A stretch of DNA of 64,000 nucleotides from a virus. The DNA lies in the IMG/VR virus record IMGVR_UViG_3300031857_000025. The stretch is one strand, 5' to 3'. The notes under the pieces are model-generated. The model searched no databases, was not told the origin of the DNA, and worked only from the letters and a program-made list of their open reading frames with translations. Shown here piece by piece: positions 1 to 64,000 of the stretch (positions are counted from its first letter, which is position 1; the number at the start of each line of letters is the position of its first letter). The position numbers were made by a program, and so were the translations under genes.

Positions 1-100
1 TACAGACACAAATGTCAACCCAAATACAGAATGAGAATATTAATTCAAGTACAACTGACCCAAATAATTCGGTATTTGAAAGATTAGAATAGGAATAAGA

Positions 101-667
101 ATGTTACCACAATTACATATGCCTCCTAGTCAAATAAAAAAAGCTTATACAGCTGGAGGTGAATATATTATTGCCAATGTAAATGATCGTCGAGAATATG
201 TTGGATATCTACATATATATCCAAACGGTGCTATATATAGTGGTGATAAGTACACATCGGATAGTATAGAATTATTAATGGTGCCGGCACAATACTTTAA
301 CTCCCAGTATAATGGTATATATTTTAAACTTACTAGAGCAGCTTTTTATAATCATACAGATCCGCAACATTACGTTTTAGTACCTACAGCAGATGATCGT
401 AAAAAAGGTGTAGTTAAACGATATTTTGCCTGTAAACGCAATGAAGATATTGTTATTGAAGTTGATTCCAAACAAGTGCAAGCAGCTAATGTATCAAATA
501 AAAAAGGTATTAATGCACGTATTTGGCGTATGATATCATTGGAATGGACAATTGCTGGTAATACAGATGAAGTACAACGAGCGAATAGTAGAGTTGTATC
601 AGTTGCATCACGTAAAGTTCCTTATATACGTACATACTTATCAGACCTTTTAGAATTTTATCAGTAA
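101..667 (+). CDS. hypothetical phage protein
   Basis: 188 aa ORF, no motif recognised. Confidence 0.6.
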   Translation: MLPQLHMPPSQIKKAYTAGGEYIIANVNDRREYVGYLHIYPNGAIYSGDKYTSDSIELLMVPAQYFNSQYNGIYFKLTRAAFYNHTDPQHYVLVPTADDRKKGVVKRYFACKRNEDIVIEVDSKQVQAANVSNKKGINARIWRMISLEWTIAGNTDEVQRANSRVVSVASRKVPYIRTYLSDLLEFYQ

Positions 668-669
668 CA

Positions 670-701
670 TTTGGTAAATTAAGATATTGATCTTATATTT
701 A
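670..701 (+). promoter_or_regulatory. Bacteroidota sigma70-type promoter
   Basis: TTTG-N20-TATATTTA, 5 nt before the ATG; the same spacing recurs about 16 times in the window. Confidence 0.7.
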
Positions 702-706
702 GCTAA

Positions 707-2014
707 ATGATAATCGAATCTGATATTGACTTCCAACGTGTTCAAGCGTCTTTAAGATCTGGTGATAGCTTCTGGATTCCGGTATACTCTGACAAGTATC
801 GTCATTATGTAAATAATAGAATTAGTTTTGTTTACATATATAGTATAGCTGATAATGAAGACTACATTGTTCCATTCCATCATATGGATTGTTTGAACCT
901 CAAATCCGAACAACTACAACACCTTACAAGTCAACATAATATCTTTGTATTAGGTAAAAAGCGATTCCAATATACGTACGGTAATACATGTTATGACGCC
1001 GATCTGTTTGCCTGGTGGCATACCAATAAAATGTTACCGTTAGATGAAACTAATACTGCTGCTCATGACATGTGGAGCAAGTGGTGGCATAATGAAACCA
1101 ATACAAACGATTGGTTACCAATAACTCGTCATCTGGAACGATGTGTTAACATGCGTATAGAGTTTCTAAAACTATATAATACAGTTGAGATATCTGATGA
1201 GTATAAGACATATGATATATCCGTATGTAAAGCATTTGGTGATATTGAACAGTATGGATTATATCAGTCAACAAAACAACTAGCTCATACCGAATATAAT
1301 TTATATACAAGTACAGGTCGTCCTAGTAATAAGTTTGGTGGTATTAACTATGCAGCTATGAATAAGGAAGATGGTAGTCGTAAAATATACTCGAGTAGAT
1401 TTGCAAAAGGTATGTTAGTTGAATATGATTATGATGCATATCATGTACGGTTGATTGCCAGTTTAATTGAATATACATTACCGACTGGTTCAGTTCATAC
1501 TTATTTTGGTAAACAGTATTTTGATACGGATGATTTATCAGAAGAACAGTATGACCAAAGCAAACAAATAACATTCCGATTGTTGTACGGAGGTATTGAT
1601 GATGACTTTGCTCAGATACCATTCTTTAACAAAGTACGTCAGTTCATTAACAAGTTATGGAAAGAATTCAAAGTATCAGGTTACATAACTACTCCTATAT
1701 ATAAACGGAGAATGTTTAAAAATAATCTGCATGATATGAATGCCAATAAATTGTTTAACTATTTGTTACAGGCAACTGAAACAGAACATAATATCAAACA
1801 AGTTTTAGCTGTAAATAACTTACTAATAAACTATCAAAGCCGATTAGTATTGTATACATACGATTCATTTTTATTTGATTTTGATATGACCGATGGTAAA
1901 CATGTATTATGTGATATCAAGAACACATTATCAGATAATGGTCAATATCCAGTTAAACTAAAAGCTGGAGTAGACTATGACAGTATGCATGATATGACTA
2001 ACCGACTTAGTTAA
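707..2014 (+). CDS. family A DNA polymerase-like protein (no 5' nuclease domain)
   Basis: TSTGRPS, motif A-like DYDAYHVR, motif B-like KQITFRLLYG, motif C-like YTYDS. Confidence 0.75.
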   Translation: MIIESDIDFQRVQASLRSGDSFWIPVYSDKYRHYVNNRISFVYIYSIADNEDYIVPFHHMDCLNLKSEQLQHLTSQHNIFVLGKKRFQYTYGNTCYDADLFAWWHTNKMLPLDETNTAAHDMWSKWWHNETNTNDWLPITRHLERCVNMRIEFLKLYNTVEISDEYKTYDISVCKAFGDIEQYGLYQSTKQLAHTEYNLYTSTGRPSNKFGGINYAAMNKEDGSRKIYSSRFAKGMLVEYDYDAYHVRLIASLIEYTLPTGSVHTYFGKQYFDTDDLSEEQYDQSKQITFRLLYGGIDDDFAQIPFFNKVRQFINKLWKEFKVSGYITTPIYKRRMFKNNLHDMNANKLFNYLLQATETEHNIKQVLAVNNLLINYQSRLVLYTYDSFLFDFDMTDGKHVLCDIKNTLSDNGQYPVKLKAGVDYDSMHDMTNRLS

Positions 2015-2064
2015 ATATTTATAACTATAAAAAGTTTTGTTGGATATTTATTAAAAAAAGAATT

Positions 2065-2613
2065 ATGACCGAATTACCAAAATCAACAGTACAAACAGTA
2101 GTATCGTCACAAGATAGTGTTATGTTACCAAAAACATTGACACCAGAAATTGTGAACGTACTTAACTCTGCAATTGCAGAAGAATATGCCGCTCATTATT
2201 TTTATAGAGGAGCTGCTAACTGGTGCCAAGGAGTTGGATATACTAAAGCGGCAGCGTTTTTTGCTAGTGAAGCAATTGCAGAATTAGAGCATGCTGAGAA
2301 GTTACAAAAGTATATAGTAGATTGGAATGCTACTCCGTTACTGCCATCTATAAAATTTAACGGTGAGTTTGCTCATTTAATTGATGTTGTTAACAAATCA
2401 TATGCTATTGAATACCAATTAGGTAACAAGTATATGACCTGGACACGTCAAATGTTTGATACTCATTTAATGACATTTAATTTCCTTCAAGGATATGTAG
2501 ATATTCAGAATGGGTCTATTGCAGAAATGTCAGATCTATTAAATGCTGCGCAGCTAGTTGATACATCAAATAAATTAGATTTATTACATTATGAAGAAAG
2601 ATACTTTGGTTAA
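2065..2613 (+). CDS. ferritin-like protein
   Basis: LNSAIAEEYAAHYFY, EAIAELEHAEKL, FLQGYVDIQ four-helix ferroxidase pattern. Confidence 0.8.
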   Translation: MTELPKSTVQTVVSSQDSVMLPKTLTPEIVNVLNSAIAEEYAAHYFYRGAANWCQGVGYTKAAAFFASEAIAELEHAEKLQKYIVDWNATPLLPSIKFNGEFAHLIDVVNKSYAIEYQLGNKYMTWTRQMFDTHLMTFNFLQGYVDIQNGSIAEMSDLLNAAQLVDTSNKLDLLHYEERYFG

Positions 2614-4009
2614 TTTACTTGATTTAGATAATATTCTGAATCCGGAGCCTATACAAGCACAGGCAGATATAATTTCTGAATCGGTTAATAATACTGTTAC
2701 GGAAACACCTAAGCCAGTTAATATTGATTGGGATGAAGTAATTACTGAATGGTTTTATCGTTTACCAAAAGGATATGCCGAACAGCCATATACTGAAAAA
2801 GAACTTAAAGTCTTAGATCAAGTAATTAATGAATATCAAAGTGGTGGGTTTAAACCAGTTATTAACGAAGCAAAAGCATTAACACCTGCTTTAACACCAG
2901 CTGGTAAAGAATTCATGCAAAAGGTTTATGATAATGGTAGTATACGTGATGAGGCATATCGAAAAATAGAATCAATCGTAGCAACAGCTAGTAAAGATCA
3001 GCAGATACAATGGAATGATTTGTTTCAGACATATACATTAAAACAATATATTAATGGTGGCTGGGAAAATTTTAAAGAATTTTTTGATATTGCACCACAG
3101 GGAATGGGTCGTGGTGAAATGATGGCTGTGTTAGCAATTAAAGGAGCTGCTTCCGGAGGTACCGAGCAGAAGGATTTACTATTACCTAGTGCTACTTGGG
3201 AAGTAAAAGAAGACCCGGATAACATCCGTATGGCCAAATCTGGCTTCGGTGGCAAGTTTAAATATGTCAAAGAAACTAAAAAATTCTATGAATTACTAGA
3301 AGGTATTGGTTTAAATGGCGGAGAGGATGCTACGATTATAGAAAATCTTAATAAAGTATTTAATTCTGAATCGTTATCAAATGAATTCATGAAAGTATTA
3401 ACAGTTAACTTCCGTGGTGATGGTTTTAAAGCAAAAAAGAAAAAAGGTGAAGAAGACGTTACATCTGAAAATTTCTTTGATCGTGTATCAAAAGCAGCTG
3501 AATTACCATCTGGCGTAATTGAATTACATTACCTAGGGTTTAAAGAACTAAACAGATTAGGTAAAACAATAAGTAAAAATAAAGATTTAGTAAATACAGC
3601 TAAATTAATTGTACAAACATCGAAAGCAGAAGGTCAGTTTTTTATTAGTACTGATGATGCTACAAAGATACAAAAAGCAAAATCGGACCAATCAGTAAGT
3701 ATTAAAGTATCTACTCCGGCAAAAAAAGATATTCGTGTATTTTTATATAACATTCTTAAAATTATAAAATCGCCAATGGTACAAGACCCTGAGTTATTAC
3801 CAAAAGATTTTAATGATCGTAAACATGCATACTTTATTGATGATGGATTGCCAGGCTTTGTTTATTATTTATCAGGTAATCCGAAACCATATTTAGGTTT
3901 TCCGAAAGATTTTATCATATATGGTATATCACAAAATATGGGAAAGATGATGATTGGGCGTCTAGCCAGTAAATATGAATTTATTAAAGCGCAAATGGCG
4001 TTAGGTTAA
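2591..4009 (+). CDS. hypothetical protein with possible PD-(D/E)XK nuclease core
   Basis: GRGE...KD-x8-EVK pattern; INEA putative processing site. Confidence 0.4.
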   Translation: MKKDTLVNLLDLDNILNPEPIQAQADIISESVNNTVTETPKPVNIDWDEVITEWFYRLPKGYAEQPYTEKELKVLDQVINEYQSGGFKPVINEAKALTPALTPAGKEFMQKVYDNGSIRDEAYRKIESIVATASKDQQIQWNDLFQTYTLKQYINGGWENFKEFFDIAPQGMGRGEMMAVLAIKGAASGGTEQKDLLLPSATWEVKEDPDNIRMAKSGFGGKFKYVKETKKFYELLEGIGLNGGEDATIIENLNKVFNSESLSNEFMKVLTVNFRGDGFKAKKKKGEEDVTSENFFDRVSKAAELPSGVIELHYLGFKELNRLGKTISKNKDLVNTAKLIVQTSKAEGQFFISTDDATKIQKAKSDQSVSIKVSTPAKKDIRVFLYNILKIIKSPMVQDPELLPKDFNDRKHAYFIDDGLPGFVYYLSGNPKPYLGFPKDFIIYGISQNMGKMMIGRLASKYEFIKAQMALG

Positions 4010-4026
4010 GTAAGAGAGGTTGATTA

Positions 4027-4413
4027 GTGAAGCCACAACTATTATGTACATTTGCACATCGTAAAGATTTAGATTTAATACTTGATTATATCATATCATC
4101 TTATACTATATCTGAACGTCGGTTATTTGTATTTGCTGATGATAATGTTTACAATGACATGTACATAACATTCAATGTGGAAACTGCGGATACCAAGCGT
4201 ATACCAAATACAATATTGGTACACCGTAAAAAAGAAACCAATACCATGTATACAGTTAATGCTTTAAATGTAATCATACGTGAAGCTAATAACGGTATAC
4301 TGGATAAGACATTTATTATTAACTGGAATGCTTATCGCAATTCTATACTATTAACTTCAGATGATGCATTAAGGCATGTGCAATTGAAAATGCATAAGCG
4401 AATTGATTTGTAA
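4027..4413 (+). CDS. conserved hypothetical phage protein
   Basis: 128 aa ORF (LLCTF...HRKKETNTMYTVNALN). Confidence 0.6.
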   Translation: MKPQLLCTFAHRKDLDLILDYIISSYTISERRLFVFADDNVYNDMYITFNVETADTKRIPNTILVHRKKETNTMYTVNALNVIIREANNGILDKTFIINWNAYRNSILLTSDDALRHVQLKMHKRIDL

Positions 4414-4442
4414 TATATTTATTTAAAACATAAAAGGAAAAC

Positions 4443-5180
4443 ATGAAAAAAATACAACTTAAAAATTTAATCCGTGAAGAGATTCGCAGAGTATTAAAAG
4501 AAGCTGCTACCGGTACATTACGCAATGTAAAGGCAAACGTTTCTATATTTAGTGGTAAAGACGGTGAAGAAATGCAGTTGGCAGATAAATTTTTCGGAAA
4601 ATTTATTACCGTAAAACAAGCTCCAAATGAAGACGGAGATGCTATAGTAGACGTTAACGTTGGCAACTTAATTAACTTGCTGCAAACAGATGCAAAATAT
4701 AGTGCAGGGACAGCTGAGTATAGTAAGAAGCCAGGTGACGTTAGGGTTTATTACGGCGGAAATGATTCTATAGAGCTTTATGGATTACCAACTGATGCAT
4801 CAGATGCAATTTTATCAACTGGTACATCAAAAAAACAATCTCGTATGTATTCTGTAACAGTACAGATAGGTGCAGATCCGTATGCTAACTTTGATGATTT
4901 TGAAGATTATATGATACCAACTGTAGCAGAAAAGATAATCGGACGTCCGAAAATTACAGCCCAGCCAGAAACTGATGCTGAGGGAAGGCAAATTGACCAG
5001 TATGTTAGCAAGTTAGAAAAAACTTTATTGGCAGCTGCTAAACGAGTTGTTCCGGGAATAAAGAGTATGGCAACTGAAGAAGGTGGATTTGTATTTCAAC
5101 TACCGGGACAGCCAGATAGTCAAATGAAGTCTAAACTAAAGTCTTTGTTTGCAGGCGCTAGAAAAGTAACTTTTAAATAA
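4443..5180 (+). CDS. putative virion-internal protein
   Basis: N-terminal LKNLIREEIRRVLKEA leader; ATATTTAT motif upstream. Confidence 0.5.
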   Translation: MKKIQLKNLIREEIRRVLKEAATGTLRNVKANVSIFSGKDGEEMQLADKFFGKFITVKQAPNEDGDAIVDVNVGNLINLLQTDAKYSAGTAEYSKKPGDVRVYYGGNDSIELYGLPTDASDAILSTGTSKKQSRMYSVTVQIGADPYANFDDFEDYMIPTVAEKIIGRPKITAQPETDAEGRQIDQYVSKLEKTLLAAAKRVVPGIKSMATEEGGFVFQLPGQPDSQMKSKLKSLFAGARKVTFK

Positions 5181-5200
5181 AATATATATAAAGTAATAAC

Positions 5201-5425
5201 ATGAAAGCATCAGAGTTTAAAAAACTAATCCGTGAAGAGGTTAAAAACGTCTTAAAGGAAGCTACAGTTAAACTTGGGCCTGACAAAAATTTTATTTTAA
5301 AAAACTATAAAGGAGGTGTACTACTTCAAAAATTAGACCCTAACGGAGGTCAAGTACATAGCGAAATGCTTATCCTTAAAAATGAAATACCAGATGTAAT
5401 TGCTTTCTTAAATAAGAATAAATAA
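5201..5425 (+). CDS. putative virion-internal protein
   Basis: FKKLIREEVKNVLKEA leader paralogous to that of 4443. Confidence 0.5.
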   Translation: MKASEFKKLIREEVKNVLKEATVKLGPDKNFILKNYKGGVLLQKLDPNGGQVHSEMLILKNEIPDVIAFLNKNK

Positions 5426-5452
5426 TAAAACTACACGCCCCCAGAATATTAG

Positions 5453-5475
5453 AGCCGGTTTCATCCGGCTTTTTT
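5453..5475 (+). terminator. rho-independent terminator
   Basis: AGCCGG-tttcat-CCGGCT followed by a T run. Confidence 0.8.
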
Positions 5476-5609
5476 ATTGGCTAAGGATATATTTATATAA
5501 AATAACAAATGATAAATAAAAATATTTCACTTTTTTCTTGTTTAATGAAAAGTAAGTACTTATATTTAAAGCAAATTAATAATAATCAATAATAAAAAAG
5601 GAGTAACAA

Positions 5610-6380
5610 ATGGCTATTAATTTAGATGCTATTAAAGCAAAACTTAACAAATTACAAACACAGACTACACGTCAGAACAATCTTTGGAAGCCTGAACCGG
5701 GCAAGCAGCAAATTCGTATTGTACCTTATCAATACAACAAAGAGAATCCATTTCAAGAACTTTATTTCCATTATGATCTAGGTAAGAAGAATTTCTTATC
5801 TCCGATCACTCATGGCAATCCAGATCCAGTAGTGGAATTTGCTGACAAGCTTAAATCTTCAGGTAATTCAGATGAATGGAAATTAGGTAAGAAACTAGAA
5901 CCAAAAATGCGTTGCTATGTTCCTATCATTGTTCGTGGTAAAGAGTCCGAAGGTGTTAAATTCTGGGGTTTTGGTAAGACAGTCTATGCTGAATTATTAG
6001 GGTTCATTGCTGACCCAGATTACGGTGATCTAACCGATCCAATGAATGGTCGTGATATTGTAATTGAATTTACACCAGCCGAAGGTGGTGCATATCCAAA
6101 GACAACTTTACGTATTAAACCAAATACAACACCATTGACTACGGATCGTAATATTGCTGAAAAGATCGCTCAACAGCAACCAAATCTCGGAGAAATTTTC
6201 AAAGAACCGACTTACAATGAACTTAAAGAAGCATTGGAGCAATGGTTGAATCCTAGTGATGATGATGCTGATACATCTGTATCGACTGCATCTCATGATG
6301 AAGATGAAGCACCATTTTCACCTAATGTAAGTAAAGTTGATGACGTAAGTGCAGCGTTTGATGAATTGTTTAACGAATAA
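5610..6380 (+). CDS. single-stranded DNA-binding protein (gp32-like)
   Basis: WKP...IRIVP, VKFWGFGK, DP..GRD motifs; acidic tail AFDELFNE; heads the replication cluster. Confidence 0.8.
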   Translation: MAINLDAIKAKLNKLQTQTTRQNNLWKPEPGKQQIRIVPYQYNKENPFQELYFHYDLGKKNFLSPITHGNPDPVVEFADKLKSSGNSDEWKLGKKLEPKMRCYVPIIVRGKESEGVKFWGFGKTVYAELLGFIADPDYGDLTDPMNGRDIVIEFTPAEGGAYPKTTLRIKPNTTPLTTDRNIAEKIAQQQPNLGEIFKEPTYNELKEALEQWLNPSDDDADTSVSTASHDEDEAPFSPNVSKVDDVSAAFDELFNE

Positions 6381-6400
6381 TATTTTAAAGGAGTTACAAA

Positions 6401-7540
6401 ATGGCAGTATCTAAAAGTGATCTGTCGGATGAATTAGCCGGTGAATTGGCTAGTAATCTGAACAAAAAATTTAAAGGATCTGGATACAAGACCGCATACT
6501 TTTTAGAGGGAGATGTTGATTCTCCTTCTAATGTATCCGGTTGGGTAGGAACAGGTTCAAGTATGCTTGATTTAGCTATATCAAATCGTCCAGGAGGTGG
6601 TTTTCCGATTGGTCGTATCGCTGAGATAACTGGTCTAGAAGCTTCTGGTAAGTCGTTATTGGCTACTCATGCATTAGCTGATACACAGAGACAAGGAGGA
6701 TTGGCAGTTTACATTGATACCGAGAGTGCAGTTAGCAGTGAGTTTCTTGAAGCTATCGGTATTGATTTAACTAAAATGTTATATGTTCCATTGGAAACTA
6801 TGGAAGATATCTTTGAAGCTATTGAATCTATTGTTGAATCAGTACGTAAATCGAACAAGGATCGATTGGTTACTATAGTAGTCGATTCGGTCATGGGCGC
6901 ATCTACAAAGGTAGAAATGGCAGCCGAATTTGATAAAGATGGTTGGGCAACTAGCAAAGCCATTATCTTATCAAAAGGTATGCGTAAAATTACCAATATG
7001 ATTGCTCGTGAGAAGATATGTCTACTATTTACCAATCAGTTACGATCTCGACTAGGAGTTAGTTTTGGTGATCCATGGACTACCTCTGGTGGTAAGGCTA
7101 TTCCATTTCATGCTTCTGTACGTCTTCGTCTTAAGTCTATAGGTCAAATCAAGGCTAAGGATGCTAAAGGTGTTGAGCAGATCATTGGAATCAAGACCCG
7201 AGCTCAAGTAATTAAGAATCGTATGGGACCTCCTTTGAAGTCTATTGATTATGATATTTACTTTGAGTCTGGTATTGATAATTACGGTGGATGGTTGGAA
7301 GTGATGAAAGAGTATAAGTTAGTTAGTCAGGCAGGTGCTTGGTATACTTATACAAGAGAGAATGGTACGGCTGTTAAGTTCTTATCAAAAGATTTTCAAG
7401 GAGCGTTGGAAAAGGATAAGACCCTAATGGATGAAATATACAAAGCTATTTGTGATGCATATATCTTCCGTTACCAAGCAGGCTCTATTGGAATTGATGA
7501 CATTGAAATTGACGAGGACTTTATTAGTGAAGAATCATGA
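6401..7540 (+). CDS. recA: RecA/UvsX recombinase
   Basis: GLEASGKS Walker A, YIDTE, VVDSV, FTNQLR, GGKAIPFHASVRL. Confidence 0.92.
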   Translation: MAVSKSDLSDELAGELASNLNKKFKGSGYKTAYFLEGDVDSPSNVSGWVGTGSSMLDLAISNRPGGGFPIGRIAEITGLEASGKSLLATHALADTQRQGGLAVYIDTESAVSSEFLEAIGIDLTKMLYVPLETMEDIFEAIESIVESVRKSNKDRLVTIVVDSVMGASTKVEMAAEFDKDGWATSKAIILSKGMRKITNMIAREKICLLFTNQLRSRLGVSFGDPWTTSGGKAIPFHASVRLRLKSIGQIKAKDAKGVEQIIGIKTRAQVIKNRMGPPLKSIDYDIYFESGIDNYGGWLEVMKEYKLVSQAGAWYTYTRENGTAVKFLSKDFQGALEKDKTLMDEIYKAICDAYIFRYQAGSIGIDDIEIDEDFISEES

Positions 7541-8583
7541 AGACTAGATATCTTGAAATCTTAAAACAAGTTGAACAGGAACATACCAGTGATAAGACTA
7601 CTGATCGAAACAGTAGAATACTTATTATTGACGGATTGAATACGTTCATCAGAGTATTTTCTGCAGTACCTGCATTAAACGATGACGGTGAACATATTGG
7701 CGGAGTAACGGGCTTTTTAAGGTCCGTTGCTTCGGTCATCCGTGACTATAAGCCAACTAGATGTATTGTAGTATTTGACGGTAAGGGTGGTTCTGCGAGA
7801 CGTAAGAAAGTTTACTCTCAATACAAAGCTAACCGAGCCGTTAAGACCCAATTCAACCGATACCAAGAATTTGCAAATCTTGAAGACGAATCATTATCAA
7901 TGAAACGCCAATTTGGTCGTATTATTGAATATCTACAAGTATTGCCAGTAACTACATTAGCAGTTGATAATGTTGAAGCTGATGATATTATAGCATATAT
8001 TGCCAATGAAATTTATACTAAAGATGAACAAAAGGTAACTATTGTATCTACAGATAGAGATTTCTTACAACTAGTTAATCATCGTATCAATGTATGGAGT
8101 CCGGTTAAGAAGATTCTATATAATCCAGTACGATTAGAAGAAGAACTAGGTATTCCGTCAAAGAACTATTTAATGTATCGAACATTTATAGGTGATAAGT
8201 CAGATAACATACCTGGCATTAACGGCGTAGCATTAAAAACAATGCTCAAGCATTTTCCAATCATGACAGAAGATCGTCAAATAAGTATTGATGATATAAT
8301 GGACTATGCTAAGGGACAAGATAAACCGACTCGTATACATGAAGCAGTATTAAACAGCAAAGAAACATTAGAACTCAATTACAACCTAATGCAACTTAAG
8401 AATGTTGATATTCCAGGTAATGCCAAGATGCTAGCCATTAATACTGTTAATGATCCAGTATCAAAGACCAATGTATATGAATTCAAGAAAATGTTCATGA
8501 TGGATAAAATGTATACCATTATTAAAGATGTGGATACTTGGTTAACAGCATTTAATACCTTAAATGCTTATGCAAATATTTGA
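7537..8583 (+). CDS. 5'-3' exonuclease / T4 RNase H-like flap nuclease
   Basis: LIIDG, VFDG, YKANR, EADD, STDRD, GDKSDNIPGING. Confidence 0.9.
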   Translation: MKTRYLEILKQVEQEHTSDKTTDRNSRILIIDGLNTFIRVFSAVPALNDDGEHIGGVTGFLRSVASVIRDYKPTRCIVVFDGKGGSARRKKVYSQYKANRAVKTQFNRYQEFANLEDESLSMKRQFGRIIEYLQVLPVTTLAVDNVEADDIIAYIANEIYTKDEQKVTIVSTDRDFLQLVNHRINVWSPVKKILYNPVRLEEELGIPSKNYLMYRTFIGDKSDNIPGINGVALKTMLKHFPIMTEDRQISIDDIMDYAKGQDKPTRIHEAVLNSKETLELNYNLMQLKNVDIPGNAKMLAINTVNDPVSKTNVYEFKKMFMMDKMYTIIKDVDTWLTAFNTLNAYANI

Positions 8584-8613
8584 TTTATTAAAAAATTGTT
8601 TATATAATAAAGT

Positions 8614-9969
8614 ATGACAGATAGATTAAGTGCCTACGGTTATGCTTTTCAGATAAAAGTTATTACCGCTTTATTTACAGATAAAGCATTTTTACAACAA
8701 ATTGCTGATATATTATCAGCCTCGTATTTTGAGAGTGAAGCTAACGAGTGGATTGTAAATACAATTTTAGAGTATCATTTGCAATACAAGACAAGTGCAA
8801 CATTAGAAGTTATGAAAGTAAAACTTCATGAAGTATCTAATGAAGTGCTTGCAACCCAAATTAAAGAACATCTTAAAGATGCATTCCGATATACTCAAGC
8901 AGATGACCTAGAGTTTATTAAACAGCAAGCGTTAGATTTTTGTAAGAATCAAGAAATCAAAAAAGCTATCTTATCGGCAGTCGACTTACTTAAGGTAGGT
9001 AGATATGATGACATCAAAGTGCAAATTGATAATGCTTTGAAAGCTGGTGGCGATAAAGAGATAGGTCATGATTACATGACTAGTATAGATGAACGATATA
9101 CAGAGTCTGTTCGTGATACAAAAGAAACGCCATGGGAAATAGTTAATGAATTGACTTCAGGTGGATTAGGTAAAGGTGAGTTAGGAGTATTTGTAGCTCC
9201 TGCAGGTATTGGTAAGTCTTGGGGACTTATTAATATAGGAGCGCATGCGCTTAGGAAAGGAATGACAGTTGTTCATTATACATTGGAGTTGAATGAAGCA
9301 TATGTAGGTTTACGTTATGACTCTGTAGTAACTGGTATTGCTAATCAGAACTTGAAACATTATCAAGATCAAGTTAAGTCTGACTTAAGTAAACTAAACG
9401 GCGAACTTATTATCAAATATTATCCGACCAAGACAATATCAGTATTAGGATTGAAAGCTCATATTGAAAAATGTATAATGCAAGGAAAGAAGCCAGATGT
9501 CATTATAGTTGACTATGCTGATTTGTTAAGAGGTCATGGTCAAGAGAAACGACATGAGTTGGAAGGTATATATGAAGACCTCCGAGGATTAGCAGGAGAG
9601 TATGAAGTACCGGTATGGACAGCATCTCAAGCAAATAGATCGGCATTGGAAGAGGATGTTATCGGGGCAGAGAAGATTGCCGAGTCTTATGGTAAGGTAA
9701 TGGTAGCTGACTTTGTTATATCATTATCTCGTAAGGTGCAAGACAAGTTAGCCGGTACTGGTAGATGGCATGTCATTAAGAATCGTTTCGGTCCTGATGG
9801 TATTACATTGCCAAGTAAAATGAATACTAGTAATGGACAGATTAACATATACGCTGATACATCAGTGCAAGGTAAGGATGCTCAGAAGCAAATGGATAAT
9901 GGAAATGAGTTAGCTCGTAAGATGTTAGCCCGCAAATTCCAAGAAATTCAGAATAATGACTTTGAATAA
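8614..9969 (+). CDS. DnaB-like replicative helicase (gp41-like)
   Basis: APAGIGKS, IVDYADL, WTASQANR, KNRFG. Confidence 0.9.
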   Translation: MTDRLSAYGYAFQIKVITALFTDKAFLQQIADILSASYFESEANEWIVNTILEYHLQYKTSATLEVMKVKLHEVSNEVLATQIKEHLKDAFRYTQADDLEFIKQQALDFCKNQEIKKAILSAVDLLKVGRYDDIKVQIDNALKAGGDKEIGHDYMTSIDERYTESVRDTKETPWEIVNELTSGGLGKGELGVFVAPAGIGKSWGLINIGAHALRKGMTVVHYTLELNEAYVGLRYDSVVTGIANQNLKHYQDQVKSDLSKLNGELIIKYYPTKTISVLGLKAHIEKCIMQGKKPDVIIVDYADLLRGHGQEKRHELEGIYEDLRGLAGEYEVPVWTASQANRSALEEDVIGAEKIAESYGKVMVADFVISLSRKVQDKLAGTGRWHVIKNRFGPDGITLPSKMNTSNGQINIYADTSVQGKDAQKQMDNGNELARKMLARKFQEIQNNDFE

Positions 9970-10092
9970 AAAAGTTAAGAAAAAGTTACAAAAAGCAAAC
10001 AGATAGCAATGACGACGGCATATTTATGTATAAAATTACGTAGTTTTAAAACAATTTATAACAAAAGATTAATTAAACTTTAAGGGAACATT

Positions 10093-11949
10093 ATGAACGT
10101 ATCTAATGAAATACTCTCTGATATTACTGTGCATATGAAGTATGCTAAGTATATTCCAGAGTTACATCGCAGAGAGACCTGGGAAGAGCTAGTGACCAGA
10201 AATAAAAACATGCATCAAAAGAAATATCCAAATTTAAGCAATGAAATTGAAGAAGTATATAAGTACGTTTATGATAAAAAGATTTTACCGTCCATGCGTA
10301 GTTTGCAATTTGGTGGTAAGCCAATTGAAATATCACCTAATCGTATATATAATTGTGCTTATCTTCCTATTGATGACTGGAGGGCTTTCGGTGAAGTAAT
10401 GTTCCTATTGTTAGGCGGTACGGGTGTAGGGTATTCAGTACAACGTCACCATACTGAGCAATTACCAGAGATACGTAAACCGAATATGGATAGAGAACGT
10501 CGATTCCTTATTGCTGATAGTATCGAAGGTTGGGCAGATGCTGTTAAGGCATTAATGAAATCATATTACCAAGGTGGTTCAAAAATTAAATTTGATTTTT
10601 CTGATATCCGTGCAAAAGGAGCCCGTTTGGTTACGTCAGGCGGTAAAGCACCAGGACCACAACCACTTAAAGAATGTTTAATTAAAATTCAAGGTATTTT
10701 AGATTCAAAAGAAGATGGAGAAAAATTATCACCTATTGAAGTGCACGATGTGGTATGTCACATTGCAGACGCTGTTTTGGCTGGGGGTATACGTCGCGCA
10801 GCTCTCATATCATTGTTTAGTGCAGATGATGATGAGATGATTGCTTGTAAGTCTGGAGCTTGGTGGGAACTTAATCCACAAAGAGGACGTGCTAATAATT
10901 CGGCAGTATTGATACGCCATAAAGTTACTAAAGAGTTCTTTATGGATCTTTGGAAGCGTGTTGAATTGAGTGGTGCTGGAGAGCCTGGTATTTATTTATC
11001 CAATGATAAAGATTGGGGAACTAATCCATGTTGTGAAATTGCACTTCGTCCTTATCAGTTCTGTAACTTATGTGAAGTAAATGTATCAGATATTGAATCT
11101 CAAGAAGATTTGAATAACAGAGTTAAGGCAGCTGCGTTTATTGGAACACTTCAAGCAGGTTATACAGACTTCCATTATCTTCGTCCGGTATGGAGACGTA
11201 CTACTGAAAAGGATGCATTGATTGGAGTATCAATGACTGGTATTGGATCTGGTACAGTGTTAGGATATAATATGAAAGAAGCTGCTAAGGCAGTTAAAGA
11301 AGAAAATGCTCGTGTAGCATCAATCTTAGGTATTAATTCCGCTGCAAGATCAACTACCGTTAAACCGGCCGGTACTACATCATTAACATTAGGTACTAGC
11401 TCTGGTATTCATGCATGGCATAATGATTATTATATTCGTCGAATTAGAGTAGGTAAGAATGAAGCTATTTATTCATATCTATCAATTTATCATCCAGAGT
11501 TAATTGAAGATGAATACTTCCGTCCTCATGACACTGCAGTTATTTCAATACCACAGAAAGCACCGGATGGGGCTATCTTAAGAACAGAATCGCCATTCCA
11601 ATTATTAGATCGTATTAAACGTATTACTACAGAATGGGTAAGACCTGGACATCGTACTGGTAACAATACTCATAATGTATCAGCGACAGTTTCATTACGT
11701 GAACATGAATGGGACGCGGCCGGTCAATGGATGTGGGATAATCGTGATTACTATAATGGTTTGTCAGTACTTCCTTATGATGGCGGTACATATAAACAAG
11801 CACCATTCGAAGATATTACAGAGGAACAATTCCATTCTATGATGAAGTCACTTCATAATATTGATTTGTCGAAGGTAATTGAATTAGATGACAATACAGA
11901 TTTGTCGGGTGAGTTAGCATGTGCCGGTGGAGCTTGTGAGATAAAGTAA
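10093..11949 (+). CDS. nrdJ: class II (adenosylcobalamin-dependent) ribonucleotide reductase
   Basis: YNCA, TNPCCEI, TVKPAGT, C-terminal CAGGACE; no adjacent small-subunit gene. Confidence 0.88.
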   Translation: MNVSNEILSDITVHMKYAKYIPELHRRETWEELVTRNKNMHQKKYPNLSNEIEEVYKYVYDKKILPSMRSLQFGGKPIEISPNRIYNCAYLPIDDWRAFGEVMFLLLGGTGVGYSVQRHHTEQLPEIRKPNMDRERRFLIADSIEGWADAVKALMKSYYQGGSKIKFDFSDIRAKGARLVTSGGKAPGPQPLKECLIKIQGILDSKEDGEKLSPIEVHDVVCHIADAVLAGGIRRAALISLFSADDDEMIACKSGAWWELNPQRGRANNSAVLIRHKVTKEFFMDLWKRVELSGAGEPGIYLSNDKDWGTNPCCEIALRPYQFCNLCEVNVSDIESQEDLNNRVKAAAFIGTLQAGYTDFHYLRPVWRRTTEKDALIGVSMTGIGSGTVLGYNMKEAAKAVKEENARVASILGINSAARSTTVKPAGTTSLTLGTSSGIHAWHNDYYIRRIRVGKNEAIYSYLSIYHPELIEDEYFRPHDTAVISIPQKAPDGAILRTESPFQLLDRIKRITTEWVRPGHRTGNNTHNVSATVSLREHEWDAAGQWMWDNRDYYNGLSVLPYDGGTYKQAPFEDITEEQFHSMMKSLHNIDLSKVIELDDNTDLSGELACAGGACEIK

Positions 11950-12119
11950 TGAGACCTGATGATTGGATAAGTCAACTCCATATGGAAGAGACAATGCAAG
12001 ATTATTACAAGGAAAATGGGCGTGTAGTTTTTACCGCCCACTTTCTGCGTAAACGGGGATATTGTTGCAGTAACGGATGTCGTCATTGCCCATATACTGA
12101 TATTTATAATAAAGGATAA
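11949..12119 (+). CDS. small Cys-rich protein (DUF5522-like), not in the ORF track
   Basis: 56 aa MRPDDW...YYKENGRVVFTAHFLRKRGYCCSNGCRHCPY; start overlaps the nrdJ stop (TAATG). Confidence 0.7.
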   Translation: MRPDDWISQLHMEETMQDYYKENGRVVFTAHFLRKRGYCCSNGCRHCPYTDIYNKG

Positions 12120-12120
12120 C

Positions 12121-12549
12121 ATGATTAAATTAACAACTTTAATTCGTGAAAATGAAGCAGCAAAATGTCCTATTGCTACCCAAGATATCAATGTAAACTT
12201 ACAAAACAGACAAAAGGGTATCAATGAATATGGTTACGGTCCGTTGAACCCAAATGAACCAAATGAATCATTTTGGGCTGATAAGCAAGAGAAATGGAAA
12301 CTAGATTCGCCAGAAGATGCTAAAAAATCATTATGTGGTAATTGTGCTGCATTTGATATTACTAGTAAAACATTGAATTGTATTGCTATTGGTATCGGTG
12401 ACGATCAAGGAACTGAAGATCCTCATGATGTTATTGAAGCTGGCGAGTTAGGATATTGTAGATTCTTAAAATTCAAATGTGCTGCTAAACGTACCTGTGA
12501 TGCATGGGTAGTCGGTGGACCAATTACTGATGATAAACAAGCTAAATGA
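12121..12549 (+). CDS. Cys-rich protein with MIKL leader
   Basis: CGNCAAF...GYC...C...CDAW. Confidence 0.6.
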   Translation: MIKLTTLIRENEAAKCPIATQDINVNLQNRQKGINEYGYGPLNPNEPNESFWADKQEKWKLDSPEDAKKSLCGNCAAFDITSKTLNCIAIGIGDDQGTEDPHDVIEAGELGYCRFLKFKCAAKRTCDAWVVGGPITDDKQAK

Positions 12550-13003
12550 GTGGATGGCATTTATACAAATGCCTAGAACAGAACTTGGTGGGTTTGCTAT
12601 ATGTCCATATGCAAGACAAGCTATCATACAAAAGTCATATGATATACAGTATACAAATGTAAATAGTGTTACTAGTATATTAGATGATATTGATATCACT
12701 AAAAATGATGTTACTATACTTGTAATAGATGATTATATGAACTATGATATGGAGTATTTAGTTAATCATACTATGGAATTAAATCAAAAATATAAAATGC
12801 AGGATATTGTTATACTTGATAATGACCCTAGATCACCTATGGATATTAATGGTGTAGTATCAACATTTGAACATGCATATCTTTGGATTATACAATCACT
12901 CAGTGATCTAACAAGTAAAAGTCGACAATTAAGTAAAACAAATTATTATAGCTTTTGGACTCAACAGCAAATTGATGAAGTTGTTACATGGAGAAAAAAA
13001 TAG
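12515..13003 (+). CDS. hypothetical protein (DUF1415-like; start may be 12530)
   Basis: ICPYA motif near the N-terminus. Confidence 0.5.
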   Translation: MDQLLMINKLNEWMAFIQMPRTELGGFAICPYARQAIIQKSYDIQYTNVNSVTSILDDIDITKNDVTILVIDDYMNYDMEYLVNHTMELNQKYKMQDIVILDNDPRSPMDINGVVSTFEHAYLWIIQSLSDLTSKSRQLSKTNYYSFWTQQQIDEVVTWRKK

Positions 13004-13065
13004 AAAATAAATTTGGAATAATAAAAGAAAGTATTTATATTTAGATAAATTAAAAATAATAAGTT

Positions 13066-13353
13066 ATGTTTAAATTCAAAGATGTAGAAGTAACCTTCGA
13101 TATGAAGCAGTTACCGTTTTATGATCAAGAGTATCTTAAAACAATGTGTTATGAAACAGTGAATGCAAAGTCTTATATGCATTCCGGAAAGAGTTTTAAT
13201 GAATTGTATAAGAGTGCTAACAACTTTACTATCTTCAGTGATGACAGTACTATGCATAGCTATATGTCAGAATTTGCAGGTAAAGTTGCTAATACAGCTT
13301 CGCATTTGTTACATGGTAAAAAATACTATTTCGCTTGGACTTATAAAAAATAA
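13066..13353 (+). CDS. hypothetical protein
   Basis: first ORF after the promoter at 13012-13043. Confidence 0.6.
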   Translation: MFKFKDVEVTFDMKQLPFYDQEYLKTMCYETVNAKSYMHSGKSFNELYKSANNFTIFSDDSTMHSYMSEFAGKVANTASHLLHGKKYYFAWTYKK

Positions 13354-13361
13354 AGGTGTAT

Positions 13362-13841
13362 ATGACAAGATATGTCTCAACAAAGCTATTCGAAAACTAC
13401 TCTGTCGCTATTCGTCAATGGAAAGCACAACATTCTCATTGCCAACTATTACATGGTTATGCTTTGAAGTTCAAAGTATGGTTTGCTAGTAATGAGCCAG
13501 ATATTGATAACCAATTAGATGATATGAATTGGATTGTTGATTATGGTGGATTTAAAACTCCGCCTCAGGGTAATGGACTAAAAGATTGGATGAATCATAT
13601 GTGGGATCATACAACATTAATTCAAAAGGATGATCCTTACCGTGATTTGTTTGAATCTATGCAAATGGAAGGTATATGTAAAGTGCACTTCCTAGATAAA
13701 ATGGGAGCGGAGAGTTGTGCTCGTTTAGTATATGAACATTTCAATAAGGTATTATCTAATACTGATGCTGGTAGATGTAAATGTATTAAAGTAGAATGTT
13801 TTGAAAATGATAGTAACAGTTCAATTTACGAAGAAATATGA
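13362..13841 (+). CDS. queD: 6-carboxy-5,6,7,8-tetrahydropterin synthase
   Basis: HCQLLHGY, WDHT, GAES, C-terminal E-N T-fold pattern. Confidence 0.85.
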   Translation: MTRYVSTKLFENYSVAIRQWKAQHSHCQLLHGYALKFKVWFASNEPDIDNQLDDMNWIVDYGGFKTPPQGNGLKDWMNHMWDHTTLIQKDDPYRDLFESMQMEGICKVHFLDKMGAESCARLVYEHFNKVLSNTDAGRCKCIKVECFENDSNSSIYEEI

Positions 13842-14620
13842 AACCAGGTAGAATAACAGATTATAATAAACAGTTACCAATAGTAGAATTATATTATTGT
13901 GTACAGTCAGAGGGTAGCCGTTCTGGTATGCCAACCGTATGTGTACGTACTACCGGATGTACTCATAGATGCTGGTTCGGAGAAGGCGGATGGTGTGATT
14001 CATGGTATACTAGTATTCATCCAGAGAAAGGAGGATTTAGTTTTAATGATATCAAAAAGATGTATGATGATCGTCCAGATATCAAAGAAATGATGTTAAC
14101 AGGTGGTTCACCTACTATGCATCCTGATCTAGTAAATGAATTAACTCATTTTGCTAATGAACGTGGTATTTTAATTACAATGGAAACGGAAGGTAGTCAT
14201 TTCATTGAAACAGATTATCCAATTGGATTGATTTCATTGTCACCTAAGTTTAGTAATAGCGTACCTAAGGTCGGCGTTGCAACTCCTAAAGGAGCTACTA
14301 CTGATCAGCGTATGATAGATCAACATAATAAGTTTCGTCTTAAGTATGATGTGATGAAACAGATGATTGCTTATCATTCTGATTATCATTTCAAGCCAGT
14401 ATGTAATCCTACGGAAATGCCTGAGGTATGGGAAGAAATAGAAAAAGCTAGAGAAACATTAGGAATTCCAAAAAATAAAACTTATATTATGCCTCCAGGT
14501 GATAATAGAGATGAACTTATCAGAGTATATCCAATGGTAATGGACTTCTGTAGAGATAATGGATTTAATTTTACAGGTCGAGAGCATATCATTGCTTTTG
14601 ATACTAAACGATGTGTATAA
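13838..14620 (+). CDS. queE: 7-carboxy-7-deazaguanine synthase (radical SAM)
   Basis: QSEG, RTTGCTHRC...WCDS, LTGGSP, ETEG, SLSPK. Confidence 0.88.
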   Translation: MKPGRITDYNKQLPIVELYYCVQSEGSRSGMPTVCVRTTGCTHRCWFGEGGWCDSWYTSIHPEKGGFSFNDIKKMYDDRPDIKEMMLTGGSPTMHPDLVNELTHFANERGILITMETEGSHFIETDYPIGLISLSPKFSNSVPKVGVATPKGATTDQRMIDQHNKFRLKYDVMKQMIAYHSDYHFKPVCNPTEMPEVWEEIEKARETLGIPKNKTYIMPPGDNRDELIRVYPMVMDFCRDNGFNFTGREHIIAFDTKRCV

Positions 14621-14634
14621 AAAGGAGAATAGTT

Positions 14635-14931
14635 ATGAACATGAAACCAATGGGCGACCAGGTGTTGCTGAAAGAAAGAGAAAAGAAAGAAAAAACGACT
14701 TCAGGTATTATTCTTATGAATGGAGCTGAAGGTTACTATGTAACGGCAGATGTTATTGCAGTAGGTGATGGTTTGTTTACTCAAACCGGAGATCGTATTC
14801 CAATGACAGTCAAGCCAGGTGACATTGTTATGATACATAAGAATGACACTACAGATAATAAAAAAGTAAAAATTGATGATCAGGAGTATGTACTAGTACG
14901 TGAATCTGATATCGCAATGTATCAACAATAA
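14635..14931 (+). CDS. groES: co-chaperonin GroES
   Basis: MKPMGDQVL, KTTSGIIL, VIAVGDG, VKPGD, RESDI. Confidence 0.9.
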   Translation: MNMKPMGDQVLLKEREKKEKTTSGIILMNGAEGYYVTADVIAVGDGLFTQTGDRIPMTVKPGDIVMIHKNDTTDNKKVKIDDQEYVLVRESDIAMYQQ

Positions 14932-14932
14932 T

Positions 14933-15652
14933 ATGGCAGAAAAGAAACAATTAGGTAACTCGTTAGAAACTGTACAATCAGGATTTGCTAACGGTGTATC
15001 AAGTCATTTGGCAAAGAAACAAGCTCTCGAAGGTCCAAATGCTAAACTATCACAAGACGAAAAGCAACAAATTATCGATGAAGCTGCATATTACTTTGCA
15101 AAGTTTTTATCGGCATTAGGTGTTGATTGGGAGAATGATCCTAATTCAAATGATACACCTCGACGTGTTGCAAAGGCATATGTAAATGATTTATGGGCAG
15201 GTCGATTCAATTCGGCTCCGGAGATTACAGCATTTCCTAGTGACGGATATGATGGTATAGTATTTGAGGGGGGTATTCCATTGACTTCAATGTGTTCGCA
15301 TCATCATCAGACTATTATGGGTAGAATCCATGTAGCATATATTCCAGGTGAGAATGGTAAGGTTGTAGGTTTAAGTAAACTTAATCGTATTGTTGAGCAT
15401 TTTGGAAGACGTGGTGCAATACAAGAACAGTTAACAGTTGCCATTCATAATGCAGTTAATACTATTATTGAAGACAATAAAGGTGTAGCTGTTATGGTAG
15501 AGGCTACTCATAACTGTGTACAATGTCGTGGTGTTAAACATGGCGGAGCTAGTATGAAGACATCTAAACTAACTGGTGCATTCAAAGAAGATCCAGCTAC
15601 AAGAAATGAGTTTTATGAATTTATAAGAGGTTATGGAAATACTAATTCCTGA
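14933..15652 (+). CDS. folE: GTP cyclohydrolase I
   Basis: TPRRVAK, SMCSHH, GLSKLNR, IQEQLT, HNCVQCRG. Confidence 0.93.
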   Translation: MAEKKQLGNSLETVQSGFANGVSSHLAKKQALEGPNAKLSQDEKQQIIDEAAYYFAKFLSALGVDWENDPNSNDTPRRVAKAYVNDLWAGRFNSAPEITAFPSDGYDGIVFEGGIPLTSMCSHHHQTIMGRIHVAYIPGENGKVVGLSKLNRIVEHFGRRGAIQEQLTVAIHNAVNTIIEDNKGVAVMVEATHNCVQCRGVKHGGASMKTSKLTGAFKEDPATRNEFYEFIRGYGNTNS

Positions 15653-16136
15653 ATATAAAATTGAGCGTAGAGTAAGAGCTCTAGCTCATAAGATTACAGA
15701 AGATCATAGGAACAGTGGTAATTCATTGCCACCTGTACTAGTCTGTGTATTAAACGGTGCGTTCATGTTCTTTTCTGATTTAGTTAAGGACATGGGTACG
15801 GATTGTGAAATCGATTTTATTAGACCTAAGTCATACCATGGCCAAGATAATTCCGGTGGTGTTAAATTTTATAAGGAATTAGAATTGGATCTTAAAGGTA
15901 AGCGGGTTTATATTATTGAGGATATTGTCGATACTGGTTCTACTATGTTAGAGATTTTACAAAAGGTAGATGATCGCCGACCCGCCGAAATACGAGTTGT
16001 TACATTGGTACATCGTAAAGGAAGTAAGCATCATGTTGACTTTAATGCCTTTGAAATTGAAGATGAGTGGGTAGTTGGATATGGACTCGATGATAACGGA
16101 TTAAAAAGAAACTATAGAAACATTTATAAGAAATAA
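15633..16136 (+). CDS. hpt: hypoxanthine/guanine phosphoribosyltransferase
   Basis: VLNGAFMF, IIEDIVDTGST PRPP loop, VVGYGLD. Confidence 0.9.
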   Translation: MEILIPEYKIERRVRALAHKITEDHRNSGNSLPPVLVCVLNGAFMFFSDLVKDMGTDCEIDFIRPKSYHGQDNSGGVKFYKELELDLKGKRVYIIEDIVDTGSTMLEILQKVDDRRPAEIRVVTLVHRKGSKHHVDFNAFEIEDEWVVGYGLDDNGLKRNYRNIYKK

Positions 16137-18607
16137 TGTACCAAGCAGTAGCATATCAACAAAGGACTAATACTGTCCATATTTGGGATGACCAGAAAGG
16201 TCATTTGCAGATCAAGTATAAACCATATGCATATCGTAAATCAAGTTACGGTAAGTATGTAGCATTAGATGGTAATACTGTCGATAAAGTATTTCAGTTT
16301 GACAAAGAAGAAGAAGGACTATACGAGGCAGATATTAATCCGGAGACAAGAACATTAATTGATATGTATACAGATTCAGATGATTTATCTATAGGTCATA
16401 GTACCATGTTTATAGATATTGAGGTTGATATTGAAAACGGATTTCCTACTCCAGAAGAAGCTCAGAATGAAGTAACATCAATTGCAATTTATGACCAGGC
16501 CGGCGATAATCGAAAGGTATGGGTGCTAGATAAGGCAGGAGTAGTGACATCCACCAACTTAATTACATCATGTCGTACAGAGTATGAATTGTTACAACAG
16601 TTCTTATTAAGTTACTATGAGATCAAGCCAACTATTATTACTGGATGGAATATTGATTTCTTTGATATTCCGTATTTGTATAATCGTATGTGTAAGATAT
16701 TAGGTGAGAATATTGCCCGTACATTATCTCCTATTAAAGATGTCATATGGCTGAAACATCGTAACAGATATCGAATCTCCGGAGTTAGTTGTTTAGATTA
16801 CTTAGCATTATATAAAAACTTTACTTATTCAGAAGAGTCTAGTTATTCTTTAGAAGCTATATCTCAAAAAGAATTAGGCAGAGGTAAGCTTAAGTATGAT
16901 GGTAACCTTAATGATTTAATGCGTACGGATATCAATAAGTATGTAGAGTATAACTTAAATGACGTTGAGCTGGTACTTGAGATTGATAACAAGATGAAAT
17001 TGTTAGACTTGGCTCGAGGTATTTGTCATAAAGGGCATGTACCATATGAGGATGTATATTTCTCTACTAGATACTTAGATGGCGCATCATTAACTTATCT
17101 TAAACGCTTAGATATTGTCGCTCCAAGTAAAAGACCTAGAGAAGAAGGACAAGGTGTTGATCTGTTAGGAGCATACGTTAAGGTACCTGTACCGGGGCGT
17201 TATAAATGGATATACGACCTTGACTTAACCTCGCTATATCCTAGTATCATTATGACACTTAACATTTCACCTGAAACGAAATTGTTTAAGTTAGATAAAT
17301 TTGATGGTAAGGAATATGTAAAGAATACTGGTACTCATTATTCATATCGTGATACTGGTTGGGCTACAAGTGAAGAATTACGTAATCATCTAGAGACGAA
17401 CAAGTATTCAATTGCAGCTAATGGAGTTGTATATAAGACAGATGAAAAAGGATTCATACCATCTATTCTTGAGAAGTGGTTTAAAGAACGTGTTGATTAT
17501 AAGAATCTTAAGAAGAAGTATGAAAAGGAAGGAGATAAAGCCAAGGCAGAATACTTTGATAGATTACAGTTAGTGACGAAGATCTTGCTTAACTCATTCT
17601 ATGGAGCGTTAGGTAATGCCGGATTCCGATTCTTTGATCCTGATAATGCAGTGGCTGTAACAAGTACGGGTCAGCAGTTAATTAAGTTTACGGCTGATAT
17701 TGGTAATATGTTTTATAAGAAAGAGTTAGGAGTTGAAAAAGATTATTGTATTTATACAGATACAGATTCAACTTTCTTTTCATCATTACCTATCATACAG
17801 AAACGATATCCAGATGGTAATATAACAGATGAACAATGGATGGCAGAAAAGACTATTGAAGTAGCTAATGAAGTACAAGCATTTATCAATAAGTCATATG
17901 ATATGTACGCCAGTAAGTTCCATAATGTTAATACTCATAGATTTGATATTAAGCAAGAGTTTGTAGCCAAGGCAGGTATTTGGATTGCCAAGAAACGATA
18001 TGCCCAATGGCTAATCAATCAGGAAGGTCATACTATATCTCGTTTGGATGTTAAAGGTATGGACGTTGTTAGATCAAGTTTCCCAGTAGCGTTCCGTAAG
18101 TTCATGTCTGAGGTATTGAAAGATATCTTAAATGATATTGATAAGACTGCATTGGATACCAAGATCTTAAATTTCAAAGATAACCTAAAGACATTACCGA
18201 TATTAGATATCATGGCACCTACTGGTGTTAAAGAGATAAGCAAGTATACTACTAAGCATGCTAAGCCATTTGCAATGCGACCAAAAGGTACTCCGGTCCA
18301 TGTTAAATCAGCATTAAACTATAATGATCTTCTTAAGCATCATAGTATTACAAATATTCGTGAGATCATGGACGGTGAAAAGATTAAATGGTGTTACATA
18401 AAAACAAATCCATTGAACTTGGATTCATGTGCATTGAAAGGATATGATGATCCAGAACCTATATGGAATTTTGTAGAACAGTATATAGACCATGATAAAA
18501 TCTTTAAGTCAGCATTTCAAAATAAACTAAATGACTTCTATCAGGCACTTAATTGGGGTAGTGTTCCTGAGAATAACAATATGGCAAAATTCTTTAGTTT
18601 TTCTTAG
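16136..18607 (+). CDS. family B DNA polymerase
   Basis: DIEVD and GWNIDFFD exonuclease motifs, DLTSLYPS, KILLNSFYG, YTDTDS. Confidence 0.95.
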   Translation: MYQAVAYQQRTNTVHIWDDQKGHLQIKYKPYAYRKSSYGKYVALDGNTVDKVFQFDKEEEGLYEADINPETRTLIDMYTDSDDLSIGHSTMFIDIEVDIENGFPTPEEAQNEVTSIAIYDQAGDNRKVWVLDKAGVVTSTNLITSCRTEYELLQQFLLSYYEIKPTIITGWNIDFFDIPYLYNRMCKILGENIARTLSPIKDVIWLKHRNRYRISGVSCLDYLALYKNFTYSEESSYSLEAISQKELGRGKLKYDGNLNDLMRTDINKYVEYNLNDVELVLEIDNKMKLLDLARGICHKGHVPYEDVYFSTRYLDGASLTYLKRLDIVAPSKRPREEGQGVDLLGAYVKVPVPGRYKWIYDLDLTSLYPSIIMTLNISPETKLFKLDKFDGKEYVKNTGTHYSYRDTGWATSEELRNHLETNKYSIAANGVVYKTDEKGFIPSILEKWFKERVDYKNLKKKYEKEGDKAKAEYFDRLQLVTKILLNSFYGALGNAGFRFFDPDNAVAVTSTGQQLIKFTADIGNMFYKKELGVEKDYCIYTDTDSTFFSSLPIIQKRYPDGNITDEQWMAEKTIEVANEVQAFINKSYDMYASKFHNVNTHRFDIKQEFVAKAGIWIAKKRYAQWLINQEGHTISRLDVKGMDVVRSSFPVAFRKFMSEVLKDILNDIDKTALDTKILNFKDNLKTLPILDIMAPTGVKEISKYTTKHAKPFAMRPKGTPVHVKSALNYNDLLKHHSITNIREIMDGEKIKWCYIKTNPLNLDSCALKGYDDPEPIWNFVEQYIDHDKIFKSAFQNKLNDFYQALNWGSVPENNNMAKFFSFS

Positions 18608-18658
18608 GTTTTTTAAGAGTTTGTATTTATATTTAGTCAAATTAAAAAATAATAAGTT

Positions 18659-19075
18659 ATGTACGGTGAGCAGTATTGGTATGGTAAAGAGGTCGAAGGT
18701 CGATACTCTGATGTTGAAACAGTTTTTGTAAGAAGTGGTATTCCTACGGATATTTTAGAGTATCCTCATGCATACTTTACAATTGAGTATGTGCGAGAAA
18801 TGATTAAAAAGAATGATTGGTCAATTGTACATATGATTCTTAAGACTCGTCAAATTGTAACGGTCGAAGCTACTGCTGATACATTAGATCATATTCCAAT
18901 GTCAGTATTTAATAGAGCACATATTATCTATCGTATTCCTGATAGTCATTTGGCTAAACTAAAGAAAACTGATACATTGTCAATTGATGCTGGTTGGTAC
19001 CGAGTTCATCAGATTATGAAATGCAACTTAATGGAAATCAATCCAGATGATTATAAATTCGATAGATTAAAGTAA
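18659..19075 (+). CDS. hypothetical protein, first gene of the GT/TGT operon
   Basis: own promoter at 18604-18635; TAATG coupling to the next gene. Confidence 0.65.
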   Translation: MYGEQYWYGKEVEGRYSDVETVFVRSGIPTDILEYPHAYFTIEYVREMIKKNDWSIVHMILKTRQIVTVEATADTLDHIPMSVFNRAHIIYRIPDSHLAKLKKTDTLSIDAGWYRVHQIMKCNLMEINPDDYKFDRLK

Positions 19076-20265
19076 TGAAAAGAAATATATTTTATTTTGG
19101 CCTAGAGCCATTAAAAGCTAGATATACTTATCAGCTATGCGAAGAATGGATGCCTAAAACTTTTGAGGCATACAAAGATCGTTTAAACTTTATTCCGATG
19201 CCAGGAGAGTTCGATCCCGATCAAGAAATCAAAGTAGGTGCCGTGTTAGATGCAATTGGTAGAGGCAAGTATAGTTTGACTCAATGTCAAAACTTCTTGA
19301 AAATGATCTATGATGGTACGGTTAAAGACGGTGACGTTATTTTCTTGCAAGACTATTGGACTCCAGGTTTAGATGCTATTTGGTATGCTTTGGATTTATA
19401 TAATATCAAAGTTAAGGTATATGCAATGTTACATGCTCAATCAGTTGATGAATATGACTTTACATATCCGATGGCATATTGGATGCGTCATTATGAGTTA
19501 GGATTGGATCAACGCATGACCAGTATCTTTGTAGGAAGTACTATCCATAAAGAACAATTGAGAGCGGCTGGGTTCAAAGCTCCTATACATGTTGTATCGT
19601 TACCGATTCATAAACAAGCTACATTAGATGTATTACCTGAATGGAATACATTGGATAAGAAAAATGTAATTGTATACTCAAGTCGATTTGATAAGGAAAA
19701 GAATCCATTCTTCATGATGGAAGTAGCTGAACAGTTCTTGAAAAAGAATCCGCGATATGAATGGCACGTAACTACATCCGGCAAAGAGTTCCGTAGTATG
19801 TTACCAGGTGTTATCGATGCTATGAATGCATTAGCAAAACGTCAGCCTAGATTTAAAATGTTGAAAGGTTTAACTAAGCAAGAATATTATACAGAGTTAG
19901 CTACATGTAAGGTACAGTTTAATACATCATTACAAGATTATGTATCATGGACTGTTATCGAGTCAACTGCATTTGGAGCTGATATCGTGTTTCCTAATTT
20001 CAGATCATTCCCAGAGTTTATTGATGCATCTCGATTGTATAAACCGTTTGATGTTCAAGATGCGTTAACGGTATTAAATAATGTACTAGGTAATACTAAA
20101 ACTCATTATGATATTGTTGATCGTTCTGACTTGGGTAGACAAATGGAAGGATATATCATTGCCAATGATTTTGATAAGGAGATATGTATTTGGCATGAAA
20201 CAGAATATTGTAAAGCACTTATCAATAGTGAAGTAAAAAATAATCAATTGGAGTTAGAACTATAA
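19075..20265 (+). CDS. GT-B fold glycosyltransferase
   Basis: SRFDKEKNP, SLQDYVSWTVIE, FPEF donor-binding region. Confidence 0.7.
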   Translation: MKRNIFYFGLEPLKARYTYQLCEEWMPKTFEAYKDRLNFIPMPGEFDPDQEIKVGAVLDAIGRGKYSLTQCQNFLKMIYDGTVKDGDVIFLQDYWTPGLDAIWYALDLYNIKVKVYAMLHAQSVDEYDFTYPMAYWMRHYELGLDQRMTSIFVGSTIHKEQLRAAGFKAPIHVVSLPIHKQATLDVLPEWNTLDKKNVIVYSSRFDKEKNPFFMMEVAEQFLKKNPRYEWHVTTSGKEFRSMLPGVIDAMNALAKRQPRFKMLKGLTKQEYYTELATCKVQFNTSLQDYVSWTVIESTAFGADIVFPNFRSFPEFIDASRLYKPFDVQDALTVLNNVLGNTKTHYDIVDRSDLGRQMEGYIIANDFDKEICIWHETEYCKALINSEVKNNQLELEL

Positions 20266-21452
20266 TGAAAAATCTAATATACTACCCGTCATTATCAGCA
20301 GGAGGCTGTGCTGGCGACTTTAAAAATAACAAAGAAGTAAAGCCAGGATTAACTAGCCGCTTCTATTCAAAGGAGTTTCCGGAACCATGGAGACATCCTT
20401 ATTTTCTAATTACAGCTGGTCACCATTATAAATGGATGGATGCTCGTCAAAGATATGGTTTAGAAGAAGATGTAAAGGTATTGGGCGATTCGGGTGGTTT
20501 CCAGTTAGCGACTGGTGCTATCAAATGGGATCCGAAGTTCAAAGAAACTATCTTTCAATGGTTAGAGCAAAATTGTGATATCGGAGTTAATCTTGATATT
20601 CCGCCTCGCGTGAAGTATGATGGTAAGTTCTATGAGTGTTTAGATATTAGCTATGATAACTTTAAATACTTTGCTGAGAACCAAACGGGTAAGTGTAAGT
20701 TCTTAAATGTTGTACAAGGTAACAATGTTAATGAATATGATATCTGGTATAACCGTGTCAAGGACTTTGATTTCAATGGTTGGTCGATCGGAGGTACACA
20801 GAAAGGTATAGCGTTGTTTATGGCCGCTTTGGTACCAATGTTAAGACATAAAGAATTTGAAAAAGAACGTAATATGTATGTACACGTATTAGGTATTTCA
20901 AAGATATCAGATTTCTTTATGTTGAGCTTCTTTCAAAAGATGCTAAATAAGTATCATGGAGGTCGTATACAAGTATCAACTGACTCTAGTTCACCGGGTC
21001 AATATCCTGTATATGGTACATACTTGCATTCACCACAGTTAACTAAAATGACATTCACTCATTTGTATTTTCCTAAAGGTGATAATCTTCCTTATAATCC
21101 AACTGACCTAGTACCTAATCCATATGGTCATCCAGTAAGTGAAGGATTTACTTTTGGCGAGGTAGCTAACTATAAAGGTGATGTTACAATGAAGATGACC
21201 TTGAATAACTTGTTTGTATATAATGAAACGGTTAAGCAGGTAGAACAAATTGTACATTGTCATAACGAATTACTACAAACGGTTGTACCTACGGATTTAT
21301 ATAATATATTAATGAGTATGGAAGAAATGTTTCAGAACCCAGACCAGGCTTTACATATCTATGAAAAGAATATTCAATTGTATAGTAAGTATGGTGGAAC
21401 AACTAATGACATGGTAAATAATAACGTAATAACTCAATTCTTCGAGATATAA
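20265..21452 (+). CDS. TGT/DpdA-like guanine transglycosylase
   Basis: DSGGFQ, LDIPP, VVQG, WSIGG, HVLG, STDSSS TGT-family catalytic motifs; no C-terminal Zn cysteines as in tRNA TGT. Confidence 0.8.
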   Translation: MKNLIYYPSLSAGGCAGDFKNNKEVKPGLTSRFYSKEFPEPWRHPYFLITAGHHYKWMDARQRYGLEEDVKVLGDSGGFQLATGAIKWDPKFKETIFQWLEQNCDIGVNLDIPPRVKYDGKFYECLDISYDNFKYFAENQTGKCKFLNVVQGNNVNEYDIWYNRVKDFDFNGWSIGGTQKGIALFMAALVPMLRHKEFEKERNMYVHVLGISKISDFFMLSFFQKMLNKYHGGRIQVSTDSSSPGQYPVYGTYLHSPQLTKMTFTHLYFPKGDNLPYNPTDLVPNPYGHPVSEGFTFGEVANYKGDVTMKMTLNNLFVYNETVKQVEQIVHCHNELLQTVVPTDLYNILMSMEEMFQNPDQALHIYEKNIQLYSKYGGTTNDMVNNNVITQFFEI

Positions 21453-21453
21453 T

Positions 21454-22173
21454 ATGAAAAAGACAGAACTATTAAATTACATCAGCCGTTATCACCTAGC
21501 CGGCGCAACTACTTCAGTTAAGTGGAATGCAAGTGGTGGATCATTACAAAGTAGTTTTATTACTGATGACCAGAACGTAATTGGTTCTGTATCAGCTAAT
21601 ATTGACTTAGGTAATCAGACATTAGGCGTTTATGCAACACCTCAATTGGTAAAAATGTTATCTGCAGTAGGAGATGATGTTGAGATTGATGTCAAGGATA
21701 TTGACGGCAAAGCTGTTAGTATGGATATTTCAGATAAAGAAGTTAACATGACATTTATGTTAGCAGACTTATCAGTTATTCGTCAGGTACCTGAATTAAA
21801 GCAATTGCCAGATTGGAATGTTATGGTACCATTGGACAAGGAATTTGTAAGTAGATTTATCAAGGCAAAGAATGCATTACCTGAGTCTGAAAACTTTGGT
21901 GTTAATTGCAAGAACGGTAAAACTGAGTTTATTGTAAATTATTCTTCTATTAATACTAGTCGTATTAAATTTGAAGTTACATGCCAAGCAGATACTTGTA
22001 AGAATATGGATACGGTATGTTTTTCTAGTAACCTATTCAAAGAAATTCTCCAGGCAAATAAAGATGCAGAGACTGCAAAACTAGAAGTATCTCAGGCAGG
22101 TTTAGCTCGTGTAACATTTGCATCTCAAAACTATACATCAACTTATTATTTGGTTCAATTACAAACTGCATAA
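21454..22173 (+). CDS. sliding clamp (gp45/PCNA-like)
   Basis: 239 aa, two-domain pattern, C-terminal STYYLV; lies next to the clamp loader. Confidence 0.7.
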   Translation: MKKTELLNYISRYHLAGATTSVKWNASGGSLQSSFITDDQNVIGSVSANIDLGNQTLGVYATPQLVKMLSAVGDDVEIDVKDIDGKAVSMDISDKEVNMTFMLADLSVIRQVPELKQLPDWNVMVPLDKEFVSRFIKAKNALPESENFGVNCKNGKTEFIVNYSSINTSRIKFEVTCQADTCKNMDTVCFSSNLFKEILQANKDAETAKLEVSQAGLARVTFASQNYTSTYYLVQLQTA

Positions 22174-22174
22174 T

Positions 22175-22612
22175 ATGAAAGTACGTTTTAAGAAATTATC
22201 CGAAAAGGCAGTAACTCCTAGCTATGCAAAGCCGGGAGATGCTGGCCTGGATATGACGGCTATACAATACACCGTTGATCCAGATTACAACTTCCTAGAA
22301 TACCATACTGGCATTGCTGTTGAAATACCTGAGGGATATGTAGGATTATTATTTCCTAGGTCATCAGTATCTAAAACAGATCTAGTACTAGCTAATTGTG
22401 TAGGGGTTGTTGATAGCGGTTATCGTGGAGAAATTAGATTCCGATACAAGTTTGCTCGTAAGGAGTACTTTGCTAATGTACGTAGATTCCAAGAGGGAGA
22501 GCGTGTAGGTCAATTAGTAATAATACCTTATCCGGCAATTGAATTAGAACAAGTAGAACATTTAAGTGATACAGAACGCGGTGAGGGTGGTTACGGTAGT
22601 ACGGGGAAATAA
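22175..22612 (+). CDS. dut: dUTPase
   Basis: DAGLD, PRSS, GVVDSGYRGE, RGEGGYGSTG. Confidence 0.95.
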   Translation: MKVRFKKLSEKAVTPSYAKPGDAGLDMTAIQYTVDPDYNFLEYHTGIAVEIPEGYVGLLFPRSSVSKTDLVLANCVGVVDSGYRGEIRFRYKFARKEYFANVRRFQEGERVGQLVIIPYPAIELEQVEHLSDTERGEGGYGSTGK

Positions 22613-22613
22613 T

Positions 22614-22791
22614 ATGGCAAAGAAAAAAATAGTAGAACCTATTGTAGAAAATCCTTGGAAAAAGATTGGAGATATGGTTGAAAGTTTATATATTAGCATA
22701 GATGAACAATATAAGGTATTACCTAAAAATGAATTGTCATCAATGTTAGTAATGTTATCGTTAGTAAATAAAACAATTAAACAAGAACATA

Positions 22792-22814
<23 letters not shown>
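22614..22814 (+). CDS. hypothetical protein
   Basis: fills the gap between dut and the clamp loader. Confidence 0.5.
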
Positions 22815-25357
<2,543 letters not shown>

Positions 25358-25369
25358 TTAAAGAAAATT

Positions 25370-25597
25370 ATGGCAAAGAAAAATATCAATGAAACAGTAG
25401 GACAAAAGCGCATCAGCGCAGAAGACCTTCCAAATATTGTATGTGAAAATTGTGGTGGTAGATTTTTTAGACAGGTGCATGCTTTTAAGCGTGTGCCTGC
25501 TATTTTATCTCAATCTAGCAAAGAAGAAATTGTTCCAATTCCAACTTTTCGTTGTGACGACTGTGGTCATATCAATGAAGAATTTATGCCTATATGA
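25370..25597 (+). CDS. zinc-ribbon protein
   Basis: CENC...CDDC. Confidence 0.65.
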   Translation: MAKKNINETVGQKRISAEDLPNIVCENCGGRFFRQVHAFKRVPAILSQSSKEEIVPIPTFRCDDCGHINEEFMPI

Positions 25598-26055
25598 GTG
25601 ATAAACCTGTAACAAAAGCAGCTACTATATTTGATCATTTATCTAATATTACGGATAAGAAAAAGGACTGGAGTTCTCTATCAGAAGCAGATCGTAAGTC
25701 CTTTAGTCCTTATCTAATTAATAGATGGCTATCAATGGATCCGGATCTTATTGAGATAGTAAATGAGTTTCAACATTATACAATAGGTGTTTTAGATACT
25801 AAACATGTATACCAGTTATATCATGATCTGTTACCTAAACGTAAATTCTTTACAAAGTATATTAAAGGTAAGTCAGAGGATAAGTATAATAAGGATCTGA
25901 TTGAGTTTATTGCTGATCATTATGCTGTATCTAAGCGAGAAGCTACAGAATATATTAGTATGATGATAGATTTGGATTCTACAGAGTTAGTCGGTATATT
26001 AAGCAAGTACGGTAAAACGGAAAAAGAAATTAAGAACTTATTAAAAACAAAATAA
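25594..26055 (+). CDS. clamp loader small subunit (gp62-like)
   Basis: FSPYLINRWLS motif, size and context. Confidence 0.65.
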   Translation: MSDKPVTKAATIFDHLSNITDKKKDWSSLSEADRKSFSPYLINRWLSMDPDLIEIVNEFQHYTIGVLDTKHVYQLYHDLLPKRKFFTKYIKGKSEDKYNKDLIEFIADHYAVSKREATEYISMMIDLDSTELVGILSKYGKTEKEIKNLLKTK

Positions 26056-26056
26056 C

Positions 26057-26305
26057 ATGGAACAAGAGTTATTACAGCATCTAAAAACTAAAATGGAAAT
26101 GGTTAATCATCCACAGCATTATGGTGGAGAAAATAATACCTATGAAGCTATCAAAGTAATTGAAGCTTGGAATTTAGATTTTTGTTTAGGTAATGCTGTT
26201 AAATATATTTCTAGAGCTGGTAAAAAAGACGTATCCAAAGAGCTAGAAGATCTAAATAAAGCTGTTTGGTATTTGAATCGTCGTATAGAACAAATTTCAA
26301 AATAA
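26057..26305 (+). CDS. DUF3310 family protein
   Basis: VNHPQHY, GNAVKYISRAGKK, EDLNKAVWYL. Confidence 0.85.
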   Translation: MEQELLQHLKTKMEMVNHPQHYGGENNTYEAIKVIEAWNLDFCLGNAVKYISRAGKKDVSKELEDLNKAVWYLNRRIEQISK

Positions 26306-26342
26306 ATTTGGTAATCTGAAATATTGTACTTATATTTAGAGT

Positions 26343-27281
26343 ATGCAAAAATTCCTACAGTTTAATATACGAGAGCCTAAGGAGGGCGAGCGTAAAGTAT
26401 CTTATTCCCAATTTTCAATGTATTCGACTTGTCCTAAACAATGGCATCTAGCATATGTTAAAGGACTACGTACTTTTAGTCAGAGTATACATACTTTGTT
26501 CGGTACATGTTTACATGAGACATTACAAGAATATCTAACTGTAATGTATACTGAATCCATTAAGAAAGCTGATAGTATTGATTTTAGAACGGTATTGAAA
26601 GACAAGATGTTCAACCAATACAAAGAAGCTGTAGCGCAAATGGATAATAAACATTTCTCTAACAAGTTCCAGCTTAATGAGTTTTATGATGACGGCATTG
26701 CTATTTTAGAATGGATACGTAAACGTCGTACTGAATACTTTTCGTCCAAGTATGAAGAGTTGGTAGGTATTGAAGTTCCGATATATCATCCCGTAGGAGC
26801 AGACCGTCCAGTGTTCATGATGGGATTCTTGGACGTAGTTATACGTAATACTAAGACTAATAAGATTACAATATTAGATATCAAGACAAGTACTAACGGT
26901 TGGAATAAGTATCAGAAGGCAGATAAACTCAAGGCATCTCAATTAGTTTTATACAAAGAATACTTTGGTGAGCAGTTCGGTGTTGATAAGGAGAGTATTG
27001 ATATCAAGTACTTTATCGTGAAACGTAAACTAATTGATGGTGCAATGTTTCCTCAGAAACGAGTACAAGAGTTTGTTCCGGCAAGCGGTAAGCCTACTCG
27101 TAACAAGTTATTGAAAGAAATTTATACTTGGGTTGAGAGTAGTTTTAACGCTGATGGTAGTTATAATGAAGAAAGAGAATATCCTGCTATTGCTGGTAAG
27201 AATTATAAAAATTGCAAGTATTGTGAATTTGCAGAAGATGATGAATTATGTCCAATGAAAAACAGAATAAAATTAAAATAG
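26343..27281 (+). CDS. PD-(D/E)XK (RecB/Cas4-like) exonuclease
   Basis: SYSQ...CP, GFLD, DIKT, QLVLY, CKYC...CP. Confidence 0.8.
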   Translation: MQKFLQFNIREPKEGERKVSYSQFSMYSTCPKQWHLAYVKGLRTFSQSIHTLFGTCLHETLQEYLTVMYTESIKKADSIDFRTVLKDKMFNQYKEAVAQMDNKHFSNKFQLNEFYDDGIAILEWIRKRRTEYFSSKYEELVGIEVPIYHPVGADRPVFMMGFLDVVIRNTKTNKITILDIKTSTNGWNKYQKADKLKASQLVLYKEYFGEQFGVDKESIDIKYFIVKRKLIDGAMFPQKRVQEFVPASGKPTRNKLLKEIYTWVESSFNADGSYNEEREYPAIAGKNYKNCKYCEFAEDDELCPMKNRIKLK

Positions 27282-27283
27282 GT

Positions 27284-27685
27284 ATGAAGGTTGCTGTTAT
27301 CGGAAGTCGCCAGTATGAAAACGTACGTAAGATTAAAGATACATTAACTAACTTACGTCAGAAGTTCGGAGATGAATTAGTTATTATCTCAGGCGGAGCT
27401 AAGGATGGGGCTGATAAGTATGCTAGGAAGTATGCATTAGAGTTTGGTATACGATATAAAGAGTTTAATCCAGCTCATACTCCTAGAAATTTATATAGTG
27501 CCATGTCAGATGAGTATTATGGTAAGCCATATCATGTCAGTCAATTTCATCATAGGAATCAGTTATTAGCTCGAGACTGTGATGTTATGATAGCATTTAT
27601 ACCTCAGGGAGTTAAATCAGATGGCAGTTTGAGTGCCATTAAAAGTGCTGAAAAATATAACAAGAAGGTTGTTATCATTTCATAA
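27284..27685 (+). CDS. SLOG/DprA-like (YspA-related) protein
   Basis: AVIGSR, ISGGAKDGAD, RNQLL. Confidence 0.7.
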   Translation: MKVAVIGSRQYENVRKIKDTLTNLRQKFGDELVIISGGAKDGADKYARKYALEFGIRYKEFNPAHTPRNLYSAMSDEYYGKPYHVSQFHHRNQLLARDCDVMIAFIPQGVKSDGSLSAIKSAEKYNKKVVIIS

Positions 27686-27728
27686 AGCATATTTATATTA
27701 AATAAAAAGAACGGTTACAAGGAGTTAA

Positions 27729-29183
27729 ATGAATCAGTTACAATTACCAAAATTACGTAAAATTGATCCTAACAAGCCAAAGAAAAAGAAAATTCTTTTA
27801 CTATCTGATGACCTGCGTATGCATTCTGGTATAGCCACAATGTCACGTGAGTTTGTATTAGGTACAGTAAAAGAGTTTGATTGGATCCAGTTAGGAGCTG
27901 CTATTAAGCATCCGGATGCAGGACAAATGCTAGATCTAAGCGCAGATGTGGCTAGAGAAACCGGTGTAGAGGATGCATCGGTTAAACTTATGCCATATAA
28001 TGGTTATGGCGACGCTCATGTATTAAATTATCTAATTAATACAGAAAAGCCAGATGCAATATTACATTTCACTGATCCTAGATTCTGGGGGTGGTTATAT
28101 CAGTTAGAACATACTATTCGTCAGCATATACCAATCATGTATTATAATATATGGGATGATTTACCATATCCACATTGGAACGAACCATTTTATGAGTCAT
28201 GTGATTTAATTATGAACATTTCACGTCAAACTCAGAATATCGTAAAAAATGTATTGCAGAAGTTTCCTAAAGAGGAATGGGCAGTTCAGTATGTACCTCA
28301 TGGTATTAATGAAAACAGGTTTTTCCCGATCACAGCTGATCATGATCAATATAAAGAATTTGACATGTTTCAGTCTGACTTTAAAATTAAAAACGAAGTC
28401 GATTTTATAGTATTCTGGAATAATCGTAATATACGTCGTAAACAGCCAGGTGATTTAATTTTAGCATATAAAACATTTTGTGATAGTTTACCAAAAGAAA
28501 AGTCTAGTCGTTGTGCGTTATTAATGCATACTCAACCTATAGACGAAAATGGTACAGATCTATTTGCCGTTAAAAACGCTGTGTGTCCAGAATATAAAGT
28601 ATTATTTAGTGATCGAAATATTGATACTAAAATGCTGAACTTCTATTATAACATGGCAGATGTAACTGTTAATATCGGTTCTAATGAAGGCTTTGGGTTA
28701 TCAGGTGCTGAATCATTAATGGCAGGCACACCTATTATTAATAATGTAACAGGTGGATTACAAGATCATTGCCGATTTGAAGATGAATCTGGTAAATGGA
28801 TTGAATTTACGACTGAGTTTCCTAGTAACCATACTGGTAAATATACTAAATGTGGTAAATGGGCTAAACCTGTAATACCGACGAATAGGTCACTTCAAGG
28901 TTCTATACCTACACCATATATCTTTGATGACCGTGTACGATTTGAAGATGTAGCGGATGCAATTATGTATTGGTATTCAATGTCTAATGAAGATAGAACC
29001 GCATGCGGTTTAGCTGGACGTGAATGGGTTACATCAGAAGAGTCGATGATGTCGGCTCGTAGAATGAGTGAACGATTTATTGAGTGTATTAATTCATGTT
29101 TAACTAATTGGACTAAACGCAAAAAATTTACATTATTTAAAGTAGAACAAGAACCAAAATTTGATAAAATAGGTGTAATATGA
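27729..29183 (+). CDS. GT4-like glycosyltransferase
   Basis: VPHGI, NRNIRRKQ, NEGFGLSGAESL. Confidence 0.85.
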   Translation: MNQLQLPKLRKIDPNKPKKKKILLLSDDLRMHSGIATMSREFVLGTVKEFDWIQLGAAIKHPDAGQMLDLSADVARETGVEDASVKLMPYNGYGDAHVLNYLINTEKPDAILHFTDPRFWGWLYQLEHTIRQHIPIMYYNIWDDLPYPHWNEPFYESCDLIMNISRQTQNIVKNVLQKFPKEEWAVQYVPHGINENRFFPITADHDQYKEFDMFQSDFKIKNEVDFIVFWNNRNIRRKQPGDLILAYKTFCDSLPKEKSSRCALLMHTQPIDENGTDLFAVKNAVCPEYKVLFSDRNIDTKMLNFYYNMADVTVNIGSNEGFGLSGAESLMAGTPIINNVTGGLQDHCRFEDESGKWIEFTTEFPSNHTGKYTKCGKWAKPVIPTNRSLQGSIPTPYIFDDRVRFEDVADAIMYWYSMSNEDRTACGLAGREWVTSEESMMSARRMSERFIECINSCLTNWTKRKKFTLFKVEQEPKFDKIGVI

Positions 29184-30508
29184 AACCATTCGTTGTAATA
29201 CAGGGACCGGTAGCTACCCGGTCAGGCTATGGAAGCCATACTAGAGATTTAGTTACAAGTTTAATTAACTCAGATAAATATGATATACAGATAATATCAT
29301 TACCATGGGGCGTAACTCCAATGGATGCATTGGATCCAAACAATATAGATCATCAAGAAATTGTTAAACGTATTGCAGTGCAAAACATAACACGCCAGCC
29401 AGATATTTTTATACAGGTGTCAATTCCAAATGAGTTCCAACCACATGGTAAATATAATATTGGAATAACAGCTGGAATAGAAACTGATACAGTGTCAGCT
29501 GAGTTTATTGAGGGATGTAATCGTATGAATTTAATTCTTACTACATCGGAACATTCTAAACAAGGCTTTATTAATACTAAGTATGACAAGCTAGATAAAA
29601 ATACTAATCAAAAAATTGGTGAATTACGTTTAGAAAAACCGATTGAAGTATTATTCGAAGGCGTAGATTTAGACGTATATAAAAAGACCAATGACATTAA
29701 TGAACTAGTGTTAAATGAACTCAATTCAATAAAAGAAGGGTTCAATTTTCTATTTGTAGGACATTGGTTAAAGGGAGAGTTAGGTGCTGATCGAAAGGAT
29801 GTCGGAATGCTCATTAAAACATTTTGTGAAGCATTTAAAAATAAATCAGCACAGAATAAACCAGGATTAATTCTTAAGACTAGTCATGCTACTTTTAGTA
29901 TTATCGATCGTGAAGAACTCATGAAAAAGATTAATATGATAACGGCGCCATATGGTAAATCGGCACCTAGTATTTATTTACTGCATGGTGACTTAACTGA
30001 TGAACAGATGAACAGTCTATATAATCATCCTAAGATTAAAGCTATGATATCATTTACTCATGGTGAGGGATATGGACGTCCATTATTAGAATTTACATTA
30101 TCAGAAAAACCTGTTATAACCAGTAACTGGTCGGGTCATATAGATTTCTTAAAACATGCAACTTTATTACCGGGAGATGTTAAGGAAGTACATCAATCGG
30201 CTACAGATAACTGGATACTTACTGGCAGTAAATGGTTTACGGTGAATTATGGTTATGCAGCTAGTATAATGCGTGATATACCAGATAACTATAAAAATTA
30301 TCTTACTTTAGCAAAACGACAGGCATATATATCACGTACTGATTTTAGTTTAACTAAAATGGCTGAAAAATTCTGTGAAATTGTAGATACTGCGGCAGAT
30401 AGTATACCTAAACAAATACAACTTCAATTACCTAAATTGAAAAAAATATCCAATGCATCTGAAACATCTAAGATTACATTACCTAAATTAAAAAAGATTG
30501 AAGCATGA
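29180..30508 (+). CDS. GT4-like glycosyltransferase
   Basis: SGYG, RKDVG, GEGYGRPLLE, WSGHIDF. Confidence 0.85.
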   Translation: MKPFVVIQGPVATRSGYGSHTRDLVTSLINSDKYDIQIISLPWGVTPMDALDPNNIDHQEIVKRIAVQNITRQPDIFIQVSIPNEFQPHGKYNIGITAGIETDTVSAEFIEGCNRMNLILTTSEHSKQGFINTKYDKLDKNTNQKIGELRLEKPIEVLFEGVDLDVYKKTNDINELVLNELNSIKEGFNFLFVGHWLKGELGADRKDVGMLIKTFCEAFKNKSAQNKPGLILKTSHATFSIIDREELMKKINMITAPYGKSAPSIYLLHGDLTDEQMNSLYNHPKIKAMISFTHGEGYGRPLLEFTLSEKPVITSNWSGHIDFLKHATLLPGDVKEVHQSATDNWILTGSKWFTVNYGYAASIMRDIPDNYKNYLTLAKRQAYISRTDFSLTKMAEKFCEIVDTAADSIPKQIQLQLPKLKKISNASETSKITLPKLKKIEA

Positions 30509-30993
30509 AACTAGATTATGATGAACTATCGCCTATTACTAATAACCTATGTGTACTAGTTGAGGCATTAGATAATGGCATGAATTCATATATGTGTATG
30601 GAATCGGGTTTTGTTACTAATGATATGTTACGTATTGAGAGTGATATGGTAACTCAATATGAACAGCATATGTCGCAACTAATGCGTGATGTAAAGCATA
30701 TAGATGAGTCGCGTGGGTTAGTTTGGTATCCGACGTATATGCAAGTAGGAAATTTTGCATTATATTGTACCGGCACTTCTGCTAAAGATTTAGGATGGGA
30801 AATTGCTGCTATAGTACCGTTATCTGAGGAAGATAGTAAAAACTATCCAATTCCAGGACAAGAAGGTCAGTATTTCACATCACGTATTGATACTGATAAT
30901 AGTCAATTCTTTATCGATTTTACATCAGCAATGAATGCAATGTACAGTTCAGTTGCGAAATTATATCATGAAAATTTGGAAACGGAGTCATAA
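30505..30993 (+). CDS. hypothetical protein
   Basis: 162 aa ORF overlapping the upstream stop. Confidence 0.6.
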   Translation: MKLDYDELSPITNNLCVLVEALDNGMNSYMCMESGFVTNDMLRIESDMVTQYEQHMSQLMRDVKHIDESRGLVWYPTYMQVGNFALYCTGTSAKDLGWEIAAIVPLSEEDSKNYPIPGQEGQYFTSRIDTDNSQFFIDFTSAMNAMYSSVAKLYHENLETES

Positions 30994-31010
30994 TTTAATA
31001 TATTCAGTGT

Positions 31011-31634
31011 ATGAAAATTAGTTATGCAATAACAGTTTGTAATGAGTTGAAGGAGATTAGCAGATTAGTTAATCTCCTTCACCAAAACAAACGCATGGAA
31101 GATGAGATTTGTGTTTTATTAGATAAACCAAAAGCATCACAAGAATTATTAGATGAACTTTATTATTGGTCATCCAAAGATATAATCACTTTAAAGGAAA
31201 GCGTATTTCAAGGTCATTTTGCAGACTGGAAAAACGAACTAACCAAAATGTGTTCGGGAGATTATATTTTTCAAATTGATGCCGATGAATATCCTCATGA
31301 ATATCTAATCGAAACATTACCTGAAATATTAGAAACTAATTCTGACGTAGAGGTATATGTTGTTCCAAGAGTTAATACAGTGGACGGTTTAACAACACAA
31401 CATATACAAAAATGGGGATGGCATGTAAATCAAGATGGATGGGTGAACTGGCCAGATCGTCAATGGAGATTATATAAAAATTCTCCGAACATTAAATGGA
31501 AAAACAAAGTGCATGAAGTGATTGAAGGTTATAAAATAATGGCCCAATTACCGGCATATGAAGATTTTTCTTTATATCATCCAAAAACAATAGAAAGACA
31601 GGAACGTCAAAATAACTACTATGAATCAATCTAG
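31011..31634 (+). CDS. GT2 glycosyltransferase
   Basis: ISYAITVCNE, IDADE, VHE. Confidence 0.8.
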   Translation: MKISYAITVCNELKEISRLVNLLHQNKRMEDEICVLLDKPKASQELLDELYYWSSKDIITLKESVFQGHFADWKNELTKMCSGDYIFQIDADEYPHEYLIETLPEILETNSDVEVYVVPRVNTVDGLTTQHIQKWGWHVNQDGWVNWPDRQWRLYKNSPNIKWKNKVHEVIEGYKIMAQLPAYEDFSLYHPKTIERQERQNNYYESI

Positions 31635-32475
31635 CCCGCTCACTTTTTGTATATCAACATATAATAATCTGCCTTATCTTAAGATAGCAATAGATTCGGT
31701 TAGAAAAAATAGTTATTTTAAAGAAGCGCCATTTATAGTTCATTCGGAAAATTGTACAGATGGTACTAACGAATGGTTATTTGAAAACAAAGAAAGATAT
31801 AATTTAACATTAGTTATCGAGCCTCAAACTATCGAAGTTAGGGGTATAGGTGGCGGTATGAATGTTTGCGCAGATCATGTCGAAACAGAATATATAATGT
31901 TTCTGCATTCAGATTTTTATGTTACTAAAAACTGGGATATTGAATTGTTAAAAATACATGAACGATATCCTAATGAAAAGTTATGGGTGAACTCTTATAG
32001 GATTGAGCCTAATACATTTAATTCCCCAGACCGTCATGGTACAACATTTGTTCCTTTAGATATGTTTGGTGCATATCATTATAATTTCAATTCAGAAGAA
32101 TTTGAACAATGGGCTGATGAATTTAAAGTTATGAATCAGTCATATGAAGTCCCAAAAGGTGAAGGTGTTTCGGGTCTAGTTAAAAAAATGGTATGGGATG
32201 AAGTAGGTGGTAATGATCCAATATTTGCTCCGGCTAGTTGGGATGATATGGATTTATTTTTACGTATGTTACAACATGAAGTTAGATTCGTATTACCTGC
32301 TACTTCAATAGTATGGCATTTTGGTGCCAGGGGTAGTCATCGATTAGAAGAGAATAATGGGCAAACATCACAACGACAGCGAGATTCAGAACAAAAAAAT
32401 ATACAAAAATGGTTGTATAAATGGAAAAGATTACCTATATTTAACGAATATGGTATGATAGAAAAGTTTAATTAA
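31621..32475 (+). CDS. GT2 glycosyltransferase
   Basis: STYNN, CTDGT, LHSD, DDMDL. Confidence 0.8.
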   Translation: MNQSSPLTFCISTYNNLPYLKIAIDSVRKNSYFKEAPFIVHSENCTDGTNEWLFENKERYNLTLVIEPQTIEVRGIGGGMNVCADHVETEYIMFLHSDFYVTKNWDIELLKIHERYPNEKLWVNSYRIEPNTFNSPDRHGTTFVPLDMFGAYHYNFNSEEFEQWADEFKVMNQSYEVPKGEGVSGLVKKMVWDEVGGNDPIFAPASWDDMDLFLRMLQHEVRFVLPATSIVWHFGARGSHRLEENNGQTSQRQRDSEQKNIQKWLYKWKRLPIFNEYGMIEKFN

Positions 32476-32490
32476 ATAAAAAGGAGACAG

Positions 32491-33063
32491 ATGTCATTTA
32501 TGATTAATGAAAAATATGGATTTTGGGAAGGTGGCGGTCATGCAAATCACGTGTTTGATCATCCATTGGCTAATGCACTATTAAATATATTTAATACGTT
32601 AAATATTAAAAGTGTTGTAGACTTTGGTTGTGGAACAGGTGATTATACTAAATTTTTTATTGATAATGGTATAAATTGTGAAGGATATGATGGAAATCCT
32701 AATACTACTGAAGTATCAGGGGGCGTATGCGGAGTATTAAACTTAGCTAATTCCGTAAATTTAGGTAAAACGTTTGATTGTGTACTTAGTTTAGAAGTAG
32801 GTGAACATTTACCTAAAGAGTATGAAGATATTTTTATACAAAATTTAGAAACTCACTCAAAAGGATTAATTATATTATCTTGGGCACTTCCCGGTCAGGG
32901 AGGAGGAGGACATTTTAATGAACAAAGTAATGAATATATCACTGAAAAATTCTTAAAGTTTGGATATAAAAGGCAGGAACATTTAGAATTACAACTTAGA
33001 CAATCACCAGCAAATTGGTGGTTTAGGAATACGATAATGGTGTTTACAACTAAAGACATATGA
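32491..33063 (+). CDS. class I SAM methyltransferase
   Basis: VVDFGCGTG, SLEVGEH. Confidence 0.85.
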   Translation: MSFMINEKYGFWEGGGHANHVFDHPLANALLNIFNTLNIKSVVDFGCGTGDYTKFFIDNGINCEGYDGNPNTTEVSGGVCGVLNLANSVNLGKTFDCVLSLEVGEHLPKEYEDIFIQNLETHSKGLIILSWALPGQGGGGHFNEQSNEYITEKFLKFGYKRQEHLELQLRQSPANWWFRNTIMVFTTKDI

Positions 33064-33800
33064 TACACGCAGTTATATTATATTCTACTAATGATTATAG
33101 ATTTTTTGATACTTGTATATCAAATCTAATTAAATCTAACATTCACTGTCATATTGTTACATATTCTCATATGTGGAATGGTTCGGTAGAAAATTATGAA
33201 TTACTTGAAAATAGTATATCACAATTTAAAGGTAATAAGTTAGTTAATTTGTATAACATTGATTGGACAGAAGGACAGTCTCCATGGTATTGGGAAGCAT
33301 TGGGTCGATATTTAGCTACGCAGGAAGTATCTGATGATAGTGAATATATACTGTACATTGATATTGATGAAATTATTGATATTGATGATTTTAATATTTG
33401 GAAAAGTAATAATTTCTTAAATTATCAATCATATGATTTGATTAGGTTACCTAACTATTGGTATTTTAGAGAACCAATATACCAAGCTACATGTATTGAA
33501 CATAGTCCAATACTCGTAAACTCACAAATAGCTAAAGTATTACCATTTTATCCAGGCGGCAGAAATGTATACATTGATAGAATTTATAACAAACTAACAG
33601 ATAATTCACAACCATTTATACATCATTATTCATGGGTACGTACTAAAGAAGAAATGTTACGTAAGGTAAATAACTGGGGACATGATAAAGATAAAAATTG
33701 GTCTGAATTAGTCGAAGAAGAATTTCTTAGACCATTTAATGGTACTGATTTTGTACATAAGTATTCATATACTATAGTAGATAACAAATTTAATTTATAA
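33060..33800 (+). CDS. GT-A fold glycosyltransferase-like protein
   Basis: IDIDE, HHYSWVR. Confidence 0.65.
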   Translation: MIHAVILYSTNDYRFFDTCISNLIKSNIHCHIVTYSHMWNGSVENYELLENSISQFKGNKLVNLYNIDWTEGQSPWYWEALGRYLATQEVSDDSEYILYIDIDEIIDIDDFNIWKSNNFLNYQSYDLIRLPNYWYFREPIYQATCIEHSPILVNSQIAKVLPFYPGGRNVYIDRIYNKLTDNSQPFIHHYSWVRTKEEMLRKVNNWGHDKDKNWSELVEEEFLRPFNGTDFVHKYSYTIVDNKFNL

Positions 33801-33805
33801 AAATA

Positions 33806-34429
33806 ATGAAACAGTTAACAACAATAGGGTTACAGACTAACACTGATAAAGCAACGTACCATAGATTTACGGAAATTTATGATGATATATTCTCACAATA
33901 CACATCGCCTAGAATTTTGGAAATTGGTGTATATAATTTTGCTTCGATAGCAATGTATCAACAATACTTTAATAATCCATATATAGTAGCTATGGATATA
34001 GATGATAAGTCGCAATATGTTAATGATAGTTGGAAATTTGTACATGGTGATCAAACTAAAATTGAGGATTTAGCTAAATGTGTATGTGATGAGAGTGAAA
34101 AATTTGATATTATTCTAGATGACGGTGGACATACTATGAAACAGCAGCAAATAACTTTTGGGTTTTTAATAGATTATGTGAAACCTGGAGGGTATTATAT
34201 ACTAGAAGATCTTCATACTTCATTCAGACGTGATTATATTGACAGTGATTGTAAAGTAACTACGTATGATATGTTAATTTATATATACAACAATGAGTTA
34301 AATTTTAGTAATTATATAGATATGACCCAACAAAATAATATACTAAATAAAATCGACGATATAACAATATGGGCTAAAGATACTGATAATTTATATGACA
34401 GTGTCACTGCTATAATAAAGATAAAGTAA
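33806..34429 (+). CDS. class I SAM (sugar O-)methyltransferase
   Basis: TDK, LEIGV, GDQ, DDGGH, GGYYILED. Confidence 0.8.
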   Translation: MKQLTTIGLQTNTDKATYHRFTEIYDDIFSQYTSPRILEIGVYNFASIAMYQQYFNNPYIVAMDIDDKSQYVNDSWKFVHGDQTKIEDLAKCVCDESEKFDIILDDGGHTMKQQQITFGFLIDYVKPGGYYILEDLHTSFRRDYIDSDCKVTTYDMLIYIYNNELNFSNYIDMTQQNNILNKIDDITIWAKDTDNLYDSVTAIIKIK

Positions 34430-34435
34430 TTTAAT

Positions 34436-35161
34436 ATGTTAATAGCAACACTTAACCATAACCTACCTGAGTTAACAGATAATCTTGTTAATCAACTTAA
34501 ACGTGATCCATTATTTACGTCATGTGAATTAATGGTCATTGATAATGGTTCAAAAACTCAATTAGCTAAATCAACCACTCATCAGTTACAAGAAAATATT
34601 TTCTTCGGAGGCGGACTAAATGCAGCTATTGAGTATTTTTTATCTACAGACCATGACTATCTATATTTTCTAAATAATGATTTAATATTTCATGGACCTG
34701 CATTTTTAACAGTGTCACTTAAAGAAGCAAAAGAATCGGCTGCTGCAGTATATTCACCGTCTATTATCAATGCATCAACTGATCAGTGTCATTGGCGTCA
34801 GATGTGGAACTGGGGTCAAGGTCTACGTGATGTTAAGTGGATTGATTTTCAATGTCCATTATTACGTAGAGATGTTTTAGAAATTATACGACAATATCCA
34901 GAAGAATTAATATATGGATGGGGAAATGATTTTTATACAGGATGTATTTCTGAACAATATAATTTAAAAACAGTTGTATCAGATACTAATACTATTTGTC
35001 ATTTGAATTCACAAACATTTGCTCAAAATAAAATTGATATTGGCGTTTCTGAGTTTTGTCGAAGAGCCGAAACAAATATGAATAACTTTTTTAGGAATTC
35101 TGAAATGAATTCATTATACTTAAGTTTAAGAACTTATAGCGAAACTTATGACCCTAGATAA
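34436..35161 (+). CDS. GT2 glycosyltransferase
   Basis: IDNGS, LNND, GWGND. Confidence 0.75.
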   Translation: MLIATLNHNLPELTDNLVNQLKRDPLFTSCELMVIDNGSKTQLAKSTTHQLQENIFFGGGLNAAIEYFLSTDHDYLYFLNNDLIFHGPAFLTVSLKEAKESAAAVYSPSIINASTDQCHWRQMWNWGQGLRDVKWIDFQCPLLRRDVLEIIRQYPEELIYGWGNDFYTGCISEQYNLKTVVSDTNTICHLNSQTFAQNKIDIGVSEFCRRAETNMNNFFRNSEMNSLYLSLRTYSETYDPR

Positions 35162-35780
35162 TTTAGCGAACAAATATGACACGGATAAAGGCCCGGAAGG
35201 TCATATGTACACTTCTAAGTATAGCATTTACTTAGAAGCTTATAGAGATATAGAATTTAATCTTTTAGAAATTGGCGTATATAACGGAGCATCTGTTAAA
35301 ATGTGGAAAGAGTACTTTCCAAAAGCGAATATAGTAGCTATAGACATTGATCCTAGATGTAAAGAATATGAAGAAGACAGAATTACTATCCATATAGGAG
35401 ATCAGACAGATGTGAATTTTTTAAATGAAGTGTTTGATAAACATGGTCATTTTGAAGTGATATTAGATGATGGTGGGCATTCATTTAAACAGCAAATCAT
35501 TTCATTTGAAACTTTATTTCCTAGATTGACGTCAGGCGGATTGTATTTTCTAGAAGATATGCATACATCATACAGACCTAAAAGTATATGGGATGATTAT
35601 TATATTACGGGAGTAAACTATTTTAAAAATTTAATTGACGCCGTAAATCTAAATGGCAAAAGCTTTTGTGGTTATAAAGAAATTAATAACCAGCCATTAA
35701 CCTATTTAGAAAGAAATGTAGACTATATACATTTTTACAAAAGTATGTTAACAATCGGAAAAAAAGAAACTAGTCTATGA
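35148..35780 (+). CDS. class I SAM methyltransferase, paralog of 33806
   Basis: TDK, LEIGV, GDQ, DDGGH, GGLYFLED. Confidence 0.8.
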   Translation: MTLDNLANKYDTDKGPEGHMYTSKYSIYLEAYRDIEFNLLEIGVYNGASVKMWKEYFPKANIVAIDIDPRCKEYEEDRITIHIGDQTDVNFLNEVFDKHGHFEVILDDGGHSFKQQIISFETLFPRLTSGGLYFLEDMHTSYRPKSIWDDYYITGVNYFKNLIDAVNLNGKSFCGYKEINNQPLTYLERNVDYIHFYKSMLTIGKKETSL

Positions 35781-36586
35781 TATCATGCGATTTTAACGGC
35801 CGATTAGGAAATAATTTATTTCAAATAGCTACTGTAGTATCATTGGCTAATCAAATCGGCATTGATTTTATTTTACCAGAGTTAACGCATGCGGGTCATA
35901 GAGGTGACATACCAGTCGATTTAAGTATGTTTGCCTATCCTTTTAATCGAGGTAAGAATGAAATTGATCATGAATATCATGAATCTTCTTTTGAATACGG
36001 TTATATCGAGCCTAAAGATAAATTAAATTTAGGAGGATTTTTTCAATCATGGAAGTATTTTGAAAATATCAAAGAGCTACTATTAAATAAATACTTTATT
36101 CCATCGTCTAATGTTTTAGAAGGATTGAGTAAGTATATAATATCTGATAATAGCTTAGGAATTAGTGTTAGACGCGGTGACTATTTAATGTTACAAGATA
36201 ACCATTGTGTTTTAGATGTTACATATTATCAAGAAGTACTTGATACATATTTTCAAGATAATATTGACCAAATATTTGTATTTTCAGATGATCTGGATTG
36301 GTGTAAATCAATTTTTGGGCCTGAAGTAAATTATGTTCAAGACTCAATAGGAGTGCAATTATTCTTGATGACTAAGATGAAACATTTAATTTTATCTAAT
36401 AGTACTTTTGCATGGTGGGGTGGATATTTAAACCAGAATAGTGGAATTATAGTTGCTCCGAACCCATGGTTCGGACCCAATAACGCTAATATAAACACAT
36501 ATGATTTATATTATAAAAATTGGGTACTACACAATCATAATATTATATCACATGACTATCAGTTAACACTAAATATGTTTAATTAA
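35777..36586 (+). CDS. GT11 alpha-1,2-fucosyltransferase-like protein
   Basis: GRLGNNLFQ, VRRGDY, FSDD, NSTFAWWG. Confidence 0.88.
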   Translation: MISCDFNGRLGNNLFQIATVVSLANQIGIDFILPELTHAGHRGDIPVDLSMFAYPFNRGKNEIDHEYHESSFEYGYIEPKDKLNLGGFFQSWKYFENIKELLLNKYFIPSSNVLEGLSKYIISDNSLGISVRRGDYLMLQDNHCVLDVTYYQEVLDTYFQDNIDQIFVFSDDLDWCKSIFGPEVNYVQDSIGVQLFLMTKMKHLILSNSTFAWWGGYLNQNSGIIVAPNPWFGPNNANINTYDLYYKNWVLHNHNIISHDYQLTLNMFN

Positions 36587-36587
36587 T

Positions 36588-37463
36588 ATGAAAATAATGC
36601 ACATAATATACCAGATGCATGTAACGTGGTTTGAAACTGAAATGGCTCTTGAAACTATGCAATCCGTTAAAGAAGCTATTACGTATACAAATCTACCAGT
36701 TAAAATTAAATTATGCTTTAATAAGCAAACAAAATTTGACACACCGATTAATAAGACTATTGATGATATGTTTATTGAATTACTGGAACATGATTTAGTT
36801 AAACAATCTGAAATAACTTGGAAGACGGATGATGATGAATTTTATAATGTCGGCGATTGGCGTCGTGATTGTTATGACGCCAATAATATTACTATCTGGG
36901 GCGAGTCTGATTGCTTAGTACCTACTACATATTTTGGATATATTGAAAACATATTTACATCTAATATATCATATCCGTTTATAGTTACAATTAAGCAAAA
37001 GAAAATGTGGGATGAATCATGGGGACCTACCGAACATGAAGCGTTTCAAAATTTTAATTTAGATCAAGTACGTTCCATAAATAATAAATTTGTTACAGGT
37101 GAAGGATTATTAAATTTAGATGAATTAAATACATTTAATAATGCATTTAGTGAATTTCATGATCTTAAGTCTATAGATTATTATAAAGGCGATGGCGCAT
37201 TAGTTTGTTTGAGTCCAAATATGCCAGTACCATTTATATCACCTAAACTACATATGTGCGGCGAGGATACATACTTTTTTAATTACTGTCGTATAAAACA
37301 AATACCTATGTATACTATTGCATATTATATGAAAGGTCATAATACAGCACATCCTAAAAAACGTACTAATCATACTCGGAGCCAATCACAACATCATGAA
37401 TTTTCATTATTTGATAATAATATGAGAATAGTCGCATCAACTAGTTTAAATGAATTATTATGA
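36588..37463 (+). CDS. putative GT-A glycosyltransferase
   Basis: WGESD, GED; position within the glycosylation island. Confidence 0.45.
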   Translation: MKIMHIIYQMHVTWFETEMALETMQSVKEAITYTNLPVKIKLCFNKQTKFDTPINKTIDDMFIELLEHDLVKQSEITWKTDDDEFYNVGDWRRDCYDANNITIWGESDCLVPTTYFGYIENIFTSNISYPFIVTIKQKKMWDESWGPTEHEAFQNFNLDQVRSINNKFVTGEGLLNLDELNTFNNAFSEFHDLKSIDYYKGDGALVCLSPNMPVPFISPKLHMCGEDTYFFNYCRIKQIPMYTIAYYMKGHNTAHPKKRTNHTRSQSQHHEFSLFDNNMRIVASTSLNELL

Positions 37464-38428
37464 TAATAACATCATGTCCGTTACGAATATCATTAGTAGG
37501 TGGTTCTACAGACAACCCACGTTTCTTAGAAAAGTATGGCAGTGGTTCTGTGATTAGTTTTGCATCCAACTTACATGTATATATTACTCTGCATCAGGAT
37601 ATATTTGGTGCTACTTCATTGGATAAGAAATATATTATCAATTATTCAAAACGTGAATCTGTAAATAATATAAAGCAAATCGAAAATGAGCTAGTACGTA
37701 GTTGTTTTGAATATCTTGATGTAGAACATCTGAATTGTTTTATGACATCTGATGTATTTTCAGTAGGATCTGGATTGGCATCTTCATCTGCATATTTACT
37801 TGCATTAATTAAATCTATATATGCATTACGTAAACAGTATGTTACTGAATTTGAGGTATGTAAAATAGCGGAACGTATTGAAAGGACATTTAATCCGTTA
37901 GTCGGTCAACAAGACTTTTATGGATCCATGGGTGGATTAAAAAAAATTAAATTTTATAATAAGTATGATCCTGAAATTAGATATCTAGATACGACTATTT
38001 TTAGTGATATGGATATGTATTTAGTATATACAGGTATAACACGTAGCTCTACAACAGTATTAGAGAGTTTAAATGTTGATAAGTCGGTTACATTACTAAA
38101 TGATGTTAATGACTTAGAAATAGCAATCAATACAAATGATTTAGATCTATTTCATAGCGTTATTAATAGAACATGGTCAAATAAAAAACAGACGTCTAGT
38201 GTTATTTGCGAAAATACTACATTAATTGAACTTGATAAGCGACTAACGCAAGATAATAATGTGTTATCTCATAAACTACTAGGCGCTGGTAATGGAGGGT
38301 ATTTTTTATTGTTTACCCGTAAGGGTATCGAATCTATTATACAAGGTTCTTATAATAACGTGAATAAAATTTATATATCCGATATTGGATTAAATACAAC
38401 TAACTTATATGATACTACAAGACTATAA
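37460..38428 (+). CDS. GHMP sugar kinase (HddA-like heptose-7-phosphate kinase)
   Basis: PLRISLVGGSTD, GSGLASS, GQQD, KLLGAGNGG. Confidence 0.85.
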   Translation: MIITSCPLRISLVGGSTDNPRFLEKYGSGSVISFASNLHVYITLHQDIFGATSLDKKYIINYSKRESVNNIKQIENELVRSCFEYLDVEHLNCFMTSDVFSVGSGLASSSAYLLALIKSIYALRKQYVTEFEVCKIAERIERTFNPLVGQQDFYGSMGGLKKIKFYNKYDPEIRYLDTTIFSDMDMYLVYTGITRSSTTVLESLNVDKSVTLLNDVNDLEIAINTNDLDLFHSVINRTWSNKKQTSSVICENTTLIELDKRLTQDNNVLSHKLLGAGNGGYFLLFTRKGIESIIQGSYNNVNKIYISDIGLNTTNLYDTTRL

Positions 38429-38909
38429 ACAATGCGTATCTGATATATCAGAACGTCAATTGGCAGAACTCAAGACTATTATTAATAATTACCATGACAT
38501 TATCATTTTAGGAAATGGCGGTAGTAATGCAATTAGTAGCCATATCGCAGAAGATTATACAAAGACGTTAGGAAAACGTGCATTATCCTTTAGTGACTCA
38601 GCACGTATGAGTTGTTATGCAAACGACTACGGATGGGAAAGGGCATATTCAATGTTTATAAAACATTTTGCAATAGACACTACGTTAGTAATTTTAATAT
38701 CATCATCTGGTAATTCAGATAATATATTACAGGCAGCAGAGTATTGTGTAGTACACAGTATACCATTTATAACATTATCAGGTTTTTTAGTTTCAAACAA
38801 ATTAAATAACTGTTATGGTAGTAAGTCTTTAATTAACTTCCATATTAATAGTAATGACTATGGTATTGTAGAATGTATTCATGAATTAATATTACATTCA
38901 GTGCTATGA
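38409..38909 (+). CDS. gmhA: phosphoheptose isomerase (SIS domain)
   Basis: GNGGS, ANDYG, ISSSGNS, E-x2-H. Confidence 0.8.
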   Translation: MILQDYKQCVSDISERQLAELKTIINNYHDIIILGNGGSNAISSHIAEDYTKTLGKRALSFSDSARMSCYANDYGWERAYSMFIKHFAIDTTLVILISSSGNSDNILQAAEYCVVHSIPFITLSGFLVSNKLNNCYGSKSLINFHINSNDYGIVECIHELILHSVL

Positions 38910-39622
38910 TATATTGTTTTGATCTAGATAATACAATTTGTAAAACTATTGATAAAGATTATAGTAATGCATTACCGGATCTTTATGTTATTAATTCTAT
39001 TAACCAATTATACGATAGTGGTAATCAAATAAAAATATTTACGGCCCGTGGCATGGGTCAGTTTAATGGTAATATTCATAAAGTGTATGATTACCATTAT
39101 ATGGCTACTAAAATGCAATTAGAGGCATGGAACGTAAAACATCATGAATTAATATTAGGTAAACCGTCATATGATATTTTCGTTGATGATAAAAATATGA
39201 CAGTTGAACTATTTAAGAAGTATGCAATACGAGGTGTAATTGCAGGAGCTTTCGATGTGATACATCCAGGGTATATACATATGTTTCAGGAAATGTCTAA
39301 ATTATGTACACATTTAACAGTATTACTACATACCGATCCTACATTGGAACGACCATCTAAATTAAAACCTATATTAACAATTGACGAACGTTGTAGTATA
39401 TTATCGTCTATTCGTTATGTGGATGATGTTATAGTATATAATACTGAAGATGAATTATATGAGATACTTAAAAATAGTGAGTTTAATATTAGGTTTTTAG
39501 GTAAAGATTATTTATATTCAGACTATACCGGAAAAGATTTACCTATTAATATACATTTTATCAATAGGGATCATGGATGGTCATCGACAAAATTTAAAAA
39601 ACTAATTGCATCTAACATTTAA
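38906..39622 (+). CDS. HAD phosphatase fused to a cytidylyltransferase-like domain
   Basis: FDLDNT, TARG, GKP, VDDK, then GAFDVIHPGY and SSTK. Confidence 0.8.
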   Translation: MIYCFDLDNTICKTIDKDYSNALPDLYVINSINQLYDSGNQIKIFTARGMGQFNGNIHKVYDYHYMATKMQLEAWNVKHHELILGKPSYDIFVDDKNMTVELFKKYAIRGVIAGAFDVIHPGYIHMFQEMSKLCTHLTVLLHTDPTLERPSKLKPILTIDERCSILSSIRYVDDVIVYNTEDELYEILKNSEFNIRFLGKDYLYSDYTGKDLPINIHFINRDHGWSSTKFKKLIASNI

Positions 39623-39633
39623 AGGATAATTAT

Positions 39634-40485
39634 ATGAATAGTAGTTTTGAAAAAAATATACATTATGTATGGCTAGGAAATGAGCCACATGAAATGATGT
39701 TTGTAGAGTATCTAAGTATAGTATCTTCTATAATGTATTGTCAACCGAAGTCTATAAACATATGGTCTGAAGTAGATTTTTATGGTAAGTATTATGAAGC
39801 ACTAAAAGACGTGTTAACGATACATAAAATAAAAAAGGATCTGGAGATATATGGTAATAAAATTATTCATACACCTATACACGGATGGTCTGATATATAT
39901 AGAAACTTGATTATTTATGAATATGGCGGCATTTACTGTGATTTTGATATATTATGGTGTAAAGATATCTCACCTTTATTAGAAAGTATAGATTCATTTG
40001 CTATAGCCGAACAGGGAATCCATGGCCGTGAAGGGTGTAATATGGGTGTTATGATCGGTGAAAAGAATCATAAATTCTGTGAAATGTATCTGCAACTATA
40101 TCAAAAATACGATGAATATGAACAAAAAAATCATATAGGTTTATTCTCAACACAATATCCTCAACAGATTGCATTATCAATTAAAGATGAAATGACAATT
40201 TTACCATATACAACATTCCATTGGCCGTTATATCATACAAATTCTATACGATGGTTTTATTTTAATCGACCCGATGATAAAAATACATTAGTAGATAATC
40301 TAAGTGGTCAGTTATCATCGGATACGTTACTTGATAATTATGCACATCATTGTTTTGGAATTAAACACCCTGGAATAAATGAGTATATTACAGAGGAATT
40401 TATACTTAATGAAGACACATCATTTACACGAAAAGCAAAGGCAGTATTAAATTATGGAAAAAATAACTTTTTGCATTCCAAGTAA
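39634..40485 (+). CDS. GT32 (DXD) glycosyltransferase
   Basis: IHYVWLG, SDIYR, YGGIYCDFD. Confidence 0.8.
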   Translation: MNSSFEKNIHYVWLGNEPHEMMFVEYLSIVSSIMYCQPKSINIWSEVDFYGKYYEALKDVLTIHKIKKDLEIYGNKIIHTPIHGWSDIYRNLIIYEYGGIYCDFDILWCKDISPLLESIDSFAIAEQGIHGREGCNMGVMIGEKNHKFCEMYLQLYQKYDEYEQKNHIGLFSTQYPQQIALSIKDEMTILPYTTFHWPLYHTNSIRWFYFNRPDDKNTLVDNLSGQLSSDTLLDNYAHHCFGIKHPGINEYITEEFILNEDTSFTRKAKAVLNYGKNNFLHSK

Positions 40486-41641
40486 ATCTAATTTGCGATA
40501 TCTTAAAACATGTATTCCATCTATACGCAAAAACGCATACAGAGAGGATCATGATATCATTGTATTTGTTGATAGCGACGAGGATGGTACAATAGAATGG
40601 CTAGATTCCATTAAAGACGAATATAACGTAAAATATTTTGTCAACCCAGAATTAGGTAAACGACTTTATGGCATCGGTAAGGCCTATGATTTTTGTATTG
40701 AGCAATCTATAACAGATGTCTTTATGATATTTCATGCTGATATGATGTTAGGTAAAAATGCAGACTATCTAGCATTCAAGCATCTCAAAGAAAAAACCGT
40801 AGTTTGTTCAACACGTGTTGAGCCGCCAATACATCCTAATAACGGTGAAAAAATCTTAATGGATTTTGGTATGTGGCCAGAAGAGTTTGATGCAAAAGAG
40901 TTTGACGAATTTACGGAACTGCATAAACATAACAATAAAACTACTGACGGTATATTTGCACCATGGATGATGTATAAAACAGATTTCATATCGCTAGGCG
41001 GCCATGATGCAATACTAAAGTCATGCAGAGAAGACTCAGATGTATTTAATAGAATGAAACTTGCTGGATATACATTTATTCAGCCATGGAATTCTTTAGT
41101 GTATCATTTAACGGGACGCGGAGCTGGTAGTTTTGATGGTGATACGACTAGGCATGAAGCTTGGAAAAAGGAAATGAATAATTCAACTAAGGAATTTATA
41201 CGTAAATGGGGATCTAATGTAAATCATACACCATTAATGCATCCTATAGTATCTAAAAAACGTAATATTGCATTTGTAATGAAAAATGGTAATTTGCCAT
41301 TATTAGAGGCATTAGAACCATGGTGTGATAGGATTTATGTAGATGAGCGATTTGCTATTGGCAAAGCCTATGACTATATTGAAATGGGACAAGAAAATAC
41401 ATCCTATGATTTACGTAAACGAGTATTAATGATAAATGAAAATGATCCAGAAGGAGAGAATGATGTAGTTGTAGTGTTTGACGGTAATCATGTTACCCAG
41501 CAAACATTCGAACTGCTGCAGCGTATGTCAGATATTATAACAGGTACAAATGATACCGGAGAATTTGAAATTGACTGTTTAACTATAATAGTCAATAGTT
41601 TAGAAACATATGAACATAATTTAATTAAAGTAGAAAAATGA
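40454..41641 (+). CDS. GT2 glycosyltransferase
   Basis: TFCIP, DGT, HAD, EDSD; N-terminus paralogous to 31621. Confidence 0.8.
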   Translation: MEKITFCIPSKSNLRYLKTCIPSIRKNAYREDHDIIVFVDSDEDGTIEWLDSIKDEYNVKYFVNPELGKRLYGIGKAYDFCIEQSITDVFMIFHADMMLGKNADYLAFKHLKEKTVVCSTRVEPPIHPNNGEKILMDFGMWPEEFDAKEFDEFTELHKHNNKTTDGIFAPWMMYKTDFISLGGHDAILKSCREDSDVFNRMKLAGYTFIQPWNSLVYHLTGRGAGSFDGDTTRHEAWKKEMNNSTKEFIRKWGSNVNHTPLMHPIVSKKRNIAFVMKNGNLPLLEALEPWCDRIYVDERFAIGKAYDYIEMGQENTSYDLRKRVLMINENDPEGENDVVVVFDGNHVTQQTFELLQRMSDIITGTNDTGEFEIDCLTIIVNSLETYEHNLIKVEK

Positions 41642-42546
41642 AACATGCAGTAATTGGCGGTGCAGGATTTATCGGACACCACATTGTTAACAAATTAATC
41701 GAACGAGGTGATGAGGTTATCGTAATTGATAATTTATCAACTGGATATTTAGCGAATGTACATGAAAAGGCACGTTTTCATCAATTTGATATTATCGACG
41801 AAGTAGCAGTAAAAGTTATATCAGATCTGCTGTATGGAGTAGATACTGTTTACTTAACTGCTGCATTAGCTCGAGTACAACCATCTATAGAACAGCCTAT
41901 ATTATTCAATGAAACTAACGTAACTGGCATGTTACGTGTATTAGAAGCATGTCGTACGGCACAAGTACGTCGTGTAGTCTTTTCATCGTCTAGTAGCGTT
42001 TATGGTGAAACGATAGTATATCCAACGCCGGAACATACTCCGGTTAATCCACTTAGTCCATATGCATTGCAAAAGTTTATTGGAGAACATTATTGTAGAC
42101 TATATAGTCAAATATATAATCTAGATACAGTATCATTACGCTATTTTAATGTATATGGTAATGGCATGCCATTAGAAGGGGCATATCGCTCCGTATTAAG
42201 TATCTTTGGTAATCAATATAAGAATGATCAGCCATTAACGTATACAAACGACGGATGTCAGTCTCGAGATTTTGTGCATGTGCATGATGTAGCTGATATT
42301 AATATACTTCTAGGAGATTATCATGAACCAATAATGGGGGACGTATATAATGTTGGTACTGGATATGATTATTCAGTAAATCAGATCATGGATATGTTTG
42401 GTAGCCCTCGACAGTTCCTAGAAAATCGAATAGAACCTATACGTACATTAGCTGATATAAGTAAATTACAAGCAAAGTTCGGATGGGAACCTACTGGTAG
42501 TTTAGCCGCCTTTATCGAACAGTATAAGAAAGATCTTAAATCATAA
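41638..42546 (+). CDS. NAD-dependent epimerase/dehydratase
   Basis: GGAGFIG, SSSSVYG, YALQK, RYFNVYG. Confidence 0.92.
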   Translation: MKHAVIGGAGFIGHHIVNKLIERGDEVIVIDNLSTGYLANVHEKARFHQFDIIDEVAVKVISDLLYGVDTVYLTAALARVQPSIEQPILFNETNVTGMLRVLEACRTAQVRRVVFSSSSSVYGETIVYPTPEHTPVNPLSPYALQKFIGEHYCRLYSQIYNLDTVSLRYFNVYGNGMPLEGAYRSVLSIFGNQYKNDQPLTYTNDGCQSRDFVHVHDVADINILLGDYHEPIMGDVYNVGTGYDYSVNQIMDMFGSPRQFLENRIEPIRTLADISKLQAKFGWEPTGSLAAFIEQYKKDLKS

Positions 42547-42563
42547 GTAATATTTATTATAGA

Positions 42564-42812
42564 ATGAACTACTATATTTTATTCCCGGATGACGCTCCGG
42601 AAGATGTTATAAAAGACACTAACCAGTTAGGTGAAGATAATGGTTTCGGAGTGTTCTGGGCAGGAACAGGTTTTCGTATACTACAAAAGCTAATCAATGA
42701 ACAACATGATATTGTTAATCATTTTAGTATTGTAACTGATCGTGGTAAGTATATATCAGTAGAAGAATTTCTAGATAAAATTTCAAAACTTAAAGTTAGG
42801 ATTCCAAATTAG
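42564..42812 (+). CDS. hypothetical protein
   Basis: ATATTTAT motif upstream. Confidence 0.6.
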   Translation: MNYYILFPDDAPEDVIKDTNQLGEDNGFGVFWAGTGFRILQKLINEQHDIVNHFSIVTDRGKYISVEEFLDKISKLKVRIPN

Positions 42813-42814
42813 TC

Positions 42815-42952
42815 ATGGGAAAGATTAATATCTATCAACTCGATGAGTTCGAGGAAGAAACAATTAAACATCAGAAAATCAAAAAACGTACAAAAAACGA
42901 AACAGATGATCAAAACACTGAAAAATCTATTAAAACTAAGCCTAAGAAGTAA
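42815..42952 (+). CDS. small charged protein (45 aa), not in the ORF track
   Basis: MGKINIYQLDEFEEE...KPKK fills the gap between genes. Confidence 0.45.
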   Translation: MGKINIYQLDEFEEETIKHQKIKKRTKNETDDQNTEKSIKTKPKK

Positions 42953-42974
42953 TATTTATTTCAAAAGGATTAGT

Positions 42975-43571
42975 ATGAATTATTCAAAAGACAAAATTGA
43001 AGCGGCAGTAAAATCAAAAGGTTATGTTTGGTTTGAAGATGCGACTAACAAAGGTTTTGATGTGAATATCGTCGGAGTACGTAACTCTGCAACAGGTAAT
43101 GCTGTAACAAATGTATTTGATGATCGTATGACAGTTTCTTATAAAGAGAATGGTGTATGGGTTTATAAAGAGTGGTTATGTACTACCGATCCAGGAACTA
43201 AAGGTGTTAAACAATATCATAATGCAGCCGGTGTTGCTCGTTTAGTAGAAGGACAATATCGTGGATCTCACCATTTAGGTTTACATCAAGGTAAGTATGA
43301 GGCATTAAAGCAAAAAGCAAATGTTAAAGTTTATCGTGATGCTAACCGTGACATGACTTATGATGAAACTAGAATACAAGAAGGTGTATTTGGTATTAAC
43401 ATTCATAAAGCCGGTGAAGATTCAACTTATGTTGAGAACTGGAGCGAAGGATGTCAAGTATTTAAGCGTGTAAAAGATTTCAATGAGTTCATGGAAATTG
43501 CTAGAAAAGCAGCTGCAATACATGGTAACAGCTTTACATATACATTAATTGAAAGTTCAGATATCAAATGA
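42975..43571 (+). CDS. YkuD/L,D-transpeptidase-fold peptidoglycan hydrolase (putative endolysin)
   Basis: TTDPG, GINIH...WSEGCQV His/Cys motif; start placed after the ATATTTAT motif. Confidence 0.55.
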   Translation: MNYSKDKIEAAVKSKGYVWFEDATNKGFDVNIVGVRNSATGNAVTNVFDDRMTVSYKENGVWVYKEWLCTTDPGTKGVKQYHNAAGVARLVEGQYRGSHHLGLHQGKYEALKQKANVKVYRDANRDMTYDETRIQEGVFGINIHKAGEDSTYVENWSEGCQVFKRVKDFNEFMEIARKAAAIHGNSFTYTLIESSDIK

Positions 43572-44122
43572 TAAAATTGACAGAAATAGCTAACCAAGTT
43601 ATAATCAGTGAGCATCTACGTTATCATATAGATAACAAAGTATCCATTCATGATAACATATTCCGTTACGGATCAGAGGCTTATTGTAATTTAATGCTTG
43701 AAGCTAAACGTTTATTATCAGAAGGTAAATTATCTGCGGATGTATTTGATGTTGAGGTATTGAAAACTGATATTGGTGAGTTTGGTTTATATGAAGGCGT
43801 TCAAGTTCCTTTAGATTTACCAATGACAGAAGCTGAGTATCAAGGCAAGGATGTAGATCTTAACAAACCTAAACGTGGTGGTAGTAAAAAGTACTATGTT
43901 TATGTTAAGAATCCTAAATCAGGTAATATCAAAAAGATATCATTTGGTGATACTACTGGATTAAGTGCTAAGATACATAACCCAGAAGCTCGAAAAGCTT
44001 TTGCTGCTCGTCATCAATGTGATAAAAAGAAAGATCGTACCAAAGCGGGATATTGGGCATGTAACTTGCCTAGATATGCTAAAAGCTTAGGTATGGGGTC
44101 AAACATGAGTACATATTGGTAA
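43568..44122 (+). CDS. conserved phage protein with MIKL leader
   Basis: LNKPKRGGSKK, SFGD, FAARHQC, AGYWAC. Confidence 0.65.
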   Translation: MIKLTEIANQVIISEHLRYHIDNKVSIHDNIFRYGSEAYCNLMLEAKRLLSEGKLSADVFDVEVLKTDIGEFGLYEGVQVPLDLPMTEAEYQGKDVDLNKPKRGGSKKYYVYVKNPKSGNIKKISFGDTTGLSAKIHNPEARKAFAARHQCDKKKDRTKAGYWACNLPRYAKSLGMGSNMSTYW

Positions 44123-44123
44123 T

Positions 44124-44393
44124 ATGCCGTATTTAGAACAAGTTATAGAAAATTTATCTTACCGAGTATTTCCAGAGGATGTGCAGGAAGAAGAATTGAT
44201 CTGGCATCAAGATGCTGAGGATCGAATTGTAGAAGCTTTACATGATACGGATTGGATGTTTCAATTTGATAATGATTTACCAATATCATTTCGGCATCCA
44301 ATCTATATCAGTAAAGGTGTTATACATAGAGTCATAAAAGGGACAGGACCACTTCATATAGTAGTACATAAGAAAAAAGATTTGGATATTTGA
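44124..44393 (+). CDS. cupin-like protein
   Basis: WHQD...HRVIKG. Confidence 0.55.
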   Translation: MPYLEQVIENLSYRVFPEDVQEEELIWHQDAEDRIVEALHDTDWMFQFDNDLPISFRHPIYISKGVIHRVIKGTGPLHIVVHKKKDLDI

Positions 44394-44416
44394 AATAATG
44401 ATCTTATATTCATAGT

Positions 44417-44755
44417 ATGAATTATGTAATAGCTATACTGTATGGGTTAGTTGCCCAAATAATAACATTTTTACAACTACAAGGACCATACCGTTACGAT
44501 ATACTACGTAACAATCCAGTACCGGTTCTATTAATGGCAGTACCAATTGCCTGGTTGTTTACAAAGTCAACTCATTACTTTTATATAGCATCAGAAGGTC
44601 AGTTATGGCCAGGTAGACTTATCGGTTTTGGTATTGGTATGATAGTATTTAGTTTGATGTCGTACGCTTTATTTAAAGAACCAATGACCATGAAAACTGT
44701 AGTGACATTGATATTGTCAGTTGTTATTGTATGTTTACAGGTCTTTTGGAAATAA
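44417..44755 (+). CDS. four-TM membrane protein (DMT/SMR-like)
   Basis: four hydrophobic segments, FKEP; own promoter at 44381-44412. Confidence 0.6.
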   Translation: MNYVIAILYGLVAQIITFLQLQGPYRYDILRNNPVPVLLMAVPIAWLFTKSTHYFYIASEGQLWPGRLIGFGIGMIVFSLMSYALFKEPMTMKTVVTLILSVVIVCLQVFWK

Positions 44756-44782
44756 CAAATATTTATTAGAAATAAGGATTGC

Positions 44783-45856
44783 ATGGAACCTGCTAAATAT
44801 TTTAATAACGTTATATTAGGACAGTACGTATTAACTGGTGCACCTGTTAAAGTATTCGTTAACGGTAGTTATCTAACAATTACAGATGTAGATGATATTG
44901 AAGATCCAATGTTTGGATTTGGAATGGACCAGAATGGAGCTATGGTACCATTTGATTACCGTACGCTTGATCATATATTAGTTAGTAATAACAATATCAC
45001 AGTAGATACGTATAACAAGGCTATGTCTGGTGATAATGAAGCTTCATCAGATGAAAAAGATTCCAAGGAAGAACCAGAAAAGGAAGATAAGAAAGAAGAA
45101 GAAGGTGAAAGTAAAAATCCATTTGAAAGTAAGCAAAATATGAAACTAAAACCGATGATTGAAAAGGCAGTATCAAAAGCCCAACAGAAATTGTTTGGTG
45201 CTGCATTAAGTGTTAAGCGTGGTGATACTGATACAAAAGAAGTAAGTAAGGACGTAGCTACATTAGCAAAGTCATTATCAGATAAAGAATTAGCAAAATT
45301 TGCTGGTACTAAACATAAAGGTCTTCCGGAAAAGAAAAAAGAAGAGACTAATGAAGATTTAGGATCGGCTCAACAGAAGTTACAAAAAGCTAAAGAAGAA
45401 AGAGCAAAAGCATCTGCTAAAGAAGCTGAAGCAGCAGCTGCAGTTGCAAAAGAAGAAGAAAAAATGGCTAAGATGTCAGAAGATATCGGTGATACTAATA
45501 CTATATCGGAACCATATATGTTTCAAGTCGGTGACATTGTTAATAACGTCAATCCGCAATGTAATCATTTTGGGAGTATGGGGATAGTACAAAAATTAAT
45601 TACATTACCAAATGAAATGGGTACGTTAGTAAAGTATATGGTAACCAATCATGGTGGTACTTATACACCAGGTATGATGTTAACTAAGACAATGGACCAA
45701 TTAGCTCCAGTAGGACCAAGTGTTCCGGATGATATGGATTATACATATGACGATGAAGATTATGATTCTGGTGACTATGATGATTGGGACATTGTTAGCG
45801 GTGATGACTATGATGACTATGATGACGATGACTATGATGATGAAGATGAAGATTAA
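44783..45856 (+). CDS. multi-domain protein with DUF3008-like segment and acidic tail
   Basis: SKAQQKLFGAAL...FAGTKHKGLP; D/Y-rich C-terminus. Confidence 0.6.
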   Translation: MEPAKYFNNVILGQYVLTGAPVKVFVNGSYLTITDVDDIEDPMFGFGMDQNGAMVPFDYRTLDHILVSNNNITVDTYNKAMSGDNEASSDEKDSKEEPEKEDKKEEEGESKNPFESKQNMKLKPMIEKAVSKAQQKLFGAALSVKRGDTDTKEVSKDVATLAKSLSDKELAKFAGTKHKGLPEKKKEETNEDLGSAQQKLQKAKEERAKASAKEAEAAAAVAKEEEKMAKMSEDIGDTNTISEPYMFQVGDIVNNVNPQCNHFGSMGIVQKLITLPNEMGTLVKYMVTNHGGTYTPGMMLTKTMDQLAPVGPSVPDDMDYTYDDEDYDSGDYDDWDIVSGDDYDDYDDDDYDDEDED

Positions 45857-45955
45857 TTAAACGTATGAACAAGTTACATTATATATTACAATTGATATCA
45901 GATATGCCAGATCATATAGCGGCATTACTATTTTTACTAACCTAAATTTAATCAC

Positions 45956-46183
45956 ATGAGTGACAATTACATAGAACTCACTATTGAGGAAGTGTATGAA
46001 GTATTACGGGCTGGCGATCATTGGCCCAAAGAATTTACTACAGATCGTAAAATAAAAATGTTGGAAAACATTATCGGCTACTATGAAGCCAAAGATGAAT
46101 TTGAGAAATGTGCCTTTTTATTAAACAAGATAAATGAACTTAAGAATCCGAAGCAGAAGATTAGATCTCCACGAAATAACTAA
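45956..46183 (+). CDS. UVR-domain-like small protein
   Basis: YEAKDEFEKCAFL. Confidence 0.5.
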   Translation: MSDNYIELTIEEVYEVLRAGDHWPKEFTTDRKIKMLENIIGYYEAKDEFEKCAFLLNKINELKNPKQKIRSPRNN

Positions 46184-46346
46184 TACAGATCATCAGTATA
46201 GTTATGTAGTACAGGTCTTCAACGAAAGTAATACCGTAATAGATGCTCGAGTAGCATATGGTATCGTACATAGAACAGCAGTTACACGTGAATTAATAGT
46301 TAAACATGGGGCAGAATACATCGTCAAAATCGACCACGAAGAATAA
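46134..46346 (+). CDS. hypothetical protein
   Basis: 70 aa ORF overlapping both neighbours. Confidence 0.45.
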   Translation: MNLRIRSRRLDLHEITNTDHQYSYVVQVFNESNTVIDARVAYGIVHRTAVTRELIVKHGAEYIVKIDHEE

Positions 46347-46584
46347 ACGCAACCGTAAATGGCAATTGTATTTATTCAATGACAACCATAATAGTATGGA
46401 ACATGTAGTCGATTCATTGAATATGCATATTCCAATGTGTAATAGATATCGGGCTGAACAACTTGCTATTATAGCTCATCATCAAGGACATGTTGTAATC
46501 TACGAAGGCGGTAATACAGAAATATTGATATTGTATAACACCCTAATACAGGAAGGGTTAACGGTGGATGCAACTTTCATATAA
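46306..46584 (+). CDS. clpS: ClpS N-degron adaptor
   Basis: LFNDNHNSMEHVV, AEQLAIIAHHQG, GLT. Confidence 0.75.
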   Translation: MGQNTSSKSTTKNKRNRKWQLYLFNDNHNSMEHVVDSLNMHIPMCNRYRAEQLAIIAHHQGHVVIYEGGNTEILILYNTLIQEGLTVDATFI

Positions 46585-46625
46585 AATAATTTGGTATTAT
46601 TGAAATTAGTTATTATATTAAGGTT

Positions 46626-46991
46626 ATGATTGAAACTAAAACAAACATTATTATACGCTTCCAATTAGACGGAATGCATAACTTTCCTAAAGCAGCTGTA
46701 CTATTTCCAGAAGCAGCTTTCCTAGCAGATAGACATCGTCATATGTTCCATTTTGAACTACATAAACAAGTTAATCATGATGACCGTGATGTGGAGTTCA
46801 TTTGCTTCAAAAGAGATGTAATGAACTACTTAACAGATAAGTACTCAGATAATTATAAAAGAACTCTGGAGTTTGGTGCTATGTCATGTGAAATGATTGC
46901 TCGTGAATTGCTGGAGTATTTTGATTGTGAACGAGTATCAGTATTTGAAGATGGAGAGAATGGAGCAGAAATTTATAAGGTAAACAAATGA
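46626..46991 (+). CDS. QueD-like T-fold protein (DpdL-type, putative CDG decarboxylase)
   Basis: LADRHRHMF (LxxxHRHxF), DRDVEF, SCE, EDGENG. Confidence 0.7.
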   Translation: MIETKTNIIIRFQLDGMHNFPKAAVLFPEAAFLADRHRHMFHFELHKQVNHDDRDVEFICFKRDVMNYLTDKYSDNYKRTLEFGAMSCEMIARELLEYFDCERVSVFEDGENGAEIYKVNK

Positions 46992-47179
46992 AAAAAGATT
47001 ACAAAGTAGAAATTATTACCCGTTGGTATGAAATGATGAACACGGAAGATTACGGCAGACTACCTAAGCCTGACCCTATTACCGTTACTTTATTGAACTC
47101 GATATTGTCGGAATATACTATTCAACCCATGACTACGACAGAACATGTAGTGAACGATAAACAATTATTACAAGGATAA
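46988..47179 (+). CDS. hypothetical protein
   Basis: 63 aa ORF overlapping the upstream stop. Confidence 0.45.
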   Translation: MKKDYKVEIITRWYEMMNTEDYGRLPKPDPITVTLLNSILSEYTIQPMTTTEHVVNDKQLLQG

Positions 47180-47183
47180 TTTT

Positions 47184-47714
47184 ATGCCATATAAGCCTGG
47201 CCAGGGAAGAACACCATTAAATATATCTGAATCGGAAATCAGGTATGCCATGAGCAATGCAAAAACTGCTCGAGGATGTGCCAGATTTCTAAAAGTTACT
47301 TATCGTACCTATGAGAAGTATGCTAAGAGATATGTGGATAGTGCTACTGGTAAGACCTTATATGAATTGTCTAAAAACAAAGGTGGTAAAGGAACGCGTA
47401 GGAATGTAGTATATTCAGAGAAACGTAGTACGCCATTAGATGCCATCCTGCGTGGAGAACATCCTAATTATGATCTACATAAGCTCAAACATAGATTACT
47501 ACGAAGTGGTGAAATGGCAGAACAATGTGATTGTTGTGGATTTGAAGAACGACGTATAACCGATTATACAGTGCCATTGCTCCTGATTCATTTGAATGGA
47601 GACCGTACAGATCATCGTCGTGAGAACCTGCAACTACTATGTTACAATTGTACATACCTGCAATCTCATAATACTTTTGGTGGTAGACCCCGGACAATTA
47701 TTATAAATCCGTAG
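47184..47714 (+). CDS. HNH-like nuclease-domain protein with N-terminal HTH-like region
   Basis: CDCCG, HLNGDRTDHRRENLQLLCYNC. Confidence 0.7.
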   Translation: MPYKPGQGRTPLNISESEIRYAMSNAKTARGCARFLKVTYRTYEKYAKRYVDSATGKTLYELSKNKGGKGTRRNVVYSEKRSTPLDAILRGEHPNYDLHKLKHRLLRSGEMAEQCDCCGFEERRITDYTVPLLLIHLNGDRTDHRRENLQLLCYNCTYLQSHNTFGGRPRTIIINP

Positions 47715-47722
47715 TGACGGTA

Positions 47723-47828
47723 CGGTAAGTCCTTGATTATCAATGAGTTACCGGAGCAAAAGTAACTTTTCTTACTTTTCTCTAGGATTTCGAGGATTTT
47801 GTACTTATCTTTATGAAATAATTAAAAA
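47723..47828 (+). repeat. palindrome plus promoter cassette, copy 1
   Basis: CGGTAAgtccTTGA-tta-TCAAtgagTTACCG, then AGTAAC...CTAGGA-TACTTATCTTTATGAAATAATTAAAAA. Confidence 0.8.
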
Positions 47829-47836
47829 GAAAGAAT

Positions 47837-47920
47837 ATGGTATTCAAATTAGACAAACCTACCGTCAGCGCTTTAGCCGTTGTATTATGCTTAACCGTTT
47901 TGGCTTTATTAGTGGCATAA
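47837..47920 (+). CDS. 27 aa single-TM peptide, not in the ORF track
   Basis: MVFKLDKPTVSALAVVLCLTVLALLVA directly after a promoter. Confidence 0.55.
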   Translation: MVFKLDKPTVSALAVVLCLTVLALLVA

Positions 47921-47988
47921 AGTAACATTTTTAACTTTTTTCTAGGATATATAAAAAAGTGTACTTATATTTATGAAATAATTAAAAA
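47919..47988 (+). promoter_or_regulatory. promoter cassette, copy 2 (no palindrome)
   Basis: AAGTAACATTTTTAAC...CTAG-N20-TATATTTATGAAATAATTAAAAA. Confidence 0.75.
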
Positions 47989-48258
47989 ATGATAATTAAA
48001 GGTATGGAAAACAAAAGAACAATGGTACTAACAAAAATTAGTAAGCAATTACCAGGACAAGAAAGAGCGTTCTTGGAATTCATGGGCGGAACTGTAAATT
48101 CATTTGAGAATTGGTCAGAGAAAAGCATGGACGAATTATTGAATTGTTTTATTGAGTTCGAGGAAACTGAAAATGAGGTAGAATTAACAGATGAAATAGC
48201 AGATGAGCTATTGGAAATGTATATTCCAGGTTATGTTAGTGGTGAAGGAGTTTTCTAA
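47989..48258 (+). CDS. hypothetical acidic protein
   Basis: ORF behind a promoter cassette. Confidence 0.6.
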   Translation: MIIKGMENKRTMVLTKISKQLPGQERAFLEFMGGTVNSFENWSEKSMDELLNCFIEFEETENEVELTDEIADELLEMYIPGYVSGEGVF

Positions 48259-48269
48259 ACTTTAAAAAT

Positions 48270-48355
48270 GCCGAGGTGATGGAACTGGTAGACATGCAAG
48301 ACTTAAAATCTTGTGGGTAGTGATACCCGTACGGGTTCGATTCCCGTCCTCGGTA
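48270..48355 (+). tRNA. tRNA-Leu(TAA)
   Basis: acceptor GCCGAGG/CCTCGGT, anticodon arm CAAGA-CTTAAAA-TCTTG, long variable arm, GGTTCGATTCC. Confidence 0.95.
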
Positions 48356-48440
48356 CTAAAAAGAAAAAATCTTAAAAAAGATTTGGTTTTTTGAGATAAC
48401 GTTCTTATATTTATGAAAGATGAATAAGAAATTGTTTAAA

Positions 48441-48584
48441 ATGGCAAAAGCATCTGATAGAGAGCTTAGAATAGAAGCCGGCTTCTTTGATGGCCGATTC
48501 GCTCCTAAGCAATTTACGGATCGCAAGAAAAAGTCTAAACGATTAGCCTGCCGTAAGTGGAAACTGAATAAACAAGAGTATTAA
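48441..48584 (+). CDS. 47 aa basic protein, not in the ORF track
   Basis: MAKASDRELRIEAGFFDGRFAPKQFTDRKKKSKRLACRKW...; own promoter at 48382-48413. Confidence 0.6.
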   Translation: MAKASDRELRIEAGFFDGRFAPKQFTDRKKKSKRLACRKWKLNKQEY

Positions 48585-48612
48585 AAATTTCTTAAAAAAA
48601 GTTACAAAAAGA

Positions 48613-48644
48613 TTTGGTAAATCAAAATATTGTACTTATATTTA
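48613..48644 (+). promoter_or_regulatory. promoter of the ncRNA/tRNA operon
   Basis: TTTG-N20-TATATTTA. Confidence 0.75.
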
Positions 48645-48649
48645 TGAAA

Positions 48650-49553
48650 TAATTGTGAGAGAGAAAGTTCTTTGAAATATTATTATCCATTCAGTAGTTG
48701 ATTATGAGACCTTCGGGTTGATTATGAGACATTTAATCTGATAAATGATAATCGGCCGCTTATGGTCGTTAAATAAACTGGGAAACCAGGATAAAGTGAA
48801 TCACCTTAGTTGAAGTGGTTTGCGGCTTTAGTAATAGAGCTCAAGTAAGCAAGTAGGATATCATTGGTCCTTTGTACCTGAGGGTAACACTGTAGGGGAA
48901 GTGGATTGATGACTGAGCGATGCAGGTCGTTTGGTTGAGTTCGGAAGAATAATAAGAATAACCTATAGGAATTATGTAAGAAGTATGCTTATCCAAGTAT
49001 ATTATTGCGAGTTCCAATATAAGAGGAATCTTAAAGCTGAAAGGCAAGTCAGTGTACGGGTGGTGCCGTTACTGTACCGGAGACTTATCTACCAAGGTAG
49101 GTTTACGTAGATTTCTTGAAGTATGGAGGTGGGGACACTTCAGAGAGTAGTTAAGTATTGACTCGTTCAAAAGATGAGTTAGCTTGTGATAGGCCACTAC
49201 TTTCCGAATCTGCAACTAAAACCTTTGCATTGATTAGCAAACTAATAAATAACAAAGCAAAAGTGCCTATCAGCTACGGATGAAAGATGCCTACACAGTA
49301 ATGGGTTGTCCATTGCCATTGAAGGTCGCAAGCCTAAGATGATATCTTTGAAAGGTCTATAGCTCCGCAAGAGTTAATTAGCCCGGCAGGGTTGAATAGA
49401 ATGAGTAAGAGGTGAGTAGTCCAAACAAGTAGCTCAAAGAGTGGTGTACTTAAATCACCGGCATTGTTAGGATAGTATCCAAAAGATACTGGACAAGAAG
49501 GGAAAACATAATCCGACAAAAGACCTAACACCGAAGCTGTAGTCTCAGGCTTT
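48650..49553 (+). ncRNA. ~900 nt structured RNA, GOLLD-like
   Basis: no + strand ORF of 60 aa or more, richer in GC than its flanks, many GNRA/UUCG-capped helices, lies between phage tRNAs; family assignment from size, context and recall only. Confidence 0.7.
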
Positions 49554-49561
49554 ATATAAAT

Positions 49562-49638
49562 TGTGGGATAGAGCAGTTGGCCAGCTCGTTAGGCTCATAA
49601 CCTAAAGGTCGGTGGTTCGAATCCATCTCCCGCAACCA
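49562..49638 (+). tRNA. tRNA-Met(CAT), initiator-like
   Basis: weak 1:72 pair, A11-U24, TTAGG-CTCATAA-CCTAA, encoded CCA. Confidence 0.9.
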
Positions 49639-49651
49639 TTAAAAATTAGTT

Positions 49652-49921
49652 ATGGAAAACAAAAAGTATTCAGTAGTTTATAAAAATGCTGAAACAACAA
49701 GTACCTGGACCTATGATCTTAGTAAGACTCGTAACGGTCCAGTTTCTGTTGAAATAGAGTATCATGATGGATTGGTTGAACGTAAGGTTAAAACTAAAGA
49801 GCCAAAAGTGAAAAAAGCAAAAGTGGTTAAAGCTAAACCAACTCCAGTTAAGAAGAAAAAGATTGTTAAGAAGAAAAGTGTTAAGAAGAAAATAAACACT
49901 AATCTTGGTCGGTTCGTCTAG
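49652..49921 (+). CDS. Lys-rich basic-tail protein
   Basis: KVKKAKVVKAK...KKKKIVKKKSVKKK; the stop codon lies inside tRNA-Glu. Confidence 0.65.
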   Translation: MENKKYSVVYKNAETTSTWTYDLSKTRNGPVSVEIEYHDGLVERKVKTKEPKVKKAKVVKAKPTPVKKKKIVKKKSVKKKINTNLGRFV

Positions 49922-49978
49922 GGGTCAGGACACCAGATTTTCATTCTGGGAACACGGGTTCGATTCCCGTACCGACTA
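49907..49978 (+). tRNA. tRNA-Glu(TTC)
   Basis: GGTCGGT/ACCGACT, CCAGA-TTTTCAT-TCTGG, GGTTCGATTCC. Confidence 0.93.
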
Positions 49979-49981
49979 CAC

Positions 49982-50126
49982 GTGCCACTTGATTGGTGGC
50001 TAGTATGTGTAATACGAAAGAAATGGATTGATCTCCATATGCACTAACGCGGGGTGAGAAGGCTCCTACGATTGTTGACTGGTCGGCCCAAGAATAGGTA
50101 AGAGTCGGTGGTACCTTATCAGTCAA
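49982..50126 (+). ncRNA. unidentified structured RNA (~145 nt)
   Basis: GCCAC/GTGGC, ATGGA/TCCAT, TTGACTGGT/ATCAGTCAA helices. Confidence 0.45.
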
Positions 50127-50130
50127 AAAT

Positions 50131-50228
50131 GCTCAGGTGGCGGAAGCGAGACTATTGCAATGGTTCGATAGAAGACGCTAAGGAAACGAGCCAGCAATGG
50201 CATGAAGGTGCAAGTCCTTCTCTGAGTA
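50131..50228 (+). ncRNA. tRNA-like RNA lacking an anticodon arm
   Basis: acceptor GCTCAGG/TCTGAGT+A, Leu-type D stem, variable arm GCCA-GCAA-TGGC, T arm GAAGG-TGCAAGT-CCTTC. Confidence 0.65.
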
Positions 50229-50229
50229 C

Positions 50230-50435
50230 AATGAGTAAGAGATACTCACCAGTCTTTGAATCAAGACTTTACCAATGATTCCGCAGAATGTCTACGGCGC
50301 GAGTGGGACATCGTGGGAATAAAGGCGGCAATCACACCTCCTCCTACGTAGTGTGACTTTTTTAACGGGGATGCCCTTCAGGTTTCATCAATAGGAAAAA
50401 ACCGAAATGACTACTCACCGGAATCTCAGGTGGGG
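50230..50435 (+). ncRNA. unidentified structured RNA (~205 nt) sharing motifs with the large RNA
   Basis: TGAGTA/TACTCA, AGTCTT/AAGACT, TCACAC/GTGTGA, CTCACC/GGTGGG hairpins. Confidence 0.5.
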
Positions 50436-50440
50436 AATTT

Positions 50441-50517
50441 GCGCTCTTAGCTCAGTTGGTTAGAGCAACTGACTCATAATCAGTAGGTACCTGGTTCGAT
50501 TCCAGGAGGGCGCACCA
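50441..50517 (+). tRNA. tRNA(CAT), probably Ile2 (lysidine type)
   Basis: GCGCTCT/AGGGCGC, ACTGA-CTCATAA-TCAGT, encoded CCA; body resembles Ile2 more than Met. Confidence 0.9.
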
Positions 50518-50520
50518 AAC

Positions 50521-51044
50521 AGTAGACGTTCTTTGACATAAAACTTATAGGAGAAAATAATATGGAAACAATGTATTTCGTTTTAGGTATGCTCTCGATC
50601 ATTGGAGTTATCGCAATAGCAACAATCGTTTGGGGTATAGTTAAGATTAGCAAATTGTTAAAGGTAATTAAACAACAGGAAGAGTGGATCATAAACAACG
50701 AACGTCAGATACACGATACCCTTTATCGTTTGCGTGAGGATCTAGATCGTAGAATGGATATTATGGATCGGTATGGTTGTGATCGAGTAACTGATCTACA
50801 ACGAGAACTAGATTCTAGATTTAATACAATAGAACGTGAACAAGAAAAAATAGAAGAGGAATTGCATAGACGTATCGGTCATGAAAATGAAGATATGATG
50901 ATTGAAATAAACAGTCAAATCACAGATGCAGTTACACAAAGCACGTCATATACGGATAAACGTATTGATAAACTTATTGATACTTACTTTATGGTAAGTG
51001 AAGCAAAGAAACAAAAATAATTAAACCGTTAAAGAACGTCTACT
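50521..51044. repeat. 17 bp inverted repeat flanking ORF 50562
   Basis: AGTAGACGTTCTTTGAC (50521-50537) versus GTTAAAGAACGTCTACT (51028-51044); one G-U pair. Confidence 0.85.
50562..51020 (+). CDS. membrane-anchored coiled-coil protein
   Basis: N-terminal TM segment, heptad-rich body. Confidence 0.7.
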   Translation: METMYFVLGMLSIIGVIAIATIVWGIVKISKLLKVIKQQEEWIINNERQIHDTLYRLREDLDRRMDIMDRYGCDRVTDLQRELDSRFNTIEREQEKIEEELHRRIGHENEDMMIEINSQITDAVTQSTSYTDKRIDKLIDTYFMVSEAKKQK

Positions 51045-51059
51045 ATAATATTATAAGTT

Positions 51060-51554
51060 ATGAGAGTATTAGTTATATTAAGTATGGCATGTGTATTAGT
51101 CAGTGCCACATTAACAAAACCAAAAACAGAAATTCCATCGGATGCTGTTCGTATGTATAGAGCCATTATGCTTTATTCCGGAATGTATCAAGTTCCTAAA
51201 CATGTAGCATTTAATATTGCTCATTTGGAAACAACATATCGAGGACCGCAAGATTCAATTTATAATCCTTCCAGAGCATCCAAGGCTGGAGCATTAGGTC
51301 CAATGCAAATCATGTATCGTTATGCATCTCATTTTGCAGAACGCAAAGTAACCAAAGCTGAATTAAGAGATAGTATTGAGTTCAATGTTAATTTAAGTAT
51401 GAAGATACTAGCCGAGAACTATAAACGATATAAGAGTTGGGCAAAGGCAGCTGGTGCATATAATACCGGAAGACCTATTATTAACAGATATGCCAGAGAA
51501 GCCGTTAAAAAAGATTACCAAAGAAATTGGATCATTGTGAAAGATTCATTATAA
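51060..51554 (+). CDS. lytic transglycosylase (SLT)
   Basis: signal peptide, HLET, GALGPMQI, AYNTG. Confidence 0.85.
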   Translation: MRVLVILSMACVLVSATLTKPKTEIPSDAVRMYRAIMLYSGMYQVPKHVAFNIAHLETTYRGPQDSIYNPSRASKAGALGPMQIMYRYASHFAERKVTKAELRDSIEFNVNLSMKILAENYKRYKSWAKAAGAYNTGRPIINRYAREAVKKDYQRNWIIVKDSL

Positions 51555-51564
51555 TTAATAATAT

Positions 51565-52056
51565 ATGTATAGAATAAAGAGATTTTTTAGAAAGTGCCGT
51601 AATGTAATACGTTGGATTCCTACTATTTGGAAAGACGAAGATTGGGATCAAACATATATCTATGACATGTTACTTTTGAAGTTAGAACATCAACGTGACT
51701 TCTTCTTATCAGATAAAACGCCACCATACTCATCAAGTGCCAAAGAAACAGCTATCCAAATTCAAACGGCGATTGATTTGCTTCACATGACCAGAGACTC
51801 TTGGGAGTTCTATGAGTGTCCGGTACTAGAAGAATTAGATGCCAAATGGGGTAAGGGAGTTTTACGTACTGAGCCATATGGTGATGATAGTTATCAACTT
51901 CATATTGACATTGATGGAGTTAAAACTGAAGCAGATCGAGCACAATACAATGAAGAATTTAAGAAGGGAATGGAACAAGCTCGTAAAGAATATCAAAAAG
52001 ATAAACGTACGGCTTTTAAATATATAGCTGATCATATAGATTATTGGTGGGACTAA
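51565..52056 (+). CDS. hypothetical protein
   Basis: 163 aa ORF ending WWD. Confidence 0.6.
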   Translation: MYRIKRFFRKCRNVIRWIPTIWKDEDWDQTYIYDMLLLKLEHQRDFFLSDKTPPYSSSAKETAIQIQTAIDLLHMTRDSWEFYECPVLEELDAKWGKGVLRTEPYGDDSYQLHIDIDGVKTEADRAQYNEEFKKGMEQARKEYQKDKRTAFKYIADHIDYWWD

Positions 52057-52057
52057 T

Positions 52058-52345
52058 ATGAAAGTAGGAACATTAGTTGAGTGTATTAACGGAGTATTTA
52101 GTCCGTTACAATGTATGGCTCTTAAGCAAAGACCTGTACAAGGTAGTCATTATTTCATACGAGAGATTGCCGAGTACAGTCACGGCATAGGAGTATTACT
52201 AGAAGAACTACATAATCCAGTTATAGATAGTCCTACATATGGCATTGTAGAGCCTTCGTTTAACATTGAACGGTTTCGTGAGATAGAAGGATTAGATGAT
52301 GCTGTAGAAGAACTAATGGAATCAATAGTAACACAAGAAGCATAA
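52058..52345 (+). CDS. hypothetical protein
   Basis: 95 aa ORF. Confidence 0.55.
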   Translation: MKVGTLVECINGVFSPLQCMALKQRPVQGSHYFIREIAEYSHGIGVLLEELHNPVIDSPTYGIVEPSFNIERFREIEGLDDAVEELMESIVTQEA

Positions 52346-52809
52346 TGGAACTCATAACAACATACATTTGCAAGAAAGGTGACATAGGAGTACATGATAA
52401 CATGTTCGGTGGAACTATCATGTCCTTAATAGACGATGCCGCTGCTAGTTATGTGTCTCAGATCTGTGATACTCAACGCATTGTTACTCTTAAGTTTGAT
52501 GAACTGTTATTCAAACAACCAGTTAAGGTAGGTAATATCATTAAGATATATGGTACCGTTAAATCATTTGGTACGACCTCCATAACTGTTTATATTGAAG
52601 TACGTAAACATAATGTGTATACTGGAGAACAGCAAATAGTGACACAAACAACTATTAAGTTTGTACGTATTGATGATGACGGTAAACCGTTACCAATTCA
52701 TAATTATGTTAAAGAGCGCTATGCGGAGCGTATGATAAAATATGGACGTGGATTAATACAAGACAACAATGGGACAATTAGTAAAGAAACTAGTACGGCT
52801 ACCAAATGA
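52345..52809 (+). CDS. acyl-CoA thioesterase (hotdog fold)
   Basis: NMFGG...IDD, FKQPVKVG, GTTS, FVRID. Confidence 0.85.
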   Translation: MELITTYICKKGDIGVHDNMFGGTIMSLIDDAAASYVSQICDTQRIVTLKFDELLFKQPVKVGNIIKIYGTVKSFGTTSITVYIEVRKHNVYTGEQQIVTQTTIKFVRIDDDGKPLPIHNYVKERYAERMIKYGRGLIQDNNGTISKETSTATK

Positions 52810-52930
52810 AAGCCTTTATGATGAAATTTATATAGACATGAGTCAATTTAGGCCAGCCAATGAATATGTAGATGAAACATTTGGTTGGTACCGAGCAAAT
52901 TATATAGCAATAAAAAAAGAAAAACCATGA
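52769..52930 (+). CDS. 53 aa hypothetical protein, not in the ORF track
   Basis: MGQLVKKLVRLPNESLY...; overlaps both neighbours. Confidence 0.4.
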   Translation: MGQLVKKLVRLPNESLYDEIYIDMSQFRPANEYVDETFGWYRANYIAIKKEKP

Positions 52931-53079
52931 TAGAACAAAAAAAAGAGATCCAACAATTAACAATGGCAGTAATTACGGGTATTATACTAGGAGTAGCTAT
53001 TGTAATGATATTAGCAACTGGATGTGTATCTAAACATCCTAAATGTGCTGCATATGATAAAATTGAAACAGTGAAATGA
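52927..53079 (+). CDS. small putative lipoprotein
   Basis: hydrophobic stretch, LATGC lipobox-like, CAAY. Confidence 0.55.
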   Translation: MIEQKKEIQQLTMAVITGIILGVAIVMILATGCVSKHPKCAAYDKIETVK

Positions 53080-54644
53080 GATTACTATTATTCTTATTAC
53101 TAATACCCAACCTAATATTAGCACAATGCGCAGGTAACCAATCCTTTACATTAACACCTGCACCAGTAAACGGAACCTACGAACCAGGCACAGTAGTAAC
53201 CATGTGTTATACTATGAACGGGTGGGATACTGGATTTGGATCCAATTGGATAGAAGGATTTGGAATAGTATTAGGACCAGGATGGGTTTCATATACTCCC
53301 ATATTAGGACCTGATGATTGTGGTGGAGCAGTTGCTGATCAAGGTTGGTTATGGTTAGAGACCGTAACTAATGATCTAGGAACACTCACAGTAGGTCCAG
53401 GTTACTTCTATGAAGGACCACAAGGTACTATTGATGGTAACCCAGGAAATGATTGGGGTGACTTTGGAACAAACTGCTTATGGACATTCTGCATACAGCT
53501 ACAAGTATCTGATGAGTGTGATCCACTATCGCTACTAATTGAGGTAACTCCTTATGCCGATGGCACAATGGGTAGTTGGGGTAATGAATCATGTTTCGAT
53601 CCTGCCTTCCAAGTCTTTACTGGTACTATTGTCGGTGGAGATGTTGATACTTCTCCTATAACAATACCAACAGATACTATATGCGTAGGGTCAACACAAA
53701 CATATGCAGTTGTTAACACTCCAGGATCTGTCTATGATTGGACTTTATCAAACGGCGGGACATTAACTGAGAATGGTTCCAATACTATTATAATTGATTG
53801 GGCAGGTGTACCTGGAGATTATATTATTACAGTACAAGAAACGACTGTGGATGGTTGTGTTGGTGATATTATTGATACTACTATTACAGTTGCTGATACA
53901 TTAATAGTGTTCAGTCAACCTACTACCGGAATATGTCTAGGAGATACTTTACACCTTAATGCTATTCCTAATGATGGTTATTGGTCTGGCGGTAACTTAA
54001 CTGGTAATGTGTATACTGGTAATACTCCAGGATATCAATTCGTTAAATATACTGTTAACATTTATGGGTGTACAGTTACTGATTCCGTTAGAGTATTTGT
54101 TAGAGAGTTATTTACATCTCCAGTAATTAGTGGATTGCAGTATATCGATCTATGTTTATCAGATCGCGTTCAAACTTATTATACTGTTGATGATCCTAGT
54201 ATTGAGTATACATGGTTAATGGGTAATCAGACATTACTAGATACAGATTATGATCTGCAAATGATTTGGCCGGACAGTACCATGGGTTATACTTTAGGAG
54301 TATTTGGAACTGATACAATTGGATGTCGTAGCGAAGTAGGTTATATTAATGTTGCTGTAACAGCATGTCATAGAATATTCGTACCTAATTCATTTACTCC
54401 TAACGGGGACAGTTATAATGATGCTTTCCGAGTAGTTGGATCGGCAGTATATGATTTGGATTTCAAAATATATAATCGATTTGGTAGTGTAGTTCATAAG
54501 ATATCATCTACCAATGAATACTGGAATGGTAATGATGGTTCGGGATATTATTGTCCTACCGGAATATATAATTGGATAGCTACTTATAGCGATGACCAAG
54601 GACTTAGACATACAGAGAAAGGACATATAATTTTAATACGATGA
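53076..54644 (+). CDS. secreted PKD/Ig-like protein with T9SS type B C-terminal sorting domain
   Basis: signal peptide; FVPNSFTPNGDSYND...IYNRFG...WNG...GIY...GHIILIR. Confidence 0.88.
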   Translation: MRLLLFLLLIPNLILAQCAGNQSFTLTPAPVNGTYEPGTVVTMCYTMNGWDTGFGSNWIEGFGIVLGPGWVSYTPILGPDDCGGAVADQGWLWLETVTNDLGTLTVGPGYFYEGPQGTIDGNPGNDWGDFGTNCLWTFCIQLQVSDECDPLSLLIEVTPYADGTMGSWGNESCFDPAFQVFTGTIVGGDVDTSPITIPTDTICVGSTQTYAVVNTPGSVYDWTLSNGGTLTENGSNTIIIDWAGVPGDYIITVQETTVDGCVGDIIDTTITVADTLIVFSQPTTGICLGDTLHLNAIPNDGYWSGGNLTGNVYTGNTPGYQFVKYTVNIYGCTVTDSVRVFVRELFTSPVISGLQYIDLCLSDRVQTYYTVDDPSIEYTWLMGNQTLLDTDYDLQMIWPDSTMGYTLGVFGTDTIGCRSEVGYINVAVTACHRIFVPNSFTPNGDSYNDAFRVVGSAVYDLDFKIYNRFGSVVHKISSTNEYWNGNDGSGYYCPTGIYNWIATYSDDQGLRHTEKGHIILIR

Positions 54645-54720
54645 TAGTAAGATTTAAACTTTGGTGGAGACAATTTATTAAGAAACATATAATTGATAAG
54701 TGTCCAGATGATATAGACTT

Positions 54721-54877
54721 GTAACTTATTGATAATCAACGATTTAACCTAACAAATAGGTGTCGACGGACCGGTAACTCATTGTAAATCAATAGGTTAC
54801 CGGTTCAAACGTAACATTTCTAACATTTCTCTAGGATTTCGGAGATTTTGTACTTATCTTTATGAAATAAATTAAAA
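54721..54877 (+). repeat. palindrome plus promoter cassette, copy 3
   Basis: two TTG-N-TCAA units, ACCGGTAAC...GTTACCGGT, GTAACATTTCTAACATTT, CTAG-N20-TATCTTTA. Confidence 0.8.
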
Positions 54878-54880
54878 TAT

Positions 54881-55231
54881 ATGGAAAAGTTAAACATTGC
54901 CAGTGGCGCAGAACAGTTATGGTTTGAACCTAATTTTGATACCCGAAGTATTGATGTATTTCATTATCATCCATACCATGAAACCCGTACCAAATTGATT
55001 TCATGGCGAGGTAATGACCGAATGCCTGGTGGTGTTTGGGAAGGTGATAATCATGTTAATAAGAACCAGTTCTTCCGTATCCTTAAACAGCATCCAAAAG
55101 GCATTGTACGTAAGTTGAATGCTTGTAAAGACAAGTTATGGAATGGTGATGTACCAGAGCAGTCATGGGATAAGACCTGGCAATGTTTTAAGCGTCGAGT
55201 AAACATTAAGATTCATAAATTAATAAAATAA
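54881..55231 (+). CDS. hypothetical protein
   Basis: first ORF behind the cassette. Confidence 0.6.
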   Translation: MEKLNIASGAEQLWFEPNFDTRSIDVFHYHPYHETRTKLISWRGNDRMPGGVWEGDNHVNKNQFFRILKQHPKGIVRKLNACKDKLWNGDVPEQSWDKTWQCFKRRVNIKIHKLIK

Positions 55232-55236
55232 GCCCT

Positions 55237-55488
55237 ATGTTAACAACACAGAAAGAGTATCACGAGTTAAAAGAGTTACGTGTTCAATTGAACGATGCCA
55301 TCCAGGAAATGTCCGAGCTAGGAGATAGTATTGTACAGGACCTGGAACTTAATATTGGCGACGGTGAAGAAAAAGCAACTCAACTATTAGAAATAAGTAT
55401 GTGGATGCTTAAAGCTAAACTGCAAGCATCTTTACTAGAGTCATCAATACGAACGCATCGAGAAAAATTAGTAGCTGAACTTAATTAA
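55237..55488 (+). CDS. hypothetical coiled-coil protein
   Basis: 83 aa ORF. Confidence 0.55.
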   Translation: MLTTQKEYHELKELRVQLNDAIQEMSELGDSIVQDLELNIGDGEEKATQLLEISMWMLKAKLQASLLESSIRTHREKLVAELN

Positions 55489-55489
55489 T

Positions 55490-55762
55490 ATGAAATCAGT
55501 AGTAGTAAAAATACTCGGAGAGAATTGGCTTGTAAGTCCTGAGGGCTGGCAAAAGGTAGCAGATGATTATGTGTTACCTGAACAAACCCAACCCAAAGCT
55601 GTTACAGTACCTAAAGTACTCAATGTAACAGTTAAAGGTAGTAAGCCAGGAGTTAACTATACTGTAACCAGAAGCCATGGTCATTATTCCTGTACCTGCA
55701 AGGGATATGAGTTTAGAAGTAAATGCAGGCATATTGATGAAACTAAAGAAAAATATGATTGA
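55490..55762 (+). CDS. SWIM zinc-finger protein
   Basis: CTC...CRH. Confidence 0.75.
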   Translation: MKSVVVKILGENWLVSPEGWQKVADDYVLPEQTQPKAVTVPKVLNVTVKGSKPGVNYTVTRSHGHYSCTCKGYEFRSKCRHIDETKEKYD

Positions 55763-56354
55763 TAATTTCACATACATAAAGCGATTGTTACGGATTGAAC
55801 CAGATTACTTCTACTTCATACAGATAATCCAGCGCTCAAAGGAGAATCCAGAGTTAGGTTCTAATAACAGAATCATTCGTTCCTATAACATTGATTCCAT
55901 AACCAAGTTCGAGAAGAATATGCCTGAGATCATTCAGCTATGTAACATGTTCAATGCCAGAGCCTATATTCATTTGAACAGAAGAAGATGGAGTAAGATT
56001 GCTTTAGAATGCTTGCGTCATAATGCCGAACTGATTGCTAACGGTCAACATGAAGGTATCAAGTCTAGTTTAGAAACTGTCATTGGTCGTAACAATGGCG
56101 AGACTAAAGATAATAAGACTTGGATCCTAGACTGTGACGGTATGGATACTCCTAGTCCACTTATGATGGCTATAATTGAGTATGAATGCCAACCATTGAC
56201 GCTTGATTTAACAAAACCAAAGTGCCTGCATACAATTGAAACTAAGAATGGATGTCATTTGATCACAAGACCATTTGATACTCAGGCATTCCATACCAAG
56301 TATCCAGAAATTGAAATACATAAAGATAACCCAACAATTTTATATATACCTTAA
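55755..56354 (+). CDS. conserved hypothetical phage protein
   Basis: RAYIHLN, WILDCD, TKNGCHLIT. Confidence 0.6.
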   Translation: MIDNFTYIKRLLRIEPDYFYFIQIIQRSKENPELGSNNRIIRSYNIDSITKFEKNMPEIIQLCNMFNARAYIHLNRRRWSKIALECLRHNAELIANGQHEGIKSSLETVIGRNNGETKDNKTWILDCDGMDTPSPLMMAIIEYECQPLTLDLTKPKCLHTIETKNGCHLITRPFDTQAFHTKYPEIEIHKDNPTILYIP

Positions 56355-56355
56355 T

Positions 56356-56715
56356 ATGCAAAACAGAATACAAATAGACGGAGTATGGTACGTCCGTGAA
56401 CAACAAGAACCAGAAGTACAACTTGACATTACCCGATTTAAAGGAATGGTCACTGAAAGTGATAAGTATTGTTTTGAAGCTACTAAGATTAAAGATGGCA
56501 GTGTACCTGGTAAATATTATGATGACTGTGATATCGAATTCACAGATAAACGAGTGAAGCCATGGAAAACAGACCTATGGGATAACAATGCTTGGATGAG
56601 AGGAGTATTAGATAATAACCCAGAATCATTAGCTGAGTTAGATAACTTAGGTCCGCAAGGAGAAGCTGAGCTTAAAGCATTTTTAAAAGTGTTAAAAGAA
56701 GAAGGTTGGATATGA
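56356..56715 (+). CDS. hypothetical protein
   Basis: ORF in operon. Confidence 0.55.
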   Translation: MQNRIQIDGVWYVREQQEPEVQLDITRFKGMVTESDKYCFEATKIKDGSVPGKYYDDCDIEFTDKRVKPWKTDLWDNNAWMRGVLDNNPESLAELDNLGPQGEAELKAFLKVLKEEGWI

Positions 56716-57110
56716 AACAGTTAATATTATTAAGAGGCTTACCAGGCTCAGGTAAATCAACATTTGCTAAATCATTAGGTGGTATACATATTGAAGCAGA
56801 CCAGTACTTCATGGACAACGGAGTCTATAAGTTTGATGCATCTCAGATAAAGAATGCTCATAACTATTGCCAATCTCAAACACGAGCGTGGATGAGTCAT
56901 AATGGTGAGCAAATTAAAACGGATAAAATTATTGTATCTAATACATTCACTATGGAATGGGAAATGGATGCTTACTTTGAGATGGCTGAAGAGTTCGGTT
57001 ATCAGGTATTTAGTTTAATAGTTGAAAATCGTCATGAGGGAGTAAATGTACATGACTGTCCTAAAGATAAAATAGAACAAATGCGAAATAGATTTGAAAT
57101 AAAATTATAA
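56712..57110 (+). CDS. P-loop kinase (polynucleotide kinase-like)
   Basis: LRGLPGSGKST, EADQYF, VSNTF. Confidence 0.8.
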   Translation: MKQLILLRGLPGSGKSTFAKSLGGIHIEADQYFMDNGVYKFDASQIKNAHNYCQSQTRAWMSHNGEQIKTDKIIVSNTFTMEWEMDAYFEMAEEFGYQVFSLIVENRHEGVNVHDCPKDKIEQMRNRFEIKL

Positions 57111-57113
57111 GAT

Positions 57114-58259
57114 ATGGAAAATAATAACTCAGTGTGCTATGTAGCACGTATTGGTGAAATCATACCAATACCAGGCGCGGATAATATTGAAATAGCTTTA
57201 GCTGGTGGTTGGCAGGCTATCACCAAGAAAGGAGAATACAAAGTAGATGACTTGGTAGCCATTGCTACAACAGATGCTGTTATACCCCAAGGGCTTTCAG
57301 ATGCAATGAACGTAACTAATTACTTACGTAAAGGTCAACGTGTGCGTACTGTTAAGTTGAGAGGGATGTATTCTGAATGTTTAGTGATTCCTAACCAGTT
57401 TTTACCAGTTGGTTACAACCCAGAAGGTAAGGATCTGATGGATTCGTTGAGTATCTTCAAATACGAACCACCAGCTGTACAAGTACAATTGGCATCAGGA
57501 CGTAAGATTAGATATCAGAAGAATCCCAACTTTCATGTGTACTACAAGTTCCCTAACATGAAGAACGTGACTGGAATGTTCACTGATACTGATTTAGTTC
57601 AGATAACTCGTAAGTTACATGGTACCAATGCTCGTTATGGTATTGTTAAGAAAACTAAACTATCTCTTTGGGATAAGATAAAGAAGTTCCTATGGTTAGC
57701 TGATACATGGGTCGACTATGAGTTTGTGTATGGATCGCATAATGTAGAGAAAGGATCTGACTCTCAAGGATTCTATGACACAGATGTTTGGAGAACAGTT
57801 GCTGACAAGTATGATATTAAAAACAAATTGTGGGCGTTTGTTAAAAATCATAAACCATCAGAAATTGGAAATGGAGTAGTTGTTTATGGTGAGGTGTATG
57901 GTCCTGGTATTCAAAAGAATTATGATTACGGATTAAAAGAATTAGAGTTCGCTGGGTTTGATATTATGTGGGATGGTAATTATTTATCTGTTGAAGAAAC
58001 TTGGTACACAATGACGGGAAACAAAGGCTCATTCATTGGTGGAGTTGATTTACCACATGTGCCTATATTATATACTGGTCCATGGTCTCAAGAAATTCAA
58101 GACGTATTTACATTCAATAACTTTATTGAAGGTACCAAAGTACCACATGAAGGTATTGTAATTAAACATGTATCAGGTGACCGTCATAAAGTTGCCAAAG
58201 TAATTAACCCAGATTATCTTATTTACGGCGAAAAACATGATGTTGGGGATAGTCACTAA
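57114..58259 (+). CDS. RNA ligase (DRB0094/Rnl5-like)
   Basis: N-terminal OB-like IPGAD/KLRG; KLHGTN, YGEVYG, FDI, EGIV, K-x-I. Confidence 0.85.
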   Translation: MENNNSVCYVARIGEIIPIPGADNIEIALAGGWQAITKKGEYKVDDLVAIATTDAVIPQGLSDAMNVTNYLRKGQRVRTVKLRGMYSECLVIPNQFLPVGYNPEGKDLMDSLSIFKYEPPAVQVQLASGRKIRYQKNPNFHVYYKFPNMKNVTGMFTDTDLVQITRKLHGTNARYGIVKKTKLSLWDKIKKFLWLADTWVDYEFVYGSHNVEKGSDSQGFYDTDVWRTVADKYDIKNKLWAFVKNHKPSEIGNGVVVYGEVYGPGIQKNYDYGLKELEFAGFDIMWDGNYLSVEETWYTMTGNKGSFIGGVDLPHVPILYTGPWSQEIQDVFTFNNFIEGTKVPHEGIVIKHVSGDRHKVAKVINPDYLIYGEKHDVGDSH

Positions 58260-58270
58260 TAAAATTGGAA

Positions 58271-58326
58271 GAAAGTAACATTTCTAACATTTTTCTAGGA
58301 TCTTTGAAATATTGTACTTACCTTTA
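58271..58326 (+). promoter_or_regulatory. promoter cassette, copy 4
   Basis: GAAAGTAACATTTCTAACATTTTTCTAG-N20-TACCTTTA. Confidence 0.75.
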
Positions 58327-58343
58327 TGATCCAATTGAAATTT

Positions 58344-58997
58344 ATGAAGATAGAAATAACACCAGAACAAAGAGTATGGTTTACTAGTGATACCCATTAT
58401 AACCATTCCAATATATGTAGGGCAACTACTCAATGGAAGGATGCTGATAATGTAACTCGTGATTTTAGTTCATTGGAAAGAATGAATGAGGAGTTAGTAT
58501 TTTGGATTAACCAAAGAGTAGCTCAGGATGATATCTTGATTCACTTAGGTGATTGGTCATTTGGTGGATTTGATAGTATCAAAGAGTTCCGGGATCGTAT
58601 TGTATGTCAGAATGTGCATTTGGTACTTGGTAACCATGATCAACATATTGCACGAAACAAAGACAATGTACAATCCATTTTCAGTTCAGTTAATCAATAT
58701 CTTGATCTTGAAGTTAGTTGGTGGGTAGCCGGTAAGAAGAAAGAACGTCAACGGTTTGTTTGTATGCATTATCCGATTGCCAGCTGGAATGGAATGAATG
58801 ATGGAGCAATTCACTTGCATGGACACGTTCATTTACCTAACCACTTACGAATAGCTAAAGGTAAGGCTATGGATGTAGGTGTTGATGGAAATCAGATGGA
58901 ACCTATCAACATGAGAGATGTTTTAACATTAATGAAAATGCGACCAATCGCTAAATTGGAATTACCAAAAGATCATCACGAAAAAAGATTAATATGA
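58344..58997 (+). CDS. calcineurin-like metallophosphoesterase
   Basis: SDTH, HLGD, GNHD, HGHVH. Confidence 0.88.
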   Translation: MKIEITPEQRVWFTSDTHYNHSNICRATTQWKDADNVTRDFSSLERMNEELVFWINQRVAQDDILIHLGDWSFGGFDSIKEFRDRIVCQNVHLVLGNHDQHIARNKDNVQSIFSSVNQYLDLEVSWWVAGKKKERQRFVCMHYPIASWNGMNDGAIHLHGHVHLPNHLRIAKGKAMDVGVDGNQMEPINMRDVLTLMKMRPIAKLELPKDHHEKRLI

Positions 58998-59695
58998 AAA
59001 CAATATTTTTAGGAGACACCCACGGTCGCAGTCTGTGGAAGGATATAATAGCAAAAGAATCACCAGACCGAGTTGTCTTTATAGGTGATTACTTTGATAG
59101 TTTTGATATCAAAGGTACTGAACAAATGTTTAACTTCAAAGAGATAATTGCTTTCAAAGAAAGTAATCAATGTGAAGTAATCTTGTTAATAGGTAATCAT
59201 GATTATCATTACTACCCAGGTGGCGAAACATATTCAGGTTATCAACATGGAGCCGCTCCTGCTATCAAACAGTTGTTAGAAGAAAACAAGCATCATATGC
59301 AAATGTGTTATCAATTGGATAATATTTTATGTTCACATGCTGGTATAGGTCATAATTGGTTAGTTGAACAAGAAAAATATGAGTCAGGTAGTATTGCTGA
59401 TTTTGTAAATGATATCTGGAACTACAAACCTAATCGTTTCATATTCTATGGATTTGATCCTTATGGTGATAATAAAACTCAAACACCAATTTGGATCCGT
59501 CCTAAAAGTTTATTGGCAGGCAATAAAGAAACATTTCTGAAAAAAGATTATATTCAAATTGCCGGTCATACCCAAGTAAATAAAATTGATATTGAAGGGA
59601 AGGCAACGGGCGGCAGATATTATTTTATTGATGCTATTGAAATAGGTCAATACTTGGTCTATGAAGATAATGAATTTAAGTTAGGTGAAATTTAA
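58994..59695 (+). CDS. calcineurin-like metallophosphoesterase
   Basis: GDTHG, GDYFD, GNHD, HAG, GHT. Confidence 0.88.
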   Translation: MKTIFLGDTHGRSLWKDIIAKESPDRVVFIGDYFDSFDIKGTEQMFNFKEIIAFKESNQCEVILLIGNHDYHYYPGGETYSGYQHGAAPAIKQLLEENKHHMQMCYQLDNILCSHAGIGHNWLVEQEKYESGSIADFVNDIWNYKPNRFIFYGFDPYGDNKTQTPIWIRPKSLLAGNKETFLKKDYIQIAGHTQVNKIDIEGKATGGRYYFIDAIEIGQYLVYEDNEFKLGEI

Positions 59696-59706
59696 TATAT
59701 ACTGTA

Positions 59707-60180
59707 ATGAAACGTATTTTATTCTTACATGGTTTAGAAAGTAGTAATATCTGTGATAAAACTAAATTCTTATCGGAACGTAGTATACTATGTGCTCCAA
59801 AGATAAATTACAAGGATGAAGACTTACAACACCAATTATCATTTTTGGTCGAATCATTTAAGCCAGATCTGATAATTGGTTCTTCTATGGGCGGGTATGT
59901 AGCATTGCAATTAGCTAATCATTATGATATCAAGTCAATTGTATTTAATCCAGCAATACATTCTAGGTCAATCGATCCAGATATCCATTTACCATTTACT
60001 GATTGTAACAATGTCCCAGTTGTTGTTTTAGGTTTACAGGATACAGTTATCGATCCGGTTGTTACTAAATCATTATTATCGAAAGGATCTATTATATATC
60101 AGATCGAAGAAATTGAAACAATGCAACATCGTATTGCATTTGATGTATTCGTTGATATTTATAATAAACATGTATCATAA
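59707..60180 (+). CDS. YqiA/YcfP-like alpha/beta hydrolase
   Basis: FLHG, GSSMGG, NPA. Confidence 0.85.
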   Translation: MKRILFLHGLESSNICDKTKFLSERSILCAPKINYKDEDLQHQLSFLVESFKPDLIIGSSMGGYVALQLANHYDIKSIVFNPAIHSRSIDPDIHLPFTDCNNVPVVVLGLQDTVIDPVVTKSLLSKGSIIYQIEEIETMQHRIAFDVFVDIYNKHVS

Positions 60181-60716
60181 TGATTAAACTAACATCTATA
60201 CTCAACGAACTACGCAAAGACACCTGGCAACAATTGGATAAAGGTCAAGTGGATCCTTACAAAGATGAAATACTGGATCTAATAAAACAAGCCTACAAAG
60301 AAATTGGTGGGCATCCTAACTTCAAAAACGATTCGGATATAACAAGTGGTAACGGTGGTGATGTGTATGACATTATTGATTTGGATTCGGATAATGATAT
60401 CGATGCAGTAAATGTTTCAAAAGAAAAGCCAAGCGGTCATAAACTTGTAGCTATGGGACATGATGGTTCTCCAGAAGCAAAACGCGCTGCTATCAATCAA
60501 CAAGTAAGCCAATTAAAAACACGTGGTTGGTATATGGAAGTGTCGGGTAAGATCAAAGACATTTTATTAGCCAAAGGTGTTAAAGCGGTAGACAATGAAA
60601 AACTAGTACGTAAGGCTTTGGCTGGTAAAGATATTGTATGGCATGGTGATGGTACCTATGATAGGAAGATCGGTGGGGAGATGCATACAAAGATGATGGT
60701 AGGAAAGCCATTATAA
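60180..60716 (+). CDS. hypothetical protein with MIKL leader
   Basis: MIKLTSILNE; ATATTTAT upstream at 60155. Confidence 0.65.
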   Translation: MIKLTSILNELRKDTWQQLDKGQVDPYKDEILDLIKQAYKEIGGHPNFKNDSDITSGNGGDVYDIIDLDSDNDIDAVNVSKEKPSGHKLVAMGHDGSPEAKRAAINQQVSQLKTRGWYMEVSGKIKDILLAKGVKAVDNEKLVRKALAGKDIVWHGDGTYDRKIGGEMHTKMMVGKPL

Positions 60717-60813
60717 ACTAATTGTCCGTTCAGTTATTCCTATTTTACAGTATATCAGGTATCAGAATACCCTATAATAGGGTGAGTTCGTTATTTGTTC
60801 GGTAATACATTCA

Positions 60814-60992
60814 GTAACTCATTGATAATCAATAACTTAATAACTTATTGAAAATCAATGAGTTACATACGTTAACGGTAAGAGCATATAACTCATTGAT
60901 ACTTAGTAGGTTACTGGTTCGAAAGTAACATTTCTAACATTTTTCTAGGATTTAAAGGATATTGGCCTTAATTTTATGAAATAATTAAAAAA
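60814..60992 (+). repeat. palindrome array plus promoter cassette, copy 5
   Basis: 22 bp inverted repeat at 60814-60866, third unit at 60889-60920, CTAG-N20-TAATTTTA. Confidence 0.8.
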
Positions 60993-61000
60993 GATAGAAT

Positions 61001-61366
61001 ATGAGTAAACCAAAAGTATTAGGTATGGAGTATGGTATTGAGATTACTAGACCATGGAGTCCAGCAATGTATGACCATAATGAAAAAGTATCCATCCAAA
61101 TGAAAGAGTCCATCTTTACGGCTTTAACTAATGCATATAAAGAGGACAATGAAGATGATGTTCGTGCCATATCAAAAGCTATTTGTGCTTACGGTCATGG
61201 ACATGGTTATGATTTAGATGGTATTTATGAAGATGCATGCCGAGAGCTAGATATGACTCAGAACCATTGGTTGGATAGCAGTTGCTGGCCAGATTTGGTT
61301 AAGGCAGGATTGGTAGAAGATTTAGAAGTTAAATTTGTAGGATATAAAAAGACGTTATATATATAA
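61001..61366 (+). CDS. hypothetical protein
   Basis: first ORF behind the cassette. Confidence 0.6.
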   Translation: MSKPKVLGMEYGIEITRPWSPAMYDHNEKVSIQMKESIFTALTNAYKEDNEDDVRAISKAICAYGHGHGYDLDGIYEDACRELDMTQNHWLDSSCWPDLVKAGLVEDLEVKFVGYKKTLYI

Positions 61367-61392
61367 AAAGTAATAATTAAAAAATAAAAAGT

Positions 61393-61770
61393 ATGAACAA
61401 TTTTGAATTTCATGTAGATGACCGAGTAATAATTAGCAACAGTGGCAAATTATATGATACCTTTTGGCCAATGCGAAAGGCATGGGACTTTGATTGTGGT
61501 GATAATGATTTAGGTTCATTCAATGCTGAGAATGGTGATATGGGTACTATAGTTAAGCGTGGATATCATTATACATTCGGCCATCAAATTTATGGTGTGC
61601 AAATGGATAACGGTGAGCAAGTTATCATACATGAAGATGGTATCACAAAGGCACCTGAAGATCAATTAGAAGCTTTGATTGATAAATTAAGTATGCAATC
61701 CGATGTGTTTTCGATTGAAACAATTCGTGAAACAGCTAAAAAAATTCGTAACCAATATCCAAATCTATAA
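61393..61770 (+). CDS. hypothetical protein
   Basis: 125 aa ORF. Confidence 0.55.
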   Translation: MNNFEFHVDDRVIISNSGKLYDTFWPMRKAWDFDCGDNDLGSFNAENGDMGTIVKRGYHYTFGHQIYGVQMDNGEQVIIHEDGITKAPEDQLEALIDKLSMQSDVFSIETIRETAKKIRNQYPNL

Positions 61771-61774
61771 GTAT

Positions 61775-61990
61775 ATGTTAAAACATTATGATTTCCAAGA
61801 AGCCCAAGAGCTGATGTACACCAAGGAAGTATTGACTTCGGAAGAAGCTAAGCTTTGTTTCCAATTGATGCCTGCCATGGCAAAAGAGTATTTGTTTCAT
61901 CATTTTTGGAACAATACCTATCTCAATCTGAATGTTTATTCAGAAGTAGAACATCATGCACAACAACTTAAAATGGAACAAGGTATATGA
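61775..61990 (+). CDS. hypothetical protein
   Basis: ORF in operon. Confidence 0.5.
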   Translation: MLKHYDFQEAQELMYTKEVLTSEEAKLCFQLMPAMAKEYLFHHFWNNTYLNLNVYSEVEHHAQQLKMEQGI

Positions 61991-62232
61991 ATAACGAACA
62001 CTATACAGACCTGGTAAAAGAATGCATCTTCTGCTATGAACAATCTACTCCAGAGAAGTATGATGAAGATATGCATAAGGCATTGAGATATGAGTCATGC
62101 ATCTATGAGTTGTTCAAACAGATGACCGACCCAGAGTTAGATTGTTACAGATCAAAATTAGTTGAGCTAGGTTACGTTGACTACTCAGAGTATAATAGAA
62201 CAGATAACGGATTAGTAAAAGCAATAAAATAA
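61987..62232 (+). CDS. hypothetical protein
   Basis: ORF in operon. Confidence 0.5.
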   Translation: MNNEHYTDLVKECIFCYEQSTPEKYDEDMHKALRYESCIYELFKQMTDPELDCYRSKLVELGYVDYSEYNRTDNGLVKAIK

Positions 62233-62236
62233 AGAT

Positions 62237-62458
62237 ATGAGTAACATTAAATTTCACACCAATAGACAAGTAGCCTTACAGATGGCTATCGAATACAGAA
62301 AGGGCCAAGTAGACAATACACCAGAGACGATAATCCTTCAAGCGGATGAGTTCTATGAATGGCTACAGAATGCTCCTATGAAGGACGAAGACCAGAAGTA
62401 TTGGTTAGACGGATCTACAATTTCAAAACCTAATAAAAACAAAACAGATAACAAATGA
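62237..62458 (+). CDS. hypothetical protein
   Basis: ORF in operon. Confidence 0.5.
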   Translation: MSNIKFHTNRQVALQMAIEYRKGQVDNTPETIILQADEFYEWLQNAPMKDEDQKYWLDGSTISKPNKNKTDNK

Positions 62459-63549
62459 AGTTAGCGACATTATATAAAAGATCAACCACCGGTAAAGTAG
62501 TGGAATGGACTATTGAAGTACAAGGTAATTCATATCGTAGTACATCGGGTTATATAGATGGTGTTAAAACAACTACGGAATGGACTCAATGCGAAGGAAA
62601 GAATATCGGCCGTGCCAATGCTACTACAGCTGATGAACAAGCTTTGAGTGAAGCTGTTAGTATCTGGCAAAAGCGAATGGAGTTAGGATCATTTGAAAAT
62701 ATCAATGACATTGATAAGCCAGTTTATTTCAAACCAATGCTGGCTAAGGATTGGAATGAAGAAAAGCATAGAGTACAGTATCCAGTATTTAGCCAACCTA
62801 AACTGGATGGTATACGATGTATTGTGAAATCGGATGGAATGTGGACACGTAATGGTAAACCAATATTATCAGCTCCGCATATATTTGATTCCATGAAGCC
62901 ATTGTTTGAATCTAATCCGGATTTGATCTTTGACGGTGAATTGTATGCTGATAAGTTTGCAAATGATTTCAATGCCATTGTGTCATTAGTTAAAAAGACT
63001 AAACCAACTGCATCAGACTTAAAGGCTAGTGCTGAGTCAATTCAATATCACATTTATGATTTACCTAGTTGCGGTAGTGTGTTTAGTAAACGGTCTGAAG
63101 AATTATATAAATTAGATTTACCTAATTGTTGCAAACGAGTAGATACTCATCATGTTGAAGATGAAGATATGTTAATGGATCTATATAGTGAGTATGTTAC
63201 TGATGGTTATGAAGGACAGATGATACGTTTAGATAAAGAATATGAATACAAACGATCCAAGTCATTGCTTAAACATAAATCATTCATTGACGAAGAGTAT
63301 ACTATTTTGGATGTAGTTGAAGGCGAAGGTAACAAGACCGGTATGGTTGGATCCTTTGTATTTCAAAACTCAGATGGTAAACAGTTCAACGCTGCTCCCA
63401 AATACAATTGGGATGAATGCAAGTCACTTTGGAAGAACCGTGATTCATTGATTGGTAAAATGGCAACGGTTAAGTATTTCAATTTAACACCAGATAATGT
63501 TCCAAGATTTCCATATGTAATTAATATTGATAGAAATAGTTATGAATAA
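62455..63549 (+). CDS. ATP-dependent DNA ligase
   Basis: PMLA, QPKLDGIRC, DGELY, YEGQM, RSKSLLK, PRFP. Confidence 0.92.
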   Translation: MKLATLYKRSTTGKVVEWTIEVQGNSYRSTSGYIDGVKTTTEWTQCEGKNIGRANATTADEQALSEAVSIWQKRMELGSFENINDIDKPVYFKPMLAKDWNEEKHRVQYPVFSQPKLDGIRCIVKSDGMWTRNGKPILSAPHIFDSMKPLFESNPDLIFDGELYADKFANDFNAIVSLVKKTKPTASDLKASAESIQYHIYDLPSCGSVFSKRSEELYKLDLPNCCKRVDTHHVEDEDMLMDLYSEYVTDGYEGQMIRLDKEYEYKRSKSLLKHKSFIDEEYTILDVVEGEGNKTGMVGSFVFQNSDGKQFNAAPKYNWDECKSLWKNRDSLIGKMATVKYFNLTPDNVPRFPYVINIDRNSYE

Positions 63550-63667
63550 GATAAATGATAGTTTTGTAGACAGAGTTACGGAAGTAGCAATTGTTTTTGG
63601 CTTTACGGTTGTTTTAGTGAAAATTTTACTTTATATTACGGTAGGTTTAATAAGTTTAATACAATGA
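63542..63667 (+). CDS. 41 aa TM peptide, not in the ORF track
   Basis: MNKINDSFVDRVTEVAIVFGFTVVLVKILLYITVGLISLIQ; overlaps both neighbours. Confidence 0.45.
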   Translation: MNKINDSFVDRVTEVAIVFGFTVVLVKILLYITVGLISLIQ

Positions 63668-63957
63668 CAAGAACATATATACAAGTAACATATATAGCCC
63701 AGGTATATAATAAGCCTGTAGTAACGGCTCATAGATGGAATGATTTAGTAGCTGGACTAGATGATTACTATGGCATAGGTAATGATCCAAAGGTTAAAAA
63801 GATAGGATGGAATCCATATGATAATCCATTCACAGATTCCTATGAAGGATACTTTGAATATGAAGTAGATGACTTCAACGGCGGTACAGAAATAGAAAAG
63901 GTTAATGTGTATTGTGTAGACTTTTATCCACATACTAAATACGAAATAGAACAATGA
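63664..63957 (+). CDS. hypothetical protein
   Basis: 97 aa ORF. Confidence 0.55.
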   Translation: MTRTYIQVTYIAQVYNKPVVTAHRWNDLVAGLDDYYGIGNDPKVKKIGWNPYDNPFTDSYEGYFEYEVDDFNGGTEIEKVNVYCVDFYPHTKYEIEQ

Positions 63958-64000
63958 AAAAACTAATAACATTACTTATGCTAGTCGGTTTAACAGCAAC

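What the first reader, a model, noticed from the sequence alone, without database searches (positions are those of the whole stretch)
18572..21452. The transglycosylase and the DNA polymerase end in the same clamp-binding-like motif
Seen: PolB ends NNNMAKFFSFS (18572-18607) and the TGT/DpdA-like protein ends NNNVITQFFEI (21417-21452). Both fit N-x-x-[MI]-x-x-F-F. The clamp gene starts 2 nt later, and the adjacent glycosyltransferase ends NNQLELEL, resembling QLxL clamp motifs. Known: PIP boxes (Qxx[ILM]xxFF) tether enzymes to PCNA/gp45-type clamps. Inference: base exchange rides the sliding clamp behind the fork, which would permit dense co-replicative G substitution. I know of no description of this coupling.
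Basis: partly seen in the sequence, partly recalled or inferred. Interest (0 to 1): 0.8.

Follow-up and report, generated by a model that had tools for sequence, protein, structure and literature searches.

The report
Clamp-docking tail on phage DNA transglycosylase
In this uncultured marine phage, the enzyme predicted to swap guanine in DNA for a 7-deazaguanine base ends in the same short peptide as the phage DNA polymerase; the peptide is conserved and changes in step with the polymerase's across distant phages, so the enzyme probably docks on the sliding clamp encoded next door, although binding has not been measured.

Summary
PolB (16136-18607) ends NNNMAKFFSFS and the TGT/DpdA-like protein (20265-21452) ends NNNVITQFFEI. 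The next gene (21454-22173) is a gp45/PCNA-fold sliding clamp.

- **Conservation:** the DpdA-like tail is a conserved island (hydrophobic-x-x-F-F, both F invariant) behind a variable linker, kept down to 47% identity.
- **Synteny:** the clamp gene directly follows the DpdA-like gene in 57 of 57 related contigs.
- **Co-variation:** in other lineages both enzymes share a different tail. Examples are Acidovorax phage ACP17 (SLDDLFE / TLDELFE) and Vibrio phage 2.275.O (NNTDLFDW / NNNDLFGW). Exact permutation gives p 0.002-0.01.
- **Model:** a complex model puts V388, I389, F392 and F393 in the canonical clamp pocket (score 0.64, best control 0.18). This could reflect the model's memory of PCNA-PIP structures.

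The tail is a T4 gp43/gp55-type clamp tail rather than a canonical PIP box, because the N/Q anchor is not conserved. The glycosyltransferase has its own variable QLELF / QLELxL tail; I did not test what it binds. Dense co-replicative substitution is untested. I found no paper describing the coupling. Earlier AI notes of this scan reached the same reading on other DNA. Best reading: clamp-tethered base exchange, confidence about 0.7.

The parts
16136..18607 (+). Family B (T4 gp43-type) replicative DNA polymerase, 823 aa
   Evidence: Pfam DNA_pol_B E 1.7e-33 and exonuclease domain E 1.2e-22; phrog_262 E 2e-191. tblastn gives 44% identity to Microcystis phage Mel-JY01 PolB and about 32% to cyanomyophage gp43.
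18572..18604 (+). PolB C-terminal tail NNNMAKFFSFS, the presumed clamp-binding tail
   Evidence: PENNN[LMV]GKFF[SA]F is kept in all 44 related IMG/VR loci that hold the PolB end and as xxFFxF in the distant contigs L076-L078. T4 gp43 and gp55 end in SLDFL[FY], which binds gp45 (PMC2988020).
18659..19075 (+). Conserved 138-aa protein of unknown function between PolB and GT
   Evidence: No Pfam, PHROG or NCBIfam hit. Present in 53 related loci with a conserved PDDYKFD near the C-terminus.
19075..20265 (+). GT-B (Glycos_transf_1-like) glycosyltransferase, 396 aa; its stop overlaps the DpdA-like start
   Evidence: Pfam PF00534 E 2.3e-5, below the curated cut-off; phrog_2170 glycosyltransferase E 9e-5.
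20239..20262 (+). GT C-terminal tail NNQLELEL: a variable short motif, Q-[LMY]-x-h-F or Q-L-x-L-x-L
   Evidence: The motif lies in the last 18 aa of 30 of 39 distinct orthologue tails and of 0 of 607 other ORFs. The 9 orthologues that lack it stop right after the globular domain. Binding partner not tested.
20265..21452 (+). Divergent TGT-superfamily protein (DpdA-like DNA transglycosylase candidate), 395 aa
   Evidence: 53 of 118 homologues hit Pfam TGT. Three homologues about 50% identical to it score above the gathering cut-off. Its own weak hits are NCBIfam DpdA E 0.002 and arcTGT E 0.002. DSGGFQ (75-80) and TDSSSP (239-244) are invariant. It sits with FolE, QueD, QueE and DpdL genes here and in relatives.
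21399..21416 (+). Variable linker (residues 379-384 shown; the linker runs to about residue 388) after the conserved Y373...GG378 end of the fold
   Evidence: Column entropy is 1.8-2.8 bits at residues 379-388, against a protein mean of 1.23, in 19 sequences non-redundant at 80% identity.
21417..21449 (+). DpdA-like C-terminal tail NNNVITQFFEI, the presumed clamp-docking motif (h389-x-x-F392-F393)
   Evidence: F392 and F393 are invariant and position 389 is F, L or I. The FF tail is kept in almost all of the 117 full-length homologues (P0080 ends NFLNF, and P0109/P0112 carry the FF internally) and in 65 loci. In the complex model the lowest-error contacts are V388, I389, F392 and F393.
21454..22173 (+). 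Sliding clamp (gp45/PCNA fold), 239 aa
   Evidence: The profile of 126 homologues hits RB69 gp45 (E 8e-5), PCNA (E 9e-5) and T4 gp45. AF2 pLDDT 97. Foldseek top hits are T4 gp45 6drt and PCNA at E about 1e-11, TM 0.65-0.75. NCBIfam 'DNA polymerase sliding clamp' E 1.5e-5. It lies directly downstream of the DpdA-like gene in 57 of 57 loci.
22175..22612 (+). dUTPase
   Evidence: Pfam PF00692 E 1.2e-20.
22792..23721 (+). RFC/gp44-like AAA+ clamp-loader subunit
   Evidence: Pfam AAA E 6e-19 and DNA_pol3_delta2 E 3e-14.
25594..26055 (+). Clamp-loader A subunit (gp62-like)
   Evidence: Pfam PF16790 Phage_clamp_A E 6e-6, 27.1 bits against a cut-off of 27.
13356..16136 (+). 7-carboxy-7-deazaguanine pathway genes QueD (13356-13841), QueE (13838-14620) and FolE (14900-15652), with GroES (14611-14931) between them and a purine-type phosphoribosyltransferase (15633-16136)
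   Evidence: Pfam PTPS, Radical_SAM, GTP_cyclohydroI and Pribosyltran. The same set lies upstream of PolB in related contigs.
46626..46991 (+). DpdL homologue (proposed CDG decarboxylase that gives 7-deazaguanine)
   Evidence: 39% identity, E 1e-26, to phiST CGPG_00067, which is DpdL. It carries the DpdL signature LxxxHRHxF. In L076-L078 the homologue lies between PolB and the DpdA-like gene.

Best explanation
The 395-aa protein is a divergent TGT-superfamily DNA transglycosylase (DpdA-like). It most likely inserts a 7-deazaguanine base into phage DNA, probably 7-deazaguanine itself, made by FolE, QueD, QueE and DpdL. After its folded domain, which ends in a conserved GG, comes a variable linker of about 10 residues. 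The protein then ends in a short hydrophobic motif (V/x-I/F-x-x-F-F) of the same kind as the tail of the phage's gp43-type DNA polymerase.

I propose that this tail inserts into the hydrophobic pocket under the interdomain connector loop of the phage's trimeric gp45/PCNA-like clamp, encoded by the next gene. Clamps loaded at the fork, or left on newly made duplex, would then hold the transglycosylase on freshly replicated DNA. The clamp has three sites, so polymerase and transglycosylase could share one ring.

Shown here: the genes, the clamp fold, conservation of the tail, synteny, and co-variation with the polymerase tail. Inferred: the binding itself (model only), the DNA base-exchange activity, the identity of the base, and any effect on the density or timing of modification.
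For: (1) The tail is a conserved island. F392 and F393 are invariant and position 389 is F/L/I in 19 sequences non-redundant at 80% identity, while the linker at 379-388 is more variable than the protein average. The tail is kept in almost all of the 117 full-length homologues down to 47% identity and in 65 IMG/VR loci.

(2) The clamp identity is solid. The clamp gene directly follows the DpdA-like gene in 57 of 57 loci and in the distant contigs L076 and L077; in L078 a GroEL gene lies between them.

(3) The tails co-vary between the two enzymes within genomes. Window clade..KFFSF / ..QFFEI. ACP17..SLDDLFE / ..TLDELFE, and its DpdA-like protein is homologous to this family (hhalign 96%). Vibrio phage 2.275.O..NNTDLFDW / ..NNNDLFGW, with a clamp homologue between the genes, and only 3 of 509 CDS end this way. 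PA5oct..FDSLFGW / internal ..FNSLFDV. Exact permutation of the pairings gives p 0.004 (8 lineages), 0.002 (9, including the non-matching QD01) and 0.01-0.017 when the FF clade counts once.

(4) Three TGT-like homologues in phages where the search found neither PolB nor clamp (Peetri, PhiXhv-12; GR7B was searched for the clamp only) end in lysine-rich basic tails instead.

(5) Complex model of the clamp trimer with DpdA residues 356-395: score 0.64 against a best control of 0.18. That mark was reached by 58 of 80 solved complexes and 2 of 110 mismatched pairs. The runs agree in at least 47% of contacts and the partner's pLDDT is at least 43. The contacts are V388, I389, F392 and F393 with clamp residues 39-43, 111-119 (connector loop), 215-217 and 232-237, which is the canonical client pocket.

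(6) Established precedent: the T4 gp43, gp55 and gp33 C-terminal tails bind gp45, are interchangeable and sit behind divergent linkers (PMC2988020; T4 tails read). T4 ligase binds gp45 through an internal PIP-like loop (PMC6212786).
Against: No binding has been measured. The complex model can score high from memory of the many solved PCNA-PIP and gp45-peptide structures, and the partner's own confidence is low (pLDDT 43-51).

The motif is internal in some relatives: L078, P0109 and P0112 have FFDF followed by a 24-aa extension, and PA5oct has it about 30 aa from the end. It is altered in P0080 (NFLNF), and the Phosso pair matches only weakly. A DpdA2-like relative in the T4-like Vibrio phage QD01 does not share its polymerase's tail.

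The co-variation test rests on nine lineages, all that I could find, and the FF clade members are not independent of one another. TGT membership of the window protein itself rests on homologues and motifs: it has no Pfam hit of its own and its family profile finds nothing in the PDB. phiST reaches complete G replacement with a DpdA3 that has no clamp tail, so tethering is not needed for dense modification.
Confidence: 0.7

Rival explanations
1. The shared tail binds some other replisome partner common to PolB and the DpdA-like enzyme, not the clamp. Candidates are the gp32-like SSB, the DnaB-like helicase or the clamp loader.
For: Co-variation and conservation show only that the partner is shared, not which protein it is. 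The window also encodes gp32-like, DnaB-like and RecA/UvsX-like proteins.
Against: The polymerase is of gp43 type, and the gp43 C-terminal tail is the documented gp45 ligand. In ACP17 the shared tail is nearly the T4 SLDFLF motif. The clamp gene is the invariant neighbour. The model places the tail in the canonical clamp pocket, and replacing the clamp with an unrelated protein scored 0.00.
Confidence: 0.1
2. The tail is an intramolecular or oligomerisation element of the DpdA-like enzyme, for example a strand that packs on its own or a partner's barrel as in TGT dimers. Its likeness to the PolB tail would then be coincidence.
For: TGT enzymes are dimers (stated in PMC6884629). Short aromatic C-termini are common packing elements.
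Against: A coincidence does not explain why the tail flavour changes together with the polymerase's in ACP17, Vibrio 2.275.O and PA5oct. It also does not explain the variable linker in front of the motif, or why three homologues in phages where no clamp was found carry basic tails instead.
Confidence: 0.07
3. The protein does dock on the clamp but is not a DNA base-exchange enzyme. It could be an inactive TGT-fold scaffold, or an enzyme acting on tRNA or nucleotides, and the modified base would enter DNA as a dNTP through the polymerase. The adjacent phosphoribosyltransferase could make the nucleotide.
For: The window protein is very divergent and lacks the Cys-rich stretch (HVPCSLxCPAC) that stands in the majority consensus of its homologues. 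A purine-type phosphoribosyltransferase sits next to PolB and is conserved there. A pre-replicative route was once proposed for Campylobacter phages (PMC6884629). Cui et al. saw no dDG when ACP17 or phiST dpdA and dpdL were expressed in E. coli.
Against: The catalytic-type motifs DSGGFQ and TDSSSP are invariant across the family. Homologues pass Pfam's TGT cut-off. The family always travels with deazaguanine synthesis genes. Cui et al. 2023 argue that all known phage 7-deazaguanine modifications are inserted by a DpdA. PA5oct, which has a homologue, resists restriction enzymes with G in their sites.
Confidence: 0.12

Closest known systems
Clamp-binding C-terminal tails of T4/RB69 gp43, gp55 and gp33 on gp45 (PMC2988020; RB69 clamp-peptide structure 1b8h)
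   Same: A short hydrophobic motif at the extreme C-terminus behind a divergent linker, shared between the replicative PolB and other clients of a trimeric two-domain clamp. In ACP17 the shared tail (SLDDLFE / TLDELFE) is nearly the T4 motif SLDFLF.
   Different: The client here is a DNA base-exchange enzyme, which is not among the described gp45 clients. The motif flavour in this clade is h-x-x-F-F, closer to the aromatic half of a PIP box.
Canonical PIP box Q-x-x-[ILM]-x-x-[FY]-[FY] on PCNA, including DNA-modifying clients such as DNMT1 and UNG2 (from general knowledge)
   Same: A hydrophobic residue at position 4 and an aromatic pair at positions 7-8. The modelled contacts are the connector loop and the hydrophobic pocket. 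The principle is the same: a DNA-modifying enzyme is held on new DNA by the clamp.
   Different: The position-1 Q (N here) is not conserved in the DpdA-like family. The motif must sit at or near the C-terminus. The clamp is a phage gp45/PCNA-like protein only 11-17% identical to the solved clamps.
Phage DpdA transglycosylases: DpdA1-4 and bacterial DpdA (PMC6884629, PMC10516641, PMC10164549)
   Same: TGT superfamily, DSGG[FL]Q-type motif, co-located with FolE, QueD, QueE and DpdL. The ACP17 homologue sits among the ACP17 deazaguanine synthesis genes and is most likely the ACP17 dpdA that Cui et al. cloned.
   Different: No detectable similarity to phiST DpdA3. Only weak, below-cut-off hits to the NCBIfam DpdA model, and no hit to Pfam's DpdA family PF23859. 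The relation to a DpdA2-like protein is remote (hhalign 88%). None of the papers I read mentions a clamp-binding tail.
T4 alpha-glucosyltransferase binding gp45 (hypothesis from 2004 in vitro work, cited in bioRxiv 10.64898/2025.12.06.692756)
   Same: A phage DNA-hypermodifying enzyme proposed to act together with replication by riding the clamp. The GT next to the DpdA-like gene here also carries a tail motif.
   Different: The T4 interaction was not reproduced in vitro or in vivo in the 2025 preprint, which used C-terminally His-tagged enzymes. T4 alpha-GT has no gp43-like tail. Here the evidence is a conserved, co-varying motif.
Bacterial beta-clamp-binding motifs QL[SD]LF and QLxLxL (from general knowledge)
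   Same: The GT tails read QLELF, QMELF, QLELAL and QLELEL at or near the C-terminus.
   Different: The phage clamp is of gp45/PCNA type, not a beta clamp. The host is unknown. No binding test was possible.

Membership tests
Sliding clamp, gp45/PCNA type | Two-domain clamp protomer fold | tested here: met
   AF2 model at pLDDT 97. Foldseek top hits are T4 gp45 and PCNA, E about 1e-11, TM 0.65-0.75.
Sliding clamp, gp45/PCNA type | Sequence-profile relation to known clamps | tested here: met
   Profile A1 against the PDB: RB69 gp45 E 8e-5, PCNA E 9e-5, T4 gp45 E 0.006. NCBIfam sliding clamp E 1.5e-5, below its cut-off. No Pfam hit.
Sliding clamp, gp45/PCNA type | Cognate clamp loader encoded nearby | tested here: met
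   RFC/gp44-like AAA+ protein at 22792-23721 and a gp62-like Phage_clamp_A protein at 25594-26055.
Sliding clamp, gp45/PCNA type | Closed trimeric ring that is loaded on DNA | not testable with these tools
   Three copies were folded together, but the ring itself was not scored.
T4-type C-terminal clamp-binding tail | Short hydrophobic motif at the C-terminus behind a variable linker | tested here: met
   Entropy profile; tails of 117 homologues and 65 loci.
T4-type C-terminal clamp-binding tail | Same motif as the cognate replicative polymerase | tested here: met
   Window, L076, L077, ACP17 and Vibrio 2.275.O match clearly; PA5oct and L078 match with an internal motif; Phosso is weak; QD01 does not match. 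Permutation p 0.002-0.017.
T4-type C-terminal clamp-binding tail | Physical binding to the clamp's hydrophobic pocket | not testable with these tools
   Model only: score 0.64 against a best control of 0.18, a mark reached by 58 of 80 solved complexes and 2 of 110 mismatched pairs. Contacts lie at the connector loop and the C-terminal pocket.
Canonical PIP box | Conserved Q at position 1 | tested here: not met
   The window has N. The position is variable in the family (N, A, E, K; entropy 2.8).
Canonical PIP box | Hydrophobic residue at position 4 and an aromatic pair at positions 7-8 | tested here: met
   I389 (F, L or I in the family) and invariant F392 and F393.
TGT / DpdA superfamily | Match to the TGT family model | tested here: inconclusive
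   The window protein has no Pfam hit and only weak NCBIfam hits (DpdA E 0.002, arcTGT E 0.002). 53 of 118 homologues hit PF01702, and three at about 50% identity pass the gathering cut-off. The family profile finds nothing in the PDB.
TGT / DpdA superfamily | Catalytic aspartates in DSGG[FY]Q-type and D-S-x-x-type motifs | tested here: met
   D75 in GDSGGFQ and D240 in TDSSSP are invariant in 118 sequences. Both align with the matching motifs of the QD01 DpdA2-like protein; the DSGG motif alone aligns with ACP17. Assigning them as the catalytic residues rests on general knowledge of TGT.
TGT / DpdA superfamily | Zinc site (Cys cluster plus His) | tested here: not met
   The majority consensus of the homologues carries HVPCSLxCPAC; the window protein has no such Cys cluster at that place.
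TGT / DpdA superfamily | Genomic association with 7-deazaguanine synthesis | tested here: met
   FolE, QueD, QueE and DpdL here and in L076-L078. QueE in PA5oct. QueF, QueC and a YhhQ-like transporter in Vibrio 2.275.O. FolE, QueD and QueE in ACP17.
TGT / DpdA superfamily | Guanine-for-deazaguanine exchange in DNA | not testable with these tools
   Needs an enzyme assay or LC-MS of virion DNA.
DpdA3 (phiST / CP220 type) | Sequence similarity to phiST CGPG_00065 | tested here: not met
   hhalign probability 0.2%. The family profile A2 finds nothing in phiST or CP220.
Beta-clamp-binding motif (GT tail) | QL[SD]LF or QLxLxL pattern at the terminus | tested here: met
   30 of 39 distinct GT tails, 0 of 607 background ORFs.
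Beta-clamp-binding motif (GT tail) | Binding to a clamp | not tested
The host and its DnaN are unknown.

The most novel reading that the evidence does not exclude
The phage runs a replisome-coupled hypermodification line. The clamp holds both the transglycosylase (FF tail) and the neighbouring glycosyltransferase (QLELF / QLELxL tail) on nascent duplex, so guanine is replaced by a 7-deazaguanine base, and possibly decorated further, within seconds of synthesis and to near completion. Clamp docking would then be the missing requirement that explains why ACP17-type DpdA with DpdL gave no product in E. coli.
Probability: 0.25. Interest if true: 0.85.

Novelty: new variant of a known kind. Interest (0 to 1): 0.7.

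Why it matters
Phage 7-deazaguanine DNA modifications are currently described as post-replicative base exchange by free-standing DpdA enzymes. Why the extent of replacement ranges from under 0.1% to 100%, and why some DpdA enzymes are inactive when expressed alone in E. coli, is unexplained (PMC10516641).

A clamp-docking tail shared with the polymerase, found here and in cultured phages (ACP17, Vibrio 2.275.O, PA5oct), gives a concrete and cheap test of how the enzyme finds new DNA. It adds a new class of client to the phage clamp 'toolbelt'. It also suggests a practical fix for reconstitution: co-express the clamp and its loader.

The co-varying tail is a useful annotation handle as well. 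It marks very divergent TGT-like proteins as DNA-directed, replisome-associated enzymes.

Tried and rejected
- A single-sequence fold of the clamp gave pLDDT 39 and was useless. It was replaced by a fold on an alignment.
- The window has no near-identical DNA among the isolated phages, and no whole genome is held for it.
- The DpdA-like profile A2 found nothing in the PDB.
- The search for related loci with the Vibrio 2.275.O and PA5oct TGT-like proteins found nothing in viral contigs. tblastn with the Vibrio protein added no new lineage.
- The supplements of Cui et al. 2023 are not held.
- phiST DpdA3 shows no similarity to this family and has no tail. I could not locate the CP220 DpdA3, so I did not test whether DpdA3 in a T4-like phage carries a gp43-like tail.
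- The profile search for clamps in phage records missed the Vibrio 2.275.O clamp that hhalign found. 'No clamp' in Peetri, PhiXhv-12, GR7B and NCTB is therefore weak evidence.
- The NCTB homologue ends ...AVAGW, which is ambiguous; its polymerase was not examined.
- The 75-aa zinc-ribbon protein at 25370-25597 ends INEEFMPI. Its conserved CGHINxEF belongs to the ribbon itself and is followed by variable basic tails in relatives, so I rejected it as a clamp tail.
- The 188-aa ORF at 101-667 (ends LSDLLEFYQ) has no family hit. I considered it as a gp55-like clamp client and left it open.
- The FEN/RNase H-like nuclease at 7537-8583 has no such tail.

Full report
**What is there.** Window 13.3-26 kb is a T4-style replication and nucleotide module, all on the + strand.
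- QueD, QueE, GroES, FolE and a purine-type phosphoribosyltransferase come first.
- Next is a gp43-type family B polymerase at 16136-18607.
- A conserved unknown 138-aa protein and a GT-B glycosyltransferase (19075-20265) follow.
- The 395-aa TGT-like protein (20265-21452) and a 239-aa protein (21454-22173) come next.
- Then dUTPase, an RFC/gp44-like clamp-loader subunit, GroEL, and a gp62-like clamp-loader A subunit.
- Upstream lie gp32-like SSB, RecA/UvsX-like, FEN-like and DnaB-like genes.
- There is no close relative among isolated phages. Many related marine and freshwater viral contigs exist.

PolB ends NNNMAKFFSFS and the TGT-like protein ends NNNVITQFFEI, at the stated coordinates. The clamp ORF starts two bases after the TGT-like stop codon. 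The GT ends NNQLELEL. Only these two of 90 ORFs in the window carry h-x-x-F-F within five residues of the end, against 0.23 expected.

**The 239-aa protein is a sliding clamp.**
- Alone it has no Pfam hit, and its single-sequence fold was poor.
- A profile of 126 diverse homologues hits RB69 gp45, a PCNA and T4 gp45.
- The fold built on the alignment has pLDDT 97. Its best structural matches are T4 gp45 and PCNAs at E about 1e-11.

**The 395-aa protein is a divergent TGT-superfamily enzyme.**
- It has no Pfam hit itself.
- 53 of 118 homologues hit PF01702, and three at about 50% identity pass the curated cut-off.
- It has weak NCBIfam hits to DpdA and arcTGT.
- GDSGGFQ and TDSSSP are invariant across the family.
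- Relatives in cultured phages sit among deazaguanine genes: QueE in PA5oct; QueF, QueC and a YhhQ-like transporter in Vibrio phage 2.275.O; FolE, QueD, QueE and a DpdL-like gene in ACP17.
- PA5oct DNA resists restriction enzymes with G in their sites (PMC12191111).
- The family is not DpdA3: it shows no similarity to phiST CGPG_00065. It is only remotely related to a DpdA2-like protein.

**The likely base.** The window also holds a DpdL homologue at 46626-46991 with the LxxxHRHxF signature. No QueC was seen near the cluster. The inserted base is therefore probably 7-deazaguanine, as in phiST. This is an inference.

**The tail is a conserved short motif.**
- In 19 sequences non-redundant at 80% identity, F392 and F393 are invariant and position 389 is F, L or I.
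- The ten residues in front are more variable than the protein average.
- The tail is kept in almost all of the 117 full-length homologues down to 47% identity and in 65 viral contigs.
- The PolB tail PENNN[LMV]GKFF[SA]F is kept in all 44 contigs that hold the PolB end.
- The clamp gene directly follows the DpdA-like gene in 57 of 57 contigs.
- The order PolB - (DpdL or p138) - GT - DpdA - clamp - RFC persists in distant contigs.

**The strongest evidence is co-variation.** In other lineages the polymerase and the TGT-like enzyme share a different tail.

| Lineage | PolB tail | TGT/DpdA-like tail |
|---|---|---|
| Window | ..NNNMAKFFSFS | ..NNNVITQFFEI |
| L076 | ..NNNAKKFFSFGK | ..AENFNKYFKF |
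| L077 | ..SNNINKFFKF | ..EEILTKFFQ |
| L078 | ..NDSLAEFFSF | ..SREFFDF, then 24 more residues |
| ACP17 | ..PSLDDLFE | ..TTLDELFE |
| Vibrio 2.275.O | ..NNTDLFDW | ..NNNDLFGW |
| PA5oct | ..HFDSLFGW | internal ..SFNSLFDV |
| Phosso | ..FNDLFTF | ..KIVEGLF (weak match) |

- Clamp homologues lie beside the polymerase in Vibrio 2.275.O, PA5oct and Phosso, and one is present in ACP17.
- In Vibrio 2.275.O only 3 of 509 annotated proteins end LF[DEG]W: the polymerase, the TGT-like protein and a 74-aa protein.
- An exact permutation test of which polymerase tail goes with which TGT-like tail gives p 0.004 for 8 lineages.
- It gives p 0.002 for 9 lineages when the non-matching schizo-T4 phage QD01 is added, and 0.01-0.017 when the FF clade counts once.
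- Three homologues in phages where the search found neither PolB nor a clamp (Peetri, PhiXhv-12; GR7B was searched for the clamp only) end in lysine-rich tails. That clamp search can miss distant clamps.

**Model of the complex.** The clamp trimer with DpdA residues 356-395 scored 0.64 against a best control of 0.18.
- That mark was reached by 58 of 80 solved complexes and 2 of 110 mismatched pairs.
- The runs agree in at least 47% of contacts, and the partner's pLDDT is at least 43.
- The lowest-error contacts are V388, I389, F392 and F393 with clamp residues 39-43, 111-119, 215-217 and 232-237. These are the connector loop and the C-terminal pocket used by PIP and gp43 peptides.
- Because many such complexes are solved, this shows likeness, not binding.

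**Comparison with the known.** The design is that of T4: gp43, gp55 and gp33 share hydrophobic C-terminal tails behind divergent linkers, and the tails are interchangeable (PMC2988020).
- I read SLDFLFG in T4 gp43 and SLDFLYEAND in gp55.
- T4 ligase uses an internal PIP-like loop (PMC6212786), so the internal motifs in PA5oct and L078 are not disqualifying.
- The tail here is not a canonical PIP box, because position 1 is not conserved.
- T4 alpha-glucosyltransferase was proposed to ride gp45, but a 2025 preprint did not reproduce the binding; it used C-terminally tagged enzymes.
- I found no paper that links DpdA or TGT-like enzymes to a clamp.
- Cui et al. 2023 call all phage 7-deazaguanine insertion post-replicative. 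[quoted passage not shown] A missing clamp is one testable candidate.
- Earlier AI notes of this scan reached the same reading on other genomes. I treat them as leads only.

**The glycosyltransferase tail.** After the fold ends (...WHExEYCxALL), most orthologues add a variable stretch ending in QLELF, QMELF, QLELAL, QLE[IF]NF or QLELFG.
- This is seen in 30 of 39 distinct tails and in none of 607 background ORFs. Nine orthologues simply lack the extension.
- The motif resembles both the bacterial beta-clamp motifs and T4's LDFLFG. Its partner is open.

**Limits.** Nothing here measures binding, enzyme activity, the base, or the extent or timing of modification. phiST shows that complete replacement does not need a clamp tail.

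Noticed in passing
window 46626-46991: DpdL homologue (39% identity, E 1e-26, to phiST DpdL; signature LADRHRHMF). With FolE, QueD and QueE, and no QueC seen near the cluster, this predicts 7-deazaguanine (dDG) as the inserted base. In L076-L078 the homologue lies between PolB and the DpdA-like gene.
   Followed up: partly
window 20239-20262 and GT orthologues in L001-L075: The glycosyltransferase carries its own variable tail motif (QLELF, QMELF, QLELxL, QLELFG): 30 of 39 distinct tails, 0 of 607 other ORFs. It is absent where the protein stops right after the fold. It resembles beta-clamp motifs and T4's LDFLFG.
   Followed up: partly
L101 (Acidovorax phage ACP17, KY979132.2) 849-3413 and 6779-8053: A cultured phage whose PolB (..SLDDLFE) and DpdA-like protein (..TLDELFE) share a T4-like tail. 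A clamp homologue lies about 4 kb upstream. Cui et al. 2023 could not reconstitute ACP17 dpdA with dpdL in E. coli. This is a ready test system.
   Followed up: partly
L084 (Vibrio phage 2.275.O, MG592671.1) 78-6473 and L099 2214-2438: The order here is PolB, clamp homologue (239 aa), two small ORFs, TGT-like protein. Both enzymes end NN.DLF.W. A 74-aa Cys-rich protein (NVP2275O_204) ends SSLFEW and may be a third clamp client.
   Followed up: partly
L082 (Peetri), L083 (PhiXhv-12), L081 (GR7B): TGT-like homologues in phages where no PolB or clamp was detected end in long lysine-rich tails. These may be an alternative, direct way of holding on to DNA.
   Followed up: no
window 18659-19075: A conserved 138-aa protein always sits between PolB and GT, with a conserved ...PDDYKFD... 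near its end and no family hit. It may be another part of the modification module.
   Followed up: no
window 15633-16136: A purine-type phosphoribosyltransferase sits immediately before PolB and is conserved there in L076 and L078. It could salvage the guanine released by base exchange, or it could ribosylate a deazaguanine base.
   Followed up: no
window 101-667: A 188-aa ORF with no family hit ends LSDLLEFYQ, a hydrophobic-acidic tail of the kind T4 gp55 (185 aa) uses to bind the clamp. I did not test whether it is a late sigma factor.
   Followed up: partly
window 707-2014: A 435-aa protein matches only the C-terminal part of the family A DNA polymerase model (E 5e-11), in a phage that also has a full PolB.
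   Followed up: no
L078 10001-11254 and P0109, P0112: In this sub-lineage the DpdA-like motif (REFFDF) is followed by a 24-residue lysine-rich extension, and GroEL lies between the DpdA-like gene and the clamp gene. The motif is internal here.
   Followed up: no

Follow-up and report, generated by a model that had tools for sequence, protein, structure and literature searches.

What does a leader conserved in one branch of a phage RNA family whose function is unknown do at the 5' end of the RNA, and does it take part in the RNA's assembly or in its synthesis? The question arises at positions 48650-49553 of a 64,000-nt stretch of viral DNA (IMG/VR record IMGVR_UViG_3300031857_000025; hereafter the window). 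An earlier note on this DNA had described the region as an ornate, GOLLD-like RNA of about 900 nt. In it, each of two copies of TGAGAC near the 5' end could pair with GTCTCA in the 3' terminal loop, which was taken to suggest intermolecular contacts or a switch. The helices and repeats that it listed are all present in the sequence. Our best overall explanation, to which we assign a probability of roughly 70%, is that the region codes for an env-38-type GOLLD RNA preceded by a leader made up of a boxA and a hairpin, and that this leader would support Nus-factor antitermination of a transcription unit comprising GOLLD and tRNAs. The source of the window is a large phage; its GC content is 34%, and the large open reading frames (ORFs), among them those for a DNA polymerase, a ribonucleotide reductase, a DnaB-type helicase, GroEL and an RNA ligase, all lie on the plus strand.

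The identity of the RNA was examined by scanning the whole window against Rfam, as the earlier note had proposed. GOLLD (RF02032) was the single large match, aligning over the full length of the model (positions 1-416 of 416) to 49143-49551 with 279.7 bits (gathering score 150, E = 9e-79), and ROOL had no match in the window. The helices noted earlier at 49143/49196, in AGTATC-CAAAA-GATACT, at 49465/49524 and in the terminal hairpin coincide with base-paired positions of the model. The 3' domain defined by this match (P14-P27; 49143..49553, plus strand) contains a variable linker at about 49205-49262, a loop CGGCA at about 49383-49387 and, according to the RF02032 alignment, the 9-nt terminal loop L27, GUAGUCUCA, which caps P27 at 49539-49547 and within which GTCTCA (49542-49547) falls. 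L27 reads RUAnUCUCA in 59 of the 59 relatives described below (GOLLD consensus GUAnUCUCA). The CGGCA loop, CGGCAG with its next letter, was assigned to L21a by position only, and aligned relatives alternate CGGCAG, CGCGAG and CGCAAG there. L21a of GOLLD is a symmetric kissing loop with a palindromic GC/CG dinucleotide that forms cage bridge B8, and a GC/CG switch has been described (PMC12286853); the alternation of CGGCAG and CGCGAG at the aligned loop, mapped by position only, fits that switch. Folding of the whole 887-nt RNA gave a z-score of -3.7 relative to 20 shuffles.

As the RF02032 model spans the conserved 3' half only, the 5' half was tested separately. A BLAST search of phage genomes found positions 48754-49077 to be approximately 70% identical to two huge uncultured phages, LR745206 and LR756502 (635 and 642 kb), in both of which a GOLLD 3' domain lies directly downstream of the matched region. 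Two conserved words taken from this alignment retrieved 16 IMG/VR loci, 73 metagenome loci (mostly from lakes, some marine) and one contig of a metagenome-assembled genome (MAG), and from these loci 59 distinct full-length RNAs were extracted (the relatives, numbered here with the prefix L). The nearest relatives of the window RNA are L017 (86% identity) and L087 (79%). The 5' domain (48753..49142, plus strand), which opens with the published P1 hairpin CGGC...GUCG, was aligned first to 9 and later to 42 relatives, and RNAalifold on the 43 sequences predicted 88 pairs, 65 of which show compensatory changes on both sides. The covarying pairs include the hairpin CUGG-GAAA-CCAG (48778-48789), already recognized in the earlier note, and a hairpin at 48826-48843 (alignment columns 206-217 and 262-309). 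The window RNA is an env-38-type GOLLD in both halves, each of which is conserved and covarying. Given the Rfam score, the homology of the 5' domain and the setting in a phage tRNA island, membership in the GOLLD family, which had been proposed with the alternative of a relative, is virtually certain. By analogy with the solved relatives, about 12-14 copies would self-assemble into a hollow RNA-only cage. As a mere instance of GOLLD the locus is ordinary, a further member of a known family.

The only match in a bacterial assembly was the 16-kb contig of a Melioribacteraceae MAG, which is probably phage. GOLLD was absent from 150 other sampled genomes of the host phylum, which suggests that GOLLD of this type resides in phages and not in host chromosomes. 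The phylum itself was deduced from an ORF at 53076-54644 (522 amino acids) whose C-terminus scores 50 bits (cut-off 35) against TIGR04131, a type B sorting domain of type IX secretion (T9SS), and which has no PHROG match. To our knowledge, the type IX secretion system is restricted to Bacteroidota, so the phage very probably infects a member of this phylum, and the ORF product is predicted to be a phage-encoded cargo of this Bacteroidota-specific secretion system. Elsewhere in the window are genes for a GroEL-type chaperonin (23732-25357), an ATP-dependent DNA ligase (62455-63549) and an RNA ligase (57114-58259), the latter a few kb away from the island of tRNAs and GOLLD.

The RNA is embedded in a tRNA island. 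A tRNA-Leu (UAA; 48270..48356) lies about 310 nt upstream of GOLLD and a tRNA-Met (CAU; 49562..49638), identified by ARAGORN and Rfam, begins 10 nt past its 3' end, both on the plus strand; a tRNA-Glu at 49907 and a last tRNA-Met at 50441-50517 follow. The order tRNA-Leu, GOLLD, tRNA-Met is common to the window, L016, L017, L027 and L047, and in 18 of the 59 relatives a tRNA begins 6-19 nt past GOLLD. No terminator-like site was found in the RNA island (48000-50600). Judging from the sequence, the tRNA-Met at 49562 is likely an RNase P processing site that defines the GOLLD 3' end. Between tRNA-Leu and GOLLD lies an ORF for a strongly basic peptide of 54 amino acids (48420-48584), which has a separate copy of the promoter cassette described below; L017 has a comparable gap of 308 nt at this place. 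Genes for tmRNA also occur within about 1 kb of GOLLD: a standard one in an IMG/VR contig (L008, 1717-2086), and permuted ones in Brevundimonas and Caulobacter phages (L110, 1081-1498; L112, 1168-1486).

Upstream of the RNA, a scan for sigma-70-type promoters returned nothing above background. A promoter-like cassette of another kind occupies 48613..48649 on the plus strand, with a -33 element TTTG (48613-48616), a 20-nt spacer and a -7 box TATATTTA (48637-48644) inside TATATTTATGAAA, and predicts a start near 48650. It resembles the TTTG/TAnnTTTG promoter type of Bacteroidota. Two matches to the pattern TTGG-N(17-21)-TATATTTAT were counted over the window (0.15 expected), and the -7 box TAnnTTTATGAAA (also written TAnnTTTATGAAATAAT) has six plus-strand copies, at 47806, 47966, 48406, 48637, 54855 and 60969, in a recurring layout of -33 TTTG, 20 nt, -7 TATATTTA and then TGAAATAAT. 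Five of the six copies run straight into ORFs or ATG codons, with no Shine-Dalgarno-like sequence between. The copy in front of GOLLD is the only one followed by a boxA-like element; none of the five protein-gene copies has one. GATCTTTGAAA at 58299 falls within the -33 element of a different cassette and was taken as a chance occurrence.

The boxA-like element, AAGUUCUUUGAAA (48665..48677, plus strand), sits 17-20 nt past the start of the cassette transcript, itself a prediction from sequence. Of the 59 GOLLD leaders, 57 carry a motif of the form G[U/C]UCUUU[G/A]A, 49-115 nt 5' of the published P1; 56 occurrences were counted in 7 kb of leader sequence, against none in 48.7 kb of GOLLD bodies. 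The boxA consensus is UGCUCUUUAACA in Escherichia coli and AUGAUCUUUGAAA in Bacillus subtilis, the latter shown to bind NusB (PMC13753749). AAGUUCUUUGAAA agrees with the B. subtilis consensus at 11 of 13 positions, and the UUUAACA variants of relatives agree with that of E. coli at 10 of 12; GOLLD leaders contain both flavours of boxA. The same words stand in rRNA operons. In the Melioribacteraceae MAG, AAGUUCUUUGAAG stands in the 16S leader, 84 nt ahead of 16S; in the sampled genomes of the MAG's phylum, 6 of 11 rRNA operons carry GTTCTTTGAAA or GTTCTTTAAAG in the 16S leader (84-190 nt upstream), and GTTCTTTGACA is found in the 16S-23S spacer of 9 of 10. The GOLLD boxA is thus letter for letter the boxA of rrn operons in the host phylum (as deduced from the T9SS domain), including the GAAA, GACA and AACA variants. 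A second boxA-like element, GUUCUUUGACA (50528..50538, plus strand), lies 10 nt past the last tRNA-Met (50441-50517) and ahead of an ORF at 50562-51020; it equals the spacer variant GTTCTTTGACA of 9 of the 10 sampled Bacteroidota rrn operons. On these sequence grounds, AAGUUCUUUGAAA is probably a working boxA. Our literature search, which covered work other than the 2009 discovery paper, found nothing that links GOLLD to boxA or to antitermination.

We considered boxA as a general feature of GOLLD and rejected this, as it is missing from the GOLLD loci of Acinetobacter phage YMC13/03/R2096 and Caulobacter phage Ccr34; in the same check, the loci of CcrBL9 and Brevundimonas phage Bajun fell below the Rfam threshold. 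The GOLLD of YMC13/03/R2096, a cultured Acinetobacter baumannii phage, is unannotated (L108, 1041-1770; KM672662.1, 16319-17048; 217.6 bits) and occupies the gap between tRNA-Asn and tRNA-Asp; its 5' domain, at about 360 nt, is short. The surroundings of the motif also vary. Many relatives (L001 at about 2403-2430, L010, L015, L037 and L087) have a small stable hairpin, often with a GAAA, AACG or GCAA cap, that precedes boxA by a few nucleotides in the boxB-boxA order of rRNA leaders, and no such hairpin is obvious in the window. In L011 and L082, about 60 nt of extra structured sequence separates boxA from the leader hairpin.

A conserved word ahead of a folded RNA might instead be a part of that RNA. 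The segment GUUCUUUGAAA could pair through UCUUU(G) with a purine-rich loop (49126-49134) in the last hairpin of the 5' domain, forming a pseudoknot that closes the domain. RNAalifold does pair columns 10-13 with 693-696, and U-G/U-A and G-U/A-U combinations are kept in all sequences. These changes are one-sided, however, and a U can pair with either purine; near-invariant among relatives, the motif itself gives no covariation signal. L002 lacks the motif yet retains the loop, env-38 folds and assembles without it, and a structural role leaves the letter-for-letter identity with the host-phylum rrn boxA, variants included, without a place. We therefore consider the pseudoknot unlikely and continue with boxA as a Nus-factor site.

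The second part of the leader is a 75-nt hairpin (48679..48753, plus strand) directly downstream of boxA. It has three tiers: a basal stem formed by AUUAUC (48682-48687) and GAUAAU (48747-48752), a middle stem formed by UCAG (48691-48694) and CUGA (48738-48741), and a distal stem whose strands are the two 14-mers (48697-48710 and 48717-48730), capped by UUCG (48712-48715). The repeat around a C-UUCG-G loop that had been remarked on earlier is real: 48697-48713 and 48717-48733 are identical at 16 of 17 positions with a spacing of 20, and the 14-mer GTTGATTATGAGAC is exact. Minimum-free-energy (MFE) folding of 11 sister-clade sequences gave the same basal, middle and UUCG-capped distal stems, and the middle stem covaries (UCAG/CUGA, UCGG/CCGA, CC/GG, CCAA/UUGG). 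For the leader of the window clade, ViennaRNA favours another fold (-16.7 versus -13.5 kcal/mol), which invades the published P1; this alternative was set aside because the 11 sister-clade sequences share a common architecture.

In the sister clade L010/L088, the copies of the 14-mer are changed at seven positions. If position i of the 5' copy is paired with position 15-i of the 3' copy, comparison with L010 yields two compensatory changes (U-A to A-U and G-C to U-A), two one-sided changes, both from wobble to Watson-Crick, and one break; the register shifted by two, which ViennaRNA chooses for the window alone, was rejected, with three breaks and no compensatory change in L010. In the symmetric register 96% of cells are paired, as compared with 22-70% in slid controls. 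Only three distinct sequences, from two lineages, underlie this covariation, and shuffling matched it in 55 of 500 trials, so that a clear trend goes with weak statistics. The two 14-mers likely pair with each other. The distal stem would then hold two tandem sheared G.A pairs (5'-GA-3'/3'-AG-5'), each flanked by a U.U mismatch, and the quasi-palindromic sequence of the 14-mer accounts for its appearance as a direct repeat. In other clades, too, the leader hairpin contains two-fold symmetric internal loops (CAUAG/CAUAG and GGAA/GGAA in L005, L013, L024 and L066, and in L037 and L040), which likewise look like short direct repeats flanking a loop.

The distal part of the hairpin is the longest stretch that is identical in the window, L017 and L087, RNAs that differ by 14-21% elsewhere, and this invariance suggests a sequence-specific partner. 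It bears on three other accounts of the repeat. The simplest, a recent neutral tandem duplication of 20 nt with no role, matches the period and the 16 of 17 identical positions, but both copies have stayed identical in three diverged lineages and the homologous hairpin of L010/L088 keeps its layout with compensatory changes; we give this account next to no credence.

The pairing of each UGAGAC with GUCUCA of L27, within or between molecules, is the account put forward in the earlier note, and it would provide extra cage contacts or a two-state switch. A 6-nt Watson-Crick complement is indeed present twice, L27 could be the partner that the invariant hairpin hints at, and the leader is missing from the solved construct, so that the structure cannot exclude an added contact. 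The phylogenetic pattern goes the other way. L27 is invariant in all 59 relatives, yet the UGAGAC complement is restricted to one subclade of three (window, L017 and L087). In L010/L088 the copies read UGAAAC and UGAAUA, with central mismatches to an unchanged L27, while the pairing of copy with copy is kept; in either register of the hairpin, moreover, both copies are occupied in the stem. Nor is the 6-nt complementarity beyond chance by itself: the two copies cannot be counted as independent, and a complement of at least 6 nt to the RNA's own L27 turns up within 120 nt upstream in 18 of the 59 relatives, mainly in AT-rich promoter sequence. The env-38 cage structure shows L27 buried as an intramolecular hub, paired with P23 and J24/26 and in contact with P18, P22 and J17/18 (PMC12286853), and by analogy L27 of the window would be the intramolecular hub of its 3' domain. 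The env-38 construct also begins downstream of the position of both UGAGAC elements and forms cages without a leader, so the leader elements are not required for cage formation in vitro. Taken together, these observations make the contact or switch proposed for L27 highly improbable.

A third account retains the sequence-specific partner and places it on the protein side, in that boxA and the hairpin, as an analogue of boxB, could form a nut-like leader bound by a phage antiterminator or another sequence-specific protein, with the symmetric G.A/U.U loops as the recognition surface. The order of boxA followed by a hairpin is that of lambda nut, and both the invariant distal stem and the recurrence of symmetric internal loops in other clades would be expected of such a site. 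The hairpin nonetheless varies widely in sequence and length among clades, its UUCG tetraloop is not a GNRA-like boxB loop, and the small hairpins 5' of boxA in many relatives follow the order of rrn leaders. This reading seems doubtful to us, and we retain the host Nus factors as the proposed partners of boxA.

In the model that we favour, host RNA polymerase would initiate at the phage promoter near 48650, and boxA at 48665-48677 would recruit host NusB-S10 and other Nus factors as at rRNA operons, where boxA-loaded Nus factors protect untranslated transcription from Rho. The polymerase would then be resistant to Rho and to pausing over about 2 kb of untranslated, structured RNA (GOLLD and tRNAs), and antitermination may also aid folding during synthesis. 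An RNase P cut at tRNA-Met would release the GOLLD 3' end, and the released RNA would assemble into a cage like those of the solved relatives. One extension is that the leader is kept on the mature RNA, so that each cage would display 12-14 NusB-S10 sites as a decoy or docking platform for ribosomal protein S10 and the antitermination factors of host rRNA operons. Such a cage could starve host rRNA synthesis or tether itself to RNA polymerase or ribosomes, and NusB-S10 display would give GOLLD its first concrete molecular partner. This decoy reading would fit the pull-down of ribosomes with GOLLD that is cited in PMC12286853, but we consider it very unlikely.

The model also concerns the extent of the gene. 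The transcript is predicted to extend 5' of the published model, and the natural GOLLD gene in this clade appears to start about 100 nt further upstream and to open with a signal taken over from rRNA operons. The solved GOLLD structures reportedly used constructs trimmed at the boundaries of the 2009 alignment. The conserved leader of boxA and hairpin is omitted by published models and structures, as judged from the env-38 construct sequence in the supplement of Kretsch et al. and from the supplement's alignment, which covers the 3' domain only. If the leader acts as we propose, it would explain how about 2 kb of untranslated, tightly folded phage RNA is made without premature termination, the full-length RNA and not the trimmed construct would be the right object for structures and partner searches, and GOLLD biogenesis would become cheaply testable through NusB-S10 binding and Rho dependence.

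Among known systems, ROOL is, like GOLLD, a large ornate RNA of phages and prophages near tRNAs that forms RNA-only cages (8-mers; PMC12286853), but is unrelated to the window RNA in sequence and fold. The Streptococcus agalactiae GOLLD (700 nt, dodecamer, PDB 9L0R; PMC12990946) belongs to the same family and shares the conserved 3' domain P14-P27; unlike the window RNA, it comes from a Gram-positive prophage, forms 12-mers and has a reduced 5' domain without P9, P11a-c and P21b. The closest solved relative is env-38 (833 nt, 14-mer D7 nanocage, PDB 9MEE; Kretsch et al. 2025, PMC12286853). It has the same type of 5' domain from P1 onward, with GGCCGCU(U)AUGGUCGU-AAAUAAA, GAAA hairpins and GAGCU-AGUA-GCAAG, the same 3' domain with L27 GUAnUCUCA and a CGGCA-type loop, matched to L21a by position, and an adjoining tRNA-Met. 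Its construct, which begins AUGGCCGCUAUGGUCGUCAAAUAAA, the homologue of 48752 onward in the window (PMC12286853, supplement), contains neither the boxA motif nor the leader hairpin. Where env-38-like relatives insert a GAAA-capped stem (alignment columns 566-582), the window has a much shorter hairpin, so its stoichiometry cannot be read from the solved env-38 structure.

For the leader, the comparison is with rrn boxA and lambda nut. The window hairpin, at 75 nt and with a UUCG cap, differs from a lambda-type nut site, in which boxB has a GNRA-like pentaloop and an N-type protein. The rrn leaders differ in that the RNA behind the window boxA is a phage cage RNA and not rRNA, with binding and antitermination putative. 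The likeness to rrn lies in the element itself, AAGUUCUUUGAAA against AUGAUCUUUGAAA and UGCUCUUUAACA, the NusB-NusE/S10 site in rrn, and in its setting: the window boxA follows closely on a predicted promoter and would lead a long transcript that is untranslated, structured and includes tRNAs, and a second copy lies downstream.

Follow-up and report, generated by a model that had tools for sequence, protein, structure and literature searches.

The window analysed here, a stretch of 64,000 nucleotides from the IMG/VR virus record IMGVR_UViG_3300031857_000025, is part of a large uncultured phage, with genes for PolB, a gp32-like protein, UvsX/RecA, a DnaB-type helicase, a clamp loader, RNR and GroEL. 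A hint of a Bacteroidota host comes from a protein (53076-54644) that has a type IX secretion domain, CHU_C. Among cultured phages, Microcystis phage Mel-JY01 comes nearest, its PolB being 44% identical. The window also contains radical-SAM and GTP cyclohydrolase I genes (13838-15652), suggestive of a 7-deazaguanine pathway, and about ten glycosyltransferase and sugar-nucleotide genes in a block (27729-42546). Annotation of 38 of its ORFs with Pfam and PHROG shows no tRNA-related enzyme genes.

An RNA locus lies on the + strand at 48.2-50.6 kb. It consists, in order, of a tRNA-Leu(UAA), a GOLLD RNA, a tRNA-Met, a small ORF, a tRNA-Glu, a 145-nt spacer, the element that is the subject of this work, a small RNA of about 210 nt, and a tRNA with a CAU anticodon (Table 1). 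There is no terminator-like site in 48000-51200. The element is outside the GOLLD match, being about 580 nt downstream of it and past two tRNAs. A Lys-rich ORF of 89 codons (49652-49921) has a frame that ends 15 nt into the tRNA-Glu gene. The spacer (49982-50126) has no BLAST homologue in any related locus compared, and in relatives the element often comes directly after a tRNA.

Table 1. Parts of the tRNA-Leu-like element and the neighbouring RNA genes in the window.
Feature	Position	Strand	Remarks
GOLLD RNA, conserved 3' domain	49143..49551	+	Rfam RF02032, 279.7 bits, E = 5.5e-80
tRNA-Glu(UUC), nearest same-strand upstream tRNA	49907..49979	+	ARAGORN and Rfam
Acceptor stem, 5' strand	50131..50137	+	pairs with 50221-50227; 7 pairs
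tRNA-Leu-type hinge: U8 G9, D-stem 5' strand (50140-50142), G13 A14 A15 G16	50138..50146	+	D stem GCG/CGC, 3 bp with 50176-50178
Hairpin inserted in the D loop	50147..50167	+	2 bp, bulged A, 6 bp, tetraloop UGCA
3' part of D loop and D-stem 3' strand (50176-50178)	50168..50178	+	
Unpaired 11-nt linker replacing the 17-nt anticodon arm	50179..50189	+	
Variable arm	50190..50201	+	4 bp, GCAA (GNRA) loop
T arm	50204..50220	+	5 bp, loop UGCAAGU, G at position 55
Acceptor stem, 3' strand, and discriminator A73	50221..50228	+	CCA not encoded; next bases CAA
Conserved small RNA of about 210 nt, adjoining the element	50229..50440	+	relatives 70-85% identity
tRNA with anticodon CAU, usual downstream neighbour	50441..50517	+	ARAGORN

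Read directly from the sequence, the element is a 98-nt look-alike of tRNA-Leu that occupies exactly 50131-50228 of the + strand. The original prediction described it as a Leu-like tRNA mimic with paired acceptor, D, variable and T stems and A73, with only 11 nt in place of the anticodon arm, a GACTAT-TGCA-ATGGTT hairpin inserted in the D loop, and the T loop TGCAAGT. All of these features are present as described. Two others had gone unnoticed, namely the self-complementary tip of the hairpin and a change of positions 18 and 55 to A and G. The 3' part of the D loop reads AUAG where tRNA-Leu has G18 G19, and then AA.

The element is missed by the standard tools. ARAGORN makes no tRNA or tmRNA call on it, nor on any of its relatives, and an Rfam cmscan of 47500-51500 (4227 models, E<=10) leaves it unmatched, also by the tRNA model RF00005. 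Its fold as a single sequence is unremarkable (z = -1.9), with the minimum free energy structure favouring a different, long central hairpin. That hairpin was rejected because its pairing is not conserved in relatives, where it is 60.7% paired as compared with 58.5% in shuffles. The element is overlapped by a 56-codon ORF; the lengths of relatives differ by numbers not divisible by three, which means that the element does not code for protein and that this ORF is not a gene.

The first relatives were found by a motif scan of viral contigs and in loci anchored on a neighbouring ORF. A covariance model, R1, was built from six relatives, and later members came from R1, a second viral motif scan and one metagenome scan. 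There are more than 90 loci, in uncultured-phage and metagenome contigs, with R1 scores of 74-121 bits, and these reduce to 62 distinct sequences of 98-111 nt. All 62 variants combine an acceptor stem of 7 bp with a D stem of the Leu type, a D-loop hairpin of 8 bp, a short variable arm, and a T arm with the loop UGCAAGU. The variable arm is GNRA-capped in most relatives, and is longer in L055 and L002. The slot for the anticodon arm holds either a linker of 10-13 nt or a mini-hairpin of 4 bp with a loop of 4-6 nt, and none of the 62 distinct relatives has a 7-nt anticodon loop or an anticodon arm. The original prediction had named random decay from an intact tRNA in relatives as the finding that would speak against it; no such decay is seen, all 62 being without the arm in the same way.

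The pairing is strongly conserved. In a MAFFT alignment of 22 sequences, which was not fitted to R1, 97.8% of the cells pair, compared with 27-44% in slid controls, and 18 of the 27 pairs are changed on both sides. For 49 distinct metagenome sequences the figures are 98.2%, 25-42% in slid controls, and compensatory changes in 19 of 27 pairs. It had been proposed that the retained pairing reflects selection, to be checked by covariation among homologues, and both alignments bear this out, the compensatory changes being located in the acceptor stem, D-loop hairpin, variable arm and T stem. The acceptor stem is changed on both sides in 6 of 7 pairs, with 99% of cells paired in the alignments of relatives; between the window and the L076 type it differs at 5 of 7 pairs and the pairing is kept. 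Compensatory changes are found in 5-6 of the 8 hairpin pairs (two alignments), with G-U pairs tolerated, in all 4 pairs of the variable arm (100% of cells paired in the 49 metagenome sequences), and in 3 of the 5 T-stem pairs (two alignments). The D stem does not vary in relatives, and therefore has no support from covariation; homology to tRNA-Leu is its only basis. The clear conclusion is that the structure of the element is kept by selection, with pairing in the relatives far beyond chance. Judged from these alignments, the family is not a decaying tRNA, and is probably a type of stable-RNA gene.

The invariant sequence motifs need to be read with more care than the stems. The scan patterns fixed parts of the D-loop and T-loop motifs, including part of the hinge, and left the stems, hairpin, variable arm, linker and N73 free; because several invariant motifs were inside the search patterns, their invariance is partly by construction. 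This applies in part to AUAG..GACGC, which is invariant among relatives in the alignment A4. The hinge segment is also invariant in A4, and its decamer also occurs in E. coli tRNA-Leu. All members have AG instead of GG and G55 instead of U55, and G55 is found in all 22 of the members that were recovered by a pattern leaving the T loop unspecified. A73 is present in 59 of the 61 full-length distinct relatives, while every acceptor pair varies.

A 28-mer search of viral contigs gave no near-identical copies. Among cultured phages, blastn with the region and two divergent members found no family member, the sole matches being a 36-nt resemblance to ordinary tRNA-Ser genes, with a normal T loop, in Klebsiella T5-like phages; Mel-JY01 has no member either, only a normal tRNA-Leu(UAA). 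From a pattern scan of bacterial genomes, R1 matched one among the at least 80 loci listed (L159, 84 nt, 44.5 bits), with a score in the range of ordinary tRNA-Leu genes. The literature searched contains no description of this anticodon-less Leu-like phage RNA family; set against that literature, Rfam and the tRNA finders, the family is apparently undescribed.

The Leu-like nature of the element, as originally proposed, is upheld by R1, whose highest scores on ordinary tRNAs, both in related phages and in T4, fall on tRNA-Leu genes. The likeness to class II tRNA-Leu extends to the 7-bp acceptor stem with A73, to U8, A14 and the Levitt pair of A15 with U48 (the U before the T stem), to the GCG/CGC D stem with its Leu-type 3' side and the A preceding the 3' strand, to the extra (variable) arm, and to the 5-bp T stem with a 7-nt loop that has U54 with A58, and C56; G19 and C56 are kept by sequence. 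The element is unlike tRNA-Leu in that it has no anticodon arm (a 5-bp stem and 7-nt loop in a canonical tRNA), carries a 21-nt hairpin in the D loop, and has A for G18 and G for U55. In E. coli, leucine identity comprises A73, A14, A15:U48, U54:A58, C56 and the A before the D-stem 3' strand (PMC9976931). The synthetase, LeuRS, reads A73 and the tertiary shape, with the anticodon and extra arm being dispensable in E. coli (PMC9976931), in agreement with the background given in the original prediction. According to the summary in that paper of Larkin et al. (2002), a truncated tRNA-Leu without an anticodon arm is still charged.

However, G18:U55 is important for leucylation in E. coli (PMC9976931), and its replacement here by A and G means that charging may be lost. 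It is also worth adding that A73 and the hinge could have been inherited, and retained for folding alone. The change to G55 is coupled with the change of G18 to A: the sister RNAs described below keep GG and have a normal T loop with U55, implying that the two changes go together. From the sequences, A18 and G55 may form a compensated tertiary pair; their co-occurrence could equally be explained as one shared ancestral event.

The tip of the D-loop hairpin is self-complementary in 60 of the 62 variants (CAUG in 30, UGCA in 26 and CGCG in 4), as are 16 of the 256 possible tetramers. These three tips are spread over 37 different stem contexts, so that the tip is conserved while the stems drift. 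To convert one tip into another, two loop positions have to change together, either 1 and 4 or 2 and 3. The latter two are adjacent and unable to pair within one hairpin, which supports pairing between two copies, and the conservation of self-complementarity rather than of one sequence argues for the same. The G-U pairs in the hairpin stems indicate that the constraint is at the level of RNA. In a nearest-neighbour model, which shows plausibility only, dimer formation is about 7.6 kcal/mol more favourable with the natural tips than with GAAA. These observations suggest that the RNA might dimerize, through a kissing loop or an extended duplex at the hairpin tip, a proposal that we hold tentatively and rate at somewhat below even odds. 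Against it, a loop of 4 nt is small for kissing, the tip is non-palindromic in two variants (L223 and L258), and that of the sister type L002/L010 is AGGC. Hairpin modules have apparently also been swapped between bodies (L004 compared with L065), so that there are few independent loop changes. Pairing of the linker or hairpin tip with the adjacent small RNA was considered separately and rejected: the small RNA has no matching palindrome, and an AAA/UUU switch in the linker is not mirrored there.

The genomic setting is that of a tRNA gene. In every one of 71 distinct contexts the element lies within a tRNA array and is co-oriented with the phage tRNAs, and the gaps to ordinary tRNAs are often 4-7 nt on both sides; close-packed examples are Met-element-Met in L071 and Leu(UAA)-element in L076. 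The CAU tRNA is the next tRNA downstream in 41 of the 71 contexts, in 25 of those no more than 10 nt away, and C is the first base of the trailer in 24 of 25 loci. The arrangement is that of any ordinary gene in a polycistronic tRNA array, and leads naturally to the proposal that RNase P, 3' trimming and CCA addition act on the element, and on this basis it is very probably processed and CCA-tailed like a tRNA.

The small RNA of about 210 nt is present in 22 of the 71 contexts and is then always within 10 nt of the element, upstream in 13 cases and downstream in 9. No complementarity between the two RNAs was found. Two motifs that are conserved in the GOLLD 3' domain recur at the 5' and 3' ends of the small RNA, which also contains a hairpin whose loop is CCUCC-rich. 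GOLLD and the element are found together in the window, L002 and L005. In L001 there is a GOLLD homologue and no R1 member was found, and none of fourteen loci scanned with Rfam has GOLLD at the gathering score, five of which carry the element, including L058 with its array of 23 tRNAs.

The presence of tRNA genes in phages is usually put down to codon supply or to evasion of anticodon nucleases. Neither accounts for a conserved RNA that has the shape of a tRNA and can read no codon; such an RNA shows that phages retain the other half of the molecule for some different purpose. The explanation that we favour, with a probability of roughly 55% for the whole, is that the element is a non-decoding RNA, derived from a class II leucine tRNA, that serves as ligand for a host factor that reads the body of tRNA, with LeuRS as the first candidate because of A73 and the Leu-type hinge. 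The element would be co-transcribed with the phage tRNAs, the GOLLD RNA and the small RNA, and then excised by RNase P at 50131, trimmed at the 3' end after A73, and given CCA by the host enzyme. With the anticodon arm lost, reading of codons is impossible. The half retained, comprising the stack of acceptor and T arm, the elbow and the Leu-type hinge, is the one read by processing enzymes, LeuRS and elongation factor. The D-loop hairpin would protrude near the elbow, where its self-complementary tip could join two copies. The RNA would present itself to a factor that reads the tRNA body and not the anticodon; in the case of LeuRS this would involve binding, possibly with leucylation. Recognition by LeuRS in particular is a possibility to which we give a little less than an even chance.

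A more elaborate form of this proposal, and a rather unlikely one, is that the RNAs form symmetric dimers, in which two anticodon-less, CCA-tailed, leucine-chargeable top halves, held together by the self-complementary hairpin in the D loop, act on host LeuRS, or on some other factor that reads class II tRNA bodies, with the effect of reprogramming or protecting translation during infection. If true, the family would be an example from nature of a tRNA-scaffold RNA that has a quaternary structure of its own, encoded in the same RNA operon as GOLLD, an RNA that is itself cage-forming. In any case the family provides a small (98 nt) and well-defined object of study, for which the predictions are processing by RNase P with CCA addition, possible leucylation without decoding, and dimerization. 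It also represents a recurrent class of phage RNA gene that is missed by tRNA finders and Rfam, and whose paralogues are sometimes mislabelled as tRNA-His or tRNA-Ser.

The likeliest alternative, though still an unlikely one, is that the RNA acts as a decoy or sponge, directed at a host anti-phage effector, toxin or tRNA-quality-control factor that reads the class II body or the 3' end, such as an acceptor-end nucleotidyltransferase, a pyrophosphokinase or an acceptor-stem nuclease. The factor would be soaked up by an RNA that is useless for translation and hence harmless to it. This would account for the conservation of the top half, elbow and A73 without the decoding part, and for the several non-decoding Leu-like paralogues per phage in related contigs. 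There is a precedent in that phage tRNAs are known to counter tRNA-targeting defences (PMC13434031; see also PMC12673091). However, the well-studied tRNA-cleaving defences cut the anticodon loop (PMC13434031), which the element does not have, so that anticodon nucleases cannot be the target; the suggestion in the original prediction of a decoy for such nucleases is hard to reconcile with this. A decoy would also face competition from the host's own very large tRNA pool, and the sequence points to no particular effector.

The original prediction also raised the possibility of an amino-acid donor, here a carrier of leucine off the ribosome, charged by LeuRS and donating to a transfer of the L/F-transferase or Fem type. 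Most of the leucine identity set is kept, tRNA-Leu without an anticodon can be charged (PMC9976931), and a non-decoding acceptor would leave translation unperturbed. However, no aminoacyl-transferase gene was found among the 38 annotated ORFs of the window, the G18:U55 pair is altered, and the self-complementary hairpin is left unexplained, and from the sequence we consider this role improbable. Similarly improbable is that the element is a mere processing module, with no function as a free RNA, that recruits RNase P and 3' nucleases to make the ends of the adjacent small RNA. It is true that the small RNA, when present, adjoins the element on one side in 22 of 22 cases, but it is absent in 49 of the 71 contexts, and a processing module has no need for a conserved hairpin tip, a GNRA variable arm or A73. 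Moreover, both neighbours are often ordinary tRNAs 4-7 nt away, which makes an extra processing signal unneeded, and the earlier idea of a processing signal is therefore disfavoured as the only role. Finally, a tRNA-Leu pseudogene in neutral decay, or a palindromic site in DNA for protein binding or recombination, is very improbable: tRNA finders do reject the element, its single-sequence fold is not exceptional, and in some relatives the hairpin is perfectly palindromic as DNA, but a pseudogene would not have a uniform architecture in 62 variants with compensatory changes throughout, the G-U pairs in hairpin stems (including that of the window) would be mismatches in DNA, and three distinct palindromic tips cannot be the site of one protein.

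Several known RNAs resemble the element in part. In nature the closest analogues are the T4 species 1 and 2 RNAs (rnaC and rnaD), which are likewise small, stable, non-tRNA RNAs inside a phage tRNA cluster, and of which rnaC has a canonical T arm with an acceptor-like helix at its end. They are not homologous: with its filters switched off, R1 scores 3.9 bits on rnaC and has no match on rnaD, and these RNAs are 119-139 nt long, with different folds and without a Leu-type hinge or D-loop hairpin. The tRNA-like domain of tmRNA also has the acceptor and T arm of the top half without an anticodon. It is, however, made from the two ends of an RNA of about 360 nt with a tag reading frame, has G3-U70 for alanine identity and has no D stem, whereas in the element 3-70 is U-A, a D stem is present, and the whole is a closed unit of 98 nt.

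Y RNAs of the YrlA type (RF02553) are non-decoding tRNA mimics with an elbow and T arm, and some Y RNAs are phage-encoded. In these it is the acceptor-like end that is closed, with the free ends making up the Ro60-binding stem, whereas the free ends of the element are at the acceptor stem; cmscan of 47500-51500 gave no match to RF02553 at E<=10, and no Ro60-like gene is seen among the 38 annotated ORFs of the window. The plant mitochondrial t-elements and mascRNA are also tRNA-like and non-decoding, and are processed by RNase P and RNase Z. They serve mainly to define the ends of a neighbouring transcript, whereas the neighbours of the element are often ordinary tRNAs. All four (tmRNA, YrlA, t-elements and mascRNA) likewise use a tRNA form that does no decoding, but from the differences above the element belongs to none of them. 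A close parallel in form is the minimalist tRNA-Leu of Larkin et al. (2002), which has no anticodon arm and is charged by E. coli LeuRS; as summarised in PMC9976931, when both anticodon and variable arms are absent charging depends on A73 and on contacts between the D loop and T loop. That RNA is engineered and has G18:U55 intact, whereas the natural family alters this pair and adds a hairpin.

Other tRNA-like RNAs were observed in the course of the searches. A second Leu-like, tRNA-shaped type has a conserved acceptor, a normal T arm and an aberrant middle, is 82-147 nt long, and occurs in several copies per phage (L058:4554-4635 and 4690-4809; L005:214-301 and 379-525; L055:10788-10877(-); L050:631-758). 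ARAGORN mislabels some of these copies as tRNA-His(atg) or tRNA-Ser(gga).

The sister RNAs (L002:3711-3873; L010:3101-3241; L038:2715-2860; L032:2015-2135; L025:3690-3811; L036:3782-3874; also L008) are found in related phages at a similar position, where they immediately precede the last tRNAs of the array. Each has a hairpin in the D loop and a normal G18G19/U55 elbow, is without an ordinary anticodon arm when read by eye, and has a much larger lower domain, the longest of these RNAs being 163 nt. In appearance they resemble natural tRNA scaffolds that carry a variable cargo.

The UGCAAGU T loop also occurs together with odd middles in tRNA-like RNAs of unrelated viral contigs or prophages (L042:11403-11503(-), L053:10268-10376(-), L056:3771-3888(-) and L057:11311-11412(-)), on which ARAGORN makes zero calls. 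Lastly, four contigs from Chitinophagales MAGs (L100, L101, L117 and L118) contain a repeated stretch that, without a T arm, carries the D-arm-like motif of the family.

Follow-up and report, generated by a model that had tools for sequence, protein, structure and literature searches.

A structured small RNA family in phage tRNA arrays and its relation to the neighboring GOLLD RNA

Positions 50230-50437 of the window, that is, of the whole 64,000-nucleotide stretch of phage DNA that we analyzed, very probably encode a non-coding RNA that is self-contained and structured and belongs to a family specific to phages; the RNA would be released by tRNA enzymes and would act via its three-dimensional shape. 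Comparison with its relatives predicts that this RNA (the small RNA, or B) is composed of nine helices, including two H-type pseudoknots, in two domains with a U-rich linker between them. The 5' domain would be made of the hairpin P1 and the two pseudoknots, and the 3' domain of P7, P8 and the terminal hairpin P9, with a base pair between the P7 loop and a junction. An earlier note on this DNA had described a discrete small structured RNA on the + strand at this place, and this description was borne out by the family collected with a covariance model (R1) and by the covariation within that family.

The locus and the family of the small RNA

The source phage is large and uncultivated. Its G+C content is 34%, and every gene lies on the + strand. 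The genes of the window include those for a family-B DNA polymerase, a ribonucleotide reductase, a GroEL-like chaperonin, and a protein with a type IX secretion CHU_C domain. Judging from this T9SS cargo domain, the host of the phage is likely to belong to Bacteroidota. The order of the locus from 5' to 3' is GOLLD, tRNA-Met, a small ORF, tRNA-Glu (49907-49979), a tRNA-like mimic, the small RNA, and tRNA-Met(CAU). Since GOLLD, tRNAs, the mimic and the small RNA stand side by side, the earlier description of a multi-RNA locus was appropriate. The region 49980-50440 has a G+C content of 46-49%, compared with 34% for the genome, and contains no long ORF. The coordinates of the features are shown in Table 1. 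The 5' domain of GOLLD begins near 48650, and tRNA-Met lies 10 nt past the 3' end of GOLLD.

Table 1. Positions of RNA features at the locus and of the predicted helices of the small RNA (window coordinate = B position + 50229)
Feature	Window positions	B positions	Strand	Remarks
GOLLD RNA, conserved 3' domain	49143-49551		+	Rfam RF02032, 279.7 bits; gathering score 150
tRNA-like element	50131-50228		+	T-arm and acceptor 3' strand; adjoins 5' end of small RNA
Whole small RNA (B), ~208 nt	50230-50437		+	Covariance model R1, 198.8 bits, E 3.9e-54
P1 hairpin UGAGUA-AGAGA-UACUCA	50232-50248	3-8 with 14-19	+	Loop 50238-50242
P2	50251-55 with 50264-68	22-26 with 35-39	+	First H-type pseudoknot (50251-50281)
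PK1	P2 loop 50258-62 with 50277-81	29-33 with 48-52	+	5/5 pairs changed on both sides
P3, variable hairpin	50288-93 with 50306-11		+	Both-sided changes; poor alignment here
P4	50313-17 with 50343-47	84-88 with 114-118	+	Pair types GC/CG/UA/AU
P5	50324-28 with 50337-41	95-99 with 108-112	+	Second pseudoknot (50313-50356)
PK2	P5 loop 50332-36 with 50352-56	103-107 with 123-127	+	Cognate/non-cognate comparison
U run / linker	50358-50363	129-134	+	Columns T131-T133 at least 90% conserved
P7 hairpin, pentaloop	50367-50376	138-140 with 145-147	+	138-147 second-highest mutual information
P8	50377-85 with 50399-406	148-156 with 170-177	+	A50380 bulged
P9 terminal hairpin CUCACC-GGAAUCUCA-GGUGGG	50414-50434	185-190 with 200-205	+	Loop 50420-50428, B 191-199
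tRNA-Met(CAU)	50441-50517		+	ARAGORN; Rfam tRNA, 71.5 bits; directly 3' of small RNA

The tRNA-like element has the acceptor GCUCAGG/UCUGAGU and a T-arm loop of UGCAAGU. This module stands alone between tRNAs in two related loci (L005 and L004), and relatives of it, or a look-alike with AGUCAGG/CCUGACU, precede about one third of the members of the small-RNA family. Comparison by blastn with loci that had been fetched via a neighboring protein and the 21-mer AATGAGTAAGAGATACTCACC divided 49980-50440 into independent modules, of which 50126-50229 corresponds to the tRNA-like element and 50230-50437 to the small RNA. The matches of related contigs to this query began only at its position 147, and the preceding part (49980-50125, 146 nt after tRNA-Glu, G+C-rich and ORF-free) had no relatives among the fetched loci in the blastn comparison. 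An ORF for an 89-aa Lys-rich protein (49652-49921), which overlaps the first 15 nt of tRNA-Glu, is conserved in L005, and no Pfam family matched it.

The exact 21-mer was present in 13 IMG/VR contigs. The main set of the family was gathered by a scan with a 15-mer of P1, and nearly all of the matches listed were full-length relatives. By nhmmer, about 105 loci were found among the matches listed; a scan with a 3' pattern added 37 further loci, and a scan with a central pattern added more. The covariance model R1 gave at least 88 matches of 46-199 bits in 87 sources, which were IMG/VR phage contigs. R1 matched the window only once, at 198.8 bits over model positions 1-213, the window sequence being one row of the model's own alignment. 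The small RNA of the window shows all of the features of the family, namely the full-length R1 match, the AGRGR loop of P1, the two pseudoknots, the AAUCUCA loop, and the tRNA or tRNA-like flanks. It is present as one copy per genome.

The search with all 4227 families of Rfam 15 (E up to 10) gave only three chance-level matches to the small RNA (E at least 4), and it matched none of the Rfam models of ROOL, manA, tmRNA, RNase P RNA and the known self-cleaving ribozymes. Neither ARAGORN nor RF00005 called a tRNA inside 50230-50437. Among 50,697 GenBank phages, blastn found no match to 49980-50440, and megablast with 12 kb of the window found only tRNA. In 185,579 prokaryote genomes only two fragments were found, both on short contigs of Bacteroidota MAGs. 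The motifs of the small RNA were not found in the literature that we searched. As judged from these comparisons, the small RNA is a phage family absent from Rfam, which may be included in the 8,495 unnamed IMG/VR candidates of PMC10690425.

Several additional copies differ from the canonical form. One contig (L094) carries a second, divergent copy (L094:2437-2642, 46 bits) located 500 nt beyond its canonical copy, with a different P1, a P9 loop of AUAAGGGGUA, and then a terminator-like hairpin. Another (L256) carries a copy of the 3' domain only (L256:2570-2750), consisting of the U run, P7, P8, and P9 with the loop GUUAUCUUUAA. This copy lies directly after a tRNA-like gene and about 6.8 kb from the full-length copy of the same contig. 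Further copies of this type were obtained as second matches in L271, L272 and L276, and all four begin at the U run that corresponds to 50358-50363. The existence of such copies suggests that the 3' domain folds independently. One family-carrying phage contig also contains a tmRNA (L043:9849-10255; Rfam RF00023, 83.8 bits).

The ends of the small RNA coincide with those of its neighbors. In the matches listed, 44 of 88 copies begin at most 3 nt after a tRNA called by ARAGORN, and most of the remaining copies follow the T-arm and acceptor 3' strand of a tRNA-like element, as in the window. At the other end, 49 of the 88 copies finish 4-10 nt before a tRNA. The unit corresponding to 50230-50437 lies exactly between two tRNAs in L047, L043, L050 and others, and the copy in the window is bounded by the tRNA-like 3' end (50228/9) and by the start of tRNA-Met(CAU) (50441). 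That is, the ends of the RNA are fixed by tRNA ends, and we therefore infer release by RNase Z and RNase P. From this gene context, the small RNA is probably released by tRNA-processing enzymes. It would be transcribed from the + strand within a GOLLD/tRNA polycistron, RNase Z or an equivalent enzyme would cut just past the 3' end of the upstream tRNA-like element, and RNase P, in cleaving at the 5' end of the tRNA-Met that follows, would set the 3' end of the small RNA.

The predicted fold and its support by covariation

For the analysis of covariation we used an alignment made from a hand-built structure and model-based realignment. In this alignment 79% of the cells were paired, compared with approximately 40-49% after the partners were slid by 1-3 columns, and changes on both sides were observed in 45 of 58 pairs. 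The covariation score was 0.297 versus 0.113 in shuffles, and none of 500 shuffles reached the observed value. A plain MAFFT alignment gave the same picture of structural support. RNAalifold on the raw MAFFT alignment returned only 17 pairs, a low yield that is due to the indels in that alignment. The minimum free energy was not distinctive (z = -0.5 for 49980-50440) and was uninformative on both strands. Thus, the evidence for a structure, which stays a predicted one, is the comparison with relatives and not the folding energy. The strand of the small RNA was assigned as + because G-U pairs are frequent.

A separate scan by mutual information gave the top pairs 86-116, 138-147, 96-111, 150-175, 24-37, 30-51 and 31-50, the last three of which lie in P2/PK1. 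The pair 86-116 of P4 had the highest mutual information and was a standard pair in 98% of cases; the P5-region pairs 96-111, 97-110, 95-112 and 94-113 also ranked high. The P1 stem covaries even in the sets gathered without the P1 motif, where we found GGGUA/UACCC, GAACA/UGUUC and AAGUA/UACUU. In the first pseudoknot, at least 5 pairs of PK1 could be formed in 77 of 84 cognate combinations, compared with 25% of non-cognate ones. The corresponding values for the pairing of PK2 were 53 of 84 and 27%. P3 varies in length and sequence and bears large insertions in some members.

In the 3' domain, the P8 pair 150-175 changes from C-G to U-A or A-U. The tertiary pair between U50372 in the P7 loop and A50410 (143-181) also covaries, being Watson-Crick in 90% and changing from U-A to A-U. 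The P9 stem covaries (UUACC/GGUAA, CACU/AGUG) and has at least 5 pairs in 84 of 84 members.

Three candidate pairings were tried and rejected. One was a long-range fold in which the 5' UGAGUA binds the distal UACUCA, and the proximal CUCACC binds the 3' GGUGGG. Its pairs would cross, and the covariation of P9 involves the distal strand alone, as in L073. No supporting variation was found for pairing of AAUAAAG with the U run, nor for that of CUAC in J8/9 with the P8 loop.

Relation to GOLLD and other readings of the small RNA

The earlier note had pointed to several matches between the small RNA and GOLLD, and these matches could be confirmed. AATGAGTAAGAG is identical at 49400 and 50230, its sole two occurrences; GACTACTCACC (50409) is the reverse complement of GGTGAGTAGTC (49411), with one occurrence of each; TACTCACC recurs exactly at 50243 and is also present at 50412; and the terminal loop GGAATCTCA (50420) parallels the last loop of GOLLD, GTAGTCTCA (49539), again with one occurrence of each. 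The note had asked for a shuffle check, for which 2000 dinucleotide-shuffled versions of the small RNA were compared with GOLLD (48650-49551). Identities of at least 12 nt arose in 17 of the 2000 shuffles, complements of at least 11 nt in 63, and the two together in none. Thus, both the 12-nt identity and the 11-nt complementarity to GOLLD exceed chance in this window.

The note had also proposed that the small RNA is a partner of the large RNA, to be checked by covariation between the two across phages. GOLLD was fetched from the 11 carrier contigs that have it, and each GOLLD was compared with its own small RNA. Both the 12-nt identity and the 11-nt complement were absent in all nine of the other cognate pairs. 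In these nine pairs the longest matches were 8-13 nt, were located elsewhere, and were no better than those of mismatched pairs. The note itself had named non-conservation of the matches as the finding that speaks against its proposal; the long matches are unconserved, and as far as they are concerned the proposal therefore fails on its own terms. The only features common to the GOLLD and small-RNA families were GAGUA(A/G) words and the terminal loop. Of these, GAGUA is simply a helix strand, because it varies (GGGUA, GAACA, AAGUA) with compensating changes of UACUC. In P9, the 'complementary' CUCACC serves as the 5' strand and covaries with GGUGGG, and A50410 (A181, within GACUAC) covaries with the small RNA's own P7 loop. 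A 13-nt identity, AACCGATACAACT, was seen in L002 between a variable, disordered GOLLD linker and the small RNA (L002:2798-2810 and L002:3669-3681); its rough chance expectation is about 0.003.

GOLLD was present in 11 of the 42 contigs bearing the small RNA. Such a co-occurrence is probably far above the general frequency of GOLLD in phages, and some functional link between the two RNAs may exist. Among the carrier records at least 90% complete, GOLLD was found in one of four, and it was absent in three judged 93-100% complete. In two records with both RNAs, the genes are 6-12 kb apart. In the closest relative, L005, with a GOLLD that is 88% identical, the small RNA is missing from the slot that separates the tRNA-like element from tRNA-Met. 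This slot is filled by an unrelated G+C-rich hairpin of about 60 nt (L005:2276-2335). It appears from these arrangements that cassettes are swapped between fixed tRNA-like borders and that the small RNA is an optional cassette. Neither obligate co-occurrence nor conserved or covarying intermolecular complementarity with GOLLD was found among these contigs. ROOL was found in none of the 42 carrier contigs, which is weak evidence since the search matched nothing in control genomes either.

The two RNAs resemble each other in several respects. Both are phage-borne, belong to tRNA arrays or adjoin them, and precede a tRNA by a few nt. The final hairpin of each has a loop of ..UA(A/G/U)UCUCA, both have AAGAG-type purine words able to receive that loop, and from their position they would be co-transcribed neighbors in the window. 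The small RNA has an L27-type loop GUAAUCUCA beside a tRNA (GGAAUCUCA at 50420-28, 13 nt before tRNA-Met), and the consensus of the terminal loop in its family is NGUAAUCUCAR. In contrast, the small RNA is 208 nt long versus about 900 nt, its order of helices is different, and it has two small H-type pseudoknots. It gave no covariance match to GOLLD of at least 150 bits (49975-50445) and, at 208 nt, shows neither the size of more than 400-800 nt nor the multi-helix 3' domain and long-range pseudoknot of a GOLLD member. Moreover, each RNA occurs without the other, and cages are known for GOLLD, whereas the small RNA is known from sequence alone.

These results bear on two readings that relate the small RNA to GOLLD. 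The small RNA might be a trans-acting partner of GOLLD in a two-RNA system, binding via GACUACUCACC with GGUGAGUAGUC and sharing AAUGAGUAAGAG. We regard this as very unlikely. The rarity of the window matches in shuffles, the location of the two genes on the same strand only 680 nt apart, the co-occurrence in 11 of 42 contigs, and a complementarity of at least 8 nt around GAGUAG/CUACUC in 3 of 10 pairs (window, L107, L002) would fit such a partnership. However, the long matches are absent in the other nine cognate pairs, which do no better than non-cognate ones; GOLLD is missing from records judged 93-100% complete that have the small RNA; the reverse case is seen in L005, where GOLLD is present and the corresponding slot lacks the small RNA; and the two genes are 6-12 kb apart in two records. 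In addition, each RNA uses the segment in question for its own fold: in the small RNA it contributes to the P9 stem and to the 143-181 pair, and in GOLLD, according to the Rfam alignment, to helix and pseudoknot strands. From these comparisons, the reading of a GOLLD partner seems already largely refuted by the lack of conservation. The other proposal of the note, a minimal paralog of the large RNA, would mean that the 3' end of a GOLLD RNA gave rise to the small RNA, which kept the core fold. This is also improbable in our opinion, even though both RNAs have the same type of terminal hairpin (a stem of 3-6 bp and a loop of ..UAAUCUCA) a few nt before a tRNA, and GAGUAAGAG-like words occur in both. 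Neither covariance model detects the other RNA: the GOLLD model had no match in the small RNA (49975-50445) at E up to 10, and R1 had none in GOLLD. The order of helices and the topology of the pseudoknots differ, GAGUAAGAG is a junction strand in GOLLD and a stem plus loop in the small RNA, and GAGUA itself varies in the unbiased sets. We think that striking matches of 11-12 nt between neighboring RNAs, such as these, can arise by accident within one lineage from short motifs that both RNAs share.

Two further readings were considered. The earlier note had noticed CCTCCTCCT at 50337 within a local hairpin (50332-50356) and a run of TTTTTT after it (50358-50363), both of which are exact, and had suggested a loop of anti-Shine-Dalgarno type able to bind AGGAG leaders. 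According to this idea the RNA would be a regulatory sRNA whose loop CCUCCUCCU sequesters such leaders, with the hairpin 50332-56 and the U run as an intrinsic terminator. Besides the hairpin and the U run themselves, the presence of CUCC or CCUC in this tract in 63 of 84 members agrees with it. But CCUCCUCCU (50337-45) constitutes the 3' strands of P5 and P4, which are the best-covarying helices, and no more than 42 of 84 members contain CCUCC, others having for example GCACUGCCG. The terminator scan called no terminator at 50358-50363, and the structure past the U run continues for about 75 nt, is conserved and covarying, and is linked to the 5' end through a probable contact with the 5' loop. 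In Bacteroidota, the likely host phylum, SD-led initiation is weak, which also counts against such a role. We judge this reading, which seems already contradicted by the covariation, to be extremely unlikely. It is also hardly probable that the small RNA is a passive processing spacer, that is, a structured filler that presents the flanking tRNAs to RNase P and RNase Z or shields them from exonucleases. Its constant position at tight junctions between tRNA or tRNA-like genes and its nature as an optional cassette would suit a spacer; most tRNA junctions in the same arrays, however, are a few nt long and need no such element, and two pseudoknots, a tertiary pair, conserved loops and a single copy in each genome go far beyond the needs of a spacer.

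Loop-loop contact, assembly and role

Returning to the reading of a self-contained structured RNA, we examined the two loops at the opposite ends of the chain. The earlier note had suggested that the terminal loop can pair with the 5' AGAGA loop, and this pairing is probable: the variation of the loops always keeps it. Across 110 distinct members, P1 has the loop A-G-R-G-R, and P9 has the loop core UCUC. The only changes were A-to-G at two positions of the P1 loop that face U and one C-to-U that faces G, the latter being the sole change of the UCUC core in full-length members. The Gs of the P1 loop that face C never change, so that all of the observed loop changes keep a pair. The constancy of P1 is circular in the first and largest set, which was gathered by the P1 15-mer, while the later sets are free of this bias for P1; the selection of the 3'-pattern set, in turn, favors the 3' loop. 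The divergent copy of L094 lacks both loops. The copies with only the 3' domain (L256, L271, L272, L276) lack P1 and have the loop AUCUUU in place of AUCUC. A fully compensatory change on both sides of the loop-loop helix was not seen in the 110 members, and the helix is therefore considered probable, short of proven. Taken together, a loop-loop helix of 4 bp is probable between the A-G-R-G-R loop of P1 and the ..AAUCUCA loop of P9. This helix would either close the molecule on itself or join copies, and the sequence fits both.

The cryo-EM structure of GOLLD env-38 has shown that its L27, the loop of the terminal hairpin P27, is an intramolecular hub tying seven regions together (Kretsch et al. 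2025; PMC12286853). We think that the L27-type terminal loop is a building block that the small RNA shares with GOLLD, whose 3' domain is organized by L27, with no sign that the two RNAs pair. The small RNA may also be compared with other phage RNAs. The tRNA cluster of phage T4 encodes the small RNAs RNAC and RNAD, whose role is unexplained (PMC3014915). These resemble the present RNA in being small RNAs inside a phage tRNA cluster. On the other hand, the present RNA had no blastn similarity to the GenBank phages, a collection that should include T4, and its family is larger, knotted, and known only from uncultivated phages with likely Bacteroidota hosts. ROOL (RF03087) and manA (RF01745) are likewise phage-associated structured RNAs without assigned function, which at least assemble as RNA-only particles (PMC12286853; bioRxiv 10.64898/2026.07.01.735769). 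The small RNA matches neither Rfam model and is known here only as a sequence.

A variant of the preferred explanation, rather than a full alternative to it, is that the small RNA forms an RNA-only assembly, in which the AGRGR loop kisses the UCUC loop of the next copy, head to tail, to give rings or cages that might dock onto GOLLD. The conserved complementary loops at opposite ends of the chain are suited to this, and the cages of GOLLD and ROOL are held by kissing loops, some of them initially interpreted as contacts within one molecule (PMC12286853). Furthermore, manA and similar phage-associated RNAs of less than 200 nt form 60-mers (bioRxiv 10.64898/2026.07.01.735769), and GOLLD is present in 11 of the 42 carrier contigs. 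Against it, the equivalent loop L27 of GOLLD acts within one chain, and the sequence data are silent as to whether the pairing is intra- or intermolecular. We consider such an assembly rather unlikely. It is more doubtful still that the small RNA is a third, miniature self-assembling phage RNA that makes closed RNA-only rings or cages, in which case mixed particles of GOLLD and the small RNA might form where both are encoded, since the loop and the purine words are present in GOLLD as well.

With regard to the role, the small RNA of the preferred reading would most likely be a stable particle that is made during infection and acts by its three-dimensional shape, comparable to RNAC and RNAD of T4. 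It would not work as an antisense RNA against GOLLD or Shine-Dalgarno sequences. Our leading guess is that its target is a protein or RNA of the tRNA-handling machinery, and one idea is that it serves as a counter-defence against host enzymes that target tRNA.

The tRNA islands of phages are known to harbor large RNAs such as GOLLD and ROOL. The present family would add to these a compact RNA of about 208 nt, which is easily synthesized and has well over 100 natural variants. It would provide a small model for what the UAAUCUCA loop does and for whether such RNAs assemble. It may also help to explain the folded non-tRNA RNAs and the anticodon-less tRNA look-alikes that lie between the tRNA genes of large phages, probably those of Bacteroidota.
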